From assembly GCA_951406725.2 (NCBI GenBank), contig CATOCA020000001.1, forward strand, positions 11,284,001-11,348,000: a stretch of 64,000 bases of DNA. The letters are read 5' to 3'. A program made the translations under genes and the position numbers. The notes under the pieces were generated by a model that saw nothing but the letters and a program-made list of their open reading frames with translations, searched no databases and had not been told where the DNA came from. Below, one piece after another: positions 1-64,000 of this stretch (positions are counted from its first letter, which is position 1; each line of letters opens with the position of its first letter). This DNA comes from Octopus vulgaris. Lineage: Eukaryota.

Positions 1-180
1 ACTATGTCCGCGAAAGACCCGTCCTCACAACTTATTCGGTACCCTATCGTTAAAATCTGGGGATTGCGAGGAATTTATTAATCAAGCATTGTCACCACCA
101 CCACCACCACCACCAGCATTACTACTGCTACTACAACTACTACTACACACACCTATATATATAAGTGTATATATATATAT

Positions 181-415
181 ACCTATTTCTTTATTACCCA
201 CAAGGGGCTAAACATAGAGGGGACAAACAAGGACAGACAAACGGATTAAGTCGATTACATCGACCCAAGCGTGTAACTGGTACTTAATTTATCGACCCCG
301 AAAGGATGAAAGGCAAACTGAACCTCGGCGGAATTTGAACTCAGAACGTAGCGGCATACGAAATACGGCTACGCATTTGGCCCAGCGTGCTAAAGTTTCT
401 GCCATCTCACCGTTA
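181..415 (-). mobile_element. tRNA-derived SINE (family A)
   Basis: Reverse complement of the element repeated at 25822-27360: head with B-box-like GAGTTCAAATTCC, body GGGGTCGATAAATTAAGTACCAG, tail GTCCCCTCT...GCCCCTTGTGGG. Absent from the paralogous site near 10220. Confidence 0.8.
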
Positions 416-708
416 TATGTGCATTTATATATACATGTGTGTGAAAGTTCATACACATACGTACATACATACATTCATATATAGAGAGATATCTGTGTGT
501 GCGTGCGTGTGTGTATGTGCGTGCATTCAAAGAACATATACACATAAAGGCATATACAGTATAGGCAGTTGAACAACCATACACACAGAAGTTTATAGCA
601 AAGTAACACAAACACGCACACATACACACATTTGGGTGTATATACATACATATATATATATATGTGTGTGTGTATGCGTGTGTGTGTGTATATGTATATA
701 TAGATAGT

Positions 709-741
<33 letters not shown>

Positions 742-772
742 GTACATATATATATATATATATATGTGTATA

Positions 773-3700
773 TATCATCATCATCATCATCATCACCACC
801 GCTGCCACCATCGTCTTCTATCACCAAAAATACCAACAAAAAACCAAATAAGAAACCACTGCTCTCTTCCCCCACATCACCACCTCAATACTACTGCAGT
901 AACAAAAACCAAAAAAAACATATGAAGCAGAATGCACCCCCCACGGCACAAACAAGAAACCCCAAAATATGCCGTTATTCTCTGCGTCAGAGACTCTGCA
1001 CAAATAGTGACTGCATCTTCACACATCTACCGGCCAAGGCCAAAGCACGCATCCCACAATAACATCAACACCACCAAATAGTAAATCGAAATTCAAAACA
1101 CACACAACTCGGAGTCCCAAAATCTGCCGGTATTCCCAACGTGAGAGAATATGTCTGCTGAGTGACTGTCCCTTCACTCATCTTCCAGGGACCCGACGCA
1201 CAAACAGAAACGGGGCTTCAAGCCAACACACAAACCTGAATAAAAATAAAAATAAAAACACACCATGCTGCAGTAATGCTGGTCCAGTCTTTTCAGGAAG
1301 ACACAAAAACAACAACAACAAAAGTGGAAACTACAACCCTATCCAACAGTGCAACCACACCTCCAGCCAAAAACTGCTCCCTAAGCAGGAAAATTCTTTT
1401 TAGCCATGTTGCACATGGCAAAAGAGATACACAAAAATATTCTAGCCATCACTCCACACCATCCTATGCTATTACCCCAGTGCACCAATTCCCCACATTG
1501 CTGCCACTAACACACACAAAAAATCCAAGCCCCTTGCAACAGTCAAAACCAGCCACTACACTAACCTCCACATTCCTACTCAATGCACAAGGTGTCAGCC
1601 CTTCCATCAATGCACAAAAATGGAAGGTCCAATTCATTGAAGACTGGGTTGGTAACCATTCACACCACATCCCTTTCTTCATTCTCACTGAGACCCACCT
1701 TGACAACTCCCACTTGGAAGCCGAAGTGAGAGTGAAGAATTTCACAACCATCCGCGCGGATCGTATCGGCAGAAGGAAGGGTGGAACTGCCATTTTCCTG
1801 CATGACTCGTTTACGGCAGATGGAAATAGTATATTCTCCAACGGCTACTGTGAATCAGTCACCGTGCACAACAAAGCCAATGACCTGACAGTAATTGGGC
1901 TCTATAGGCCGCCCCAAACACCCATACTGTGCTTTAAAGAATGCCTCAACAGCATTAAGTGCTTTATCCAACAGTGCCATTCTAGCAACCTACTCATGAT
2001 GGGAGACTTCAATCTACCCTGTGTTGACTGGACTACAAACTGTTTGAAACCAAGCACTCCCGCCTTAACCGCTGACAAAGAAGCAGTAGAGTCACTTATC
2101 GACTTTACGAATGAGTTTTTCTTGTCCCAACTTGTCCTTTCACCAACAAGACATCAGAACATTTTGGACCTAGTGTTTAGTAACCACACTAACACTTACA
2201 GTAGAAAAAACCCTTCTCTCAGACCATGACATGGTTCTCTGTAACATGAAATTCCACCAGCCGAAAGCTAATCCTAGTGACCTCCCTCCAGCCCACCCAT
2301 TTGATAACATGGATCTCCATAATGCCAACTGGGATGCAATCAGAAACGAGCTATCACATGTTGACTGGTCCTTTACACATACACACATCTCCACCAACCA
2401 TAAAACATCTTGGCAGATCTTTGTAGACACCGTCACCAACATATGTGCAAAACACTCCCCACCAAGACCTGTGAACAAAAAGTGCAGAATCCCCCAAAAC
2501 AGAAAAACTATTATCAGAAAAATAAAAAGAACAAACAAAAAAATTAACAAACTAAAGTACTGCCAACAGCAACACACACATTCGACGGCTATCGCACTGC
2601 TTGAATCCAAAACATATAACCTCCAACAATGCATGAAGACCCTTATCAATAACCAAAGATCAGCTGAGGAGAAGTGGGCCATTTAAAAAATCAAACTTAA
2701 CCCCAAAGTGTTCTTTTCATTTGCGAGGAAACACAGGGTCACTGTCTCCATTGTTGGCCCTCTAATTGATGAAACTGGCACTCTCCAAGATAATGCCAAA
2801 TCCATGGCCGAGATACTGCAGAAACAATACTGCTCTGTTTTTAGCAATCCTGATATGGCCGATCTGGGCTGTATCAGTGAAGTCAACCCCCAACACACTA
2901 TATCGGACATAACGTTTGGTGCCCCTGATGTCTTAGCGGCGATAAACGAAATAAAACACAATTCAGCAGTAGGCCCCGATAGGTTCCCTGCTTGTGTCCT
3001 GAAGGTGTGTCGACACCAACTTGCATCTACCCTTGCTAATCTGTGGAGAAACTCACTGGATGCTGGCTATATTCCAAAAAACCTTCTGTCCCAGTCTGTT
3101 GTCCCAGTTTTCAAAAAGGGAAACAAGTCCCTTGCAGTGAACTACCGTCCGATCTCACTCACCTCTCATATCATCAAGGTATTTGAGAGGGTGGTGAGAT
3201 CTCGAATAACCCAATTTCTGGAAAGCAACAGACGGCTGATCTCTAACCAACATGGGTTCCGTAATGGAAGGGACTGCCTAACGCAGCTCCTGCATCACTT
3301 TGATGACATTTTGAGAGCTTTGTGAGATGTCATCTACCTTGATTTCAGTAAGGCCTTCGACAGGGTCGATCACAAGATCCTATTGAAAAAACTATCCAAC
3401 ATTGGTGTCTCTGGAAAGTTACTGAAATGGATCAAGCGTTTCCTGACAGACAGATCTCAACATGTAGTTGAAGGGGTAAAATCAAGCCCAGCCAAAGTCA
3501 GTAGTGGCGTTCCGCAAGCCACTGTGCTGGGCCCACTTCTTTTCATCATCTACATTAATGACATAAATGACATCATCAAGCACAGCAACATAAAAATCTT
3601 TGCAGATGATTCCAAGCTACAGAAGGTCATAAATGAGGCGAGTGACCGGACATGCCTTCAGTCAGATCTACTGGCTGTTACCCAATGGGCAGAAAAAAAC

Positions 3701-4576
3701 AATATGCTGCTGAACGAGGATAAATTTGAGCTAATCCACTTTGGAAAAGAGGATGCCCTGAAACTCCCATACTCCCTTCCTTCAGGTGAAACTCTCGTGG
3801 CATCCAACAACATCAGAGACTTGGGAGTAATTGTGGACAACAACATAAGCTGGGCCACTCATATAAACACCAAAGTTGACATGGCCCGCAGAATGTGTTC
3901 CTGGATTCTCAGAACTTTCCAGTCGAGAGATATCCACACCATTATCCTTCTCTTCTCCACTTTTGCCCGACCCCACCTTGAATACTGTTGTCCACTGTGG
4001 TCTCCCCACACAAAACAAAGTATTATAAAAGTTGAAGCACCCCAAAGGGCAATCACAAAAAAGATAGATGGCATGACAGGCCTCGACTATTGGGGTCGAC
4101 TAGAAAAGCTAAAACTTTATTCTCTCCAACGTCGTCGTGAGCGCTACATCATCTGCATGATGTGGAAAATATTCCATCAGCATTGCCCAAATGATGTTGG
4201 CATCACCTTTAAGGTACATCCAAGCCTTGGGCCCCGTGCCATCCGCCCAAAACAAAAATCGCACTCTCATCTCATAACAACAATACGGCACAATTATTTC
4301 ACCTCAATTGGCCCCGCTCTCTTTAACATTACACCAAAACACATTAAAACAGAAACTGACCCTATAGGGTTCAAGAAGTCTTTGGACAGATTCCTTCAAG
4401 AAATCCCGGATAAACCCCCTACACCCGGATATGTCTCTGTAAACAATAACTCTCTACTTGAGTGGGCCATAGTGCCCAAATTCTGACTTGAAAGACTTCA
4501 CCAGGTGGTGCTATTAAGTTAGACATGGCCTGGGCCAATAATGGCCGAAACCTATCAAAGTATCAAAGTATCAAAG
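773..4576 (+). mobile_element. APE-RT LINE (CR1/L2-group), copy 1; 5'-truncated within ORF1 and disrupted
   Basis: APE motifs (LNAQG, LTETHL, GDFNLP, LDLVF) and RT motifs (YRPISLTS, GVPQ, FADD). Near-identical to 48268-52909. Lesions relative to that copy: deletion near 2194, stop near 2684, deletion near 3322. Ends in (TATCAAAG)3; (TA)n on both flanks. Confidence 0.93.
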
Positions 4577-4606
4577 TATATACATACATGAATACATACA
4601 TGTATT

Positions 4607-4665
<59 letters not shown>

Positions 4666-4693
4666 GAGAAAGAAGCAACAAGAATGGATTAGT

Positions 4694-4784
4694 TTTTAGT
4701 ACAATTGTTTCATACAAAGACAGGCTTTATTAAAAGTTGCAAAAATTGCAGCAGATAAAAGTCTCCCGTACTCATCAGCTAAAA
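4694..4784 (-). ncRNA. Type I hammerhead ribozyme (element 1, inverted copy)
   Basis: Reverse complement of 9116-9206. Confidence 0.8.
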
Positions 4785-5303
4785 TACTTATGAGTTCTCC
4801 AAACATCTTAATGGGTGAGGCTATACTCATGAAGTATTGGAGATAATTTCATTAAAAGCAGATTTAGGTTGTAAACAGATTTCCGAAGTTCTTTAATGAT
4901 GATGCACAGTCTTATCACAGGTTTTTAAAAAAAGCTTATTAGCTTCACAGAGAAGGTGAATTAATCCGTAGTGTAGATGTAAATTTCCAGAGATATGAGG
5001 AGGAATTTCATACTCACAGACGATGAATTTATCCATGGTTAATCCGCAATGAGGTGGGTATCATTCCATGCTATATGATAAGGTATTTGCCACATTACTA
5101 TTTTTTCAAGACTGCTAAGTTATGACTTCTAAAGGCTGAAGGAATTTTTTTGTGGAGCAAAGAAAAGAAAAGAAAGGAAAGAGAAGAAAAGAGACAAGGA
5201 AAGGGAAAAAGAAAAAGGAAAAGGAAAAAGAAAAAAGAAAAAGAAAAAAGAAAAAAGGAAAAGAAAAAGAAAAAAGAAAAAAAGGGGAGAAGAAAAATTA
5301 AAT

Positions 5304-7659
5304 TTGACGGATAGAACAGAGCCGCTCAAACCGTGCGAGCCCAGAATCAACCTTAAAGACCACAAAAAGAATTTCTTGGAAAACCCTTCGGTAAGGCTGA
5401 TTTGTCCAACTAAGTCGGACATTGGCCGACTTAGTAAATCTATCCTGGATACTGTTCTACCCCAAATAACCCTTTTCCTCCCTTAAGCCTATGGCTAAAT
5501 ACAGATGAAGTTCTAAAATGGTTTAACTCTCTAAATAATACTAGTAGTCTGTCCTTTATTCAGTTCGATATAAATAGTTATTACTCTAGTATTTCCCCTA
5601 TCTTGCTAAACAAATCACTAATTTTTGCTATGAATCGCTCCCTCATATCTAGAGAGGAAATCAATATTGTGCTACTAGCTAGGAAAACATTTATAGAATT
5701 TGAAGATAAGTTATGGACTAGAGCAGATACACCTAATTATTTTGATATACCCATGGGTTCCAGTGATTCGGCTGAGGTGACTAACCTAGTAGGCGCGTAT
5801 CTATTAAAATGCATAAGTAAGGATATCCCGGAACTACAAGATGGTTTATATAGGGATGATGCTCTGTTTGTTATCCCTAGTAATAATAAATCTAGTATAG
5901 AAAGGATTAGAAAGAAAATTAATAAGTTCTTTAGGGATTTCAACCTCAGCATAACGTATGAACCTGGCACTAAAATAGTTAACTTCCTAGATATTACGTT
6001 AGACCTTAACTCCAAGCTGCATTACCCATTTAGAAAAGAAGGCGAAATCACGAGATACGTAAATAAATTATCCAATCATCCCCCAAATATAATTGAATCT
6101 TTAGTCAGAAATATTTCATTAAGAATTTCAAAATTATCATCCAATAAGGATATATTTAACTCTCATTCTGAGCATTATAATACGGCGTTAACTAAGGCAG
6201 GATACAACCAAAAGATTACATTCATTGATAAGGGGAACTTACATATTCCTAATAAAGAAGTTATCAGTAATCACATAAGCAGCAATATAGACCAGGCCCA
6301 AAATAGAAGTAGAAATAGATTCACGGTAACCGCAAATGTAGCGTACAAGCCCAATAATTCAAATAGAAGTAAAGACCAAAGCATAGGTAACTCGGATAAA
6401 ATCGAATTAGATAAATCAAAGATGCACACAAAAAATAATAGTAATAAGTACAATGACTTTGATAAGATGAATAGTAATAATTCTACGAACCCTGATTCTA
6501 ATTCAAGGAAATTTAATAAAAAAGATATAATATGGCTGAATATTCCTTTCAACTGTGCGATTCAATCGGATATACAGAGCAAATTCAAAGTAATTCTAGA
6601 AAAAAATTCCCAATCTCTCATAGATATCATAGAATTATTTCTAAGAAAACAGTTAGGATTTCTTATTCAACCCTCCCAAATATATCCACTTTAATAGCTA
6701 AGATTAATAATAACAACATTAAACTAGCCAGGAAAGATAAAAATAAAAATAATAATACCAACATGAATACCAATAACAATTATAACAATACTACCAACAA
6801 TAAACGCAACAATAGTAACTATCAAAACATGGATGGAATCAGTAACCACAGAATGACTAATAATAATATTAACAGTAATAAGAGTAATAATAATATCGAT
6901 ACTAATAGAAGTAATAATGTTAATAATAGAAGTAAGGCTAATAGAGAAAATACAAAGAATGAAAATATCAGTGATATCTATAGCAACAATATACAGTTTG
7001 ATAATAATACTAACAATAATAGTAACATTACCAATAATGTAAATAATCATGGTAGGACTTTAGACCTAAAAGATAGAGCAGAAGGATCAATAAATAATAA
7101 CAATGCTTTAGATAGCAGCACCTACTATAAAAATAATAATAATAATAAAGATAATTATACTCATGATAATCAAAATAACAGGAACATAAGACATCTACCC
7201 ATGAATAATCCAACATCTGAAGTTGTTCCTCCTGCGTGTAAGTGTAGAATTAAGTCAAGATGCCCGGCACCTGGTCTATGCGGGGAAAATAACGCAATCT
7301 ATAAATGTACCATATCTACTGAGAATAACAAATTTTTTTACATTGGTTGTACGATAAATTTTAAAGCCAGAGTTAGAAATCACGTCTCATCTTTTAGATT
7401 ACGTCATAAAGCTGGTACCACCACACTTTCAAGTAAGATCTGGGAACTCAAAAATAATAACAGGAATTATAACCTTAATTGGGAAATAGTTAGGAGAGCA
7501 ATGCCGTATAATAATAACAGGGTTGGTTGCCAACTCTGCTCCATGGAGACCTATGAAATTCTAAGGCATAGAAAAAATAGAGGCTTGTTAAATAACCATA
7601 TTGAAGTAGGACAAGTTTGTGTCCACGCTAAATTGAAGACTCTAAAATATTTTAAATGA
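5304..7659 (+). pseudogene. Penelope RT-GIY-YIG polyprotein, 5'-truncated and frameshifted
   Basis: Motifs RLICPTKSDIG, QFDI (5560-5571), IPMGS, LYRDD, FLDI, SNHPP, IIWLNIPF, CKCRIKSRCP, AIY...FFYIG, CQLC...CVH. Frame breaks near 5486 and 6605; Asn-rich inserts. Confidence 0.9.
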
Positions 7660-9115
7660 ATAACTGTATAGAATAATCGTAACAAGATAGATAGATAAAT
7701 ATAGCTGGGTTCTTACTAGTATAGCTTTACTTTTTAAGTAGATAACTGCGAGTTCTCACACTATAGTTATCTTTTTCTTTATAACTGCACCTGATTTTGA
7801 GCACAAGGAAATAAATAGTACTTGTACGTTGCTTAAATGAAGTTTTATTTAATTTTAAATCTTAATTTTGAATTTTGAATTTTGAATTTAATCTAATTTA
7901 GGTAACACAACTTTAATTTAATAAAATAAGTTACTTAGACTTCATAAATTTTTTTACAAAATTAAAATTAAATAAGTAAGGCTACTCCCTTGAAAAGTAG
8001 TATGAGAAATTTCAAAATAATAGACAATTCCATCACACCTTGTAAACTAATCTTCTAAGTTTTGACCTGTAGTCTGTCAATGTATAAATAGTAACGGCAA
8101 CAATTTAAGACAGTAACAGGAATAAATAAACAAATAAATTTAAATGACCTCTTGTTAAGATTGCACTTAGATATTCTTTCTCTTAATGTATTGCCTTTTG
8201 ATGATAGCCGTTGACCCCTCTACCCCTGACCTTATTATCTCTTTAGAATCTCTTTAGATTCTCTTTAGATTCATATCTGCTTTCAACTACGTCAGGTTGG
8301 CAATAAATAGCTGTTTTACTGGTCAAAAATAATATTCTCCTTATAGTTCTTGGATTCTTGCAAATTCAAGCCAGCCAGGCAGTCTACATATTCTTCTGTG
8401 GTATGTCACTTTAGAACTCCCTTCCCTCAAAGTTGTCACAGTATACTCTAGGTGGGCGTTTTTTCTTTTTTTCTTTTTTTCTTTTCTTTTTTCTTTTTTT
8501 CTTTTCTCCCTTCTTTCCCTTTTTTCTTTGTCTTCTTTTTTCTTTTTTCTTTTTCTTTTTCCTCTTTTTCTTTTTCTTTTTCTTCCTTTTTCTTTTTTTT
8601 TTCTTTTTTTCTTCTCCCCTTTTTTCTTTTTTCTTTTTCTTTTCCTTTTTTCTTTTTTCTTTTTCTTTTTTCTTTTTCTTTTTCCTTTTTCTCTTCCCTT
8701 TCCTTGTCTCTTTTCTTCTCTTTCCTTTCTTTTCTTTTCTTTGCTCCACAAAAAAATTCCTTCAGCCTTTAGAAGTCATAATTTAGCAGTCTTGAAAAAA
8801 TAGTAATGTGGCAAATACCTTATCATATAGCATGGAATGATACCCACCTCATTGCGGATTAACCATGGATAAATTCATCGTCTGTGAGTATGAAATTCCT
8901 CCTCATATCTCTGGAAATTTACATCTACACTACGGATTAATTCACCTTCTCTGTGAAGCTAATAAGTTTTTTTAAAAACCTGTGATAAGACTGTGCATCA
9001 TCATTAAGGAACTTCGGAAATCTGTTTACAACCTAAATCTGCTTTTAATGAAATTATCTCCAATACTTCATGAGTATAGCCTCACCCACTAAGATGTTTG
9101 GAGAACTCATATGTA

Positions 9116-9206
9116 TTTTAGCTGATGAGTACGGGAGACTTTTATCTGCTGCAATTTTTGCAACATTTAATAAAGCCTGTCTTTGTATGAAACAATTGTA
9201 CTAAAA
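9116..9206 (+). ncRNA. Type I hammerhead ribozyme (element 1)
   Basis: ttttag-CTGATGA-gtac...(extended stem II)...gtat-GAAA-CAATTG-TA-ctaaaa. Predicted cleavage after 9200. Confidence 0.82.
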
Positions 9207-9346
9207 ACTAATCCATTCTTGTTGCTTCTTTCTCGTTTATAATCACCCCACATTACTGTATGGTTAACACCATATAGTTTTCTGGTGCATCTAAGTTAAG
9301 TACCACATTCAAGTAAATTCATTGGAATTGACTTGAATCTTAATTG

Positions 9347-9403
<57 letters not shown>

Positions 9404-9518
9404 GCGTGTGTGTAGGTAAATATATATATATATATATGCAACTACACTTGTATATATGTACGGTTATGTATGTATGTATGTATGTATGTATGTATGTATC
9501 TATCTATCTATCTATCTA

Positions 9519-9727
<209 letters not shown>

Positions 9728-9737
9728 CATACATATA

Positions 9738-9865
9738 TACGACGGGCTTTAAATTTTCGTCTACCGAATCCACTTATATAGCTTTGGTCGGCCCGAGGCT
9801 ATAGTAGGAGAAAATTGCCCAAGGTTACACACAGTGGGACTGAACCTGGAATTATGTGGTTGGTA
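9738..9865 (-). mobile_element. tRNA-derived SINE (family B), 5' fragment
   Basis: Matches 11375-11530 and 13408-13525. Confidence 0.65.
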
Positions 9866-9942
9866 TACTTATATCTATATAAATATATCTTATATGTATA
9901 TATGTTTACGTAAAAAGATATATGTTTACATAAAAGATATAT

Positions 9943-9981
<39 letters not shown>

Positions 9982-10001
9982 TATAAATATATGTATATAT
10001 T

Positions 10002-10054
<53 letters not shown>

Positions 10055-10139
10055 GTCTACATTAATTACACGTAGAGATAGACGTGGAAGGCAGAAGATG
10101 GTTATACGATGTGCTAGAAACAACAGCAAAATCTCTTAT

Positions 10140-10374
10140 GTATTGTCACCACCACCACCACCATCACTATTTCTACTACAACTACTACTGCACACACCTA
10201 TATAAATACCTATATATATATACATCGTTATGTGTGCATTTATATATACATATGTGTGGAAATTCATACACATACGTACATATATACATTCATATATAGA
10301 GAGATATCAGTGTGTGCGTGTGTGTGTGTGTATGTGTGTGTATGTATATATAGATAGTAAGATAGATAGATAGA

Positions 10375-10418
<44 letters not shown>

Positions 10419-10445
10419 CATCTATACATACATGCATTTATATAT
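10140..10445 (+). repeat. Paralog of 88-770 joined to 4577-4610 (empty-site copy)
   Basis: Same succession (CAC)n-(CTA)n, gtgcatttatatatacat, gaaa(g)ttcatacacatacgtacat, tagatagtaagataga, but without the SINE and the LINE. Confidence 0.75.
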
Positions 10446-10678
10446 ATATATATGTTACTGCGCCCATGCAAGGGCAACATATTCTAGGATTTGGGTTGGA
10501 TAAATAGAGCACAGGACATGTTAAAAACATCATACTTATTCCAGCAGATTGTGCCAAACCGATGGATTATGGGGATGTAAACACACCAGCACCGGCTGTA
10601 AATCGTGATCTAGGAATAATATGTACATAATAACATACACACGCGTACACACACACATAGACATATTTCACGCACATG

Positions 10679-10715
<37 letters not shown>

Positions 10716-11007
10716 GTATACTAACATCTCTCTCTATATATACAGACAAACACGAGAAGCTTCTTCCAGTTTCCTTTGACCAAATGCCACTTGCAATGAG
10801 TTATATACGTTCTTTGCACAGACTTGTATATGTGTCACTGCTGTAATATGTTCGAATTAATTCAAAACAATAGAAGCACAACAGATACAAATGTATATAT
10901 TCATACATACAGATATGTATTCACATACATACAAATACTTGCATACTGATGCACAGATGTTGATGTCTACGCATTTATATATATATATATGTATATATGT
11001 GTGTGTA

Positions 11008-11069
<62 letters not shown>

Positions 11070-11147
11070 ACTACACTTGTATTATGTAAGTATGTATGTG
11101 TGTATGTATGTATGTATGTATCTATCTATCTATCAATATATTTTTTT

Positions 11148-11537
11148 TTACTTGTTTCAGTCATTTGACTGCGGCCATGCTGGAGCACCGCCTTTTAGTC
11201 GAGCAAATCGACCCCGGGACTTATTCTTTGTAAGCCCAGTACTTATTCTATCGGTCTCTTTTGCCGAACCGCTAAGTGACGGGGACGTAAACACACCAGC
11301 ATCGGTTGTCAAGTAATGCTAGGGGGCAAACACAGACACACAAACACATACACACTTATATATATACATATATACGACAGGCTTCTTTTCAGTTTCCGTC
11401 TACCATATCCACTCACAAGGCATTAGTCGGCCTGGGGCTATAGCAGAAGACACTTGCCCAAGATGCCACGCAGTGGACTGAACCCGGAACCATGTGGTTG
11501 GTTAGCAAGCTACTTACCACACAGCCACTCCTGTGCC
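11148..11537 (-). mobile_element. tRNA-derived SINE (family B), near full length
   Basis: Minus strand begins GGCACAGGAGTGGCTGTGTGGTAAG...CCGGGTTCAGTCC (A/B-box like) and ends GGCCGCAGTCAAATGACTGAAACAAGTAAAA. Confidence 0.8.
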
Positions 11538-11601
<64 letters not shown>

Positions 11602-11696
11602 TGATAAAACGGTAAGATAAAAGAAAGAAAGAGACCTCAATATTATGTAAATAGAGGAAATTTATCTATACAATATGTTACATTACTCGGTAGTCA

Positions 11697-11759
11697 AGAT
11701 AAAACTCTGAGTTTCAGATGCCGAAGTGGAAATCCACAACACCATCTCTTCGGTTATCT
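11697..11759 (-). ncRNA. Variant type I hammerhead (element 2, left copy)
   Basis: Reverse complement of 13262-13324; stem II gatg/catc. Confidence 0.55.
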
Positions 11760-13261
11760 GGCTATTTGAAAACGTTATGAAAAAATACCGTTAAAAATGA
11801 AGGGAAATTACTCTGTTATAACTCTGCTTTGCCTGCGTACTTATACATCGCTCGCATTTTTCGTCATAAAAATTATATAAAAATACATAAAAATATATAA
11901 AAACATATAAAAATATATAAAATCTTCTTGGGACATAACACAGAAAGCATGTTCTATCCGTTTTCTTTAGGGGACCAAAAACGTAACAGAAATTTAGTCA
12001 CATGTGGGCATGATCCGAAAAGCTCTGTCCTTGTATTTAGACATGTGGTAGGGTCTAAGCTGCTTTTCCAGATAAGCCATCTCTCCATGTCGCATAAACC
12101 GCACCTTCCGCTGCCGTTAGTATAGGGCTTACATCTGGCCAAAATCTTCCATTGTATGTTATAATCGACACCTTTATCTCTTAAAGACCAAATATGATTG
12201 GATAATTGTGTCGCTTTTCTTTTGTTCCAGTGCCTAAAGCTCAAAGTGTGGTTATTGAACCTGGCCTTGAAATTACCTTCTGTCAGGCCCACGTATTTCT
12301 TCGTCGAAACGGTGTCTTTAGTGGTTATAGAGTTTACGGTAGCTTCATATATGATGGTCTTGGACATGCAAGCTCCATTTAGCGGGCACAATTCTTTATT
12401 CCTGCATGAACAGCTGTTTTCTTCTTGTGTTTTTTGTATGTTATGATTGATTATGTTTTTAAAATTGGTAGTTGAACTAAAACTAATTTTTAAATTGTGT
12501 CTATTGAAGAGCTTCCTATAAGCATGGTTAACTGAAAAATGTCTATCTATCAGTGCTAGGAAATATTTACCTATATTGAAGGCCACCTCGGGTGAGTAAG
12601 GGGGCGTAAACCAGATGACCTTCCTATTTCTATTATTCCTTTTCCTTATTGTTGGGCTGGTGATAGGTGTATATTTTATTTTTTCGCTAAAACCACTATC
12701 TTTTAAAGCTTTATTATAAACTGGGGCAACGCTATTGAAGATGTCCTCATTAGATGAGAGGCTAGAAATCCTCTTACTAATATTTTTAACTAAATTTTTG
12801 AATACTATAGGGGGATGGCATGAACCTACATTAATATAACTTAGTCTATCATTGGGCTTCCTATAAGGCTTATAAATATTATTATTAAGATCTAAGGAAA
12901 CGTCTAAGAAATTGACAACCGTCAGGTTAGTGTCTATAGTTATACTAAGATGGCTTATCTGGAAAAGCAGCTTAGACCCTACCACATGTCTAAATACAAG
13001 GACAGAGCTTTTCGGATCATGCCCACATGTGACTAAATTTCTGTTACGTTTTTGGTCCCCTAAAGAAAACGGATAGAACATGCTTTCTGTGTTATGTCCC
13101 AAGAAGATTTTATATATTTTTTATATATTTTTATGTATTTTTATATAATTTTTATGACGAAAAATGCGAGCGATGTATAAGTACGCAGGCAAAGCAGAGT
13201 TATAACAGAGTAATTTCCCTTCATTTTTAACGGTATTTTTTCATAACGTTTTCAAATAGCC

Positions 13262-13324
13262 AGATAACCGAAGAGATGGTGTTGTGGATTTCCACTTCGG
13301 TATCTGAAACTCAGAGTTTTATCT
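13262..13324 (+). ncRNA. Variant type I hammerhead (element 2, right copy)
   Basis: agataa-CCGAAGA-gatg...tatc-t-GAAA-ctc a gag-TT-ttatct. U4C core change, extra U before GAAA, GUU cleavage triplet. Confidence 0.55.
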
Positions 13325-13346
13325 TGACTACCGAGTAATGTAACAT

Positions 13347-13406
<60 letters not shown>

Positions 13407-13407
13407 T

Positions 13408-13560
13408 ACGACGGGCTTCTTTAAATTTCTGTCTACCAAATCCACTTATGAAGCTTTGGTCGGCCCGAGGCTATAGTAGGAGAAAATTGCCCAAGGTGCC
13501 ACGCAGTGGGACTGAACTTGGAATTCTCTTGTTTGTATTCTTACCACACAATCACTCTCG
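13408..13560 (-). mobile_element. tRNA-derived SINE (family B), 5' fragment
   Basis: Shares the diagnostic gtaggagaaaattgcccaagg variant with 9738-9865. Confidence 0.65.
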
Positions 13561-13562
13561 CG

Positions 13563-13644
<82 letters not shown>

Positions 13645-13928
13645 TGTGCTTATATATATATGTAAAGATATAAGTGTTTATATATGCATATATATGTATA
13701 TAAATATATCTTATATGTATATATGTATACATATGTACATAAAAGAAAGAAAGAAAGAAAGAAAGAAATGGATGGGAAGAGATCAAATTTTGCCGAGGTC
13801 TTTCTTCCTTCCAGGGTAGCTAAACAAGTACCAGTTCTGGGGTCAATATAATCGGTTAACTCTTCCAAAAACATTACTGGTCTTGTACCACGGTTTGAAA
13901 CCGATATTTCAAAAACACTATTTTTTCT

Positions 13929-14020
<92 letters not shown>

Positions 14021-14062
14021 ATAAATTTTCGAGCGAGTTATAAACAGTAGCTGCAACACTTC

Positions 14063-14303
14063 GTGACGTATATTTGCGATTTAAATATGGCTAAACCCTA
14101 AGGGTCGATGCTACTGTTGTGGGGAGTCCCAATAGGACACCTCCTACATCTGGCTTTAGACACACTTTCTGAGCCCTATCAGTGTTTGCAAAGGTAAGCC
14201 ATCCTTCCCGTCTTCCCTTTGCAAACACTGATAGGGCACCAACAAAATACAGTAGCACCCACCCCTAGGGGTTAGCCATATTTAAATGGCAATTATACGT
14301 CAC
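14063..14303. mobile_element. MITE-like element with nested inverted repeats
   Basis: Outer ~55-bp imperfect TIR (gtgacgtatatttgcgatttaaatatggctaa / ttagccatatttaaatggcaattatacgtcac) and inner 22-bp stem gccctatcagtgtttgcaaagg / cctttgcaaacactgatagggc. Confidence 0.65.
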
Positions 14304-14436
14304 TATATTTATATATATATATCTATATATATATATATAAATATAATATTATTAGAGACAAAACCACTATTTTGCAAAACAAACAAGGAAAGACTTAATC
14401 AATACATAAAATTTTAATAAATAGTCAAAAAAACCG

Positions 14437-14479
14437 CCACTACAATTGTTTCTTGTCTTGATCGACAATCTTCAGGTGG
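14437..14479 (-). ncRNA. Minimal type I hammerhead (element 3, left)
   Basis: Reverse complement of 19580-19622. Confidence 0.88.
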
Positions 14480-17400
14480 GCTTCCAATCTAAAATATCAA
14501 TATTTTAAAATATAAAAATAATAATTTTAAAATAATTAAAGTATGAATGAAAAAATATAAATATATAATCCATATATAACCTATATATAATCCATATATA
14601 ATCAATATATAAACAATATATAAACTAAAATAAACCTATCAACAATTAAATATAAAATATAAAATATAAAATATAAAACAAAACAAAAAAATAATAATAA
14701 TATAATAATAAACTATATATACACCCATACATATATACCTAATTATATATAACCATATCTAACTACATACACTAAATCACACACCTATATATATATCCCT
14801 ATACATACACATAAAAACGTCTAGGCAACTATAAATAAATAAAATAGCTAAATACTTCAACACAATACTTATTCATACTCCCACACACACACACATACAA
14901 CCCACATTCACGCTCTAGAAAACGGACATCACTTAAAATTATGAACGGAGAAATGGAATAAATGGAATTAAAAATTATATTCACTTGGTAAAACGAACAC
15001 TACTTAAAAATTATGAATGAAACAATGCAATAAAACAACAGACATCGCAAATAGACACAAATTACTACGAATTCCTTAACAAACCTACCATGATAAACCA
15101 AAACTCATAAAAACATATAATGATAAAATCTCCCTTTACTAAACTCTATAACATACCTATATAGCAATCCCCCTAACCTAAACATTCACACACAAATACA
15201 CACACGTAAACCACACACCCACGACATATACAAATACCCACACCACTTACACATACCTATACATACATATAAACCTCAACATATACTCCAAAAACCCACT
15301 CAACCCCACACAGACAAATAAACACAAAAATTATGAATGGATTCTTTTATAAAACTACCATGATAAGCTAAAACTCACAAAACATAAATGATAAAACCTC
15401 CCTTTACTAAACACTATAACATACTTATATAGCAATCCCTTTAACCTATACATTCACACACAAATACACACACGTAAACCACACACCCATAACAAATACA
15501 AACACCCACCCCACTCACACACACCCACAAGTACATATAAGCCTCAACATATACACCAAACAAAATTACTTTACCAAGGAACTTAACATATGTATAAAAA
15601 GTATAACCGCTCTGGAAACGAACATCTTTTAAAATAATGAATGGAGAAATGGAATAAATGGAATTAAAAATAATATTCACGTGGCAAAACGAACACCACT
15701 CAAAAATTATGAATGAAACAATGTAATAAAACAACCAACATCGAAAATAGACAAATTACCATGAATTCCCTAAAAAAAACCATGATAAACCAAAACTCTT
15801 AAAAACATATAACGATAAAATCTCCCTTTGCTAAACTCTATAACAAACCTATATAGCAATCCCCCTAACCTAAACATTCACACACAAATACACACACGTA
15901 AACCACAGACCCACGACTTATACACATACCTATACTAACTTATAAACCTCAATATACACCAAAAACCCACTCCCTCCCCACACAGACAAATTAACACATA
16001 CATCCCAAAACCTAAATAACAAACCCATATACACATTCACACACAAACACACACACACAACAGATACATATACTCCCTCACATATACGCATATACATACT
16101 CACTAAACTCGATATATACAACAATATTTACACACCCACACTCATACAGATAAATAAATTATACAACTAAAAACTCACACACAATCTCATATACATAAAC
16201 ACTCCAATGAAAAACAACATTAAATACATCGTAATTAACCAGAATATCAAAAATAACAATATGACATAAGGAGAAATAAAATACATACTTACAAGTCAGT
16301 TTCAAATTATGAAGTGAAATTAAATTCTTAGCCGTTAAAAAAATCAAACCAAAATTACGTTACCATAGAAATATAACTTATGTAAAAAAAGAATACGCGC
16401 CATGGAAAGTAAACGTCATTTAAAATTATGAATGGAGAAATAGAATAAATGGAACTAAAAACTATATCCACGTGGCAAACCAACACTACTTAAAAAAAAT
16501 TTATTATGAATGGATTCTTTAATAAAACTACCATGATAAATTATTATATACATTTATGAGCTTTAGCTCATCTTAGCAGCTCTAACAAACAACTTGTAGT
16601 AACCCAAATCTATTCTCGATGCCTGCCTTACTACTACACTATTCCATTCCCAATTCCAAGCAACGCTAGCCCACCACCCGGTTACAATTCCCAACTCCAC
16701 CCATTCATTCACAATTTCAACGACGTTCGCCTCCACAGCGCTACATATAAGCCTCAACATATACACCGGAGATTCGCTTTCACATCCGTGCGGATGGGTG
16801 AGAGTACAAATGTGTATAGCCCCATCCACAGCAATACGCTCACACCCACTCACACCCAGATGGGTGAACTGCACAACCAAAAAACGCACACACACACGTG
16901 TGCGTATTTTGATTGTGCAATTCGCCCATCTGCATGTATGCGGGCGCGAATATACCGTTGCACATATCGAGCCCAACTAGCATGCACATGTACATGTGAG
17001 GGGGTACACGCATATGCCGTGCGCGTATACCCCCCGCATTTATACCCGTGCGTGAATATACACATGGAGACTACCACACAGGTACAAATGTGCATAGCAA
17101 AGGGAGCCCCATCACTACACTCAATGCATACTCTCACCCATCCGCACGGATGTGAAAGCGAATCACCGGTGTATATATTGAGGATCATAAGTAGCGCTGT
17201 GGAGGCGAACGTCGTTGAAATTGTGAATGAATGGGTGGAATTGGGAATTGTAACCGGGTGGTGGGCTAGCGTTGCTTAGAATTGGGAATGGAATAGTGTA
17301 GTGGAATGGCAGGCATCGAGAATAGACGTGGGTCACTGCAAATTGTTTGTTAGAGCTGCCAAGATGAGCTAAAGCTCATAAATGTATATAATAATTTATC

Positions 17401-19579
17401 ATGGTAGTTTTATTAAAGAATCCATTCATAATAATTTTTTTAAGTAGTGTTGGTTTGCCACGTGGATATAGTTTTTAGTTCCATTTATTCTATTTCTCCA
17501 TTCATAATTTTAAATGACGTTTACTTTCCATGGCGCGTATTCTTTTTATACATAAGTTATGTTTCTATGGTAACGTAATTTTGGTTTGATTTTTTTAACG
17601 GCTTAGAATTTAATTTCACTTCATAATTTGAAACTGACTTGTAAGTATGTATTTTATTTCTCCTTATGTCATATTGTTATTTTTGATATTCTGGTTAATT
17701 ACGATGTATTTAATGTTGTTTTTCATTGGAGTGTTTATGTATATGAGATTGTGTGTGAGTGTGTGCGTTTTTTAGTTGTATAATTTATTTATCTGTATGA
17801 GTGTGGGTGTGTAAATATTGTTGTATATATCGAGTTTAGTGAGTATGTATATGCGTATATGTGAGGGAGTATATGTATCTGTTGTGTGTGTGTGTTTTGC
17901 GTGTGTGTGTGTGTTTGTGTGTGAATGTGTATATGGGTTTGTTATATAGGTTTGGGGATGTATGTGTTAATTTGTCTGTGTGGGAGGGAGTGGGTTTTTG
18001 GTGTATATAGAGGTTTATAAGTTAGTATAGGTATGTGTGAGTGAGGTGGGTATTTGTATAAGTCGTGGGTCTGTGGTTTACGTGTGTGTATTTGTGTGTG
18101 AATGTATAGGTTAAAGGGATTGCTATATAAGTATGTTATAGTGTTTAGTAAAGGGAGGTTTTATCATTTATGTTTTTGTGAGTTTTAGTTTATCATGGTA
18201 GTTTTATAAAAGAATCCATTCATAATTTTTTTAAATAATGTTGGTTTACCGCGTGTATATAATTTTTAATTCCATTTATTCTATTTCTCCATTCATAATT
18301 TTAAGTGAGGTTTGCTTCCATAGCGCGTATTCTTTTTATACATAAGTTATGTTCCTATGGTAACATAATTTGGTTTGATGTTTTTAACGGATTAGAATTT
18401 AATTTCACTTCATAATTTGAAACTGACTTGAAAGTATGTATATTATTTCTCCTTATGTCATATTGTTATTTTTGATATTCTGGTTACTTACGATGTATTT
18501 TATATATCGTATTATGTGTAATAATGTTGTTTTTCTTTGGAGTGTTTATGTATGTGGGATTGTGTGTGAGTGTGTGCGTATTTTGGTTGTGTAGTTTGTT
18601 TATCTGTATGAATGTGGGTGTGTTAATATTGTTGTATATGTCGAGTTTGGTGAGTATGTATATGTATATGGTGTGTGTTTTACGTATGTATATTTGTGTG
18701 TGAATGTGTTTATGGGTTTGCTATTTAGGTTTGGGGATGTATGTGTTTATTTGTCTGTGTGGGGTTGAGTGGGTTTTTGGAGTATATGTTGTGGTTTATA
18801 TGTATGTATAGGTATGTGTAAGTGGGGTGGGTATTTGTATATGTCGTGGGTGTGTGGTTTACGTGTGTGTATTTGTGTGTGAATGTTTAGGTTAGGGGGA
18901 TTGCTATATAGGTATGTTATAGAGTTTAGTAAAGGGAGATTTTATCATTATATGTTTTTATGAGTTTTGGTTTATCATGGTAGTTTTGTTAAGGAATTCG
19001 TAGTAATTTGTGTCTATTTGCGATGTCTGTTGTTTTATTGCATTATTTCATTCATAATTTTTAAGTAGTGTTCGTTTTACCAAGTGAATATAATTTTTAA
19101 TTCCATTTATTCCATTTCTCCGTTCATAATTTTAAGTGATGTCCGTTTCTAGAGCGGGAATGTGGGTTGTATGTGTGTGTGAGGGAGTATGAATAAGTAT
19201 TGTGTTGAAGTATTTAGCTATTTTATTTATTTATAGTTGCCTAGACGTTTTTATGTGTATGTATAGGGATATATATATAGGTGTGTGATTTAGTGTATGT
19301 ATTTAGATATGGTTATATATAATTAGTTATATGTGTATGGGTGTATATATAGTTTATTTTTTTGTTTTGTTTTATATTTTATATTTTATATTTTATATTT
19401 TATATTTTATATTTAATTGTTGATAGGTTTATTTTAGTTTATATATTGTTTATATATTGATTATATATGGATTATATATAGGTTATATATAGATTATCTA
19501 TTTATATTTTTTCATTAATACTTTAATTATTTTAAAATTATTTTTATATTTTAAAATATTGATATTTTAGATTGGAAGT

Positions 19580-19622
19580 CCACCTGAAGATTGTCGATCA
19601 AGACAAGAAACAATTGTAGTGG
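19580..19622 (+). ncRNA. Minimal type I hammerhead (element 3, right)
   Basis: ccac-CTGAAGA-ttgtc gatcaa gacaa-GAAA-CAATTG-TA-gtgg. Predicted cleavage after 19618. Confidence 0.88.
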
Positions 19623-19787
19623 CGGTTTTTTTGACTATTTATTAAAATTTTATGTATTGATTAAGTCTTTCCTTGTTTGTTTTGCAAAATAGTGGTTTTG
19701 TCTCTAATAATATTATATATATATATATATATATTACTGGTGAATTGAAGAAATGGAGCTGAACGAAGATTGAACAGAAATCGTTTT

Positions 19788-19878
19788 ATTTCATTCTACA
19801 CGTGTTTCGAAAGGCACAATTTACCAAAATCCGATTGAATAATGAGACCATATTGTGTCTTTCTCTTCAGGAAGAAAT
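19788..19878 (-). ncRNA. Type I hammerhead (element 4, left)
   Basis: Reverse complement of 21311-21401. Confidence 0.82.
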
Positions 19879-21310
19879 AGGAAATCCGTTGAGAAAAAAC
19901 AAAAACAGAACAGAGGCGGAGCAAAACAAATCGAACTAGGCTCCTAAGAGCCCATGGTCAAACTGCTTATCAGTGTATGTTGAAAACCGGTGGTGGGTGC
20001 GTTGAAGATTTTAACGGGTCAGGCAACGGTCATTCCTGTGGGTGAGGGTGTGTAGATGTTCTTTGTGACCGAGAATAAAGTTCTGACTATTAAAAGAATA
20101 TTGGATGTATTATATGGGGCGAGAAAATCTACTTAGAGACATGTGTGTGTTTACTGTTCTATATATGTGTGCTGGCGCCAGTTGGTAAGAAGCGCTAGTG
20201 ACAGTAACGCAGTTCTAATTTCAGAAACTAATCCTAGCAGAATAAGATTCACGTCGGCGAACTCCAAGATCAGAAACGCCGTCTACCAATGCAAGGTTTA
20301 CACGGACTCAGAAGTCTACGCTTATGTAGGGGCCTCATCGTCAAGATTGACTTTGCGAATCTCCAATCATTACGCAACTTTTCGAGACATGAATAAACGC
20401 CAGACCACGGGACTCAGCAAGCTAATATGGCGATTGAAGAATACGAACTCAAGCTACAGGCTGGAATGGTCAATTTTGTCGGTGGCCCTCCCATTTGATA
20501 GGGGCAGAAGGAAGTGCAACCTTTGTGTCTCCGAACTCTTCCATATATTGTTCGCCAGAGACCGGATGGTAAACGGACTTTTACAGTCGGCTTTTCGATG
20601 CCCCCATTGGCGGCGTTATACTTATCTGGCTTATAAATAACGCTTATAAATAATACCTGCACCCGGTTACACTACTTATATGAAAATAGCCCTTGGTAAT
20701 AAATTCTGAAAAAGCCTTTAAGATAATTACGATTAACCACTGCAAGGGGAATTACTCCTGTGAGATGAATGGGGCTTTGTTTTTGACGACGGGGGTTTCT
20801 TTGACAAGGCATGATTAGACGAACACACGCACACATAAAACATAAATTATTTTTCTGCCGCCCGACGGTTTTACTGCAGTGACCATTGTGTAGAGCTGTT
20901 TAACAACTGACAGTCGAGCGATCAAACGCACACACGTACACAAAAAATGTTTTCTACCCCTTGACGGAGTTCTCAGCAGTGACCAGAAAATAGCGCTTCT
21001 TACCAACTGGCGCCAGCACACATATATAGAACAGTAAACACACACATGTCTCTAAGTAGATTTTTCTCGCCCCATATAATACATCCAATATTCTTTTAAT
21101 AGTCAGAACTTTATTCTCGGTCACAAAGAACATCTACACACCCTCACCCACAGGAATGACCGTTGCCTGACCCGTTAAAATCTTCAACGCACCCACCACC
21201 GGTTCTCAACATACACTGATAAACAGTTTGACCATGGGCTCTTAGGAGCCTAGTTCGATTTGTTTTGCTCCGCCTCTGTTCTGTTTTTGTTTTTTCCCAA
21301 CGGATTTCCT

Positions 21311-21401
21311 ATTTCTTCCTGAAGAGAAAGACACAATATGGTCTCATTATTCAATCGGATTTTGGTAAATTGTGCCTTTCGAAACACGTGTAGAATGAAA
21401 T
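21311..21401 (+). ncRNA. Type I hammerhead (element 4, right)
   Basis: atttcttc-CTGAAGA-gaaagacacaat...attgtgcctttc-GAAA-CACGTG-TA-gaatgaaat. Predicted cleavage after 21392. Confidence 0.85.
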
Positions 21402-21605
21402 AAAACGATTTCTGTTCAATCTTCGTTCAGCTCCATTTCTTCAATTCACCAGTAATATTAAAATTCAATTATCCGCACCAACGCACGGTTGCAACACCAT
21501 ATGGTTGTACCTCCAACCGTGCGGTCTTCTGCTGTGATTTTTGCTACCAAGGTATCGGTTAAACTTTTGATTAATCTGCTACAAGATTATTCATCTTTCT
21601 ATTTC

Positions 21606-21660
<55 letters not shown>

Positions 21661-21737
21661 ATGTATGTATGTATATATATATGTATGTATGTATATGTAT
21701 GTATGTATATATATATGTATGTATGTATATATATATG

Positions 21738-21772
<35 letters not shown>

Positions 21773-21871
21773 GTATATATATGTAGACACATATATATAT
21801 ATATGCATATATATATATACATATATATATATGCATATATATATATGTATATATATATATATATGTATATA

Positions 21872-23090
21872 TAGGGTCGATCACAAGATCCTATTGAAAA
21901 AACTATCCAACATTGGTGTCTCTGGAAAGTTACTGAAATGGATCAAGTGTGTCCTGACAGACAGATCTCAACATGTTGTAGTTGAAGGGGTAAAATCAAG
22001 CCCAGCCAAAGTCAGTAGTGGCGTTCCGCAAGGCACTGTGCTGGGCCCACTTCTTTTCATCATTTACATTAATGACATTAATGACATCATCAAGCACAGC
22101 AACATAAAAATCTTTGCAGATGACTCCAAGCTACAGAAGGTCATAAATGAGGCGAGTGACCGGACATGCCTTCAGTCAGATCTACTGGCTGTTATCCAAT
22201 GGGCAGAAAAAAACAATATGCTGCTGAACGAGGATAAATTTGAGCTAATCCACTTTGGAAAAGAGGATGCCCTGAAACTCCCATACTCCCTTCCTTCAGG
22301 TGAAACTCTCGCGGCGTCCAACAACATCAGAGACTTGGGAGTAATTGTGGACAACAACATAAGCTGGGCCACTCATATAAACACCAAAGTTGACATGGCC
22401 CACAGAATGTGTTCCTGGATTCTCAGAACTTTCCAGTCGAGAGATATCCACACCATTATCCTTCTCTTCTCCACTTTTGCCCGACCCCACCTTGAATACT
22501 GTTGTCCACTGTGGTCTCCCCACACAATACAAGGTATCATAAAAGTTGAAGCACCTCAAAGGGCAATCACAAAAAAGATAGATGGCATGACAGGCCTCGA
22601 CTATTGGGGTCGACTAGAAAAGCTAAAACTCTATTCTCTCCAACGTCGTCGTGAGCGCTACATCATCTGCATGATGTGGAAAATATTCCATCAGCATTGC
22701 CCAAATGATGTTGGCATCACTTTTAAGGTACATCTAAGGCTTGGGCCCCGTGCCATCCGCCCAAAACAAAAATCGCACTCTCATCTCATAACAACAATAC
22801 GGCACAATTATTTCACCTCAATTGGCCCCGCTCTCTTTAACATTACACCAAAACACATTAAAACAGAAACTGACCCTATAGGGTTCAAGAAGTCTTTGGA
22901 CAGATTCCTTCAAGAAATCCCGGATAAACCCCCTACACCCGGATATGTCTCTGTAAACAATAACTCTCTACTTGAGTGGGCCATAGTGCCCAAATTCTGA
23001 CTTGAAAGACTTCACCAGGTGGTGCTATTAAGTTAGACATGGCCTGGGCCAATAATGGCCGAAACCTATCAAAGTATCAAAGTATCAAAG
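21872..23090 (+). mobile_element. APE-RT LINE, copy 2; 5'-truncated (RT C-terminal half open to stop at 23000)
   Basis: RVDHKILL...[10 protein letters not shown]...FADD...WAIVPKF; (TATCAAAG)3 tail; inserted in (TA)n. Confidence 0.93.
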
Positions 23091-23282
23091 TATATATGTA
23101 GACACATATATATGCATATATATATATATACATATATATATATGCATATATATATATGTATATAAATATATGTATATATATATATATCTATATATATATG
23201 TATATATGTATGTATGTATATGTATGTATATACATATATATATGTATGTGTATGTATATATATATATAATATATATATAACA

Positions 23283-23313
<31 letters not shown>

Positions 23314-23316
23314 ATG

Positions 23317-23470
<154 letters not shown>

Positions 23471-23589
23471 GTATGTCCTGGGTATAGCCGCCGTCAACTG
23501 AATCCAGTTGTAAGGTTCTACTTTGCCATTCCAAATTCTTGAGGAGTGTGGAACCATTCATTAGCAGTTATTCTTTTCGTTTCTACTCT

Positions 23590-23760
23590 AGATAGAAGGC
23601 CTACAATTTTGGGGGAGAAGAACAGTCGATTAGATCGACTCTCATTAAGCAACTGGTACTTAATTTTTTGACCCAGACATGATGAAAGGCAAACTTAAAA
23701 ACAGACGAAATACCGCTAAGAATTTTGCTCGGCGTGCTAACATTCCTGCCAGTTCACCGC
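23590..23760 (-). mobile_element. Degenerate SINE (family A)
   Basis: aactggtacttaattt...gatgaaaggcaaa...cggcgtgctaacatt. Confidence 0.6.
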
Positions 23761-23866
23761 TTTTTTAGAGAGATTCCGTTCCTCTTCATTTGACATTGAA
23801 GTTTGGGTTTTGGTCTGCTCTCGCCCCACCCATATATATATATATATATATATACATTTTCACATA

Positions 23867-23915
<49 letters not shown>

Positions 23916-24424
23916 CACATGCATACATATATATATACATGCTTGCATACATACGTAATACATTTATACATACGTACGTACATACATACATATATATAAC
24001 GCGTACGTACATGCATATACACATAATACATATATATCCATGTATGCAAACATATATTCGTACACATATACATACATACACACATACATACATACATTTT
24101 CACATAATACATATATATATATATATACACATACATGCATATATATATATATATACACATGCTTGCATACATACGTAACACATACATACATAAATACATA
24201 CATACGTAATACATACATACCTACATATGTACATACGTTCATACATAGGTAAGTACATACATACACATGCATATACATACTTGTACACATAATACATACA
24301 TATACACACACATACATACATATATACATACATACAGATATAACACGTACATACATGCAGATACACATAATACATATATACCCATGTATGCATACATGCA
24401 TTCATATACATATACATATATTCA

Positions 24425-24458
<34 letters not shown>

Positions 24459-24860
24459 CATGCATAATATATTTATGCAATCACTCTACCGACCGGATAA
24501 TCGGACGTCATTATTTCTTGCTGGTCACACTGCAATTCTTGACGCTGTTTTCAGGACTAAGGTTTATAAGTGACCAAGACAATGACATTCTCCCTAAACA
24601 GGGAACCAGTCGAACACAGGTTTATTTATTTTCAGCTCTGTTGACTGGAACAATTTGAAATTAGGCATTTGTTTCAGGACCTCAAAACTGGAATTCGAAA
24701 TCATGAACAAAAAAGAGGGGCTATGACCTAATCACAGGATCACTCACCTTTCCAAAGTCTGTGTGGGTGTGGCTGTGTTTTGTCTGTGTGTATGAAAATT
24801 TAACAAGAAAACTGGTTTGACAAGATTTAAGTGGGTTTTATATAATCTACATACATATGT

Positions 24861-24928
<68 letters not shown>

Positions 24929-25283
24929 TTATCCATATATATATATGCACATAGTTTTCAAACAATTATGGAGAGGTTACGTCATACGAAATGAATTGAA
25001 TTATACTTTGACATGACAAATTGTAAAGAGCATTCAAATTTGAATAAAAGATTTTGTGTTAGTCAGGGTGTGGCACGAAATTGAGTTAGCACAATTGAAT
25101 GAATAAGAGTAGTCACCTCCTGCTTATTAACTAAGTAAAAACCACTTATTCATTTCAGTTCGCCTCCTAAGGACACTTGAAACCACGTGTCTCGAAACCA
25201 TTTGAAATAAGGTAAAAAAAAATTTTCTTGTCTTCTTGAATCTTGAGAAATACAAATGTAGAAGGACTGGAAATAGAGTTTAC

Positions 25284-25361
<78 letters not shown>

Positions 25362-25821
25362 ATATGTACACGAATTTTTCATTTTTCTCGAGCATCAGGC
25401 TAATACACTTGCTTGCTGTTCCTACATCTGTCTTCGTCTTATTTTTATAGATTTCTTCTATATGTATGTATACTCTTTGGCACGCTAGCATAAATAGATG
25501 GACGTAATACTAACACGTTTACAACGCAAAACATTTTTAGAGCTATTTAAAACCTAAATATTTCTTTATATTAAAACTGTTTTATTTTCAGTCAGAATTT
25601 TATAGACTTGAAACTATTAAAACATTTTGCAAGCATTAAATTTCCATTCACAGAATATAATATAAAATATAATCCAGTTATAAGTATGGAAAAAAAACTA
25701 TTTGATGGAAATTAAAGCAATGAAAATATTCATCTAATTATACACTATTTTATTTACAGAGAATTTCTACTTCTGAAGTGAAATTCAAAATTTGTCCAAC
25801 AACTCTTTCAATTTTATTCTT

Positions 25822-26042
25822 AACTACCCACAAGGGGCTAAACACAGATAGGACAAACAAGGACAGACAAACGGTAGAAGTCGATTACATTCACCCCATT
25901 GAGTAACTGGTATTTATCGACTCCGAAAGGATGAAAGGCACAGTCGACCTCGGTGGAATTTGAACTCTGAACGTAACGGCAGACGAAATACTGCTACGCA
26001 TTTCGCCCGGCGTGCTAACATTTCTGCCAGCTCGCCGCCTTA
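25822..26042 (-). mobile_element. SINE (family A)
   Basis: Full head to tail; matches 181-415. Confidence 0.8.
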
Positions 26043-26111
26043 ACAACTCTTTCAATTGATCTTTTCCTTCGTTCTTTAAACCGATTTCTGTTTTAAAATT
26101 TATCCAATTTT

Positions 26112-26725
26112 AAGGCAGCGCGGTGGCAGAAACGTTAGCACGCCGGACGAAATGCATAGCGGTATGTCGCCTCTCTTTACGTTCTGAGTTCAAATTCCGC
26201 TGAGGTCGACTTTATCTTTTATCCTTTCGGGATCGATAAATTAAGTACCAGTTGCATACTGGGGTCGATCTAATCAACTGGCTCCCTCCCCTTGTGCCTA
26301 GAGTAGAAAATAATTTTTTATTTCATTTAAGGCGGCGAGCTGGCACAAACGTTAGCACGCCGGACGAATTGCTGCAAAGCATTTCGTCCGTCTACGTTCT
26401 GAGTTCAAATTCCACCGAGGTTGACTTTGCCCTTTATCATTTTGGGGTCGATGAATTAAATACCAGTTACATACTGGTGTCGATCCAATCAACTGGTCCC
26501 CTCGCCTTGTGCCTATCGTAGAAAAGAAAAGGCAGCTAGCTTGGCAGAAACGTTAGCACGCCGGGCGAAACGCTTAGCAATGTTTGGTCTGTCTTTATTT
26601 TCTGAGTTCAAATTCCGCCGAGGTCGACTTTGCCTTTCATCCTTTCGTACTGGTGGCGTACTGGTATTACACTTATCTACTGGCCACTTCGCCCCAAATC
26701 TGGGGCCTTGTGTCTTGAGTAGAAA
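26112..26725 (+). mobile_element. Three tandem SINEs (family A) starting at ~26112, 26329 and 26530
   Basis: Repeated AAGGCRGCGAGCTGGCAGAAACGTTAGCACGCCGG...GAGTTCAAATTCC...GTCGACTTTGCCTTTCATCC. Confidence 0.8.
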
Positions 26726-26999
26726 AGAATATTTCTTTAATTTTGCATCTAAATGTAATTGTTCTCGTATTTGAAATAATATTTATATCTTGTAGGAAAG
26801 AGTATGAATTGTTTAAACATTTTATAAGTCAGTGACTGCATACATTTCTCTCTCCACTTCTTTATCCTCTGTTAACATTTTGATGTGGAATGCATTAAAT
26901 ATGTTTTATCGCAATCTTAAATATTATCTATCAGATGGATGTCTTCTGAGGATTATTTCACGTTGTCTAGAATTATTATTTCTTCTCTTTGCACAAGGA

Positions 27000-27360
27000 C
27001 TTGAAAATTTGTGGGGAAGGGGGTTAATCGATTATATAGACCACAGTGTGTAACTGGTACTTATTTAATCGACCCCAAAATGGCACTTTCGACATCGGCG
27101 GAGAACGTAGCGACAGACAAAATACCTATTTCTTTACTACCCACAAGGGGCTAAACACAGAGAAGACAAACAAGGACAGACAAACGGATTAATTCAATTA
27201 CATCGACCCCAGTGTGTAACTGGTACTTAATTTATCGACCCCGAAACGATGAAAGGCAAAGTCGACCTCAGCGGAATTCGAACTAAGAACGTAACGGCAG
27301 ACGAAATACGGTTGCGTATTTCGCTCGGCGTGCTAACGTTTCAGCCAACTCGACGCCTTA
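27000..27360 (-). mobile_element. SINE (family A) at 27122-27360 nested in or adjacent to an older copy
   Basis: Same consensus as 181-415. Confidence 0.75.
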
Positions 27361-27454
27361 TTGTTTAGAATGATTATAAAGTTTATTATGCACGAACGGC
27401 GGAGTCTCTAAACTGCTGTGTGAATTAAAAATAGGGTTAATAATAGACATTCTA

Positions 27455-27826
27455 TCTCTGTCCCTGGGTTGTTTAATTTCTCCACCTTCCACCTAAGAAG
27501 GAAAATAGGGTTTGAGAGAAAATGGCTGTCCGCGAAAATGTTTCAAAATCGATGGAAGAATGTCGCCCGAAAGCTGGGTACGGATGGAACTGCATGAATA
27601 CAATGCAGGATGAACCCAAAGCATCAGTGTGGAGGCAGCGCTCGTGGGGTCCACGCATATCCCGTATCCACACTCCATTCTGTAATGTTGTATATTTTAT
27701 CATCCGAACTCTTCATATTTATGTAAAATTTTAAAATCCATCTTTGTGTCGATTCATACGTTAAATCTGACCCCATATCAGATTGTACTGTCCCCTCTGT
27801 GTTGTCCCCTTGTGGGACAGAAAAAA
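27455..27826 (+). mobile_element. 3' end of a Tx1/L1-like LINE
   Basis: Frame FNFSTFHLRRKIGFERKWLSAKMFQNRWKNVARKLG* resembles Tx1-type ORF2 C-termini (from memory). Followed by a UTR ending gtcccctctgtgttgtccccttgtggg-A-rich. Confidence 0.5.
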
Positions 27827-28503
27827 TTTTACGAAATGCTAAGCGGTATTCCGTCTGTCTTTATGTCAATTTTGCCTTTCATCCTTTCGTGGTCGATAAA
27901 TTAAGAACCAGGTACGTCCTGGGGTCGACCTAATCGACTGGCCTCCTCCTCCAAAATTTCGGGTCTTGTACGTAGAGTAGAATAGGAAATTATGTTTGAT
28001 TTCTCTGGAATTACCAGTAGAATAGATGAGGAAATAAAATGATTATATAAAAGTGTAGATTTGTAAAGGAGAAAGAGGTGAATAATATTGAAAATTTGGT
28101 TTGTCGTTTATAGAGAGAGAAAGAGAGGGAGAGAGAGAGAGAGAGAGAGAGATTAAGAGACTAAACGGTGATGGTGGTGGAGAGATTTCAAGTTATACAT
28201 ATGATATGTGGGTCATGCGTTTTATTATTTAAAGCATTGGGTTGTGGCCACGCTGGAGCTTAGACTTGGGTGTTTAATCAATCATATAAATCCAAATATT
28301 TTTTTAAAAGTCATGTACGTATTTCTACTCTAATTAGTCAGTAATTATTAATTTATAGCATGTTTTAATAATGTAAATTATTTGTGCATTTATATATATA
28401 TTCACTAAGAGCCAATACAGCATTTTTGGTTTATCGCCTAACATCGGTTGAGGACTCTTACACACAGAAAAATTTAATATGGAAGCATATTACATAGAAT
28501 ATT

Positions 28504-28605
28504 CTATTGAGTAATTGTAGCATATTATTTTAGAGAGAATTTCCTCTAGTTACATAATATTGAGGTCTCTTTCTTTCTTTTGTTATTTTACCGTTTTTAC
28601 CAATA
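28504..28605 (+). mobile_element. Solo 3' terminus related to Penelope element 2
   Basis: Diverged reverse complement of 11602-11695 (aatttcctcta...acataatattgaggtctctttctttctttt); followed by (TA)n. Confidence 0.7.
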
Positions 28606-28641
28606 TATATATATATGTATATATATATGCACATACAAATG

Positions 28642-28702
<61 letters not shown>

Positions 28703-28709
28703 TACAAAT

Positions 28710-28803
<94 letters not shown>

Positions 28804-28943
28804 TACAAATGCTCTTCTATTCCCATTTATGTTTTTCTCAAGCCATTATATAAACTATAAAAATGTGTCCTGCATTTTTATAAGAATAGAAAGGTTGAAA
28901 TAAATTTATGTGAGGAAATTTAAAGGAAGAAAATTATACCTAA

Positions 28944-29342
28944 CTAGCAGTATCGCCCGGCATTCCTCGAGTTTGTAAGGGAAATAACTATAAAGTATTT
29001 TTAGAGAGTTATAGCCAAAAAATAGCAAATAAATGCATTAAAAATGGAAAAAAAAAAATGATTGTAAATTTTTTAAAAATCGTTGACTCATCGTAGACAT
29101 TTTTAGAGAGTTACTTCCCTTATATAATAACGAAAAAATGCATTAAAATGGAAAAAAATTATGGTAAATTTTTTTTTAAATCGTAGACTCATCGTAGACG
29201 CGCGCTAATACCCAGAAAGGCTCGATATGAATCACGACTATAAGATACCCTGTTTTGGTTAAACTGCACCGCAAAATGTGGGAGTAGTTAGGAATCTAAA
29301 TCGTAGGAGGCAGACACACAACCTTACTTTTATATATAAAGA
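28944..29342 (-). mobile_element. Non-autonomous Helitron
   Basis: Minus strand starts A|TCTTTATATATAAAAG and ends with a GC-rich imperfect hairpin followed by CTAG|T; short internal tandem repeats. Confidence 0.7.
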
Positions 29343-30002
29343 TTATACCTGATGGAATTTTGTATTTCAAGGAAATATTTTAATTTGTAAGTCAATTTTA
29401 CAGGAATAAAAAAATATAAACTCTTTTTTCTTCATATAAGTTAATGCAATCTCTACAATAAATCTCTGCCTTCAGCTAAAAAAAGGAAATATTTTATATT
29501 AATTTTTAATTTTATGTGTGTAATTGACAAGTACCGATTAATATTCATGAATGCGGTAAATGATTCCATTCGTCTAGCTCACTTCAGAGCTTCAAACTTT
29601 GTGCTGTGCTTCTAAAGACGTGGACCTCTGTTATTCAGTGGTTGATGGCATCTACGCCTCTTTCTATAATCCTGGTGCGTTATTTCCCTTGGCAATATTG
29701 ACATTGTTAGAATAAAACTCCGAGTGTGGTCTTGAGGAAATGCTTTCTCAGTCTGTGGTGAATCTGTCTTCTAACTGATCTGATATATGTGGCTTCACAA
29801 GACGTCACATCAGGTTGAGCACTTTTGAATTGAAACAAAGCCAGAGAGGTCAGATCTTCTGGTGCTGTTTTTCAACTTATTTTCCCTCAATGTAGACCCA
29901 GTGTTTATTTCAATGCCTCAGCTTCCTCCATTTCCTCCCTCTGTTATTCTTCTTTTAGCCTATATTATTAAGTCTACTATGTGTATGTGTGTGTAATATA
30001 TA

Positions 30003-30470
30003 CTAGCAGTCACCCAGCCTTTGTCTCGGCGTGTAGTGTACACAAATGTGTTCATAAAGCATCTATCGTAATGCTTATGTATTAAGATCTTAGTTAAAGG
30101 TTACTAGTCGCTCCTCTTCACAAGAAAAGGTTTTAAATTCCAACCTGACTTGTCGTTACTTTGATGTTTCCTGTTCTCTGGAGCAGGCATTTCTATCTGC
30201 GTTACTTTGAAGTTGTTCTATTGAGGTATATTCTCTTAAGCTGGCTTTTCTAATGGCTTGAGACTCCAGCCTCTGTCGTTTCCCCTTTGGTGTTTCTTGC
30301 CCCCCCCCCCCAGCAGGGTTGCCTAGTTGTTTGAAACTGATGTTTTACTTCCTGTTGCTGTTGTGTCTCTACGACATTTCTTTGTCTTCGACACTCGTGT
30401 CTGTCCTGCCTTTCTTCTCGTGTCTCCACAGACCTTCAACTTCGGGAGCTTTGAGCTTCAGAAGATTGAA
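30003..30470 (-). mobile_element. Helitron remnant with STPR-like repeats
   Basis: 3' hairpin + CTAG at 30003. Upstream minus frames read ETREERQDR...QETPKGKRQRLESQAIR...REQETSK, like ETxExRxxRL repeats of Helitron RepHel N-termini. Confidence 0.5.
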
Positions 30471-31424
30471 AAATATTATGTTGTCTTCTACGCATCATAC
30501 TGAATGTTCTGAAGTAAAATATCTAAAAAAGTCCACAATAAATCGGTTCAATAAATTTTCATTTACCATTATACATCTATATGTATGTGTGTGTATACAC
30601 TCATACATACGCATACACATTTATATACACCTATGAATATGCTTGTGTGTGTGTGTGTGTGAGTGGGTAAATGTGTGTTCGTGCCTGTATGTTTCTTTAC
30701 ATTTCGTTCATCGATGAATTGTGTAAAAATTATGTTCATCTTAGAAAAGAAAATATTTTGAAAACAAATGAATTTAATATTGACAAACAATAAAGAAGTG
30801 GAATGGAACCAGTGCGTGTGTTAATGATATTGGCATAATGACTCCCTGGACACTAAAAAATTCATATATGTATATATCTGTGTATATAGTCACTGGAATG
30901 ACTGTGTGGTAAGAAGCTTGCTTCCTCACCACATGGTTCTGCGTTCAATTCCTTGAAGCCTTGAGATTGAATTTGGAAGTTGGGAAGTGAAAGAAGCCCG
31001 TCGGATATATATACGTGTGTGTTTATTTGTACATTTCATCATTTATTAACCACCGGTGTTGGTGTTTTTACATCCCAATAAATTATCGGTTCGCTAAAGG
31101 ATTCCGATAGAATCAGTACTAGGCTGAAAAAACTTCCGGGGGTTGATATGTTCAGTTAGAACCCTTCAAGGTGATGCTAAAGAATGGTTGCTGTTAAATG
31201 CCTGAAACACGTAAAAGATTTTTAAAATGAATATAAATATGTGTGTGTGTTGTGTGTGTGTGTGTGTATGAGTGTGTGTGTGTGTGTGTAAAAGTGATAA
31301 AGTCAAGTTTCATGTATTTAGCGTCTGTAACCGTAACTACCTCCCACTCCTTTTCCTGTTTTAGCTTTCTTTCTGACTTGTCCATAAATTATCTTTACAA
31401 CTTCCACACTTCCGAACTTCAAAT

Positions 31425-31692
31425 TGTAAACCCAGTGTTTATTTCAATGCCTCCGCTTCCTCTTTTTCCCCCCTCTCTTATTCTTCTCTTAGCCTATGTT
31501 ATTAAGTCTGCTATGCGCATGTATGTATGTGTGTGTGTATAATATATACCAGCAGTCCCCTGGCCTTTGTCTCGGCGTGTGGTGTACACAAATGTATTCA
31601 TAAAACATCTTTCGTAATGCTTATGTATTAAGACCTTAGTTAAAGGTTACAAGCCGATACCCTTCACAAGAAATAGTTTTAAATTCCAACCT
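31425..31692 (+). repeat. Diverged direct duplicate of 29891-30146
   Basis: Colinear match from cccagtgtttatttcaatgcctc to ttttaaattccaacct, spanning the Helitron 3' junction. Confidence 0.8.
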
Positions 31693-31697
31693 TAAGT

Positions 31698-31739
<42 letters not shown>

Positions 31740-31754
31740 TTACAGAAAACAAAA

Positions 31755-31802
<48 letters not shown>

Positions 31803-32133
31803 AGGGTAAAGACCCCCTTCGGTCATGAATGACCATGGGATTGCACATAGAAAGTTACCCTCCTAGACACAAGTCCGGGCAAGGTTGTTTATGGAAGGCT
31901 AGCAGTCGCCCATGCATACCAGCCTCCCTCTCCATGCCACCAGTGTTATCCAAGGGAAAGACAAAGGTCGATACAGCTTGGCACCAGTGACGTCGCAACT
32001 CATTTCTACAGCTGAGTGAACTGGAGCAACGTGAAATAAAGTGCCTTGCTCGAGAACACAACACGCAGCCCGGTCCGGGATTCGAGCTCACAACCTCACG
32101 ATCGTAAGCTCGACGCTCTAACCACTGAGCCAT
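31803..32133 (-). mobile_element. tRNA-derived SINE (family C)
   Basis: Minus strand: CATGGCTCAGTGGTTAGAGCG (A box)...GAGCTCGAATCCCGG (B box), then body GTGTTGTGTTCTCGAGCAAGGCACTT. Confidence 0.75.
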
Positions 32134-32925
32134 GATCAATAATATACTCATACAACCCATGGTAGTATGGAGAAAAGGTGTAAAATGATTGCTTTATATG
32201 CATATACGTACATATATAAGTCTATGTATGTGTATACTCGTGTGCATGTGTGAGTAGCTGTATGGTATAGTGATTCGGGTGTTACCCTCACAATAGCTAG
32301 ATCGTGGGTTTGATTCTTGCAATGCCCTTCCTTTCCCAAGACTTCCGAATGTTTGCCTGCTTTCCAAACCAGTGGAGTGGCATCATTCAAAACGTAAAAC
32401 GATGCAAAGCACATTGTGACCAGTGATGTGTAACATCTGGCAGTATAGTCGATCATGTGACTACATGATTATATATATATGTATATAATCATGTAGTCAC
32501 ATGATCGACTATACTGCCAGATGTTACACATCACTGGTCACAATGTATAGTCGATCATGTGACTACATGATTATATATATATGTATATAATCATGTAGTC
32601 ACATGATCGACTATACTGCCAGATGTTACACATCACTGGTCACAATGTGCTTTGCATCGTTTTACGTTTTGAATGATGCCACTCCACTGGTTTGGAAAGC
32701 AGGCAAACATTCGGAAGTCTTGGGAAAGGAAGGGCATTGCAAGAATCAAACCCACGATCTAGCTATTGTGAGGGTAACACTCGAATCACTATGCCATACA
32801 GCTACTCACACATGCACACGAGTATACACATACATAGACTTATATATGTACGTATATGCATATAAAGCAATCATTTTACACCTTTTCTCCATACTACCAT
32901 GGGTTGTATGAGTATATTATTGATC
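32134..32925. repeat. Near-perfect ~790-bp palindrome with duplicated apex
   Basis: Arms differ at two positions by eye. The ~102-bp segment containing the hairpin apex occurs twice (32443-32545, 32546-32646). Confidence 0.92.
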
Positions 32926-33289
32926 CATTCTTTTTGGATCTGTATCCCTTCATGTTATTAACCCTTACCTGTTGTTCAAGGGATCACTTATTCCAATGGT
33001 TTGTCTATTAACAGGGAAAAGGATAATCGTTCATACCTGAGCAATTTTCAGTAAAAGCAAATGGAAACATACACACACACATATACACACAACCACACAC
33101 ACACACATATGTATGCACACATACACACACACACAAACGCTTCATTTTGGCAGTTTTTCACTGGTCCTCAGATTTTGTCCAGCGGTGTACGATGGGCTTC
33201 TCTCAGATTATCTCTATTTAATCCACTCAGAAGCCTTGATCAACCGTGGGATTAGGAAGAAGGTACTTGCCCAAGGTGTCATACAGTGG

Positions 33290-33698
33290 GACAAAACTGT
33301 TGGTTGGCGTTTGGAAGGGCATCCAACAGTAACATACCTTATAAAATAGACAGTAGCCCAGGGTAGTTTTTTCTACCTGTACGGCTCCTGTCGTTCATCT
33401 TACTCATGAATGCATGGAAAGTGGACGGTATGTGGTGATGATGATGTTGATTACCCGTGGCACGAAAAAAGCACCAACCGATCGGGGTCGTTGCCAGCCT
33501 CCACTGGCACCTGTGACGGTGGCACGTAAAAAGCATCCACTACACTCCCGGAGTGGTTGGCGTTAGGAAGGGCATCCAGCTGTAGAAACACTGCCAGATC
33601 AGACTGGAGCCTGGTGCAGCCTCCTGGCTTCCGAGACCCCGGTCCAATCGTCCAACCCATGCTAGCATGGAAAACGGACGTTAAACGATGATGATGAT
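33290..33698 (+). mobile_element. RTE-LINE 3' end fragments (two, ending in (GAT)n)
   Basis: GGTTGGCGTTAGGAAGGGCATCCAGC...CCCATGCTAGCATGGAAAACGGACGTTAAACGATGATG; same tail as 43596-43760. Confidence 0.75.
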
Positions 33699-34217
33699 AT
33701 AATGGAAATGTATTAAATAATTATGAAATAGTCGTAAAGATATTTGCCAAAATTTATAAAGTAAGCACTTGTTGATAGTGTCTGTCGAAATATTCGCAAA
33801 GTAGATGAGATCAAATCAAAGATCAATACAGGAGGTTTTATTGTACAAACTCTGTGTCATTGATTCTTTGGCTAGTTTTCATAAATTTACCTTTCTTTAG
33901 GGAATCAATTTGTTTTTTATATAAAGTGTCCCCCACCCTAGCTGGGGTATGATCCACAGATTTATAGCTCAAGATGTAAGCAGAGGAATGTAGCTAACCT
34001 AGAGACACAACACAATGACTGTTGTTAGGTTTATTAGTGTCAAGAAGAACATTCAGCTACGAATAATACTTTAGATAAACTGAAGTTTACAATATCAATG
34101 TTATCTTTTGCAATATTTTAGAACCATCAACTTCTGTTTATTGTTGTTTAACTCATTTTATAAATGTTTTAAAAACTGTTTTGCTTTCTTTCTTTTTTGA
34201 CTGTTTTTATTCAAAAG

Positions 34218-34297
34218 ACATGGAGGATTTCAGACAGAAAATTAGAAATGGTGACGTCAAAGGAATTCAAAAATTAGTGAAAAAGGATCCAACAATA
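34218..34297 (+). CDS. Ankyrin/RING (MIB2-like) gene, exon 1 of model
   Basis: Pyrimidine tract + ag|AC ATG; MEDFRQKIRNGDVKGIQKLVKKDPTI|gtaagt, phase 0. The acceptor implies an upstream exon that was not located. Confidence 0.75.
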
Positions 34298-35119
34298 GTA
34301 AGTTGTTCTCTTTATTGCCTTCTCAAATTTGACTGTTTATTATTTTATACACAATATGAAATGTTTTATACACAATATGAAAAGTAGCCACATATATTTG
34401 TCCATGATATTTCATTTCTTTCTTCACCTCTTTTCTCTAATCCTCATCATCGACATTTTTATAAATATTTATCCAAACATTGAGACATGACAGAATTGAT
34501 GGAATGTGAGTGAGAAAGAAATCCATCACACACTGCAATGGGGTGTTCTGGCGGGAAGTATTCAGCCCAAGAGATGAGAGACAGATGGAGACGATAAATG
34601 GATGGTGACTTTTTAAAGAAGTCCTCTTGCCATACAAAGTTGAGGGTTTATTGGTGTCAAGGGCTACACCATTTTTTATTGAATTTTATACACATATGAA
34701 AACACTGGTGTGTCACATAGGAATCAAACCCCACTTTATAAAACTGTACTGGTGTTCACTGAATCTAGAAAGGCACCTAAAGGGACAAAGGTGATTTTGA
34801 TTATGACGCTTTACTTCATAATTGAAATATTGGAAGTTAGAATGACAGGATGTCAGTCAATAGATGGGATAGTGTCTGCAGGAATATAGAGCAGGGCTTC
34901 TCAAAGTGGTCAATACCACCAATGTATGGGGGCTGTGGGAACATTTTATATTAGTTTATGTATATATGGCACTCCAAGAATATATAACTGAGTTTGGCAG
35001 AAGCCTCGTATTAAAGGTTAAATATGTAAAAAAAAGCGAAGTGGTGATGCATCAAATATTTACTTATTGTGAGGTGGTGTTATGGTAAGTAGTCAACCAC
35101 CAGGGACGCTCAGCCTGAG

Positions 35120-35875
35120 GGAATGCTGGAGCTACGCGTCATAATATGAGCTACATGATGGGTCGCCAGGGACTTGGCTCTTCCTATTTCCAACAATGGA
35201 AGAAAACAGAGACCAGGGAGAGGCGGGTTATGACTCAGAAATCCTTGTGGTACCAGGAGGAAGATAAAAGGAAATAAAGGGCTGTGGAGTTGGATTCTCT
35301 GGGTGCATGGACTAAATGGGATCTCCCTAAGAGGAAGCTCACATGGACTGACCTGTGGGGGCTGGAACCTTTGCTCATCTCCTTCCTGCATGGAGCTGTG
35401 TATGACACAAACCAGCACATATAGGGTTTGAGGGAAGACCAGTTGTGTAGACTTTGTGGGAAAGGGGCACTCTGGCACACATCTGGGCAGGGTGCAGAAT
35501 AACACTTTCTCAAGGCAGATACAAATACTGGCTCACACCCTGGAGCAGTAAAGGTGTGAGAAACATCATCACCAAGGGAAGATAACTGTTGCAATTCAGT
35601 TCGTGAAAGAGGGACAGAAATCAATAAAGCCAGCAAAAGCAATACACAGCTTGCTGCAAGGGTCTCAACCATAGGATATGAAGGTAGACTTAGGGAAGAG
35701 ATTGCAGTTTCCCCAGGTTATCCATACAACCCTGAGGCCTGATGTGGTTCTGTGGTCTGAAAAGGCCCAGAAAATTATCATAATTGATCGAACACTCACG
35801 TGGAGAGTGGGTTGTAACGAGGCCCATGAACGGAAGTGTGACAGATATAAGAGCTTTCTGCAGGCTCAATTCACC
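35120..35875 (+). mobile_element. Degenerate RLE-type non-LTR retrotransposon C-terminus (HERO/NeSL-like)
   Basis: GAWTKW...RKLTWTDLW...AVYD, CRLCGKRGTLAHIWAGC zinc knuckle, VDLGKRLQFP...LRPDVVLWS...EAHERK..RY (PD-(D/E)xK). Confidence 0.75.
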
Positions 35876-36077
35876 TTGATGAATAGATAAAACACATCCT
35901 TACAGGTATTATTAACTCGTATATATATGTGTGTGTGTGTGTGTGTGTTTATGTGTGTGTGTATGCATGTATATCTGTGCTAGTGTTTGTCCCTAACTGC
36001 TAATTGATAACTGGTGTTGGTGTATTTGCATCCCTGTTACTTAGCCCTGAAGCAAAGAGAGCTATAGGTTGGTGCTA

Positions 36078-36279
36078 AGGTGGATTTCCGATTTTCAAAT
36101 CAGTTTCAATTTATGACTTCATAAATTGAAACTGATTTGAAAATCGGAAATCCACCTGACGAATGTCATTTGAAGACATGAAACGATTGTAGTGGCGGTT
36201 TATTTACTTTATATTAAAATTTTATGTATTCATTAAGACTTTCCTTGTTTGTTTTGCAAAATAGTGGTTTTGTCTCGAA

Positions 36280-36287
<8 letters not shown>
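36078..36287 (+). mobile_element. Mini fold-back relative of element 3
   Basis: Perfect 39-bp-arm hairpin (36078-36157), then a hammerhead and a ~95-bp tail homologous to 19619-19714, then (TA)n. Confidence 0.85.
36152..36195 (+). ncRNA. Minimal type I hammerhead, intronic and sense to the host gene
   Basis: ccac-CTGACGA-atgtc atttgaa gacat-GAAA-CGATTG-TA-gtgg. Confidence 0.82.
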
Positions 36288-36364
<77 letters not shown>

Positions 36365-36372
36365 TATGTATA

Positions 36373-36423
<51 letters not shown>

Positions 36424-36934
36424 ATGTGTGTGTGTGTGTCTGTGTCTGTGTACGTGCGTGTGTTTGTGTGTCTGTGTTTGTCCCCCAACATCGCTTGACA
36501 ACCGATGCTGGTACTAGGCATATTGGGGTTGATTTGCTTGACTAAGGACAGTGCTCCAGCATGGCCACAGTCACATGACTGAAACAAATGAAAGAATAAA
36601 AGAATAAATGTAATTATGAACTCACACACATACACACACACACACACATTTTGCTGCTCTATGTGTTTATTTATTGAGTTATTCATCCTATATATATGTG
36701 TGTTTGTGTGTGTATGTATATAAATATATTTATATGTACATATGTATGTGTGTATACGCGTGTGTGTATATACAATAGAAATCTCCATTAACTACTCCCC
36801 ACCCGAATCATTCCACCTGTTTAATTAATTTCATTCCTTCTCTTCTCTTTTTCTGTGATTTTTCTTTTAATTCTTCACCACCCGACTCCCCTTTCAGACA
36901 CCATTTTTAATGTTTTTATTCTTTTCTTTATCAG

Positions 36935-37089
36935 GTTAATCCTCGAGATGTGCAGGGTCACAAACCGCTGCACTGGGCCTGTTCGTCCGGACACTTGCAC
37001 ACTGTCGACATGTTATTGGGTCACAATGGCATTGATGTCAATGTGGTGGACAAGTATGGAGACACACCACTGCATAAGGCAGTTTGGGG
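36935..37089 (+). CDS. Ankyrin/RING gene, exon 2
   Basis: tcag|[52 protein letters not shown]|gtaagt, phase 0-2; canonical ankyrin repeats. Confidence 0.92.
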
Positions 37090-38063
37090 GTAAGTCCCCA
37101 TTGGATCTGGAATATCCAAATCTGTTTCTTTTATGTTTTCAATAATGTTTGTTTCTTTTTCATTCAGTCATTCATGTCATAATCCCACCATGGGGTCATT
37201 GTCTTTCTTCTCTCTTTCGCACTGAAATAACACTGTAATCTACTTTATTAATTAATCATCACCATAATTGTTATTGTTGTTGCCTGACTGGACACATTAC
37301 GTCATCTCGTTCTCCATTTCCTCAACGTCACAGGTTCAAATCCTCTCACTTCTTCATTTAATCCCATCTTGAACTACTTTCTCTCTCTCTCTCTTTCTTC
37401 CTCACTCTCACTCTCTCTCCTCTGTAGTTTCTCTATTCACTCCGACCCTGGGCTAAATACAGAATCATCCCCTTACAGTATTTACATTTGTCTCTTTTAT
37501 GATCCATGTTCAAATCCTACCAGAATATTTACTATCACTCTGGGGTCAATATAATCTGTACCAGTAATAACCAGGGATTCTTTTAATAAACTGTCTTCCT
37601 TCTTTTCTCCTGTTCTTGTCTCTTATTACTTTTAGAGAAAATAAATTGTGTTATTTTATTTACGACTCTTTACGTTCAGAGTTCAAATCCTGCCATGGTC
37701 AACTTCTTCCATCTTTGCAAGGTTGATAAAATACAATACCAGTCATGTACTGGGGTTCATATGATTACCTGTAGCCCTTCTTTCCTTCCTAAATTTCATG
37801 TTTATATAAGCTGTGAGAATTCTTAGCAGTATTTTTCCTGTCTTTTCATTTCTGGGTTTACTCAGGTGTGTATATATCATTGTTCTACTCTGTAGAGTGT
37901 GTATTGAATAAATATATGTGTGTGAGTATGTGTGTAATAATTGCTGTAATTAAGTTATTGTAACCTAATTACATTTGTTTTCTTTAATGACCTAATAATT
38001 ATTATCTCAAGCTCTGTGATGTTTGTTTTTTCATGTTTTTCTTTCCTCATCCATTACTTTCAG

Positions 38064-38100
38064 CCACTGCAATGATGTTGTGTCTCTATTGCTGAACCAG
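38064..38100 (+). CDS. Ankyrin/RING gene, exon 3
   Basis: ttcag|(G)HCNDVVSLLLNQ|gtcagt, phase 2-0; completes the ankyrin repeat. Confidence 0.85.
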
Positions 38101-38372
38101 GTCAGTTAATAAATACATATTATATACACTCTCCAGTATTTTATTGATCTGTATAATATAAATATTACCAATGTACCAGTAAAATAATGGGGAAAGATTT
38201 AATCACATGTACTACAAAAGCCTTGTGTTTGTGGAGGAATTGTATATTGATCATGTTGATGTTGATATTAGCGGTGTTGACAGTCCAACTGACCACCTCC
38301 ACTGATAGTAATATCTTTAATGGTCAAATGAAACAAGGTCATTATGAGATAAACTAAAATATAACAGACATC

Positions 38373-38422
<50 letters not shown>

Positions 38423-38429
38423 TTTAAAT

Positions 38430-38775
38430 GTTTTAGGCATTTGACTGCGGACATTTCGGGGCATCACCTTGAACTTTTAGTCAACTGTATCGATCCCAGT
38501 ACTTTTTTATTTTAAGCATATCACTTATCGTCTCAGCGTCTTAACCGAGCCACTACACACACACACATACGCAAAAACTCACTCACACACACATACATAG
38601 GCACACACATAGACACACACATGTTATAAAGCTTCTTTCAGTTTTCATTTACCAAATCCACTTATAAGATATTGTTCAGCCCTAGGTAAGAGTAGAATAT
38701 ACTTGCCTGAGTTTCCATGCAGAGGGATTCAACGTGGAACAGTGTATGGCTGGGAAAAAAGCTCCTTACACTACA
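38430..38775 (-). mobile_element. Degenerate SINE (family B)
   Basis: Colinear with 11148-11537. Confidence 0.6.
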
Positions 38776-38831
38776 ATTACTACAACCATATATGGATGTG
38801 TGTGTCTATCTATTTTTATCTATCTGTCTAA

Positions 38832-38908
<77 letters not shown>

Positions 38909-39173
38909 TCATCATACTTGCTTGACTCAGATTTTCTTGAGGCAGATTCTCCGCAGCTGGATGCTCTCCCTATCGCCAACCCTCTCCTCTTCTTTTCAAA
39001 GAAGCTAACATTTGCCAAGAACGAGACATGTTTCCGCAGAATGTTAGAAAAAAGAGACGCTGCTTATATGACAGTGGCACTCATTTACAACTATCACATA
39101 GATGTCACGACAAAAAGACAGTCACACACACACACACACAAGCGTATACGCACTCACATACAAGATGAATACT

Positions 39174-39227
<54 letters not shown>

Positions 39228-39376
39228 CACACACAAAGAAGTCTGTGTGTGTCTGTGCGTATATATATATGTATGGATATATACATACACATATATATAC
39301 GCAAATATGTATATATGTGTGTGTGTCTGTGTGTGTGTGTGTCTATGCGTAGGAATATGTATATATTTATACACAC

Positions 39377-39411
<35 letters not shown>

Positions 39412-39807
39412 CATATAAAGTAAGAAATTATAAGATGAATATATTTCTTTCACCAGTTACATCGTTTCACAGAAATTTTCGTGTATGATAAATTCTTTTA
39501 CATGTCTGCATTAGTGTATAGGTTATAAATCATACAGTGCCATCGTACAATTTACAAAGTAAAACAGGTATAAATGACAAGCACCTCAGTTCATAGAATA
39601 TCATGTTTACATCCATTCTTCAATGCAATATACATATACAAGAACAGAATTTTATTTTCAAAATATTAATGTATGGAAGACAATAATTTACAAAACAGTT
39701 TTTTATAGAAGAGAGAAGGAGATTTAGTAAGATACCAAAAAGGAAGCTGTAAATATACATACATGCATATACACTTATATATATATACATATACATATAT
39801 ATGTATA

Positions 39808-40330
39808 TTAAAAATTGGGGTGGTTTATGGGATTACCCTGGGTTTCCCATTCATAAAAGGTTTAGCTTTGTACCGTATCGTAAGACCCCAAAACCTGTTG
39901 GCCTAAGAACTCTTCAAAATATGGAAGGGGAAAAGCCTGGGATTTACGTTTTCTGCAAACGATCCTTTTCAGCTCCCTAGCAAGAGATTATCCCAGTGAC
40001 CATGTGGTTCCTGTTAAATATCTCACCATCGAAGCGTTTCTACATATTCACTGAAACCACGGGTCTCCCATAAATATGAAAGAATTTGACCTCGGACACT
40101 CCAGCAATAACATCCCAACGTCATCCAACGAACTATACACCCGTATGCAGCTGGAAAAGCTATTGGACGTGATTAGGCGTATGAGGTGAACGGCTTTTCC
40201 ACCCTCCATATTTGGAAGAGGTCTTAGGCCAACAGGTTTTGGGGTCTAATGATACGCCATGAAGCTAAATCCTTTTTGGACCGGAAACCAAGGGTAATCC
40301 TGGAAACCGGCCTTCCCCAGTTTTAAAATA
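39808..40330. mobile_element. Old head-to-head inverted pair of Penelope 5' ORF fragments
   Basis: Inverted repeat 39808-39938 / 40192-40330. Plus frame from 40076: MKEFDLGHSSNNIPTSSNELYTRMQLEKLLDVIRRMR*TAF, like the NIP...IKRMRWKA N-terminus of Penelope ORFs. Confidence 0.6.
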
Positions 40331-41023
40331 TACACTGCTCTGCATCTTAGAGTGTGCTTCTTCTCCGGATTTATCTTTTCTACAAACAAAACATATATAT
40401 ATATATGTCATTATTCAGTTTAATTGCAGATATTCTATTTTTCACTTTATGTCAACATCCGTTGGACAGTTAATTTCCACAACTGTGAACAGTTTCTCTA
40501 TGTATGTATGTATGTATGTATGTATGTATGTATGTATGTCTGTCTGCACACACACACACACACACACGTTGTGATATAATTGTCATTTAGTCTACCTCAG
40601 GAATTTCAGGGTTTTTGAGTTTTATTACAAATGGGGGATTGGGAAATGGAGTATTGACCCATTTTGCATCGGACACTTGTGGGTTGGATACTGTACAATT
40701 GGATGTATTGCATCCTCCGGTGCAGATGCATCTCATCTGGTGTCTTGTTTTACAGGAGAAACCTCACTAAATATTATCGGTTTCGCTTGGCATGTTGTTG
40801 CCAGGAGGTTGTTGGCTATAATGCTATAATCCAAGAACCTACTGACAACAACAGCATACCAAGCGATACCGAGAACTCTCCCACCCGCAGGTAATCGTTG
40901 CAAGATGGGTCAAACCAATCGTTGTGATGAATAAAGTTTCTCGTGAACTTCATTTTACATTTTCCTCATTGAACAAATATATTTATATATCCAACAGTAA
41001 TGTATATAAACTTCTCTCACTCT

Positions 41024-41094
<71 letters not shown>

Positions 41095-41528
41095 TTGTGT
41101 GTGTATCTGTGTTTGTGTGTGTGCACGCGCATTAATTTCATGGTGGTGGACACTAACCACCTCAACAGTTTTATGAACCTCTTATGAATTATAGCAACAT
41201 CAAAAGTATACTTTAGAAATTTCAATTCTTCTTTACTAGTCTTGATCTGTTAATCATGTGTTCACTCGTGTTCAGTTCCCCTAAAACTTACTATAGTTAG
41301 GAATAAAGGTAGATTAAGCTGAAACAATCTATTTAGGACATCTTTATCCTGTCTAGAACACATTCTCATAGCAACATCTAGAGGATCTTACGAAGGTTGA
41401 TTTTACGGACAAACATCAAATGTACATGATCAGTTTGATCAAGTATACAGTAGAAGACAATAATGACACATTGATATCCATCCTGATTTTCATGTAAATT
41501 TTCATTTTCTATTTTTACTTCCACAAAG

Positions 41529-41738
41529 GGTTCAGTTCAGTTGGATATTCAGAATAAAAAGAAAATGATACCATTACTTGAAGCCGTTTCCCTGGGTCAC
41601 CTCGGAATGATACACAAGCTAATAGCCCTGGGTGCAAACATAAATGCTGTTGATAGTGAGGGTAACAGCTGTTTGCACGTTGCTGTGAAAACAGAAGTGT
41701 TTGATCCCGAGGATGCACCCTTGGATTTACTAAACGAA
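41529..41738 (+). CDS. Ankyrin/RING gene, exon 4
   Basis: aag|GSVQLDIQNKKKMIPLLEAVSLGHLGMIHKLIALGANINAVDSEGNSCLHVAVKTEVFDPEDAPLDLLNE|gtaaga, phase 0-0. Confidence 0.92.
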
Positions 41739-42348
41739 GTAAGATTTTAAATTGATTGCGTATATATATATATATGTGTTCGTATGTGTGTGTCTGTGAA
41801 TTTGTGTATTTGTGAGTCTTTGTGTGAGCGTGATAAAGAGACAGACAGACAGACAAACTTTGCTTGTCATGTATCAATTCTCCCCTATCACCCCTATCCT
41901 CCATTACCATTCCGTGATCCAGTCTCCCCTTATGACCCGAGTGATATTATGTAACAAACAATATTCCATCTCCTTTCACTCTCAAAGATGTCGTCTCACC
42001 ACGGTCGAGAGGTGACCCATCTCGGTTGTTGGCCATATAAACACAGCCATCACAATGTGACGGAGAAGTGGCCTATTTAATAGAGGAGATATTATTCTCA
42101 ATTAACAATGATGCAGGATAGAAGAGATGTCTCAGCTTTATAGTGCTGGTGCCATGGTAAATACATCCAGTCCATTCTATGAAGAATTCTGAGTGAAACT
42201 GCTCTCTATCCTACTTCTTGTACACGACATGAATCCACTGACTTCTTGTGGACATGTCATAACAATGTTCAATGTTAAGACACTAGAGAATGAATACAAT
42301 AAAGCATGGTCCTTAGTGAGATTTCCTGTATTTAAGTTCTGTACTTAG

Positions 42349-42413
<65 letters not shown>

Positions 42414-43361
42414 CTCACACACACAAACACACACAAGTAATGATTTTCAGTTTGAGTATATATCTTGTAAAATGCTGTTTAAAGCCCGTTCACTATATTC
42501 GGCTATCTGATGTCAGCAACAGTATGGACTTTAATACTACTGGACTTTTTGCTGTCATCTTATAAATGAAGCAGTTTTTTATAATCCTTTTATTTTTCAA
42601 AATTAAGATAAACAAAGTACTTTTTTCTGTTAATCTAAAACATATTCTCCTTCATTTTCTACAATACTCTTCCATCTATCTGGTAGACTTGCAAGTCACC
42701 TCTTCCAAATTTCACTTGTCCGTGATTAAAAATACTCCTCCATTACTCTTCTGACTTGACACTAATTCCTGCTTCCTTTACTTTACTGTCATCATTCAAA
42801 GATGCTTCTTGCTTAATTATGGAAACATTATTGATATGTTTGGTTATGTTTGTGTGGTATTGACTTTGTTATGTTATAGGTGTTTTTGTTTCTGATATAA
42901 CTTATGTTCTTTCTTCTCATGTTGTGTTATATTTATATATACAATACTCTTTCTTATGGCCACATGGTCGCCTTTATCAAGCCAATTATATAGATAGGTT
43001 CTTGTTGGTTTGTTCTTCCTATATTTGATTTTTCTATTGAATATATTGTGATATTTGTGATTGACAAGTAAATATTTACTCATTAATTATCAATAAGCTT
43101 GATGTTAATCAATACGGTTTGTCCTGCTCTATGTAATGACAATATATTTAGAGGGTGTCTCAGTGTTGAAAATAAAGTAAAAACATGAAAATGGGAAATG
43201 GACTAAATTAAAGATTATGTAGGAACTCAATACTTTGTAATTGCTTTAATTGGTGGATAAACAACCTATGAGTAAATTTAGATGAACTTTTGTGTAATTA
43301 GGGGCATTTGTTTTGAATATTTGTGTAATATTGTCATCATTTTATATTTCATCATTTGTAG

Positions 43362-43537
43362 TGCTGCACTGCCCTTAACCTGAAAATAGAGGAAAGGCTC
43401 TCTGGTGTAGTGGTTGCGAGATATCTCGCCAACCAGGGAGCGGACTTTCATCATAAAAACAACAAAAATAACACACCATTGGACCTCATTAAGGACCCAA
43501 ATTTGAGAAAAAAATTAGAAGCATTTTTACCACCACC
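43362..43537 (+). CDS. Ankyrin/RING gene, exon 5
   Basis: tag|CCTALNLKIEERLSGVVVARYLANQGADFHHKNNKNNTPLDLIKDPNLRKKLEAFLPP|gtaagt, phase 0-2; resembles the last ankyrin region of mind-bomb proteins. Confidence 0.88.
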
Positions 43538-43595
43538 GTAAGTATCTCCTAGCAATGAAAAAAGATAAACCTGTACATTTTCTATTTTGTATATA

Positions 43596-44855
43596 ATCAT
43601 CATCATCACCATTTAGCGTCCGCTTTCCATGCTAGCATGGGTTGGACGGTTCAACTGGGGTCTGTGAAGCCAGAAGGCTGCATCAGAAGTCTGATCTGGC
43701 AGTGTTTCTACGGCTGGATGCCCTTCCTAACGCCAACCACACCGTGAGTGTAGTGGGTGCTTTTTACGTGCCACCCGCACAGGTGCCAGACGGAGCTGGC
43801 AAACGGCCCCGAACGGATGTTGCTTTTACGTGCCACCGGCACGGGGGCCAGGCGAGGCTGGCAACGGACACGAACGGATGGTGCTTTTACGTGCCACCGG
43901 CACGGGGGCCAGGCGAGGCTGGCAACGGACACGAGCGGATGGTGCTTTTACGTGCCACCGGCACGGGGGCCAGGCGAGGCTGGCAACGGACACGAACGGA
44001 TGGTGCTTTTTACGTGCCACCGGCACTGGTAACTCAGCTGCAATTTCCATTGATCGATTTCAATTCTGATCCTCACTTGCCTCAGCAAGGTCATCAGCAT
44101 AGAGGAGCTCCCAGGGGCATCCTGTCTTGAATTCCTCCGTTATTGCCTGGAGGACTATGATAAATAGGAGGGGGCTGAGGACTGAGCCTTGGTGGACCCC
44201 TACCTCTACCCGGAATTCTTCACTGTACTCGTTGCCAACCCCCACATTACTAGCAGCGTCCCTGTACATGGCTCGCACAGCTCTCACTAACCATTCATCT
44301 ATCCCTAGTTTCCTCATTGACCACCAGATAAGGGATCGGGGGACCCTGTAAAAGGCTTTCTCCATGTCAACAAAAGCCAGGTACAGGGGCTTATCTTTGG
44401 CTAGGTATTTCTCCTGGAGCTGCCTTACCAGGAATATAGCATCAGTGGTACTTTTCCCTGGCACGAACCCAAACTGCATCTCATCTAAACTAACTCTTTC
44501 TCTAATTAGTTGGGCTATGACCCTCTCCGTAACCTTCATCACCTGATCCAAGAGCTTGATACCTCTGTAATTATTTGTATCTAGGGCGTCACCTTTACCT
44601 TTGTAGCAGTTGACTATTATGCTGCTACACCAGTCATTGGGTATGACTCCTTCATGTATCACCTGATTAACTATACGGGTGACTAGGCTATAGCCGACAC
44701 TACCAGACATTTTGAGCATCTCTGCAGTGATTCCTGTTTGGCCTGGGGCTTTCCTTGTCTTCATGCTTCTAATTGCCTTAACTGCCAAGGAACTATCAAC
44801 TCGGATAGCTGGTCCCTCTGTTGGGTCAACATTCGGCAGACTCTCTTTATCCCAT
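43596..44855 (-). mobile_element. RTE-clade LINE fragment with internal deletion
   Basis: RT motifs KGKGD...NYRGIKLL, QFGFVPGKSTTDAIF, FVDMEKAF, GVHQGSVLSP, LYADDL, joined directly to a 3'UTR with 61-bp tandem repeats and a (GAT)n tail. Confidence 0.92.
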
Positions 44856-45364
44856 TCATTTTCTTTATCATGTTTATATGTTTATTTCGTTTTAATTCTA
44901 CCAATACATTATACTGTCGCTAGTGTTTTTGTCAAAGGTCACACAATAAACAATATGCAGTTCTCAGGAGATCAAAGAAAGAAAATGATTTTGATTACAT
45001 TCACATGTTTCGTAGTGTTGCCAGTTATACTTCACTGTCCATCAGCACCTTCCTCGCCTCGTTCCCTATTTTATAGATTTGTGATCAATAGGAAAATATA
45101 GATCTAAATAATGAAGTGAATGAATTCCATTTTGAAACTGTTACTTAGAATTAAGTGGAATTTATCTGTCTACCAACATCTTTTTCGCACTCTTCTAAGT
45201 CCGAATCAGTCAATATTACGAATGATTTCGAAGAAAAATAACCTACAAACACACACCAACAGTGTATATATTATATTTCTGCAAATACTGATGTAACATC
45301 GCCACATATCTTCATAGAAAAAAAAAACTGCCAGGAAACGTAAATAATTCAAATAACACATATA

Positions 45365-46654
45365 CGAGGGACGTTAAATAAGTAATGCCTCTTACCCACT
45401 TGCAGTTGTTTGATCTAGCTGAAATTTTGTCTGTGCAATTATTTATATCTCTATAGATTAAGTGGCAAATTACAGCTCTGAAATAATTGTGGTTTCTGAT
45501 TTACAGGTTTTTGAACCGAGTAAAGTGTGAAATGGAGCCTGTTGAGTGTCGAGCAGTGATCCGGTTTTTGTATTTGAAAGGACGCACACCACGGGAGACA
45601 TTTGATGAAATGAAAGTAACTTATGGTGATGATGCCCCATCATATGACCTTGTAAAACCCTGGCATCGTAAATTCAAACATGGTCGGAACTCTGTGGAAA
45701 CAGCTCCCAGATCTGGTCGCCCCCTTTCTGCCATTGATGAGGCATCTGTCCGTCAAGTTGAGGCTGCCATTTTGGAAGATCGACGCATAACAATTCGCCA
45801 AATAGCCCATCAGGTCAAGATTAGTACCGGGTCTGTGGAAACTATCATTCATGACCATTTGCATATGCAAAAGGTGTCTGCCAGATGGATTCCCAGGTTG
45901 CTCACACCTTTCCAGAAGCAAGAACGCGTCGAGTGCTCGAGGATGAATTTGGAGAGGTGCCAAGAAGATGAGTCAAAATTTTTGAAAAGACTGATTACAC
46001 AGGATGAAACCTGGGTCCATCACTATGATCCAGAGACCAAAGCCCAGTCAATGCAGTGGAAGCACCGTGACTCACCTCCTCCAAAGATGCAAGGGTGCAG
46101 CCCTTCGCTGGCAAGGACATGCTCATAGTCTTCAGGGACCAGGACGGAGTAGTGATGACAGATTTCCCGGCAATGGGTACCACAATTACAGGAGCCTATT
46201 ATGCTCCACTTTTGAGGAAATTAAGAGAAGCTATCAAAATCAAGAGGCGGGTCAAGATCAGAAAAATCCTCCTCCTCCTGCAGGACAACGCTCCGGTCCA
46301 CAACTCGCGTGTCGCCAGATCAGAAGCACAGGCGTGCGGCTATGAACTCCTCCCCATCCCCCTACTCTCCTGACCTTGAACCCTCTGATTTTCACCTCTT
46401 CCCAGCCATGAAGTTGTTTCTGAAGGGAAAGCGTTTCACAGATGATGCAGCCTTGATTTCTGAAGTCACGTCGTGGTTGGAGGACCAAGCTGGGGTCTTC
46501 TACAAAAACGGTCTTCAGAGCTGCATCAAACAATGGGAGAAATGCGTAACTCTGGGTGATTCCTATGTAGAAAAATACTAATAACTGTGCTAAGTTTCGT
46601 TGCTCTACTGCAATGGGAAGTGGGTCAGGGGCATTACTTATTGAACGCTCCTCG
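45365..46654 (+). mobile_element. Full-length mariner (DD34D), probably irritans-like
   Basis: TIRs CGAGGGACGTTAAATAAGTAATGCC / GGCATTACTTATTGAACGCTCCTCG, left TA intact, 1290 bp. Confidence 0.93.
45532..46581 (+). pseudogene. Mariner transposase with two frameshifts
   Basis: PRSGRP, WIPRLL, TQDETW, QDNA, YSPDLEPSDF; frame changes near 46085 and 46360. Confidence 0.92.
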
Positions 46655-46919
46655 AACCATTACTAGGTGTTTTAGTCGCCTTTCACTCCCGTATTTTATA
46701 ACATTTGGCAATTTCTTTGCCATACATCTCTCTGTATTAGCTACTTAAGAAGCAGACACATTTCCCCCTCAGCGAATATACAAAACTTTCTTTGTCTGTT
46801 GAAATTCAGATATTGTTTATAGATATTGATTTTTGGACTGTATAAATATTGTTCTGCTTTATTCAATTGACAAGCTTCAGAAGATTTTATTTGCTTTTAC
46901 AAATAATCGTTTATGTGAA

Positions 46920-46982
<63 letters not shown>

Positions 46983-47047
46983 TATTATTATTATTATTAT
47001 AACAACAACAACAATAATAATAATAATAATTATAATAAAAATAATAA

Positions 47048-47108
<61 letters not shown>

Positions 47109-47656
47109 TGGAAGCTATGCCAACATTATGGAATAACAACAGAAAAAAGATGGTATAGGCACACACCAGAAAAGGTCACAGAAAACGAGAAAGCAACCAT
47201 ACTCTGGGATATGCCGATACACACAGATAGAGAAATTAAGGCCAACAGACCAGATATAGTTGTCAGAGATCATGAAGAAAAAAATGCTTTCTTATTGATG
47301 TATCAATACCGGCAGATGACAATGTGTCTCTAAAAGAAATGGAGAAACTCTCAAAATACAAAACCTGGAAATAGAGGTAACTAGAATGTGGAATCTGAAA
47401 ACAGAAACAATTCCTATCATAGTAGGTGCATTAGGCATGATAAAAAAATATTCAGACAAATACATAACAAAAACACCAGGACTTACAAACACATATAACA
47501 TACAGAAAATTGCACTACTAGGCACTGCACACATCCTACGCAGAACACTTTCCATACAATAACCATCAGAGCATCACAACAAATCACAGCACATACCCAA
47601 GGCACACAGAGCTGCGCTCGGTAGTGAAGTGAAAGCACGCTATAAAAATAAAACTA

Positions 47657-47660
<4 letters not shown>
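47109..47660 (+). mobile_element. Dong/R4-like RLE retrotransposon 3' end in (TAA)n
   Basis: WKLCQHYG...ILWDMPIHTDREIKANRPDIVV...PIIVGALG...IQKIALLGTAHILRRTL; (TAA)n on both sides. Confidence 0.85.
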
Positions 47661-47697
<37 letters not shown>

Positions 47698-47810
47698 TAA
47701 TAATAATAATATGTCTACAGATCGCAGCTGATATTATTGGAAAGGGGCAAAATAAGGGACAGAAAACTAGAACTACATGCACGATACATATAATAAAGCC
47801 TCCCAAAATC

Positions 47811-48197
47811 ATGGTGGAAAATATCTCATCAGCATTGCCCAAATGATGTTGGCATCAGCTTTAAGATATACCCAAGGCCTGGGCCCCGTATTATCTGCCC
47901 ACAACATAAATCAAACTCGCATCACATAACAACAATACGGCAAAATTAATTCACCTCAAGTGGCCCCACTCCATTTAGCATGACACCAAAATACATTAAA
48001 GCAGAAAAAGACTCCCATAAAGTTCAAGAAGTATTTGGAAAAATCCTTCAAGAAATCCCGGATAAAACTCCAACACCAGGACATGTCCCCGTAAACAGCA
48101 ACTCTCTTCTCGAGTGGGTCATGTTGTTCGCATCCTGATTCGCCCTGTAGTGGGATTACATTAAACATGACCTGCGCTAATGCTGGCGCGACCTATC
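47811..48197 (+). mobile_element. Older diverged 3' fragment of the APE-RT LINE family
   Basis: Colinear with 52493-52890, with many substitutions. Confidence 0.8.
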
Positions 48198-48200
48198 ATG

Positions 48201-48257
<57 letters not shown>

Positions 48258-48589
48258 ATATATATATGGATTAACTGTTGAAGTGGACGGACGTCTATTT
48301 GTTTCTCTCCCAAGTCAGTAGCAAGCTACACAGCTTCAAAACTAACTGACCTTAAATATATATATATTTGTAACCACGTGTTTGCCTACAAACCCGTAAG
48401 TACGTTTTCATTTAACTACAAATTGTTATATACACCTGTTTTTCTTTTAATATCCTCAAACAACCAAATAATCAAAAACTCACACCCTTAAGAGAGAACA
48501 TTTAAATATATATACACTTCTTTAACTCCCAAGAAAGAATATATATATTTTCAAAAATCAAAAGGAAAACAAACAAAAGAAAAACAAAC

Positions 48590-49580
48590 ATGACTAACTT
48601 GCAGGCCTGCAACAGACGAAATTGGTCTGATAACGAAATTGATGTTTTAATAAACACATGGTTCTCTCTTTCCCAAACAGAAAATCTAAATGTTTTGTGT
48701 TTGAATGAGATTGCCGAAAAAACATCACAAGTGGTCAACACACGATCCGTCAAACAGATTCGTAACAAGCTGAAACATATAGAAGTATCTTTCAAACTGA
48801 CAAAAGGCCATTTTGAAAAGCTTCTTCATATTTTCACAGTTCAAGAACAGCAACAGCTAGAAAATCAGCAGCCACAACAACAACAACAACAGAATGAGCC
48901 ACTCCTGGTTCCCAGCACAATGGCTGACCCTAACATCGGTCAAGCACGACAACAACAACAACAGCCACAGCAACAAGAACAACAACAGCCACTCCTCAAC
49001 TCTAGCTTACTAGACGATTCACTAAATGCCAGTATCTTTTCACCGCTCTCACAGCAACCACCACAATTATCATCATCATCATCACCACCGCTGCCACCAT
49101 CGTCTTCTATCACCAAAAATACCAACAGAAAACCAAATAAGAAACCATTGCCCTCTTCCCCCACATCACCACCTCAATACTACTGCAGTAACAAAAACTT
49201 AAAGAAACATAGGAAGCAGAATGCGCCCCCACGGCACAAACAAGAAATCCCCAAATATGCCGCTATTCACTGCGCCAGAGACTCTGCACAAATAGTGACT
49301 GCATCTTCACGCATCTACCCGGCACTAGACGCACTACCGGCCAAGGCCAAAGCACGCATCCCACAATAACATCAACACCACCAAATAGTAAATCGAAATT
49401 CAAAACACACACAACTCGGAGTCCCAAAATCTGCCGGTATTCCCAACGTGAGAGAACATGTCTACTGAGTGACTGTCCCTTCACTCATCTTCCAGGGACC
49501 CGACGCACAAACAGAAACGGGGCTTCAAGCCAACACACAAACCTGAATAAAAATAAAAATAGAAACACACCATGCTGAAG
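48590..49580 (+). pseudogene. LINE ORF1: Myb/SANT-like N-terminus, polyQ/SP linker, two CCCH fingers (frameshifted)
   Basis: RRNWSDNEIDVLINTW...NEIAEK...RSVKQIRNKLKHI; CRYSLRQRLCTNSDCIFTH; CRYSQRERTCLLSDCPFTH. Confidence 0.75.
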
Positions 49581-49787
49581 TAATGCTGGTCCAGTCTTTT
49601 CAGGAAGACACAAAAACAACAACAACAAAAGTGGAAACTACAACCCTATCCAACAGTGCAACCACACCTCCAGCCAAAAACTGCTCCCTAAGCAGGAAAA
49701 TTCTTTTTTAGCCATGTTGAACATGGCAAAAGAGATACACAAAAACATTCTAGCCATCACTCAACACCATCCTATGCTATTACCCCA

Positions 49788-52700
49788 GTGCACCAATTCC
49801 CCACATTGCTGCCACTAACACACACAAAAAATCCAAGCCCCCTGCAACAGTCAAAACCAGCCACTACACTAACCTCCACATTCCTACTCAATGCACAAGG
49901 TGTCAGCCCTTCCATCAATGCACAAAAATGGAAGGTTCAATTCATTGAAGACTGGGTTGGTAACCATTCACACCACATACCTTTCTTCATTCTCACTGAG
50001 ACCCACCTTGACAACTCCCACTTGGAGGCCGAAGTGAGAGTGAAGAATTTCACAACCATCCGCGCGGATCGTATCGGCAGGAGGAAGGGTGGAACTGCCA
50101 TTTTCCTGCATGATTCATTTACGGCAGATGGAAATAGTATATTCTCCAACGGCTACTGTGAATCAGTCACCGTGCACAACAAAGCCAATGACCTGACAGT
50201 AATTGGGCTCTATAGGCTGCCCCAAACACCCATACTGTGCTTTAAAGAATGCCTCAACAGCATTAAGTGCTTTATTCAACAGTGCCATTCTAGCAACATA
50301 CTCATGATGGGAGACTTCAATCTACCCTGTGTTGACTGGACTACAAACTGTTTGAAACCAAGCACTCCCGCATCAACCGCTGACAAAGAAGCAGCAGAGT
50401 CACTTTTCGACTTTACGAATGAGTTTTTCTTGTCCCAACTTGTCCTTGCACCAACAAGACATCAGAACATTTTGGACCTAGTGTTTAGTAACCACACTAA
50501 CACTATACATAACGTTACAGTGGAAAAAACCCTTCTTTCAGACCATGACATGGTTCTCTGTAACATGAAATTCCACCAGCCGAAAGCTAATCCTAGTGAC
50601 CTTCCTCCAGCCCACCCATTTGACAACATGGATCTCCATAATGCCAACTGGGATGCAATCAGAAACGAGCTATCACATGTTGACTGGTCCTTTACACATA
50701 CACACATCTCCACCAACCATAAAACATCTTGGCAGATCTTTGTAGACACCGTCACAGACATATGTGCAAAACACTCCCCACCAAGACCTGTGAACAAAAA
50801 GTGCAGAATCCCCCAAAACAGAAAAACCATTATCAGAAAAATAAAAAGAACAAACAAAAAAATTAACAAACTAAAGTACTGCCAACAGCAACACACACAT
50901 TCGACGGCTATCGCACTGCTTGAATCCAAAAAATATAACCTCCAACAATGCATGAAGACCCTCATCAATAACCAAAGATCAGCTGAGGAGAAGTGGGCCA
51001 TTGAAAAAATCAAACTCAACCCCAAAGTGTTCTTTTCATTTGCGAGGGAATGCAGGGTCACTGTCTCCACTGTAGGCCCTCTAATTGACGAAACTGGCAC
51101 TCTCCAAGATAATGCCAAATCCATGGCCGAGATACTGCAGAAACAATACTGCTCTGTTTTCAGCAATCCTGATATGGCCGATCTGGGCTGTATCAGTGAT
51201 GTCACCCCAACACACTATATCGGACATAACGTTTAGTGCCCCTGATGTCTTAGCGGCGATAAACGAAATAAAACACAATTCAGCAGTAGGCCCCGATAGG
51301 TTCCCTGCTTGTGTCCTGAAGGTGTGTCGACACCAACTTGCATCTCCCCTTGCTAATCTGTGGAGAAACTCACTGGATGCTGGCTATATTCCAAAAACCC
51401 TTCTGTCCCAGTCTGTTGTCCCAGTTTTCAAAAAGGGAAACAAGTCCCTTGCAGTGAATTACCGTCCGATCTCACTCACCTCTCATATCATCAAGGTATT
51501 TGAGAGGGTGGTGAGATCTCGAATAACCCAATTTCTGGAAAGCAACAGACGGCTGATCTCCAACCAACATGGGTTCCGTAATGGAAGGGACTGCCTAACG
51601 CAGCTCCTGCATCACTTTGAGGACATTTTGAGAGCTTTGGGAGAGGGCTCCAACACCGATGTCATCTACCTTGATTTCAGTAAGGCCTTCGACAGGGTCG
51701 ATCACAAGATCCTATTGAAAAAACTATCCAACATTGGTGTCTCTGGAAAGTTACTGAAATGGATCAAGTGTTTCCTGACAGACAGATCTCAACATGTTGT
51801 AGTTGAAGGGGTAAAATCAAGCCCAGCCAAAGTCAGTAGTGGCGTTCCGCAAGGCACTGTGCTGGGCCCACTTCTTTTCATCATTTACATTAATGACATT
51901 AATGACATCATCAAGCACAGCAACATAAAAATTTTTGCAGATGACTACAAGCTACAGAAGGTCATAAATGAGGCGAGTGACCGGACATGCCTTCAGTCAG
52001 ATCTACTGGCTGTTATCCAATGGGCAAAAAAACAATATGCTGCTGAACGAGGATAAATTTGAGCTAATCCACTTTGGAAAAGAGGATGCCCTGAAACTCC
52101 CATACTCCCTTCCTTCAGGTGAAACTCTCGCGGCGTCCAACAACATCAGAGACTTGGGAGTAATTGTGGACAACAACATAAGCTGGGCCACTCATATAAA
52201 CACCAAAGTTGACATGGCCCGCAGAATGTGTTCCTGGATTCTCAGAACTTTCCAGTCGAGAGATATCCACACCATTATCCTTCTCTTCTTCACTTTTGCC
52301 CGACCCCACCTTGAATACTGTTGTCCACTGTGGTCTCCCCACACAATACAAGGTATCATAAAAGTTGAAGCACCTCAAAGGGCAATCACAAAAAAGATAG
52401 ATGGCATGACAGGCCTCGACTATTGGGGTCGACTAGAAAAGCTAAAACTCTATTCTCTCCAACGTCGTCGTGAGCGCTACATCATCTGCATGATGTGGAA
52501 AATATTCCATCAGCATTGCCCAAATGATGTTGGCATCACCTTCAAGGTACATCCAAGGCTTGGGCCCCGTGCCATCCGCCCAAAACAAAAATCGCACTCT
52601 CATCTCATGACAACAATACGGCACAATTATTTCACCTCAATTGGCCCCGCTCTCTTTAACATTACACCAAAACACATTAAAACAGAAACTGACCCTATAG

Positions 52701-52819
52701 GGTTCAAGAAGTCTTTGGACAGATTCCTTCAAGAAATCCCGGATAAACCCCCTACACCCGGATATGTCTCTGTAAACAATAACTCTCTACTTGAGTGGGC
52801 CATAGTGCCCAAATTCTGA
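49788..52819 (+). pseudogene. LINE ORF2 (APE endonuclease + RT), two 1-nt frameshifts
   Basis: Three overlapping ORFs. Breaks near 51204 and 52030 at positions that are intact in copies 1 and 2. Confidence 0.92.
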
Positions 52820-53665
52820 CTTGAAAGACTTCACCAGGTGGTGCTATTAAGTTAGACATGGCCTGGGCCAATAATGGCCGAAACCTATCAAAGTATCAAA
52901 GTATCAAAGTATATATATATATATATATATATGATAGATATATCATCATCAGCATCATCATCATCGTCTAACATCCGTTTTCCGTGCTAGCACGGGTTGG
53001 ACGAAAATATACATAAGTAATATTCGTAGACACGCCAACATGAGTATCTGTTCGAATGGACTCTACTGCGAATGTTTAACCCCAAGAGAACACCTCCTCT
53101 AGCTAATTAACGATGCAGAGGTGCATCCGATTAATTGCGAGCAGGGGATCGAACCCCTACGATCTTATAGCAACTGAACCAGCAGACCAGGTCTTATTTC
53201 AGGCTATTCCTGCCACTCTTCGGTACTGGACACCTCATCTGCTAATCTGTGGAGACGGGATGTATATAATAAAGTGTATATAATAAAGTATGTGTATATA
53301 AAGAAACCTGTGTAGATATATTTGTTCAGAAGAAATGAGTTCGATGTTAGAAGTGAAATATATTTCTGGAATATATGCAGTTCACTGTGTGTCAACCAAT
53401 TTCTATGATGTGTCAGGGTCAAGACAAACATTTATCAATGTATGTATGCATGTGTGTGTATGTATGTATGTGTGTGTGTTTGTGAGCATGTCATTTAACT
53501 ACACAAAAATCTGTATCTATGTAAATGTTTAAAGAAGAATTTCTGCTCTACTTTTGGTAGTTACTGATGTATCTTATAATAATATTCTCTATTCCGAACA
53601 TGTAAATAATGTAATATTTGTTATAAATGAATATTATTGATTGGATGTTTCTGTTTTGTCCACAG

Positions 53666-53804
53666 ATGTTTGTGTGCAGAAATAAAGCGGCCACAACAAA
53701 AGTCCATCCATGTGGACACCTTGTAATATGTAAGGGATGTTCAAACGTTCCACTTCAACAATGTCTGAAGTGTTTAAAACCTGTAACAAGCAGAGGTCGA
53801 GTTG
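53666..53804 (+). CDS. Ankyrin/RING gene, exon 6: C3HC4 RING (apparent 1-nt deletion near its start)
   Basis: cacag|A TGT TTG TG- TGC RNKAATTKVHPCGHLVICKGCSNVPLQQCLKCLKPVTSRGRV G|gtaaga. Confidence 0.82.
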
Positions 53805-54966
53805 GTAAGAATATTCTTTGCTGATCTGGCTGTTTGTCCTGCCTGTCCCATTGCCCTTATTGTGTAGAATAATATGCTTCATGTTATTGTGTAGAATAAT
53901 ATACTTCATGTTGTTGTGTAGACAGAGGTCTGCTATAATCTGGCAGATTTATGATAAAAGGTGTTCCTAGTGTCTGTTCTCTGTAATAGTATATCTCTCG
54001 CACTACATCCACCAAACATTGACCTTATCCAAGTAGGAAACATGTCACACTTCAAGAGGGTTGTAGTCTGCAACATAAAAATAATGGAGGATTCTGCAAG
54101 ATAATTAGTGAGTAACTGAAGTATCAATAAATCTCCATCAACTCTATAATTAATTATGAGTTATTAGAAGATAATTAAATACAACAGTACTTACAAGGAC
54201 ATCAGTGTCATCTTTGGTAAAGTATTAAAATTAGTAGAATATTTTAAAGGAGTAAAAGTTTGTGTCACCTGTGTTTGAGACTTCAACACGCAACTCCATG
54301 TTGCTGTGTTGGTCTTTGGGTGATATCAAGGCTAACAGAGACACTGTTTTGTCCGTCTCTCAAATTTAGGTTTTGGTTCTGACTTGAGTGTCACATTCCA
54401 ACCAGATCATGAAACCTTCAAATATTTCCTGAATGAGATGGCATTCTGGTGAACTGTGAAGTTAAAATTAGGGATTATCAGCAACAATGTTTAACAAAGA
54501 GATTAGGTGTATGTTTTACCTACTTGAAGTGGTTGTGACATGTGTTTGTTGTTATATCTTTGATGAATAAATTTGTTGACACTGGAATCAAACAGGTTGT
54601 TAGTCAAGATCAGGGTTTTGAAAATGCAATAGATTAGGCATAGATATAAGCAAGGAAACCAAAACATACAGATTAACTGTTATTAGGTGATAATTAAATG
54701 ATATAATTACAGCATTGTTAGATTATGTAGGATATCTTAACAGAGAGAGGAAATTTACAAAGATGAACTAGAGTTCGTTTTGGAGCTAAATATTGGCTAT
54801 TACATGGGTCCACTGTTGAAAGTATAAAAATATTGACCAAAACAATTATGATCGTCGGTTGGCCATTGATGGTATGAATGTCTCTCAATAATAAAATATA
54901 GATTATTAATAAATATAAAGGGATTGTGCTATAAATAAATATAAAACTTGGAGTCACATATTTCAG

Positions 54967-55017
54967 AGAGTCCAAAGTTTGAAGAGAAGGGAGTGCAGAC
55001 TGTGGCAGAGACAGTTG
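54967..55017 (+). CDS. Micro-exon A: (E)SPKFEEKGVQTVAETV
   Basis: tttcag acceptor, phase 1, compatible with the RING exon. Donor position reads atgagt; read-through gives DEFKIRELN* (stop ends 55046). Confidence 0.6.
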
Positions 55018-56697
55018 ATGAGTTTAAAATTAGAGAACTTAATTAATTTCTATAGATTGTACATCCACCTCAGCTATTTTGCGTATTAGAATGGTGGAGA
55101 ACAAATCCCATTTCTAATTTCCATTTGAAAGGTTAGCTCTAAAGTAATTGTATTAAAAATATGAAATTTCATAAAGTCATGGTTAACGTGTTTGGTAAAT
55201 GGATAAATTAAAAGCCACAATAGAGTTAATATTATCTTCTGGAAGCGGGAACTATAATTCTTTTTTTACGAGTAAACTCCTAAGTTAATAAGATAGTTGT
55301 TTGTTTTTCTACTGAGATTTTTCGTAAGTTTTCTGATAGGTTATTCTTGATGTTGTTATGTAGCCAGATGTCTGTCGTAATATTTTGTATTTTCTGGGGT
55401 TGTGTACCCTGAATGTCTCTGGTTAGAATACATTTTGTAGTTGCAAATTAGAAAATTATAATTAAATGTTAACTCTGTATAAGAATATTCATCATGAACT
55501 TAATTTTATTAAATGTTAAATTAAATATTGAACCGTGAATATCTGTTTATATTTAAACAAATTATTGGTGTTTATACAAAATATACAATCAGAAATTGAA
55601 TTTGACTTGAATACACAAATCCTTCTTTGTAATTATATATAATATACACTTATTACATTGTTTGAACAACATTTACCATCCATATAGTCATTCTTTTTCT
55701 CACTCTTGTTAGATTTTAGATGATATTAATGCTAAAAGAGGCACAGTTTTCTGAGTGTTTCACCCTTTGGTCTTGATTGTTGCGTTCAAATTATTTAATG
55801 AAAGTTAGTCATTGTTATTTGACCAGGAAACGAATTAATCATTAGTATTTGGCAGTGGACTTGGTTATATCTTTCTTCGTTTGCTCATGGAACTACCATA
55901 ATATTAGCTGTGCTCAGACACAATCATATTCATTGTAATGAAGGTTATATGTTCTTTACTCAGATTATATACAATCTATATTGATATCTAGTATTGCACT
56001 GTCAAGAACAGTGCCATTGTATCACATATATACCCAATTATCAAGATAATTAATAAGCTATAATTCATTAACTCTCTTACATTTGTATGTATGAAATGTA
56101 AACTTACTTTATCATAGGGACATCCTGTACCCTCACCTTACATTTTATATCTTGTTAGGGATCATGGTGGGGAAGGGTGTATGGAATTTGGCTTGTGGAG
56201 ATGATTTTTAGGGGACAGATTGTGTGCGGGGTGGAGGGTATGCACATAAAGAACATGTCTTTATGGGTTCAGTTTTACTTAATTAGAGAGGAATGTTGAT
56301 TAGTGAATTCTAGAGATGAGAGGACTGTGCCATGCCATAGATTTGGCACAGTTATAAGAAAAGAAAGACAAAGCTAAGAGAAAACTGTCATCAAGTGTTA
56401 ATTAAATGAGATAATTGGTACATTGTTAGAATATTTAATGTGTTTCTAGAGAGAGAGAGAGAGAGAGAGAGAGTGAGGGTGGATTTAGAAATGTTAGTCT
56501 GTTTTATTGTGGACATATTGGGCTATTACATGGGACCACTGTAGAAAGTACAGAAATATTGACCAAAACCATAATGGTCAACATTTGACCATTAACGACA
56601 GGAATTGAATGTCTCACAATAACAAGATAGAGTTTAATAAAAATAAAGATAAAGAAAGTTTCTTTTTAAATGTAAAACTTGGAAATATTTATTTCAG

Positions 56698-56775
56698 GGG
56701 CTCCAAAGTTTGAAGACAGGTGTGTACAAACAGAGGCTACATGTCAGGAATTAGGGGCTGCATCTCAGGCAATTG
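56698..56775 (+). CDS. Micro-exon B: (G)APKFEDRCVQTEATCQELGAASQAI
   Basis: tttcag|78 nt|gtgagt, symmetric phase 1-1. Confidence 0.7.
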
Positions 56776-57026
56776 GTGAGTATAAAATAATAGTTCTCAA
56801 TTGATTTCTCTAAGGTTTTCTTCCCCCGAGTATATTGTGCTCGAAAGAATAACTGAAAACCGCTTCCATTCCTATTTTCCAATTGAACGATTATCTGTAT
56901 AAAAATTGAATTAAAGATATCGATTTACTGTGAGTTTATGAAATACCCATTGAGGTTAATGCTGTTGGTAATAATGTTCAAATTAGAAGACACAATAGAG
57001 TTAATTTTGTCATTTGGTCACAGAAC

Positions 57027-57027
<1 letters not shown>

Positions 57028-57078
<51 letters not shown>

Positions 57079-57888
57079 TTAACATCCGTTTCTTATGGTG
57101 GCATGGGTCGGACGATTTCACTGGCAAGGCAGTAGGCTGCGTCAGGCTCCAATGTGATCTGGCAAGGTTTCCACATATGTATGCCATTCCTAACGCCAAC
57201 CACTCCGAGAGTGTGGTGGGTGCTTTTACGTGCCACCGACACAGGAGCCAGTTGAAGTTGGGGCTGGCATCGACCACGTTCGGATGGTGCTTTTTACGTG
57301 CCAACGGCACAGGGAACCAGTCAGGCGGCACTGGTAACAAACAATGTTTGAATGGTACTTATTACGTGCCACCGGCACGGATGCCAGCCAGGCGGCACTG
57401 GCATCGGCCATAATTACAATTTGCATTTTGATTTCGATCTTGATTTGATTTTGATTTGTGATTTCTGATTTTTGGTTTTACTTGACTCAGAAATTCTTCT
57501 CAAGCGCAACTTATCACTCTGTGATTCAAGGGTACTTTTAAAAAGGGCTGGTTATGCACACTGGTATAGGCTACAGCTGTGATCTCACTTCACTTGCCGG
57601 GTCCTCTTAATCACATCATATTTCCAGAGGTCTCTGTCTCTTGCCATTACCTCTGTGAGGCCCAACGTTCGAAGGTCGTTTCACCACGTCATGCCCTGTC
57701 TTCCTGGGTCACCCCTTTCCACGGGTTCGTTCCACTGTTAGGGTGTAACACTTCTTCCCACAGCTCTCCTCATCCATACACATGACAATACCAGTGCAGT
57801 TGTCTCTCTTGTACACCACATCTGATGCTTCTTATGTCTAACACTTCTCTCAGGCCTCTTCACTCTGCCTTGTGTGCACACCGACATC
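57028..57888 (-). mobile_element. RTE 3' fragment (duplicated at 59133-59966)
   Basis: (CAT)n tail, cctaacgccaaccac, ttttacgtgccacc repeats, degenerate ORF end. Confidence 0.8.
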
Positions 57889-58803
57889 GTTGAGTTCAAA
57901 TTATTTAATGAATGATAGTCATTGTTATTTGACCGGGAAATGAATTAATCATTAGTATTTGGCAGTGGACTTGGTTATATCTTTCTTCGTTTGCTCATGG
58001 AACTACCATAATATTAGCTGTGCTGAGACGCAATCATATTCATAGTAATGAAGGTTATATGTTCTTTACTCAGATTATATACAATCTATATTGATATCTA
58101 GTATTGCACCGTCAAGCACAGTGCCATTGTATCACATATATACCCAATTATCATGATAATTAATAAGCTATAATTCATTAACTCTCTTACATTTGTATGT
58201 CGGAAATGTAAACATATTTTGTCATAGGGACTTCCTGTACCCTCACCTTACATTTTATATCTTGTTAGGGATCATGTTGGGGAAGGGTGTATGGAATTTG
58301 GCTTGTGGAGATGATTTTTAGGGGACAGATTGTGTGCGGGGTGGAGGGTATGTACATAAAGGACATCTTTATGGGCTCAGTTTTACTTAATTAGAGAGGA
58401 ATGTTGATTAGTGAATTCTAGAGATGAGAGGACAGTGCCATGCCATAGATTTGGCAGTTATAAGAAAAGAAAGACAAAGCTAAGAGAAAACTGTTATCAA
58501 GTTTTAATTAAATGAGATAATTGGTACATTGTTAGAATATTTAATGTGTTCTTAGAGAGATAGATAGAGAGAGAGAGAGAGCTGGTGGATTTAGAAATGT
58601 TAGCCTGTTTTATTGTGGACATATTGGGCTATTACATGGGACCACTGTAGAAAGTACAGAAATATTGACCAAAACCATAATGGTCAACATTTGACCGGTA
58701 AGGTCACCAATTGAATGACTCACAATAACAAGATAGAGTTTAATAAAAATAAAGATGAAGAAAGTTTATTTTTAAATGTAAAACTTGGAAATATTTATTT
58801 CAG

Positions 58804-58881
58804 GGGCTCCAAAGTGTGAGGACAGGTGTGTACAAACAGAGGCTACATGTCAGGAATTAGGGGCTGCATCTCAGGCAATAG
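58804..58881 (+). CDS. Micro-exon C: (G)APKCEDRCVQTEATCQELGAASQAI
   Basis: tttcag|78 nt|gtgagt; duplicate of B. Confidence 0.7.
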
Positions 58882-60412
58882 GTGAGTATAAAATAATAGT
58901 TCCCAATTGATTTCTGTAAGGTTTTCTTCCCCCGAGTATATTGTGCTTGAAAAAATAACTGAAAACAGCTTCCATTCCTATTTTCCAATTGAACAATTAT
59001 CTGTATAATAATTGAATTAAAGATATCGATTTACTGTGAGTTTATGAAATACTCATTGAGGTTAATGCTGTTGGTAATAATGTTCAAATTAGAAGATACA
59101 ATTGAGTTAATTTTGTCATTTGGTCACAGAACTCATCATCATCATCATCATCATTTAACATCCGTTTCTTATGGTGGCATGGGTCGGACGATTTCACTGG
59201 CAAGGCAGTAGGCTGCGCCAGGTTCCAAAGGGATCTGGCAAGGTTTCCACATATGTATGCCATTCCTAACGCCAACCACTCCGAGAGTGTGGTGGGTGCT
59301 TTTTACGTGCCACCGACACAGGAGCCAGTTGAAGTTGGGGCTGGCATCGACCACGTTCGGATGGTGCTTTTTACGTGCCAACGGCACAGGGAACCAGTCA
59401 GGCGGCACTGGCAACAAACAATGTTTGAATGGTACTTATTACGTGCCACCGGCACGGGTGCCAGCCAGGCGGCACTGGCATCGGCCATAATTACAATTTG
59501 CATTTTGATTTCGATCTTGATTTGATTTTGATTTGTGATTTCTGATTTTTGGTTTTACTTGACTCAGAAATTCTTCTCAAGCGCAACTTATCACTCTGTG
59601 ATTCAAGGGTACTTTTAAAAAGGGCTGGTTATGCGACACTGGTATAGGCTACAGCTGTGATCTCACTTCACTTGCCGGGTCCTCTTAATCACATCATATT
59701 TCCAGAGGTCTCTGTCTCTTGCCATTACCTCTGTGAGGCCCAACGTTCGAAGGTCGTTTCACCACGTCATGCCCTGTCTTCCTGGGTCACTCCTTTCCAC
59801 GGGTTCGTTCCACTGTTAGGGTGTAACACTTCTTCCCACAGCTCTCCTCATCCATACACATGACAATACCAGTGCAGTTGTCTCTCTTGTACACCACATC
59901 TGATGCTTCTTATGTCTAACACTTCTCTCAGGCCTCTTCACTCTGCCTTGTGTACACACTGACATCGTTGCGTTCAAATTATTTAATGAATTAATCATTA
60001 GTATTTGGCAGTGGACTTGGTTATATCTTTCTTCGTTTGCTCATGGAACTACCATAATATTAGCTGTGCTGAGACACAATCATATTCATTGTAATGAAGG
60101 TTATATGTTCTTTACTCAGATTATATACAATCTATATTGATATCTAGTATTGCACCGTCAAGCACAGTGCCATTGTATCACATATATACCCAATTATCAT
60201 GATAATTAATAAGCTATAATTCATTAACTCTCTTACATTTGTATGTCTGAAATGTAAACTGATTTTGTCATAGGAACATCGTGTACCCTCACCTTACATT
60301 TTATATCTTGTTAGGGATCATGTTGGGGAAGGGTGTATGGAATTTAGCTTGTGGAGATGTTTCTTAGGGGACAGATTGTGTGCGGGGTGGGGGGTATGCA
60401 CATAAAGGACAT

Positions 60413-60885
60413 CCCTTGATGGCCTCGATGTCACTTAGCCAGTTGGGTCTTTTCAAGCACAGAAAATTGCTGATTGTCTCAGTCGTTTTAGTTATCTTCC
60501 GTGTGAAGCTCAGCATCTGAACATCATTTCTCACCACTTTGTCCCATGTCTTTCTCAGTCTTCCTCTTCCTCAGCTTCTCTCCACATTTAGAGATCCGCA
60601 TCTCTTTATGCTGATCACCTCATCCATATGCATCACATAACCATACTATGAAAGATCTCTCTTTTGAACTCTACATCGGATGACTCTTATACCCAGATTT
60701 GCTCTTAAGACATTTCCACTGTGACTTACCTGTACACTGATGTTGTACATCCAGTGGAGCATGCTGGCTTCATTTGTCTCCAACCCTTTGCATGTCTTCT
60801 ATCTTCACAGCTTATCTTTCATTATTGTGTTGTACATCTGTCCGTACACAAGTCTCATACAATCTGCTTTCCACTCTTAGGGAGA
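60413..60885 (-). mobile_element. Degenerate RTE ORF C-terminus
   Basis: Minus strand resembles the GRGRPRKTW and LRWYGHV region; similar to 57480-57885. Confidence 0.55.
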
Positions 60886-61028
60886 AGCCCTTCGTTACCT
60901 ACAGAGTGGGGGCTTTTGGGACGGTTAATCTTGACTATTGGTTATAGGAATATTTCACAATTATAAAATATCGATGTTCATTAAAGAAATTTTACTATAA
61001 AGTATAATCTTGGAAATATTTAATTCAG

Positions 61029-61079
61029 CAAGGCCAATATTTGAAGACAAAGAGGTCCAGACAGTAGAAGAGCCACGTG
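61029..61079 (+). CDS. Micro-exon D: (A)RPIFEDKEVQTVEEPR
   Basis: attcag acceptor, 51 nt like A. Donor position reads ctgagt; read-through gives AEYRMTLHN*. Confidence 0.55.
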
Positions 61080-61529
61080 CTGAGTATAGAATGACATTAC
61101 ATAATTGATTTCTATAAAGGTTAGCTTTTACTGAGCTATTTTGGTCAATAGAATGACCGAGAACAGGTTCCACTGCTACATTTCATTTGAATGCTTAGCT
61201 ATAAAGAAATTCTGTTCTTCTACAACAACACGAATATCCAATAAATGTACTTTATGCAAACATCAGTTACTCATTCACTCGCAGAAAGAAAGATTCAAAA
61301 ATTAAATATAAACCCTGAAACGGTTCTCTCCCGTTAAGGAGAATATTCGCCCTGTTTGTCATCTCATTGTACTCATTCATTCTCTCTCTCTCACTCATGC
61401 TCTTTCTCTCCGTCTTTTCAAGAAAGATGCTGGTTAATAGTTTCAATACAATAAATGATATCATCCTCATCTTTTCTCATCTGCTCTCCATGCTCCCATA
61501 CACTAGGTGGGTCATCACTGTCCAAGTCA

Positions 61530-64000
61530 GTTGTATCTGAAATTACTGCCAACCGTCATTTGTTGAGGAAAACATCTCACTTAAACATTGCAGCTTTTCT
61601 AAGGTGGTAGACCCTTTCTAACCCCAACCACTTTATAAAGGGTCCTGGGTATATTTTATTGTCGCACAAGCATTAGAAATGATCATCAATTTCCCAACAA
61701 TATCAAACGTTCCTTTCAAACTTGTGGTGTCATCTTTCCTAGTTTCCAACAACCACTTCCTAGTGTGTTCTGGGAGCATTTAATTATAGCACAAGTAGTA
61801 ATCAAGTTGTGTTACATTCTACATAATTAGACGGTCCTCACTACTCTATGATGTTTTGGTTCACTGAAGCTGATGACATTTTCAGGAGGTGAGAAGGGAA
61901 TGTGATGACAAAAGAATCAGGATGGGGGAGAGAAATTTGCAATACCCCCTCTCCCGGCTGTGGGTCTTTGTCTTACATGTCTTTTGGCTAAATATGCCAG
62001 TACTTGTGCTTTACACAAAGGGGCCACGTACACTCTGTGAGGTGGTTGGCATCAATAAGAGCATCCTACCATAGAAAACCATGCCAAAGAAACCATCTGG
62101 GGCCTGGTGCAGTTGTCTGGCTTGTCAGATCCTGTCAAGATTTCCAACCCATTCCAGCATGGAAAACAAACTTTGAATGTTGATGATGATGATGATGATG
62201 ATGCTGTCTTCCAGTAACTCATCATAATTCTTTGTCTTAGATTGTTACAGTAGTTTCCTGTCTGGTATAAAATATTAGCTCAGTATAATAATAGCGATTG
62301 TGAAAACCGGTTCAGTGATTTTGATAACATTCATATTGAACAGAGAACATATGTTCACATTTGAACAAAACATTGATGCTAACATATGCAATACATGGAA
62401 AGGAATGAACGTATGAGATTCCAGTGTGACTTGAACTCACAACTCTTTTCTAACTATATATATATAATTATCGCTTGTTACTGATGTTTTTAGAATAACG
62501 TCTACTGTCCATATATAGAACTGTCGTTATACTGACAATATGTTGGCTTTGAGATATAGTTTCAATTGTAGAGAGTCACTGTTTTCCGTCTTTCACATTT
62601 TGGTTTTACTTCCGACTTGATTGTTGTTGAAGATTAGATCATGGAACCTGGTCATTGTTATTTGACCAAGAAAAGAATTCATCATTCATGTAATCGGTAC
62701 TGAAATGGTTACATTTTTCTATGGTTTCTATATGGAACTACCATAATATCATGTTGCTGAGACACAACCATATTAATTGTAACAAATGTCATGTTCTTCA
62801 CACAGATTTTATACAATCTATAATTGATAGTTAGTCATTTATATGCCGCATTAACATGATAATTAATCAGCTATCATTCATTAACTCTCTTAAACTTGTA
62901 TGTGTAAGATGTTTCATAGCATTATCTTTTACAATTAATATGGTTAAACAATCTCCAGCACAGTTGATATTATAGTAGTTATGAAACCACTTGAAAAATG
63001 TAACCATTTCCAATTTCGATCTCATGTACCCAGGTTCCATGATCTAATTTCAACATAACTGAGTCGGAAGTAAAACCAAAGCAATTGACTCTCTACAATT
63101 GAAACCATCTCAAAGCCAACAATTAATCAGTATAACAGTAAAATATATGGACAGTAGACGTTATTCAAACGTCGTAACAAGCGTGCAATTATACTTGTAC
63201 TGTAGTTAGAAAGAGTTATGAGTTCAAGTCACACTGGAATCCATACGTTCATTCCCTTTTCATGTATTGCATATGTTGGCATCAATGTTTTGTTCAAATA
63301 ATGAACATATGAATGTTATCAAAATCTAGACCGGTTTTCACAATCATATTATACTGAGCTAATATTTTGTGACTCTGTAACAATCTAAGACAAAGATTAT
63401 GATGAGTTACTGGAAGACAGCATCATCATCATCATCATCATCAATCATTCAAGACTGTTTCCATGCTGGAATAGGTGGGAAATCTTGACAGAATCTGATA
63501 AGCCAGACAACACCAGACTGAATGTTTCTTTAATGATTTCTATGGTAGGATGCTCTTATTGATGCCAACCACCCTGCACAGGTAACGTGGCTTACTGTGA
63601 AGCACAGAATACTATGTGGCAAAGGTATGGTGGAGCCCACGGCAGGGAAGGGGGCTATGGTTTAACATGTCACGACCCTTCTCACCCTTCACCAGATGTC
63701 ATCGAAGCTGTGAACCAAAGGCTGTAGTGAGGACAAATCCCTAATTATGTAGAATGTAACACTACTTGTGCTATAATTAAATGCTCCCAGAACACTTAGG
63801 AGTGGTTGTTGGAAACTAGGGGAAGATGACACCTAGGTGAGAACGTTTGATATTGTTGGGAAATTGATGATCGGCTAATGTATTCTTGACAATATACTTA
63901 GGACAAAGTGGTTAAGTAGGTGCACACTGCAGAAAACACATGTAGAGTGGATGTTTTCCTCAACAAATGACAGTTGTAACCAGATACAGATGAATATATG
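61530..64000. repeat. Large inverted duplication (arms ~61530-62650 and ~63030-64000)
   Basis: Colinear reverse-complement match, e.g. gctgtcttccagtaactcatcata / tatgatgagttactggaagacagc. The right arm has many small deletions. Confidence 0.88.

What the first reader, a model, noticed from the sequence alone, without database searches (positions are those of the whole stretch)
36078..36287. 210-bp mini fold-back with a covarying hammerhead, sense within a host intron
Seen: same tail as element 3. The hammerhead stem II changes ttgtc/gacaa to atgtc/gacat (compensatory), and the free core position 7 changes A to C. It is preceded by a perfect 39-bp hairpin whose left arm (aggtgg) can pair with stem I and the first core bases. 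Inference: the covariation points to selection on ribozyme structure. The hairpin is a minimal record of snap-back priming and may mute the ribozyme inside the E3-ligase pre-mRNA.
Basis: partly seen in the sequence, partly recalled or inferred. Interest (0 to 1): 0.72.

Follow-up and report, generated by a model that had tools for sequence, protein, structure and literature searches.

The report
Spliced Penelope retrotransposon fold-back remnant
This hairpin with a small hammerhead RNA motif is a clipped, intron-free scrap of a common Penelope-type jumping gene, likely made by copying the start of its spliced message twice, head to head; it probably does nothing for the host gene, but it and its sister copies give a clue to how these elements copy themselves.

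Summary
The hairpin, hammerhead motif and sense position in an ankyrin-RING gene intron are real. The 'compensatory' pair is mismatched in at least 785 of 2550 genomic copies, and the motif is the known weak, dimer-type hammerhead of Penelope-like elements (PLEs). The copy belongs to a 6.3-kb PLE with an 840-aa ORF. It is a precisely spliced copy: its short first exon is joined to the hammerhead exon at 36142|36143, where long copies carry a GT-AG intron. The genome holds at least 1020 such spliced junctions, yet 15 of 15 ORF-linked upstream repeats keep the intron. Spliced copies start at an initiator-like site and usually sit head to head with the tail on one arm only; in 16 of 59 pairs neither arm contains the other, which favours two cDNAs over snap-back. 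Here the left arm is cut short at a 6.4-7 kb deletion relative to paralogs, so the 39-bp length is likely an accident; muting is a by-product. The scan noted the same spliced fold-back before in another genome (e1-9506236). I found no paper on intron-free PLE copies.

The parts
36078..36116 (-). Remnant of the inverted (left) arm: reverse complement of the 5' end of the spliced element RNA, cut off at 36078
   Evidence: Exact 39-bp match to 36119-36157; the only short centre-only arm among 65 spliced arms classed
36116..36142 (+). Exon 1 of the PLE 5' UTR, starting at the A of an initiator-like TCACTT; the G at 36115 is not in the native upstream sequence (possibly cap-derived)
   Evidence: Same 27 nt precede a GT donor in long copies L159, L169, L190; 20 of 24 spliced arms that reach this A begin exactly there
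36142..36143 (+). Exact splice junction; long copies carry a 561-1137-nt GT-AG intron here
36152..36195 (+). Minimal type I hammerhead motif; predicted cut after A36191; stem II 36163-36167/36175-36179; helix III self-complementary, fits a dimer
   Evidence: cleavage untested
36196..36290 (+). 5' UTR sequence downstream of the hammerhead, ending at the nearer of two copy end points; lacks the roughly 85-nt tail extension that most pairs have on one arm
36286..36412 (.). (TA)n target tract
   Evidence: paralogs have only a short TA-rich run here
35107..36078 (.). Left flank shared by the tandem paralogs; stops inside an old interspersed repeat at a deletion breakpoint (about 6.4-7.1 kb missing)
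34298..36934 (+). Host intron between ankyrin exons 34218-34297 and 36935-37089 of an ankyrin + RING gene
14304..19734 (.).

Best explanation
The element is a spliced, ORF-less copy of the 5' end of a Penelope-like retrotransposon, likely inserted as two head-to-head cDNAs into a (TA)n tract and likely cut down to its present form by a 6-7 kb deletion; its hammerhead is predicted to be inactive here and probably has no host role. Shown: parent element, exact intron loss, start-site clustering, one-sided tail, missing flank DNA. Inferred: the element's promoter makes a capped RNA starting at the A of TCACTT; the intron is spliced; the RT-endonuclease nicks both strands of a TA tract and starts reverse transcription at two internal sites 150-235 nt past the junction; both cDNAs run through the uncut hammerhead to or near the cap; their 3' ends pair by a few bases and each is filled in on the other. 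Most of the left arm, with its antisense hammerhead and probably the tail, was lost during or after insertion.
For: Parent: the sequence past the tail runs into an ORF start; L206 holds an 840-aa ORF with YRDD, a Cys linker and a C-terminal YIG motif between two copies of the repeat; nearest Atlas clusters carry GIY-YIG, HTH_animal, RVT_1. Splicing: exact GT-AG loss; each subfamily's short form matches its own donor, including a 4-nt shorter exon 1 where the donor is GTAAGT; 1020 spliced and 463 unspliced junctions, controls 0, both lower bounds; 63 spliced, 16 unspliced, 10 other of 89 sampled arms. RNA start: 20 of 24 arms begin at the A. Two cDNAs: tail on exactly one arm in 55 of 59 pairs; tail arm at least 15 nt shorter at its 5' end in 16, longer in 13, about equal in 26. 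In vitro, an anole PLE nicks and extends both strands, starts at two internal sites bounding the tail, uses uncut RNA, and its hammerhead does not cut without protein (PMC11167929, parts 1-2 of 4 read). Deletion.
Against: No RNA evidence for the spliced transcript or its start in this species. Pfam found no RT or GIY-YIG family in the ORF and PDB gave no hit. Central deletions after insertion could mimic unequal arms. Four of 24 arms extend upstream of the start. The cap-G signal is weak: 12 of 20, of which 8 are at fold-back centres where the other arm also explains the G; 4 of 12 elsewhere. For this one copy the sequence cannot tell twin cDNA from snap-back, nor deletion at insertion from later deletion. 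Only 2 of 14 paralog stretches reached the right flank clearly. Samples are coordinate-ordered or best-hit loci, about 250 of several thousand.
Confidence: 0.78

Rival explanations
1. Single-cDNA snap-back: one cDNA of the spliced RNA reaches the cap, folds on itself and copies itself; unequal arms come from long loops, early stops or later deletions.
For: Palindromic centres are common, and the same centre as here recurs in 3 other loci of 4 exact matches and in other subfamilies. Self-priming is the published reading (PMC3846280, discussion read). Fits the 26 symmetric and 13 tail-arm-longer pairs of 59.
Against: 16 of 59 pairs have the tail on the arm that is shorter at the 5' end; in six of them (L002, L004, L016, L022, L060, L083) the long arm starts exactly at the initiator A. 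Here it would need a 2-bp stem around a 2-nt loop.
Confidence: 0.3
2. The hairpin was kept by selection because it silences an active ribozyme that would otherwise cut the host pre-mRNA.
For: Sense orientation; the arm covers stem I and C3/U4; penalty for the active fold rises from 4.7 to 17.1 kcal/mol.
Against: Single minimal PLE hammerheads showed no detectable cleavage, dimers little (PMC4209133, parts 1-2 of 4 read). Helix III P about 0.01 as monomer. Any breakpoint in the outer four fifths of a 190-bp arm would also cover stem I. Insertion is young (98% to sister copies) and absent from 29 of 30 paralogous flanks.
Confidence: 0.06
3. The short copies are a non-autonomous mini-element amplified from one old intron-less master, so splicing happened once.
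For: Short copies are numerous and uniform in length.
Against: At least five subfamilies each have matching long and short forms with their own exon 1, donor and loop II; fold-back centres differ between copies.
Confidence: 0.07

Closest known systems
Inverted pLTR + tail insertions of endonuclease-bearing Penelope-like elements (PMC8557442 passages; PMC3846280 passages and discussion)
   Same: Inverted 5'-truncated copy at the 5' end, palindrome at the junction, tail on one end, hammerhead in the pLTR, TCACT initiator-like motif, (TA)n targets
   Different: No ORF; intron removed, whereas these papers stress intron retention and one proposes an antisense template; tail about 85 nt rather than 30-40; left arm truncated
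Drosophila virilis Penelope 5' UTR intron (PMC2377424 passages)
   Same: Short first exon, intron in the 5' UTR next to the hammerhead; most transcripts spliced
   Different: Intron 0.6-1.9 kb against 75 bp; genomic spliced copies are abundant here; the 3' splice site lies 9 nt before stem I
Minimal type I hammerheads of metazoan PLEs (PMC4209133)
   Same: 4-bp helix I, short palindromic helix III, pairs on opposite strands 100-700 bp apart, many subfamilies per genome
   Different: No G10.1-C11.1 pair: the position next to the core is U-A, A-U, U.U or A.G
Poseidon element of Anolis in vitro (PMC11167929)
   Same: Two internal RT start sites bounding the tail, both strands nicked and extended, uncut RNA used
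   Different: There the hammerhead overlaps the ORF start; here it lies about 270 nt upstream. That paper does not link the reaction to inverted or spliced copies (terms checked)
LINE-1 twin priming and cap-derived 5' G (title and passages in PMC9341517; mechanism recalled)
   Same: Two priming events give an inversion; extra G at full-length 5' ends
   Different: In LINE-1 the two cDNAs cover different parts of the RNA; here both cover the same 5' part

Membership tests
Endonuclease-bearing Penelope-like element (derivative) | Parent ORF with RT and C-terminal GIY-YIG endonuclease | tested here: met
   840-aa ORF with YRDD and C-terminal YIG motif, Atlas neighbours GIY-YIG/RVT_1; Pfam and PDB silent
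Endonuclease-bearing Penelope-like element (derivative) | Partial tandem with pseudo-LTRs flanking the ORF | tested here: met
   Hammerhead repeat on both sides of the ORF, about 6.0-6.8 kb apart, in L206, L208, L209, L211, L212, L214
Endonuclease-bearing Penelope-like element (derivative) | Inverted 5' copy and tail on one end | tested here: met
   55 of 59 head-to-head pairs; tail longer than the published 30-40 bp
Endonuclease-bearing Penelope-like element (derivative) | 5' UTR intron retained in genomic copies | tested here: not met
   Lost in this copy and in at least 1020 junctions; kept in 15 of 15 ORF-linked upstream repeats
Endonuclease-bearing Penelope-like element (derivative) | Target-site duplication | not tested
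   Ends lie in (TA)n and the left end is deleted
Neptune clade | CX2-5CxxC-type linker before the endonuclease; (TA)n targeting | tested here: inconclusive
   Cys-rich linker and TA targets seen (features from PMC8557442); no tree built, Nematis not excluded
Minimal type I hammerhead | CUGANGA, GAAA, NUH and helices I and II | tested here: met
Minimal type I hammerhead | Palindromic helix III allowing a dimer | tested here: met
   8-nt self-duplex -5.8 kcal/mol here, -6.4 in the sister subfamily
Minimal type I hammerhead | G10.1-C11.1 pair | tested here: not met
   A-U here; variable and often mismatched in the family
Minimal type I hammerhead | Self-cleavage after the NUH | not testable with these tools
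   Needs a bench assay
Metazoan retrozyme (features recalled; search listing only) | Tandem monomers independent of an ORF-bearing element | tested here: not met
   Copies are head to head and continuous with a PLE ORF

The most novel reading that the evidence does not exclude
Penelope-like elements do reverse-transcribe their spliced, capped sense mRNA, but because RT starts just downstream of the hammerhead this yields only short dead copies; a protein dimer primes both nicked strands at the two start sites and joins the two cDNAs by their 3' ends. One reaction would then explain head-to-head pseudo-LTRs, the one-sided tail, and why only intron-retaining full-length copies are seen, with no need for an antisense template.
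Probability: 0.55. Interest if true: 0.72.

Novelty: new variant of a known kind. Interest (0 to 1): 0.47.

Why it matters
As a single locus it is ordinary transposon debris. As one of over a thousand spliced copies it bears on a stated open question: why PLEs keep introns and how their inverted ends form. One paper proposed self-priming on an antisense template (PMC3846280); another calls the meaning of intron retention unknown (PMC8557442). Head-to-head copies with the spliced junction on both arms (19 distinct centres) show that a spliced sense RNA was the template, and they map the RNA start and both RT start sites from DNA alone, which makes the model directly testable in the existing in vitro system. 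It also warns that one swapped pair between two copies is not covariation.

Tried and rejected
Rfam scan: nothing at gathering threshold. Repeat finder was swamped by microsatellites. Pfam and PDB did not recognise the parent ORF. No RNA holder listed on record for the host exon. DNA contigs of four runs: three show the left flank going on with paralog-type letters at 36078, no listed contig bridges the junction, so presence in other individuals is unresolved. RNA evidence for splicing of the element was not obtained. Lunse 2017 (PMC5785218) and Pyatkov 2004 (PMC522041) are not held; Arkhipova 2003 and 2006 and Evgen'ev 2005 were not seen, and they or unread supplements may mention intron-less copies. 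Literature searches for intron-less or spliced genomic PLE copies and for octopus PLE hammerheads found no such report in the held library. Rejected: copy-specific compensatory change; retrozyme; DNA foldback transposon (ends are retro-type: splice junction, TA tract, tail); host-selected muting. No covariance model or subfamily tree was built. Inner stem II pairs never vary in 17 tail-anchored arms, so they say nothing on covariation; the core columns were fixed by the search pattern.

Full report
Observation. 36078-36116 is the exact reverse complement of 36119-36157; a type I hammerhead pattern spans 36152-36195 with C at position 7 and stem II AUGUC/GACAU; the two other matches in the window, in the 14304-19734 fold-back, have A7 and UUGUC/GACAA. 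The copy is sense in intron 34298-36934 of a gene whose five ankyrin exons join in frame and which has a RING exon downstream, so the E3-ligase label is reasonable. Rfam does not detect the motif.

Family. A DNA search of the own genome gave 1785 candidates, of which 40 were scored, with best hits 95-99% identical. A loose hammerhead pattern gave 2550 matches and a tail pattern 4444, controls 0. Past the tail the sequence runs into an ORF start; a protein search found several open frames of 820-860 aa among 150 scored candidates. L206 has an 840-aa ORF with YRDD, a Cys linker and a C-terminal YIG motif, flanked by two copies of the hammerhead repeat 6.3 kb apart. Pfam and PDB did not name it; the Atlas neighbours carry GIY-YIG, HTH_animal and RVT_1. 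This layout, the inverted 5' copy, the one-sided tail and (TA)n targets match published PLEs (PMC8557442 passages). Neptune is likely from the linker but was not tested by a tree.

Covariation. The cited pair is the one next to the core. Of 2550 matches 505 are A-U, 596 U with U or C, and 189 A with A, C or G; the other 1260 were not split by search. Selection on the ribozyme shows in another way: among 183 fetched arms the triplet is GUA in 180 and GUU in 3, the 3' strand of stem I is kept in 181 and the 5' strand in 175, while position 7, loop II and loop III vary by subfamily (the core was fixed by the pattern). In 17 arms found by the tail alone, of 30 examined, 13 being truncated, core changes are single-copy only. 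The helix III palindrome keeps its self-pairing in both window forms. This is the known minimal, dimer-type hammerhead, for which single motifs showed no detectable cleavage (PMC4209133).

The copy is spliced. Upstream of the hammerhead, copies come in two forms. Long ones have an acceptor ending in TTTTAG 13 nt before the core; short ones have 27 nt of other sequence there. In long copies those 27 nt lie 0.6-1.9 kb upstream, followed by a GT donor. The window copy equals exon 1 plus exon 2 of L159, L169 and L190 with the GT-AG segment removed exactly, at 36142|36143; element 3 keeps the intron at 18434-19570. Each subfamily's short form matches its own donor, and where the donor is GTAAGT exon 1 is 4 nt shorter. 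The genome has 1020 spliced junctions (pattern misses the GTAAGT subfamily) and 463 unspliced ones (pattern misses five-T acceptors); these count arms, not insertions. Of 89 sampled arms 63 are spliced, 16 unspliced, 10 truncated or unclear; the sample is enriched for some subfamilies. Of 23 ORF-start loci fetched, 22 were parsed, 15 have the hammerhead directly upstream, and all 15 are unspliced. D. virilis Penelope has the same short exon and 5' UTR intron (PMC2377424 passages).

The turn marks the RNA start. Of 24 spliced arms that reach the A of TCACTT, 20 begin exactly there; a TCACT initiator-like motif is described in rotifer PLEs. Twelve of the 20 have a non-native G before it, as the window copy does at 36115; 8 of these are at fold-back centres where the other arm explains the G, so a cap origin (as suggested for LINE-1) is only a lead. 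Because the copies span the cut site, the template RNA was uncut.

Two cDNAs or snap-back. My first reading was snap-back of one cDNA. An earlier scan note (e1-9506236) spoke of copying twice, head to head, and I tested that. In 59 head-to-head pairs the 85-nt tail extension is on exactly one arm in 55; the tail arm is at least 15 nt shorter at the 5' end in 16, longer in 13, about equal in 26. In the 16 neither arm contains the other, so a second antisense strand carrying the tail was needed; in six the long arm starts exactly at the initiator A, which later random deletion would rarely give. This fits the anole PLE, which nicks and extends both strands from two internal start sites that bound the tail. 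Nineteen distinct centres carry the spliced junction on both arms, which points to a spliced sense template and not the antisense template proposed in PMC3846280. Snap-back remains possible for symmetric copies, this one included.

Why the arm is only 39 bp. The left flank occurs 30 times, mostly in a tandem family on the same contig; 29 continue with the rest of an old repeat, and none of 14 longer paralog stretches holds a piece of the element. In the two that clearly reach the right flank, 7.07 and 6.4 kb lie between the two flanks. Among 65 spliced arms, 37 sit in full two-armed fold-backs, 14 beside a partial inverted arm, 13 have other joins, and only this one has a short centre-only arm. 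Three other loci share its exact centre and are full fold-backs. The left end is therefore a deletion breakpoint with one base of overlap, made during or after insertion.

Muting. The hairpin does hold stem I and C3/U4 and raises the cost of the active fold from 4.7 to 17.1 kcal/mol. But a full fold-back sister copy is duplexed through the whole motif, the monomer hardly forms helix III, the insertion is young and private to one paralog, and most possible breakpoints would leave stem I covered. A host function is unlikely.

Verdict. The locus is a new variant of a known kind: PLE inverted-repeat debris with a minimal hammerhead, but intron-free. I found no report of spliced genomic PLE copies in the held library; several older papers could not be read. 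The scan has seen the same thing in another genome. Interest 0.47, nearly all from what the family says about the PLE mechanism.

Noticed in passing
window 34218-53804 and G000:C31: The host is one of at least 24 paralogous ankyrin + RING loci clustered on one 12-Mb contig, judged by a shared intron flank; in this copy the RING exon joins 1 nt out of frame unless an exon was missed.
   Followed up: partly
window 4659-9241, 11660-13361, 19731-21458: Three further fold-back elements of other PLE families with RT or GIY-YIG-like ORF pieces; none matched my type I hammerhead scan. 19731-21458 abuts the right end of element 3.
   Followed up: no
window 32134-32925 and 61681-63872: Two more large inverted repeats (97% and 72%) not assigned to a family.
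   Followed up: no
L206:3210-5732; window 6520-7659: PLE ORFs carry long asparagine-rich stretches, as described for rotifer Penelope.
   Followed up: no
window 17618-19570; L164, L211: The element's intron varies from about 0.6 to 1.9 kb between subfamilies and holds internal duplications, including a second copy of exon 1 with its donor.
   Followed up: partly
L206, L209, L212 and others: Several copies have open frames of 820-860 aa, so the family is young and may still be active.
   Followed up: no
window 777-4613, 21873-23186, 49066-52943: Three 96-99% identical copies of an APE-RT LINE; a Mariner-like transposase remnant at 45487-46578.
   Followed up: no

Follow-up and report, generated by a model that had tools for sequence, protein, structure and literature searches.

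Behind the ankyrin and RING exons of an octopus gene that resembles the E3 ligase MIB2 lie four short exon-like units, each with a VQT motif. What are they for? An earlier note on this DNA had taken them for an array of LC8/DYNLL docking exons of a MIB2-like ligase, with LC8 valency tuned by exon copy number and/or splicing. We followed this up in the window (the whole stretch of DNA analysed, 64,000 nucleotides) and among relatives of the gene. The array is the leftover linker inside a broken gene copy. Since it sits in a decayed copy, it tunes nothing at this locus, and for the window the outcome is a correction. The relatives of this copy raise a wider question, to which we can offer an answer of moderate strength at best.

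A decayed gene copy

Much of what had been said of the four units (Table 1) holds. They are homologous, each is preceded by an AG acceptor, and a phase-1 reading gives the peptides PKFEEKGVQT, PKFEDRCVQT, PKCEDRCVQT and PIFEDKEVQT, as quoted. VQT is kept across synonymous changes, the motif being written in three different sets of codons. The flank homology reported near 54790, 56520, 58625, 60995 and 62650 is real, at 94% identity for units 2 and 3 and 65-75% among the older units. Duplications of different ages did occur, but all four unit types are older than the locus, and paralogs have them in the same order. By itself the motif is not rare: the six-frame hits contain, by eye, about three more K/R-x-V/T-Q-T matches. 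Judging by sequence, it is the four motifs at the same codon offset behind homologous acceptors that reflect common descent.

Two other statements have to be given up. One is that these are four exons: a GT donor follows units 2 and 3 only. Unit 1 has AT, as do 15 of 15 copies of its type seen, and unit 4 has CT, as do three of five copies of its type, the other two having GT. Units 2 and 3 have the properties of symmetric cassette exons (AG/GT borders, a length that is a multiple of three and, at family level, splice joints); units 1 and 4 do not. The other is that the units share the phase of the RING exon. Since exon 5 leaves off in phase 2 and is followed by a RING exon of only 139 nt, compared to 140 or 143 nt at 25 of 30 loci, the RING is out of frame here; it runs into a stop, and the exon hands on phase 0.

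The 3' part of the gene is also lost. At 62932 it departs from its paralogs, and an inverted duplicate stands in place of the death-domain exons. This duplicate carries a second frameshifted RING exon and three units, without ankyrin exons. The RING frameshift is common to both arms of the inversion (L025 and L028) and is therefore not a single base error, which rules out a lone sequencing error as its source. The segment 63079-63200, behind the break, was covered in none of four runs, a result that is neutral as to whether the inversion is private to this assembly. No death-domain exon was found in the 64-kb window or in the next 40 kb, so this is not an intact family member, and with the frameshift and the stop no open frame through the RING, the linker and both death-domain exons was found at this locus. 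With its RING frameshifted, two of its donors dead and the death-domain exons gone, this copy likely makes no ankyrin-RING-linker-death protein. On the same grounds, the proposal that exon copy number or splicing sets LC8 valency fails at this locus; it holds as a hypothesis at the level of the family.

Table 1. Features of the gene copy, in window positions
Feature	Position	Strand	Basis
Putative first coding exon (26 codons, phase 0 donor)	34220..34297	+	ATG, GT donor, frame matches next exon; absent from public model P0085
Ankyrin-repeat exon	36935..37089	+	tblastn vs family proteins 68-73%; frame
37-nt ankyrin exon, phase 2 to 0	38064..38100	+	Frame, tblastn vs family proteins
Ankyrin exon, phase 0 to 0, counterpart of second-last MIB2 ankyrin exon	41529..41738	+	Frame, tblastn, own-MIB2 comparison
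Last ankyrin exon (exon 5), ends in phase 2, counterpart of last MIB ankyrin repeat	43362..43537	+	Frame, tblastn; paralog P0018 matches PDB 8v0e, E 3.4e-5
RING exon (MIB2 first-RING type), 139 nt, one base missing near start, frameshifted	53666..53804	+	Pfam PF13920 in shifted frame, E 1.8e-7
Premature stop in spliced frame, 78 nt ahead of RING exon end	53724..53726	+	Frame; public model P0085 terminates here
Unit 1: 51-nt pseudo-exon with VQT motif, donor AT (55018)	54967..55017	+	Skipped by family-level RING to 78-nt joint
Young 2.1-kb tandem duplication with units 2 and 3, 94% identity	55776..60437	+	55776-58389 vs 57886-60437
Unit 2: 78-nt phase 1-1 exon with VQT motif, AG/GT intact	56698..56775	+	Family-level splice joints
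Unit 3: 78-nt phase 1-1 exon with VQT motif, AG/GT intact	58804..58881	+	Family-level joint to unit-4 type
Unit 4: 51-nt exon with VQT motif, donor CT (61080), usable only as last exon	61029..61079	+	P0064, P0105 models read through as last exon
Fifth-unit lead-in, cut off at 62932 where homology to four paralogs stops; death-domain exons missing	62333..62932	+	Sequence comparison
Start of 13-kb inverted duplicate of 49110-62651, running to 76007 (from window start)	63030..64000	-	Sequence comparison

An octopus family built on a piece of MIB2

The architecture of the family is ankyrin-RING-linker-death, with about 90 death-domain exons in this genome. Pfam Death (PF00531) is above cut-off in P0003, P0022, P0146 and P0148; the linker, between the RING and Death matches, itself matches no Pfam entry. 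By-eye counting places 91 of the 150 scored matches on death-domain exon 2. Named Octopus proteins make up 105 of the 120 matches listed, and when the best 10 matches of a relatives search were looked up, the named ones (7) were Octopus. A search with residues 60-200 of P0043 gave no long relatives, and in an atlas search every match was below 0.9. No description of the family was found in the literature, as judged from search listings, with subscription journals mostly outside reach. Other domains are fused in P0006, P0074 and P0084.

Databases label family members MIB1/MIB2-like, and the ankyrin and RING parts do match MIB2; what escaped the earlier reading was that the protein ends in a death domain, whose first exon is the source of the micro-exons. 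In comparison with the genome's own MIB2, P0011 matches the last two ankyrin exons (E 2e-15 and 5e-10) as well as the first RING (E 2e-10). Identity over the last ankyrin repeats and first RING is 45-54%, and the phase-1 donor is the same in the family RING exon. A MIB-type ankyrin array followed by the first RING (own MIB2, 8v0e) is thus present in the family, the window's RING being the one out of frame.

Beyond these parts the likeness ends. MIB1 and MIB2 have an MZM/REP substrate-binding part; the listed family proteins have no PF06701, and no Pfam match for the N-terminal MIB-HERC2/ZZ and REP domains was found in them. Matches to PF06701 lie on other contigs, 0 of 10 being on C31. Where MIB1 and MIB2 have a C-terminal catalytic RING and a coiled coil, the family has a repeat linker and a death domain, which occupies the place of MIB2's second RING; tblastn with four family proteins gave no match (E<0.05) to the final RING in either the MIB2 or the MIB1 of this genome. 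The family also differs from MIB1/MIB2 in its some 90 copies, the window copy being a broken one. Hence about 90 genes that octopus annotations list as 'MIB2-like ligases' have no catalytic RING and do have a death domain, and are candidates for adaptors in cell death or immunity.

Cassettes from a death-domain exon

Where do the micro-exons come from? The first death-domain exon is 72 nt long and phase 1-1, and together with its flanks it is homologous to the linker units. When the four window units and nothing else are made into a DNA profile, it picks up 25 of 25 death-domain first exons (E 5.6e-8 to 1.7e-25). In the first 45 nt, ungapped, identity between units and death-domain first exons is 0.46 versus 0.26 when shuffled, and 0.69 for the best pair. 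On this homology, death-domain exon 1 was copied in tandem to give the micro-exons. A flank tree (243 columns, with 7 of 102 linker units left out as not alignable) resolves the unit types and not their order, and has no root or direction; the linker exons are taken to come from the death-domain exon, not the reverse, because the death domain is taken as the older fold. A few point changes in helix 1 could have produced the K/R-x-V-Q-T motif, and unequal crossing-over would have amplified the cassette.

Evidence on splicing comes from contigs of runs guessed to be RNA, in which joints are assignable to the family and not to one paralog. Joints from the RING to the 78-nt type and from 78-nt to 78-nt exons occur in three of three such runs and in none of one DNA run; a joint from the 78-nt to the unit-4 type occurs in one of two RNA-like and none of two DNA runs. 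The junctions predicted between the RING exon and the units are therefore seen, at family level, for the 78-nt type, but they pass over unit 1. The tandem joints mean internal use of the 78-nt type and rule out that all four units are alternative last exons. Unit number varies between paralogs (0-6 cassettes across some 90) and among database isoform models, with four, three or two motifs in O. bimaculoides and 0-4 in O. sinensis. In intact relatives the cassettes appear to be spliced in varying numbers, variable inclusion resting on these models.

Is the motif an LC8 site? As candidate sites the units fit the LC8 pattern that PMC3078936 gives as [D/S]-K-x-[T/V/I]-Q-[T/V]-[D/E]: units 1-4 match 4, 5, 5 and 5 of its six specified positions, and Arg at -3 in units 2 and 3 is a phage-display residue. 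An LCA5 peptide whose residues -3 to +1 are those of unit 1 binds at Kd 2.6 uM (PMC9481538). The genome has an LC8, on C25 at 23.63 Mb, nearly identical to the solved DYNLL2. Across 17 exon types Q is kept in 15, V in 14, K in 13 and T in 12. On the other side, position -4 is D in 7 and +2 is D/E in 7, and some death-domain exons already have K (7 of 12 types) or Q (3 of 12 types) at motif positions. A complex prediction for two LC8 and two 56-residue P0018 linkers gave a median of 0.35 versus 0.33 for the control.

What the cassettes may do

The explanation to which we lean, with somewhat more than even confidence, is that the array is the linker of a broken copy, its exons duplicated from death-domain exon 1, and that in intact paralogs such exons likely provide variable, putative LC8 docking that zips chains together. 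LC8 dimers would bind motif pairs of two chains and so stand in for the dimerising coiled coil lost with the catalytic RING. If so, a death-domain signalling adaptor that may have little or no ligase activity of its own would have its avidity set by how many exons there are and how many are skipped. Family members are then probably LC8-zipped death-domain adaptors rather than a tuned ligase. A bolder version, which we put forward tentatively and would not expect to hold in full, is that an octopus MIB2 piece captured a death domain and lost its own dimerising catalytic end, and that LC8 cassettes, duplicates of the first death-domain exon altered by a few point changes in helix 1, turned the products into combinatorial adaptors with an oligomerisation threshold set by exon count. 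If true, the exon of a folded domain gave birth to a short linear motif, and the genome still contains every intermediate.

The cassettes might instead be by-products of unequal crossing-over at the death-domain exon, serving as variable-length spacers only, without any role for LC8; the motif would then go back to a single early duplicate or be retained because it enhances splicing. We consider this unlikely, though several counts speak for it. By hand count x-Q-T is missing in 19 of 75 live linker exons and the motif is retained in 24 of 27 dead units; P0015, P0039, P0145 and P0150 have whole arrays without it. Amplification, then, does not need the motif, and birth and death are fast (11 of 30 RING exons in the family are broken). 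The motif codons appear to be under moderate constraint: pN/pS is 0.36-0.43 at motif codons versus a near-neutral 0.90 elsewhere. In a pairwise test with a star-shaped null, P for excess conservation runs from 0.24 to <0.005 by assumed divergence, and at the lowest estimate it is marginal (0.015-0.24). Against mere spacers, motif residues stay despite synonymous change (all four Val, both Gln and both Lys codons are used), the best four non-motif positions fit neutrality and most of the motif does not, conservation falls on the positions of an independently published LC8 pattern, and an O. bimaculoides gene whose exons are different has the motif four times over.

Could the single RING of intact paralogs be an active ligase, dimerised by LC8 and scaling with motif number, as first proposed? 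Motifs do begin directly behind the RING, whose nearest solved structures are dimer-type IAP RINGs (E 3.5e-4 to 1e-2), and a dimeric RING gives MIB1 its activity. Active RINGs have Pro and Arg around the last Cys (P993/R996 of MIB1). Pro and Arg/Lys flank it in several paralogs, so that not every family member need be inactive; in the window's clade both positions are Leu, and an in-frame RING is impossible from this locus. Moreover, the RING is the counterpart of the first RING of MIB2, which is dispensable for ligase activity in mammals, human MIB2 staying active after its mutation; ANK-RING1-2 of MIB1 is monomeric and inactive. The step from dimerisation to ligase activation is doubtful, and the whole proposal seems to us improbable. 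Less probable still is continued use of this locus, in which exon 5 is skipped and a truncated protein acts as decoy or LC8 sponge. Exon phases permit it: a phase-0 donor joined to the 139-nt exon brings the rest of the RING and units 2-4 in frame again, giving a product without first zinc ligand and death domain. Ankyrin exons are skipped in paralog model P0005, and P0064 and P0105 end in unit-4 read-through. However, among the loose ends listed in RNA-like runs, those from exon 5 to RING carry paralog letters, and several independent lesions indicate decay.

The adaptor reading has relatives among known systems. Mollusc death-fold/RING immune expansions, such as oyster IAPs with new domain architectures (PMC8917759), resemble the octopus family in tandem birth-and-death, shuffled domains and many broken copies; the octopus family was apparently built from MIB2, with no BIR domain listed. 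An immune role for it would be a guess. Multivalent LC8/DYNLL clients (ASCIZ, KANK1 L2, GKAP, LCA5) have several short motifs of the published LC8 pattern in a low-complexity linker between folded domains, as here. The octopus linkers differ in having one candidate motif per duplicated cassette exon, apparently death-domain-derived, and a motif number that varies by paralog and isoform. The family would thus offer a traceable case of a linear motif arising from a folded-domain exon, and a natural valency series (0-6 sites) on how LC8 multivalency sets assembly.

Origin of the linker exons

The octopus ankyrin-RING-linker-death-domain proteins are most likely MIB2-derived death-domain adaptors: a MIB2-derived ancestor would have lost its dimerising catalytic end, spare copies of the death-domain exon would have supplied candidate LC8 sites, and exon number together with skipping may set avidity. 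A DNA profile made from the four window units alone (the small VQT-motif exons or pseudo-exons behind the RING exon) matches all 25 first death-domain exons, with E from 5.6e-8 to 1.7e-25. Over the first 45 exon bases, compared ungapped, units and first death-domain exons have an identity of 0.46 versus 0.26 for shuffled sequences; upstream of the acceptor it is 0.66, and the best pair is 69% identical. The death-domain exon of this closest pair already has the motif's Lys at -3 and Gln at 0; its residues at -1 and +1 are Leu and Asp. Several linker types keep the 72-nt length of the first death-domain exon, one of them a decayed copy without the motif. From these comparisons of sequence we infer that the linker exons very probably originate from that exon.

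The gene copy in the window

Positions of features, counted from the window start
Feature	Position	Remark
Exons before the RING exon	34220, 36935, 38064, 41529, 43362	Join in frame; leave phase 2
RING exon	53666-53804	139 nt
In-frame stop	53724-53726	78 nt upstream of RING exon end
Acceptors (AG) of units 1 to 4	54967, 56698, 58804, 61029	Phase-1 reading
Fifth lead-in	62333-62912	Flank homology to other units
End of homology with four close paralogs	62932	
Segment with inverted copy	49110-62651	Copy of 13 kb beyond 62932, ~90% identity
Imperfect inverted repeat	61681-63872	2.2 kb, 72%
Tandem satellite arrays (locus stretches L022-L024)	76108-91826, 96000-104000	Long; directly behind inverted arm
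Presumed non-LTR retrotransposon copies	49110-52943, 1240-4613, 21462-23125	Endonuclease- and reverse-transcriptase-like frames
Penelope-like reverse transcriptase and GIY-YIG-like frames	5438-7659, 11954-13120, 20137-20640	
Source frame of P0085 N-terminus	6520-7659	In Penelope/GIY-YIG-like region
Presumed mariner-like transposase	45487-46581	Several broken frames

The locus in the window is, with good probability, a broken or decayed copy. Its RING is out of frame because of the length of the RING exon, which is 140 or 143 nt in 25 of the 30 examined (19 of the 30 are stop-free). The public protein model P0085 terminates at the in-frame stop, and a stop so far before the exon end usually invites nonsense-mediated decay. 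The frameshift recurs in the RING exon of the inverted copy (L028), and a search with seven family proteins through the window and the 40 kb beyond it turned up no death-domain exon. As an escape, skipping of exon 5 would restore the frame on paper, without the first zinc ligand.

The gene is interrupted at the imperfect inverted repeat, which lies in the middle of the larger fold-back duplication. Of the three non-LTR copies, one lies within the inverted duplication, in the intron that precedes the RING exon. The N-terminus of P0085 is probably an annotation artefact.

The four homologous units read by the earlier note, with their VQT peptides, are present in phase 1, each behind AG, and sequence comparison confirmed the homology of their flanks (94% identity across 2.6 kb for units 2 and 3; 65-75% for the older units). 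That all four are micro-exons holds in part: units 2 and 3 alone have a GT donor, while unit 1 has AT and unit 4 CT. The unit-1 type has AT in 15 of 15 copies and was therefore dead before these loci split.

Splicing to the units had also been proposed. In three sequencing runs presumed to be RNA, from three studies, contigs matched at 90% likeness (thus family-level, not locus-specific) bear this out for the RING to 78-nt joint (GT..AG) and the 78 to 78 joint, each seen in all three runs and absent from one DNA run. Unit 1 is skipped, with no joint listed for it in the RNA-like runs. The joint from the 78-nt to the unit-4 type appeared in one of two RNA-like and neither of two DNA runs. Isoform models of one O. 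bimaculoides gene hold 4, 3 and 2 motifs, and two O. sinensis sets 0-2 and 0-4; paralogs whose exons are nearly identical may be conflated in such database models.

The RING and the LC8 motif

The earlier note supposed a ligase whose LC8 valency is tuned by the array. The octopus's own two-RING MIB gene (contig C26) matches the last two ankyrin exons of the family, and its first RING matches the family RING (best E 2e-10; 45-50% for the proteins P0003 and P0011, 36% for two from O. bimaculoides), with a phase-1 donor in both. Neither its last RING nor that of the three-RING gene on contig C13 matched family proteins. For human MIB2 a first-RING mutant is reported to retain ubiquitylation of cFLIP-L, whose second RING is needed (PMC7815719); work on MIB1 describes ANK-RING1-2 as mostly monomeric and without self-ubiquitination, dimerisation and activity depending on the coiled coil and RING3 (bioRxiv 10.1101/2024.03.01.582834). 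Since the family RING corresponds to the MIB first RING, dispensable in MIB2 and inactive in MIB1 ANK-RING1-2, the name "ligase" reflects annotation rather than an observed activity. A counterargument is that Pro and Arg flank the last RING Cys in several paralogs; the window's clade has Leu.

The natural LC8 pattern is given as [D/S]-K-x-[T/V/I]-Q-[T/V]-[D/E] within disordered segments (PMC3078936), anchored by Gln with flanking Thr (PMC12057147), and units 1 to 4 match 4, 5, 5 and 5 of its six positions. An LCA5 peptide sharing residues -3 to +1 of unit 1 is reported to bind LC8 at 2.6 uM (PMC9481538). The genome encodes LC8 with few differences from solved DYNLL2.

Of the core motif residues, Gln is conserved in 15 of 17 live exon types, Val in 14, Lys in 13 and Thr in 12. 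Over the 136 pairs of these types, pN/pS is 0.36-0.43 at the motif versus 0.90 at the other nine codons, the pairs being non-independent and gene conversion and splicing enhancers possible contributors. When sister types are pooled, which leaves 11 groups, and a star-shaped null is applied, the four core residues are retained 34-38 times in 44. Neutrality predicts 31 at the lowest assumed divergence, where P is 0.015-0.24, and down to 24 at greater ones; for the two greatest, P is <0.005. The best four positions outside the motif, retained 24-31 times, are mostly consistent with neutrality. Because the core P depends on assumed divergence, motif-free arrays exist (proteins P0145 and P0150) and the test has these limits, the constraint appears moderate, and LC8 binding is a prediction. 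We lean slightly towards an LC8 function of the linker motifs at family level.

Size and architecture of the family

For the 78-nt unit there are 270 candidate matches, and all 40 that were scored reach at least 95%. Named Octopus proteins make up 105 of the 120 profile matches listed, and the remaining 15 are weak ankyrin matches; the parts of the literature searched yielded no published description of such a family. Full-length members run ankyrin, RING, linker repeats, death domain. PF00531 is above cut-off in 4 of 12 scanned proteins, weaker in 4 and absent in 4, and at least 91 of the 150 matches scored for P0101 are to death-domain exon 2 (counted by eye).

Unit calling in 34 stretches of locus sequence, each 10-50 kb long, gave 127 units, of which 102 belong to the linker and 25 are first death-domain exons. 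A hand count gives 75 linker units with AG/GT ends and an in-frame length, 56 with x-Q-T and 19 without; dead units retain it in 24 of 27. Live motif exons number 0 to 6 per locus.

Five paralogs (L039-L043) have a common stop at the first RING cysteine codon; neither linker unit nor first death-domain exon was called there, and death-domain exon 2 lies close behind the RING. Other models (P0006, P0042, P0074, P0084, P0039-P0041) are fused to leucine-rich repeats, PF18571 or a long C-terminal region, which replace or accompany the death domain. In P0166, P0193 and P0045 related death domains follow different Ser/Thr-rich repeat linkers that lack the motif, which implies more than one origin of repeat linkers.
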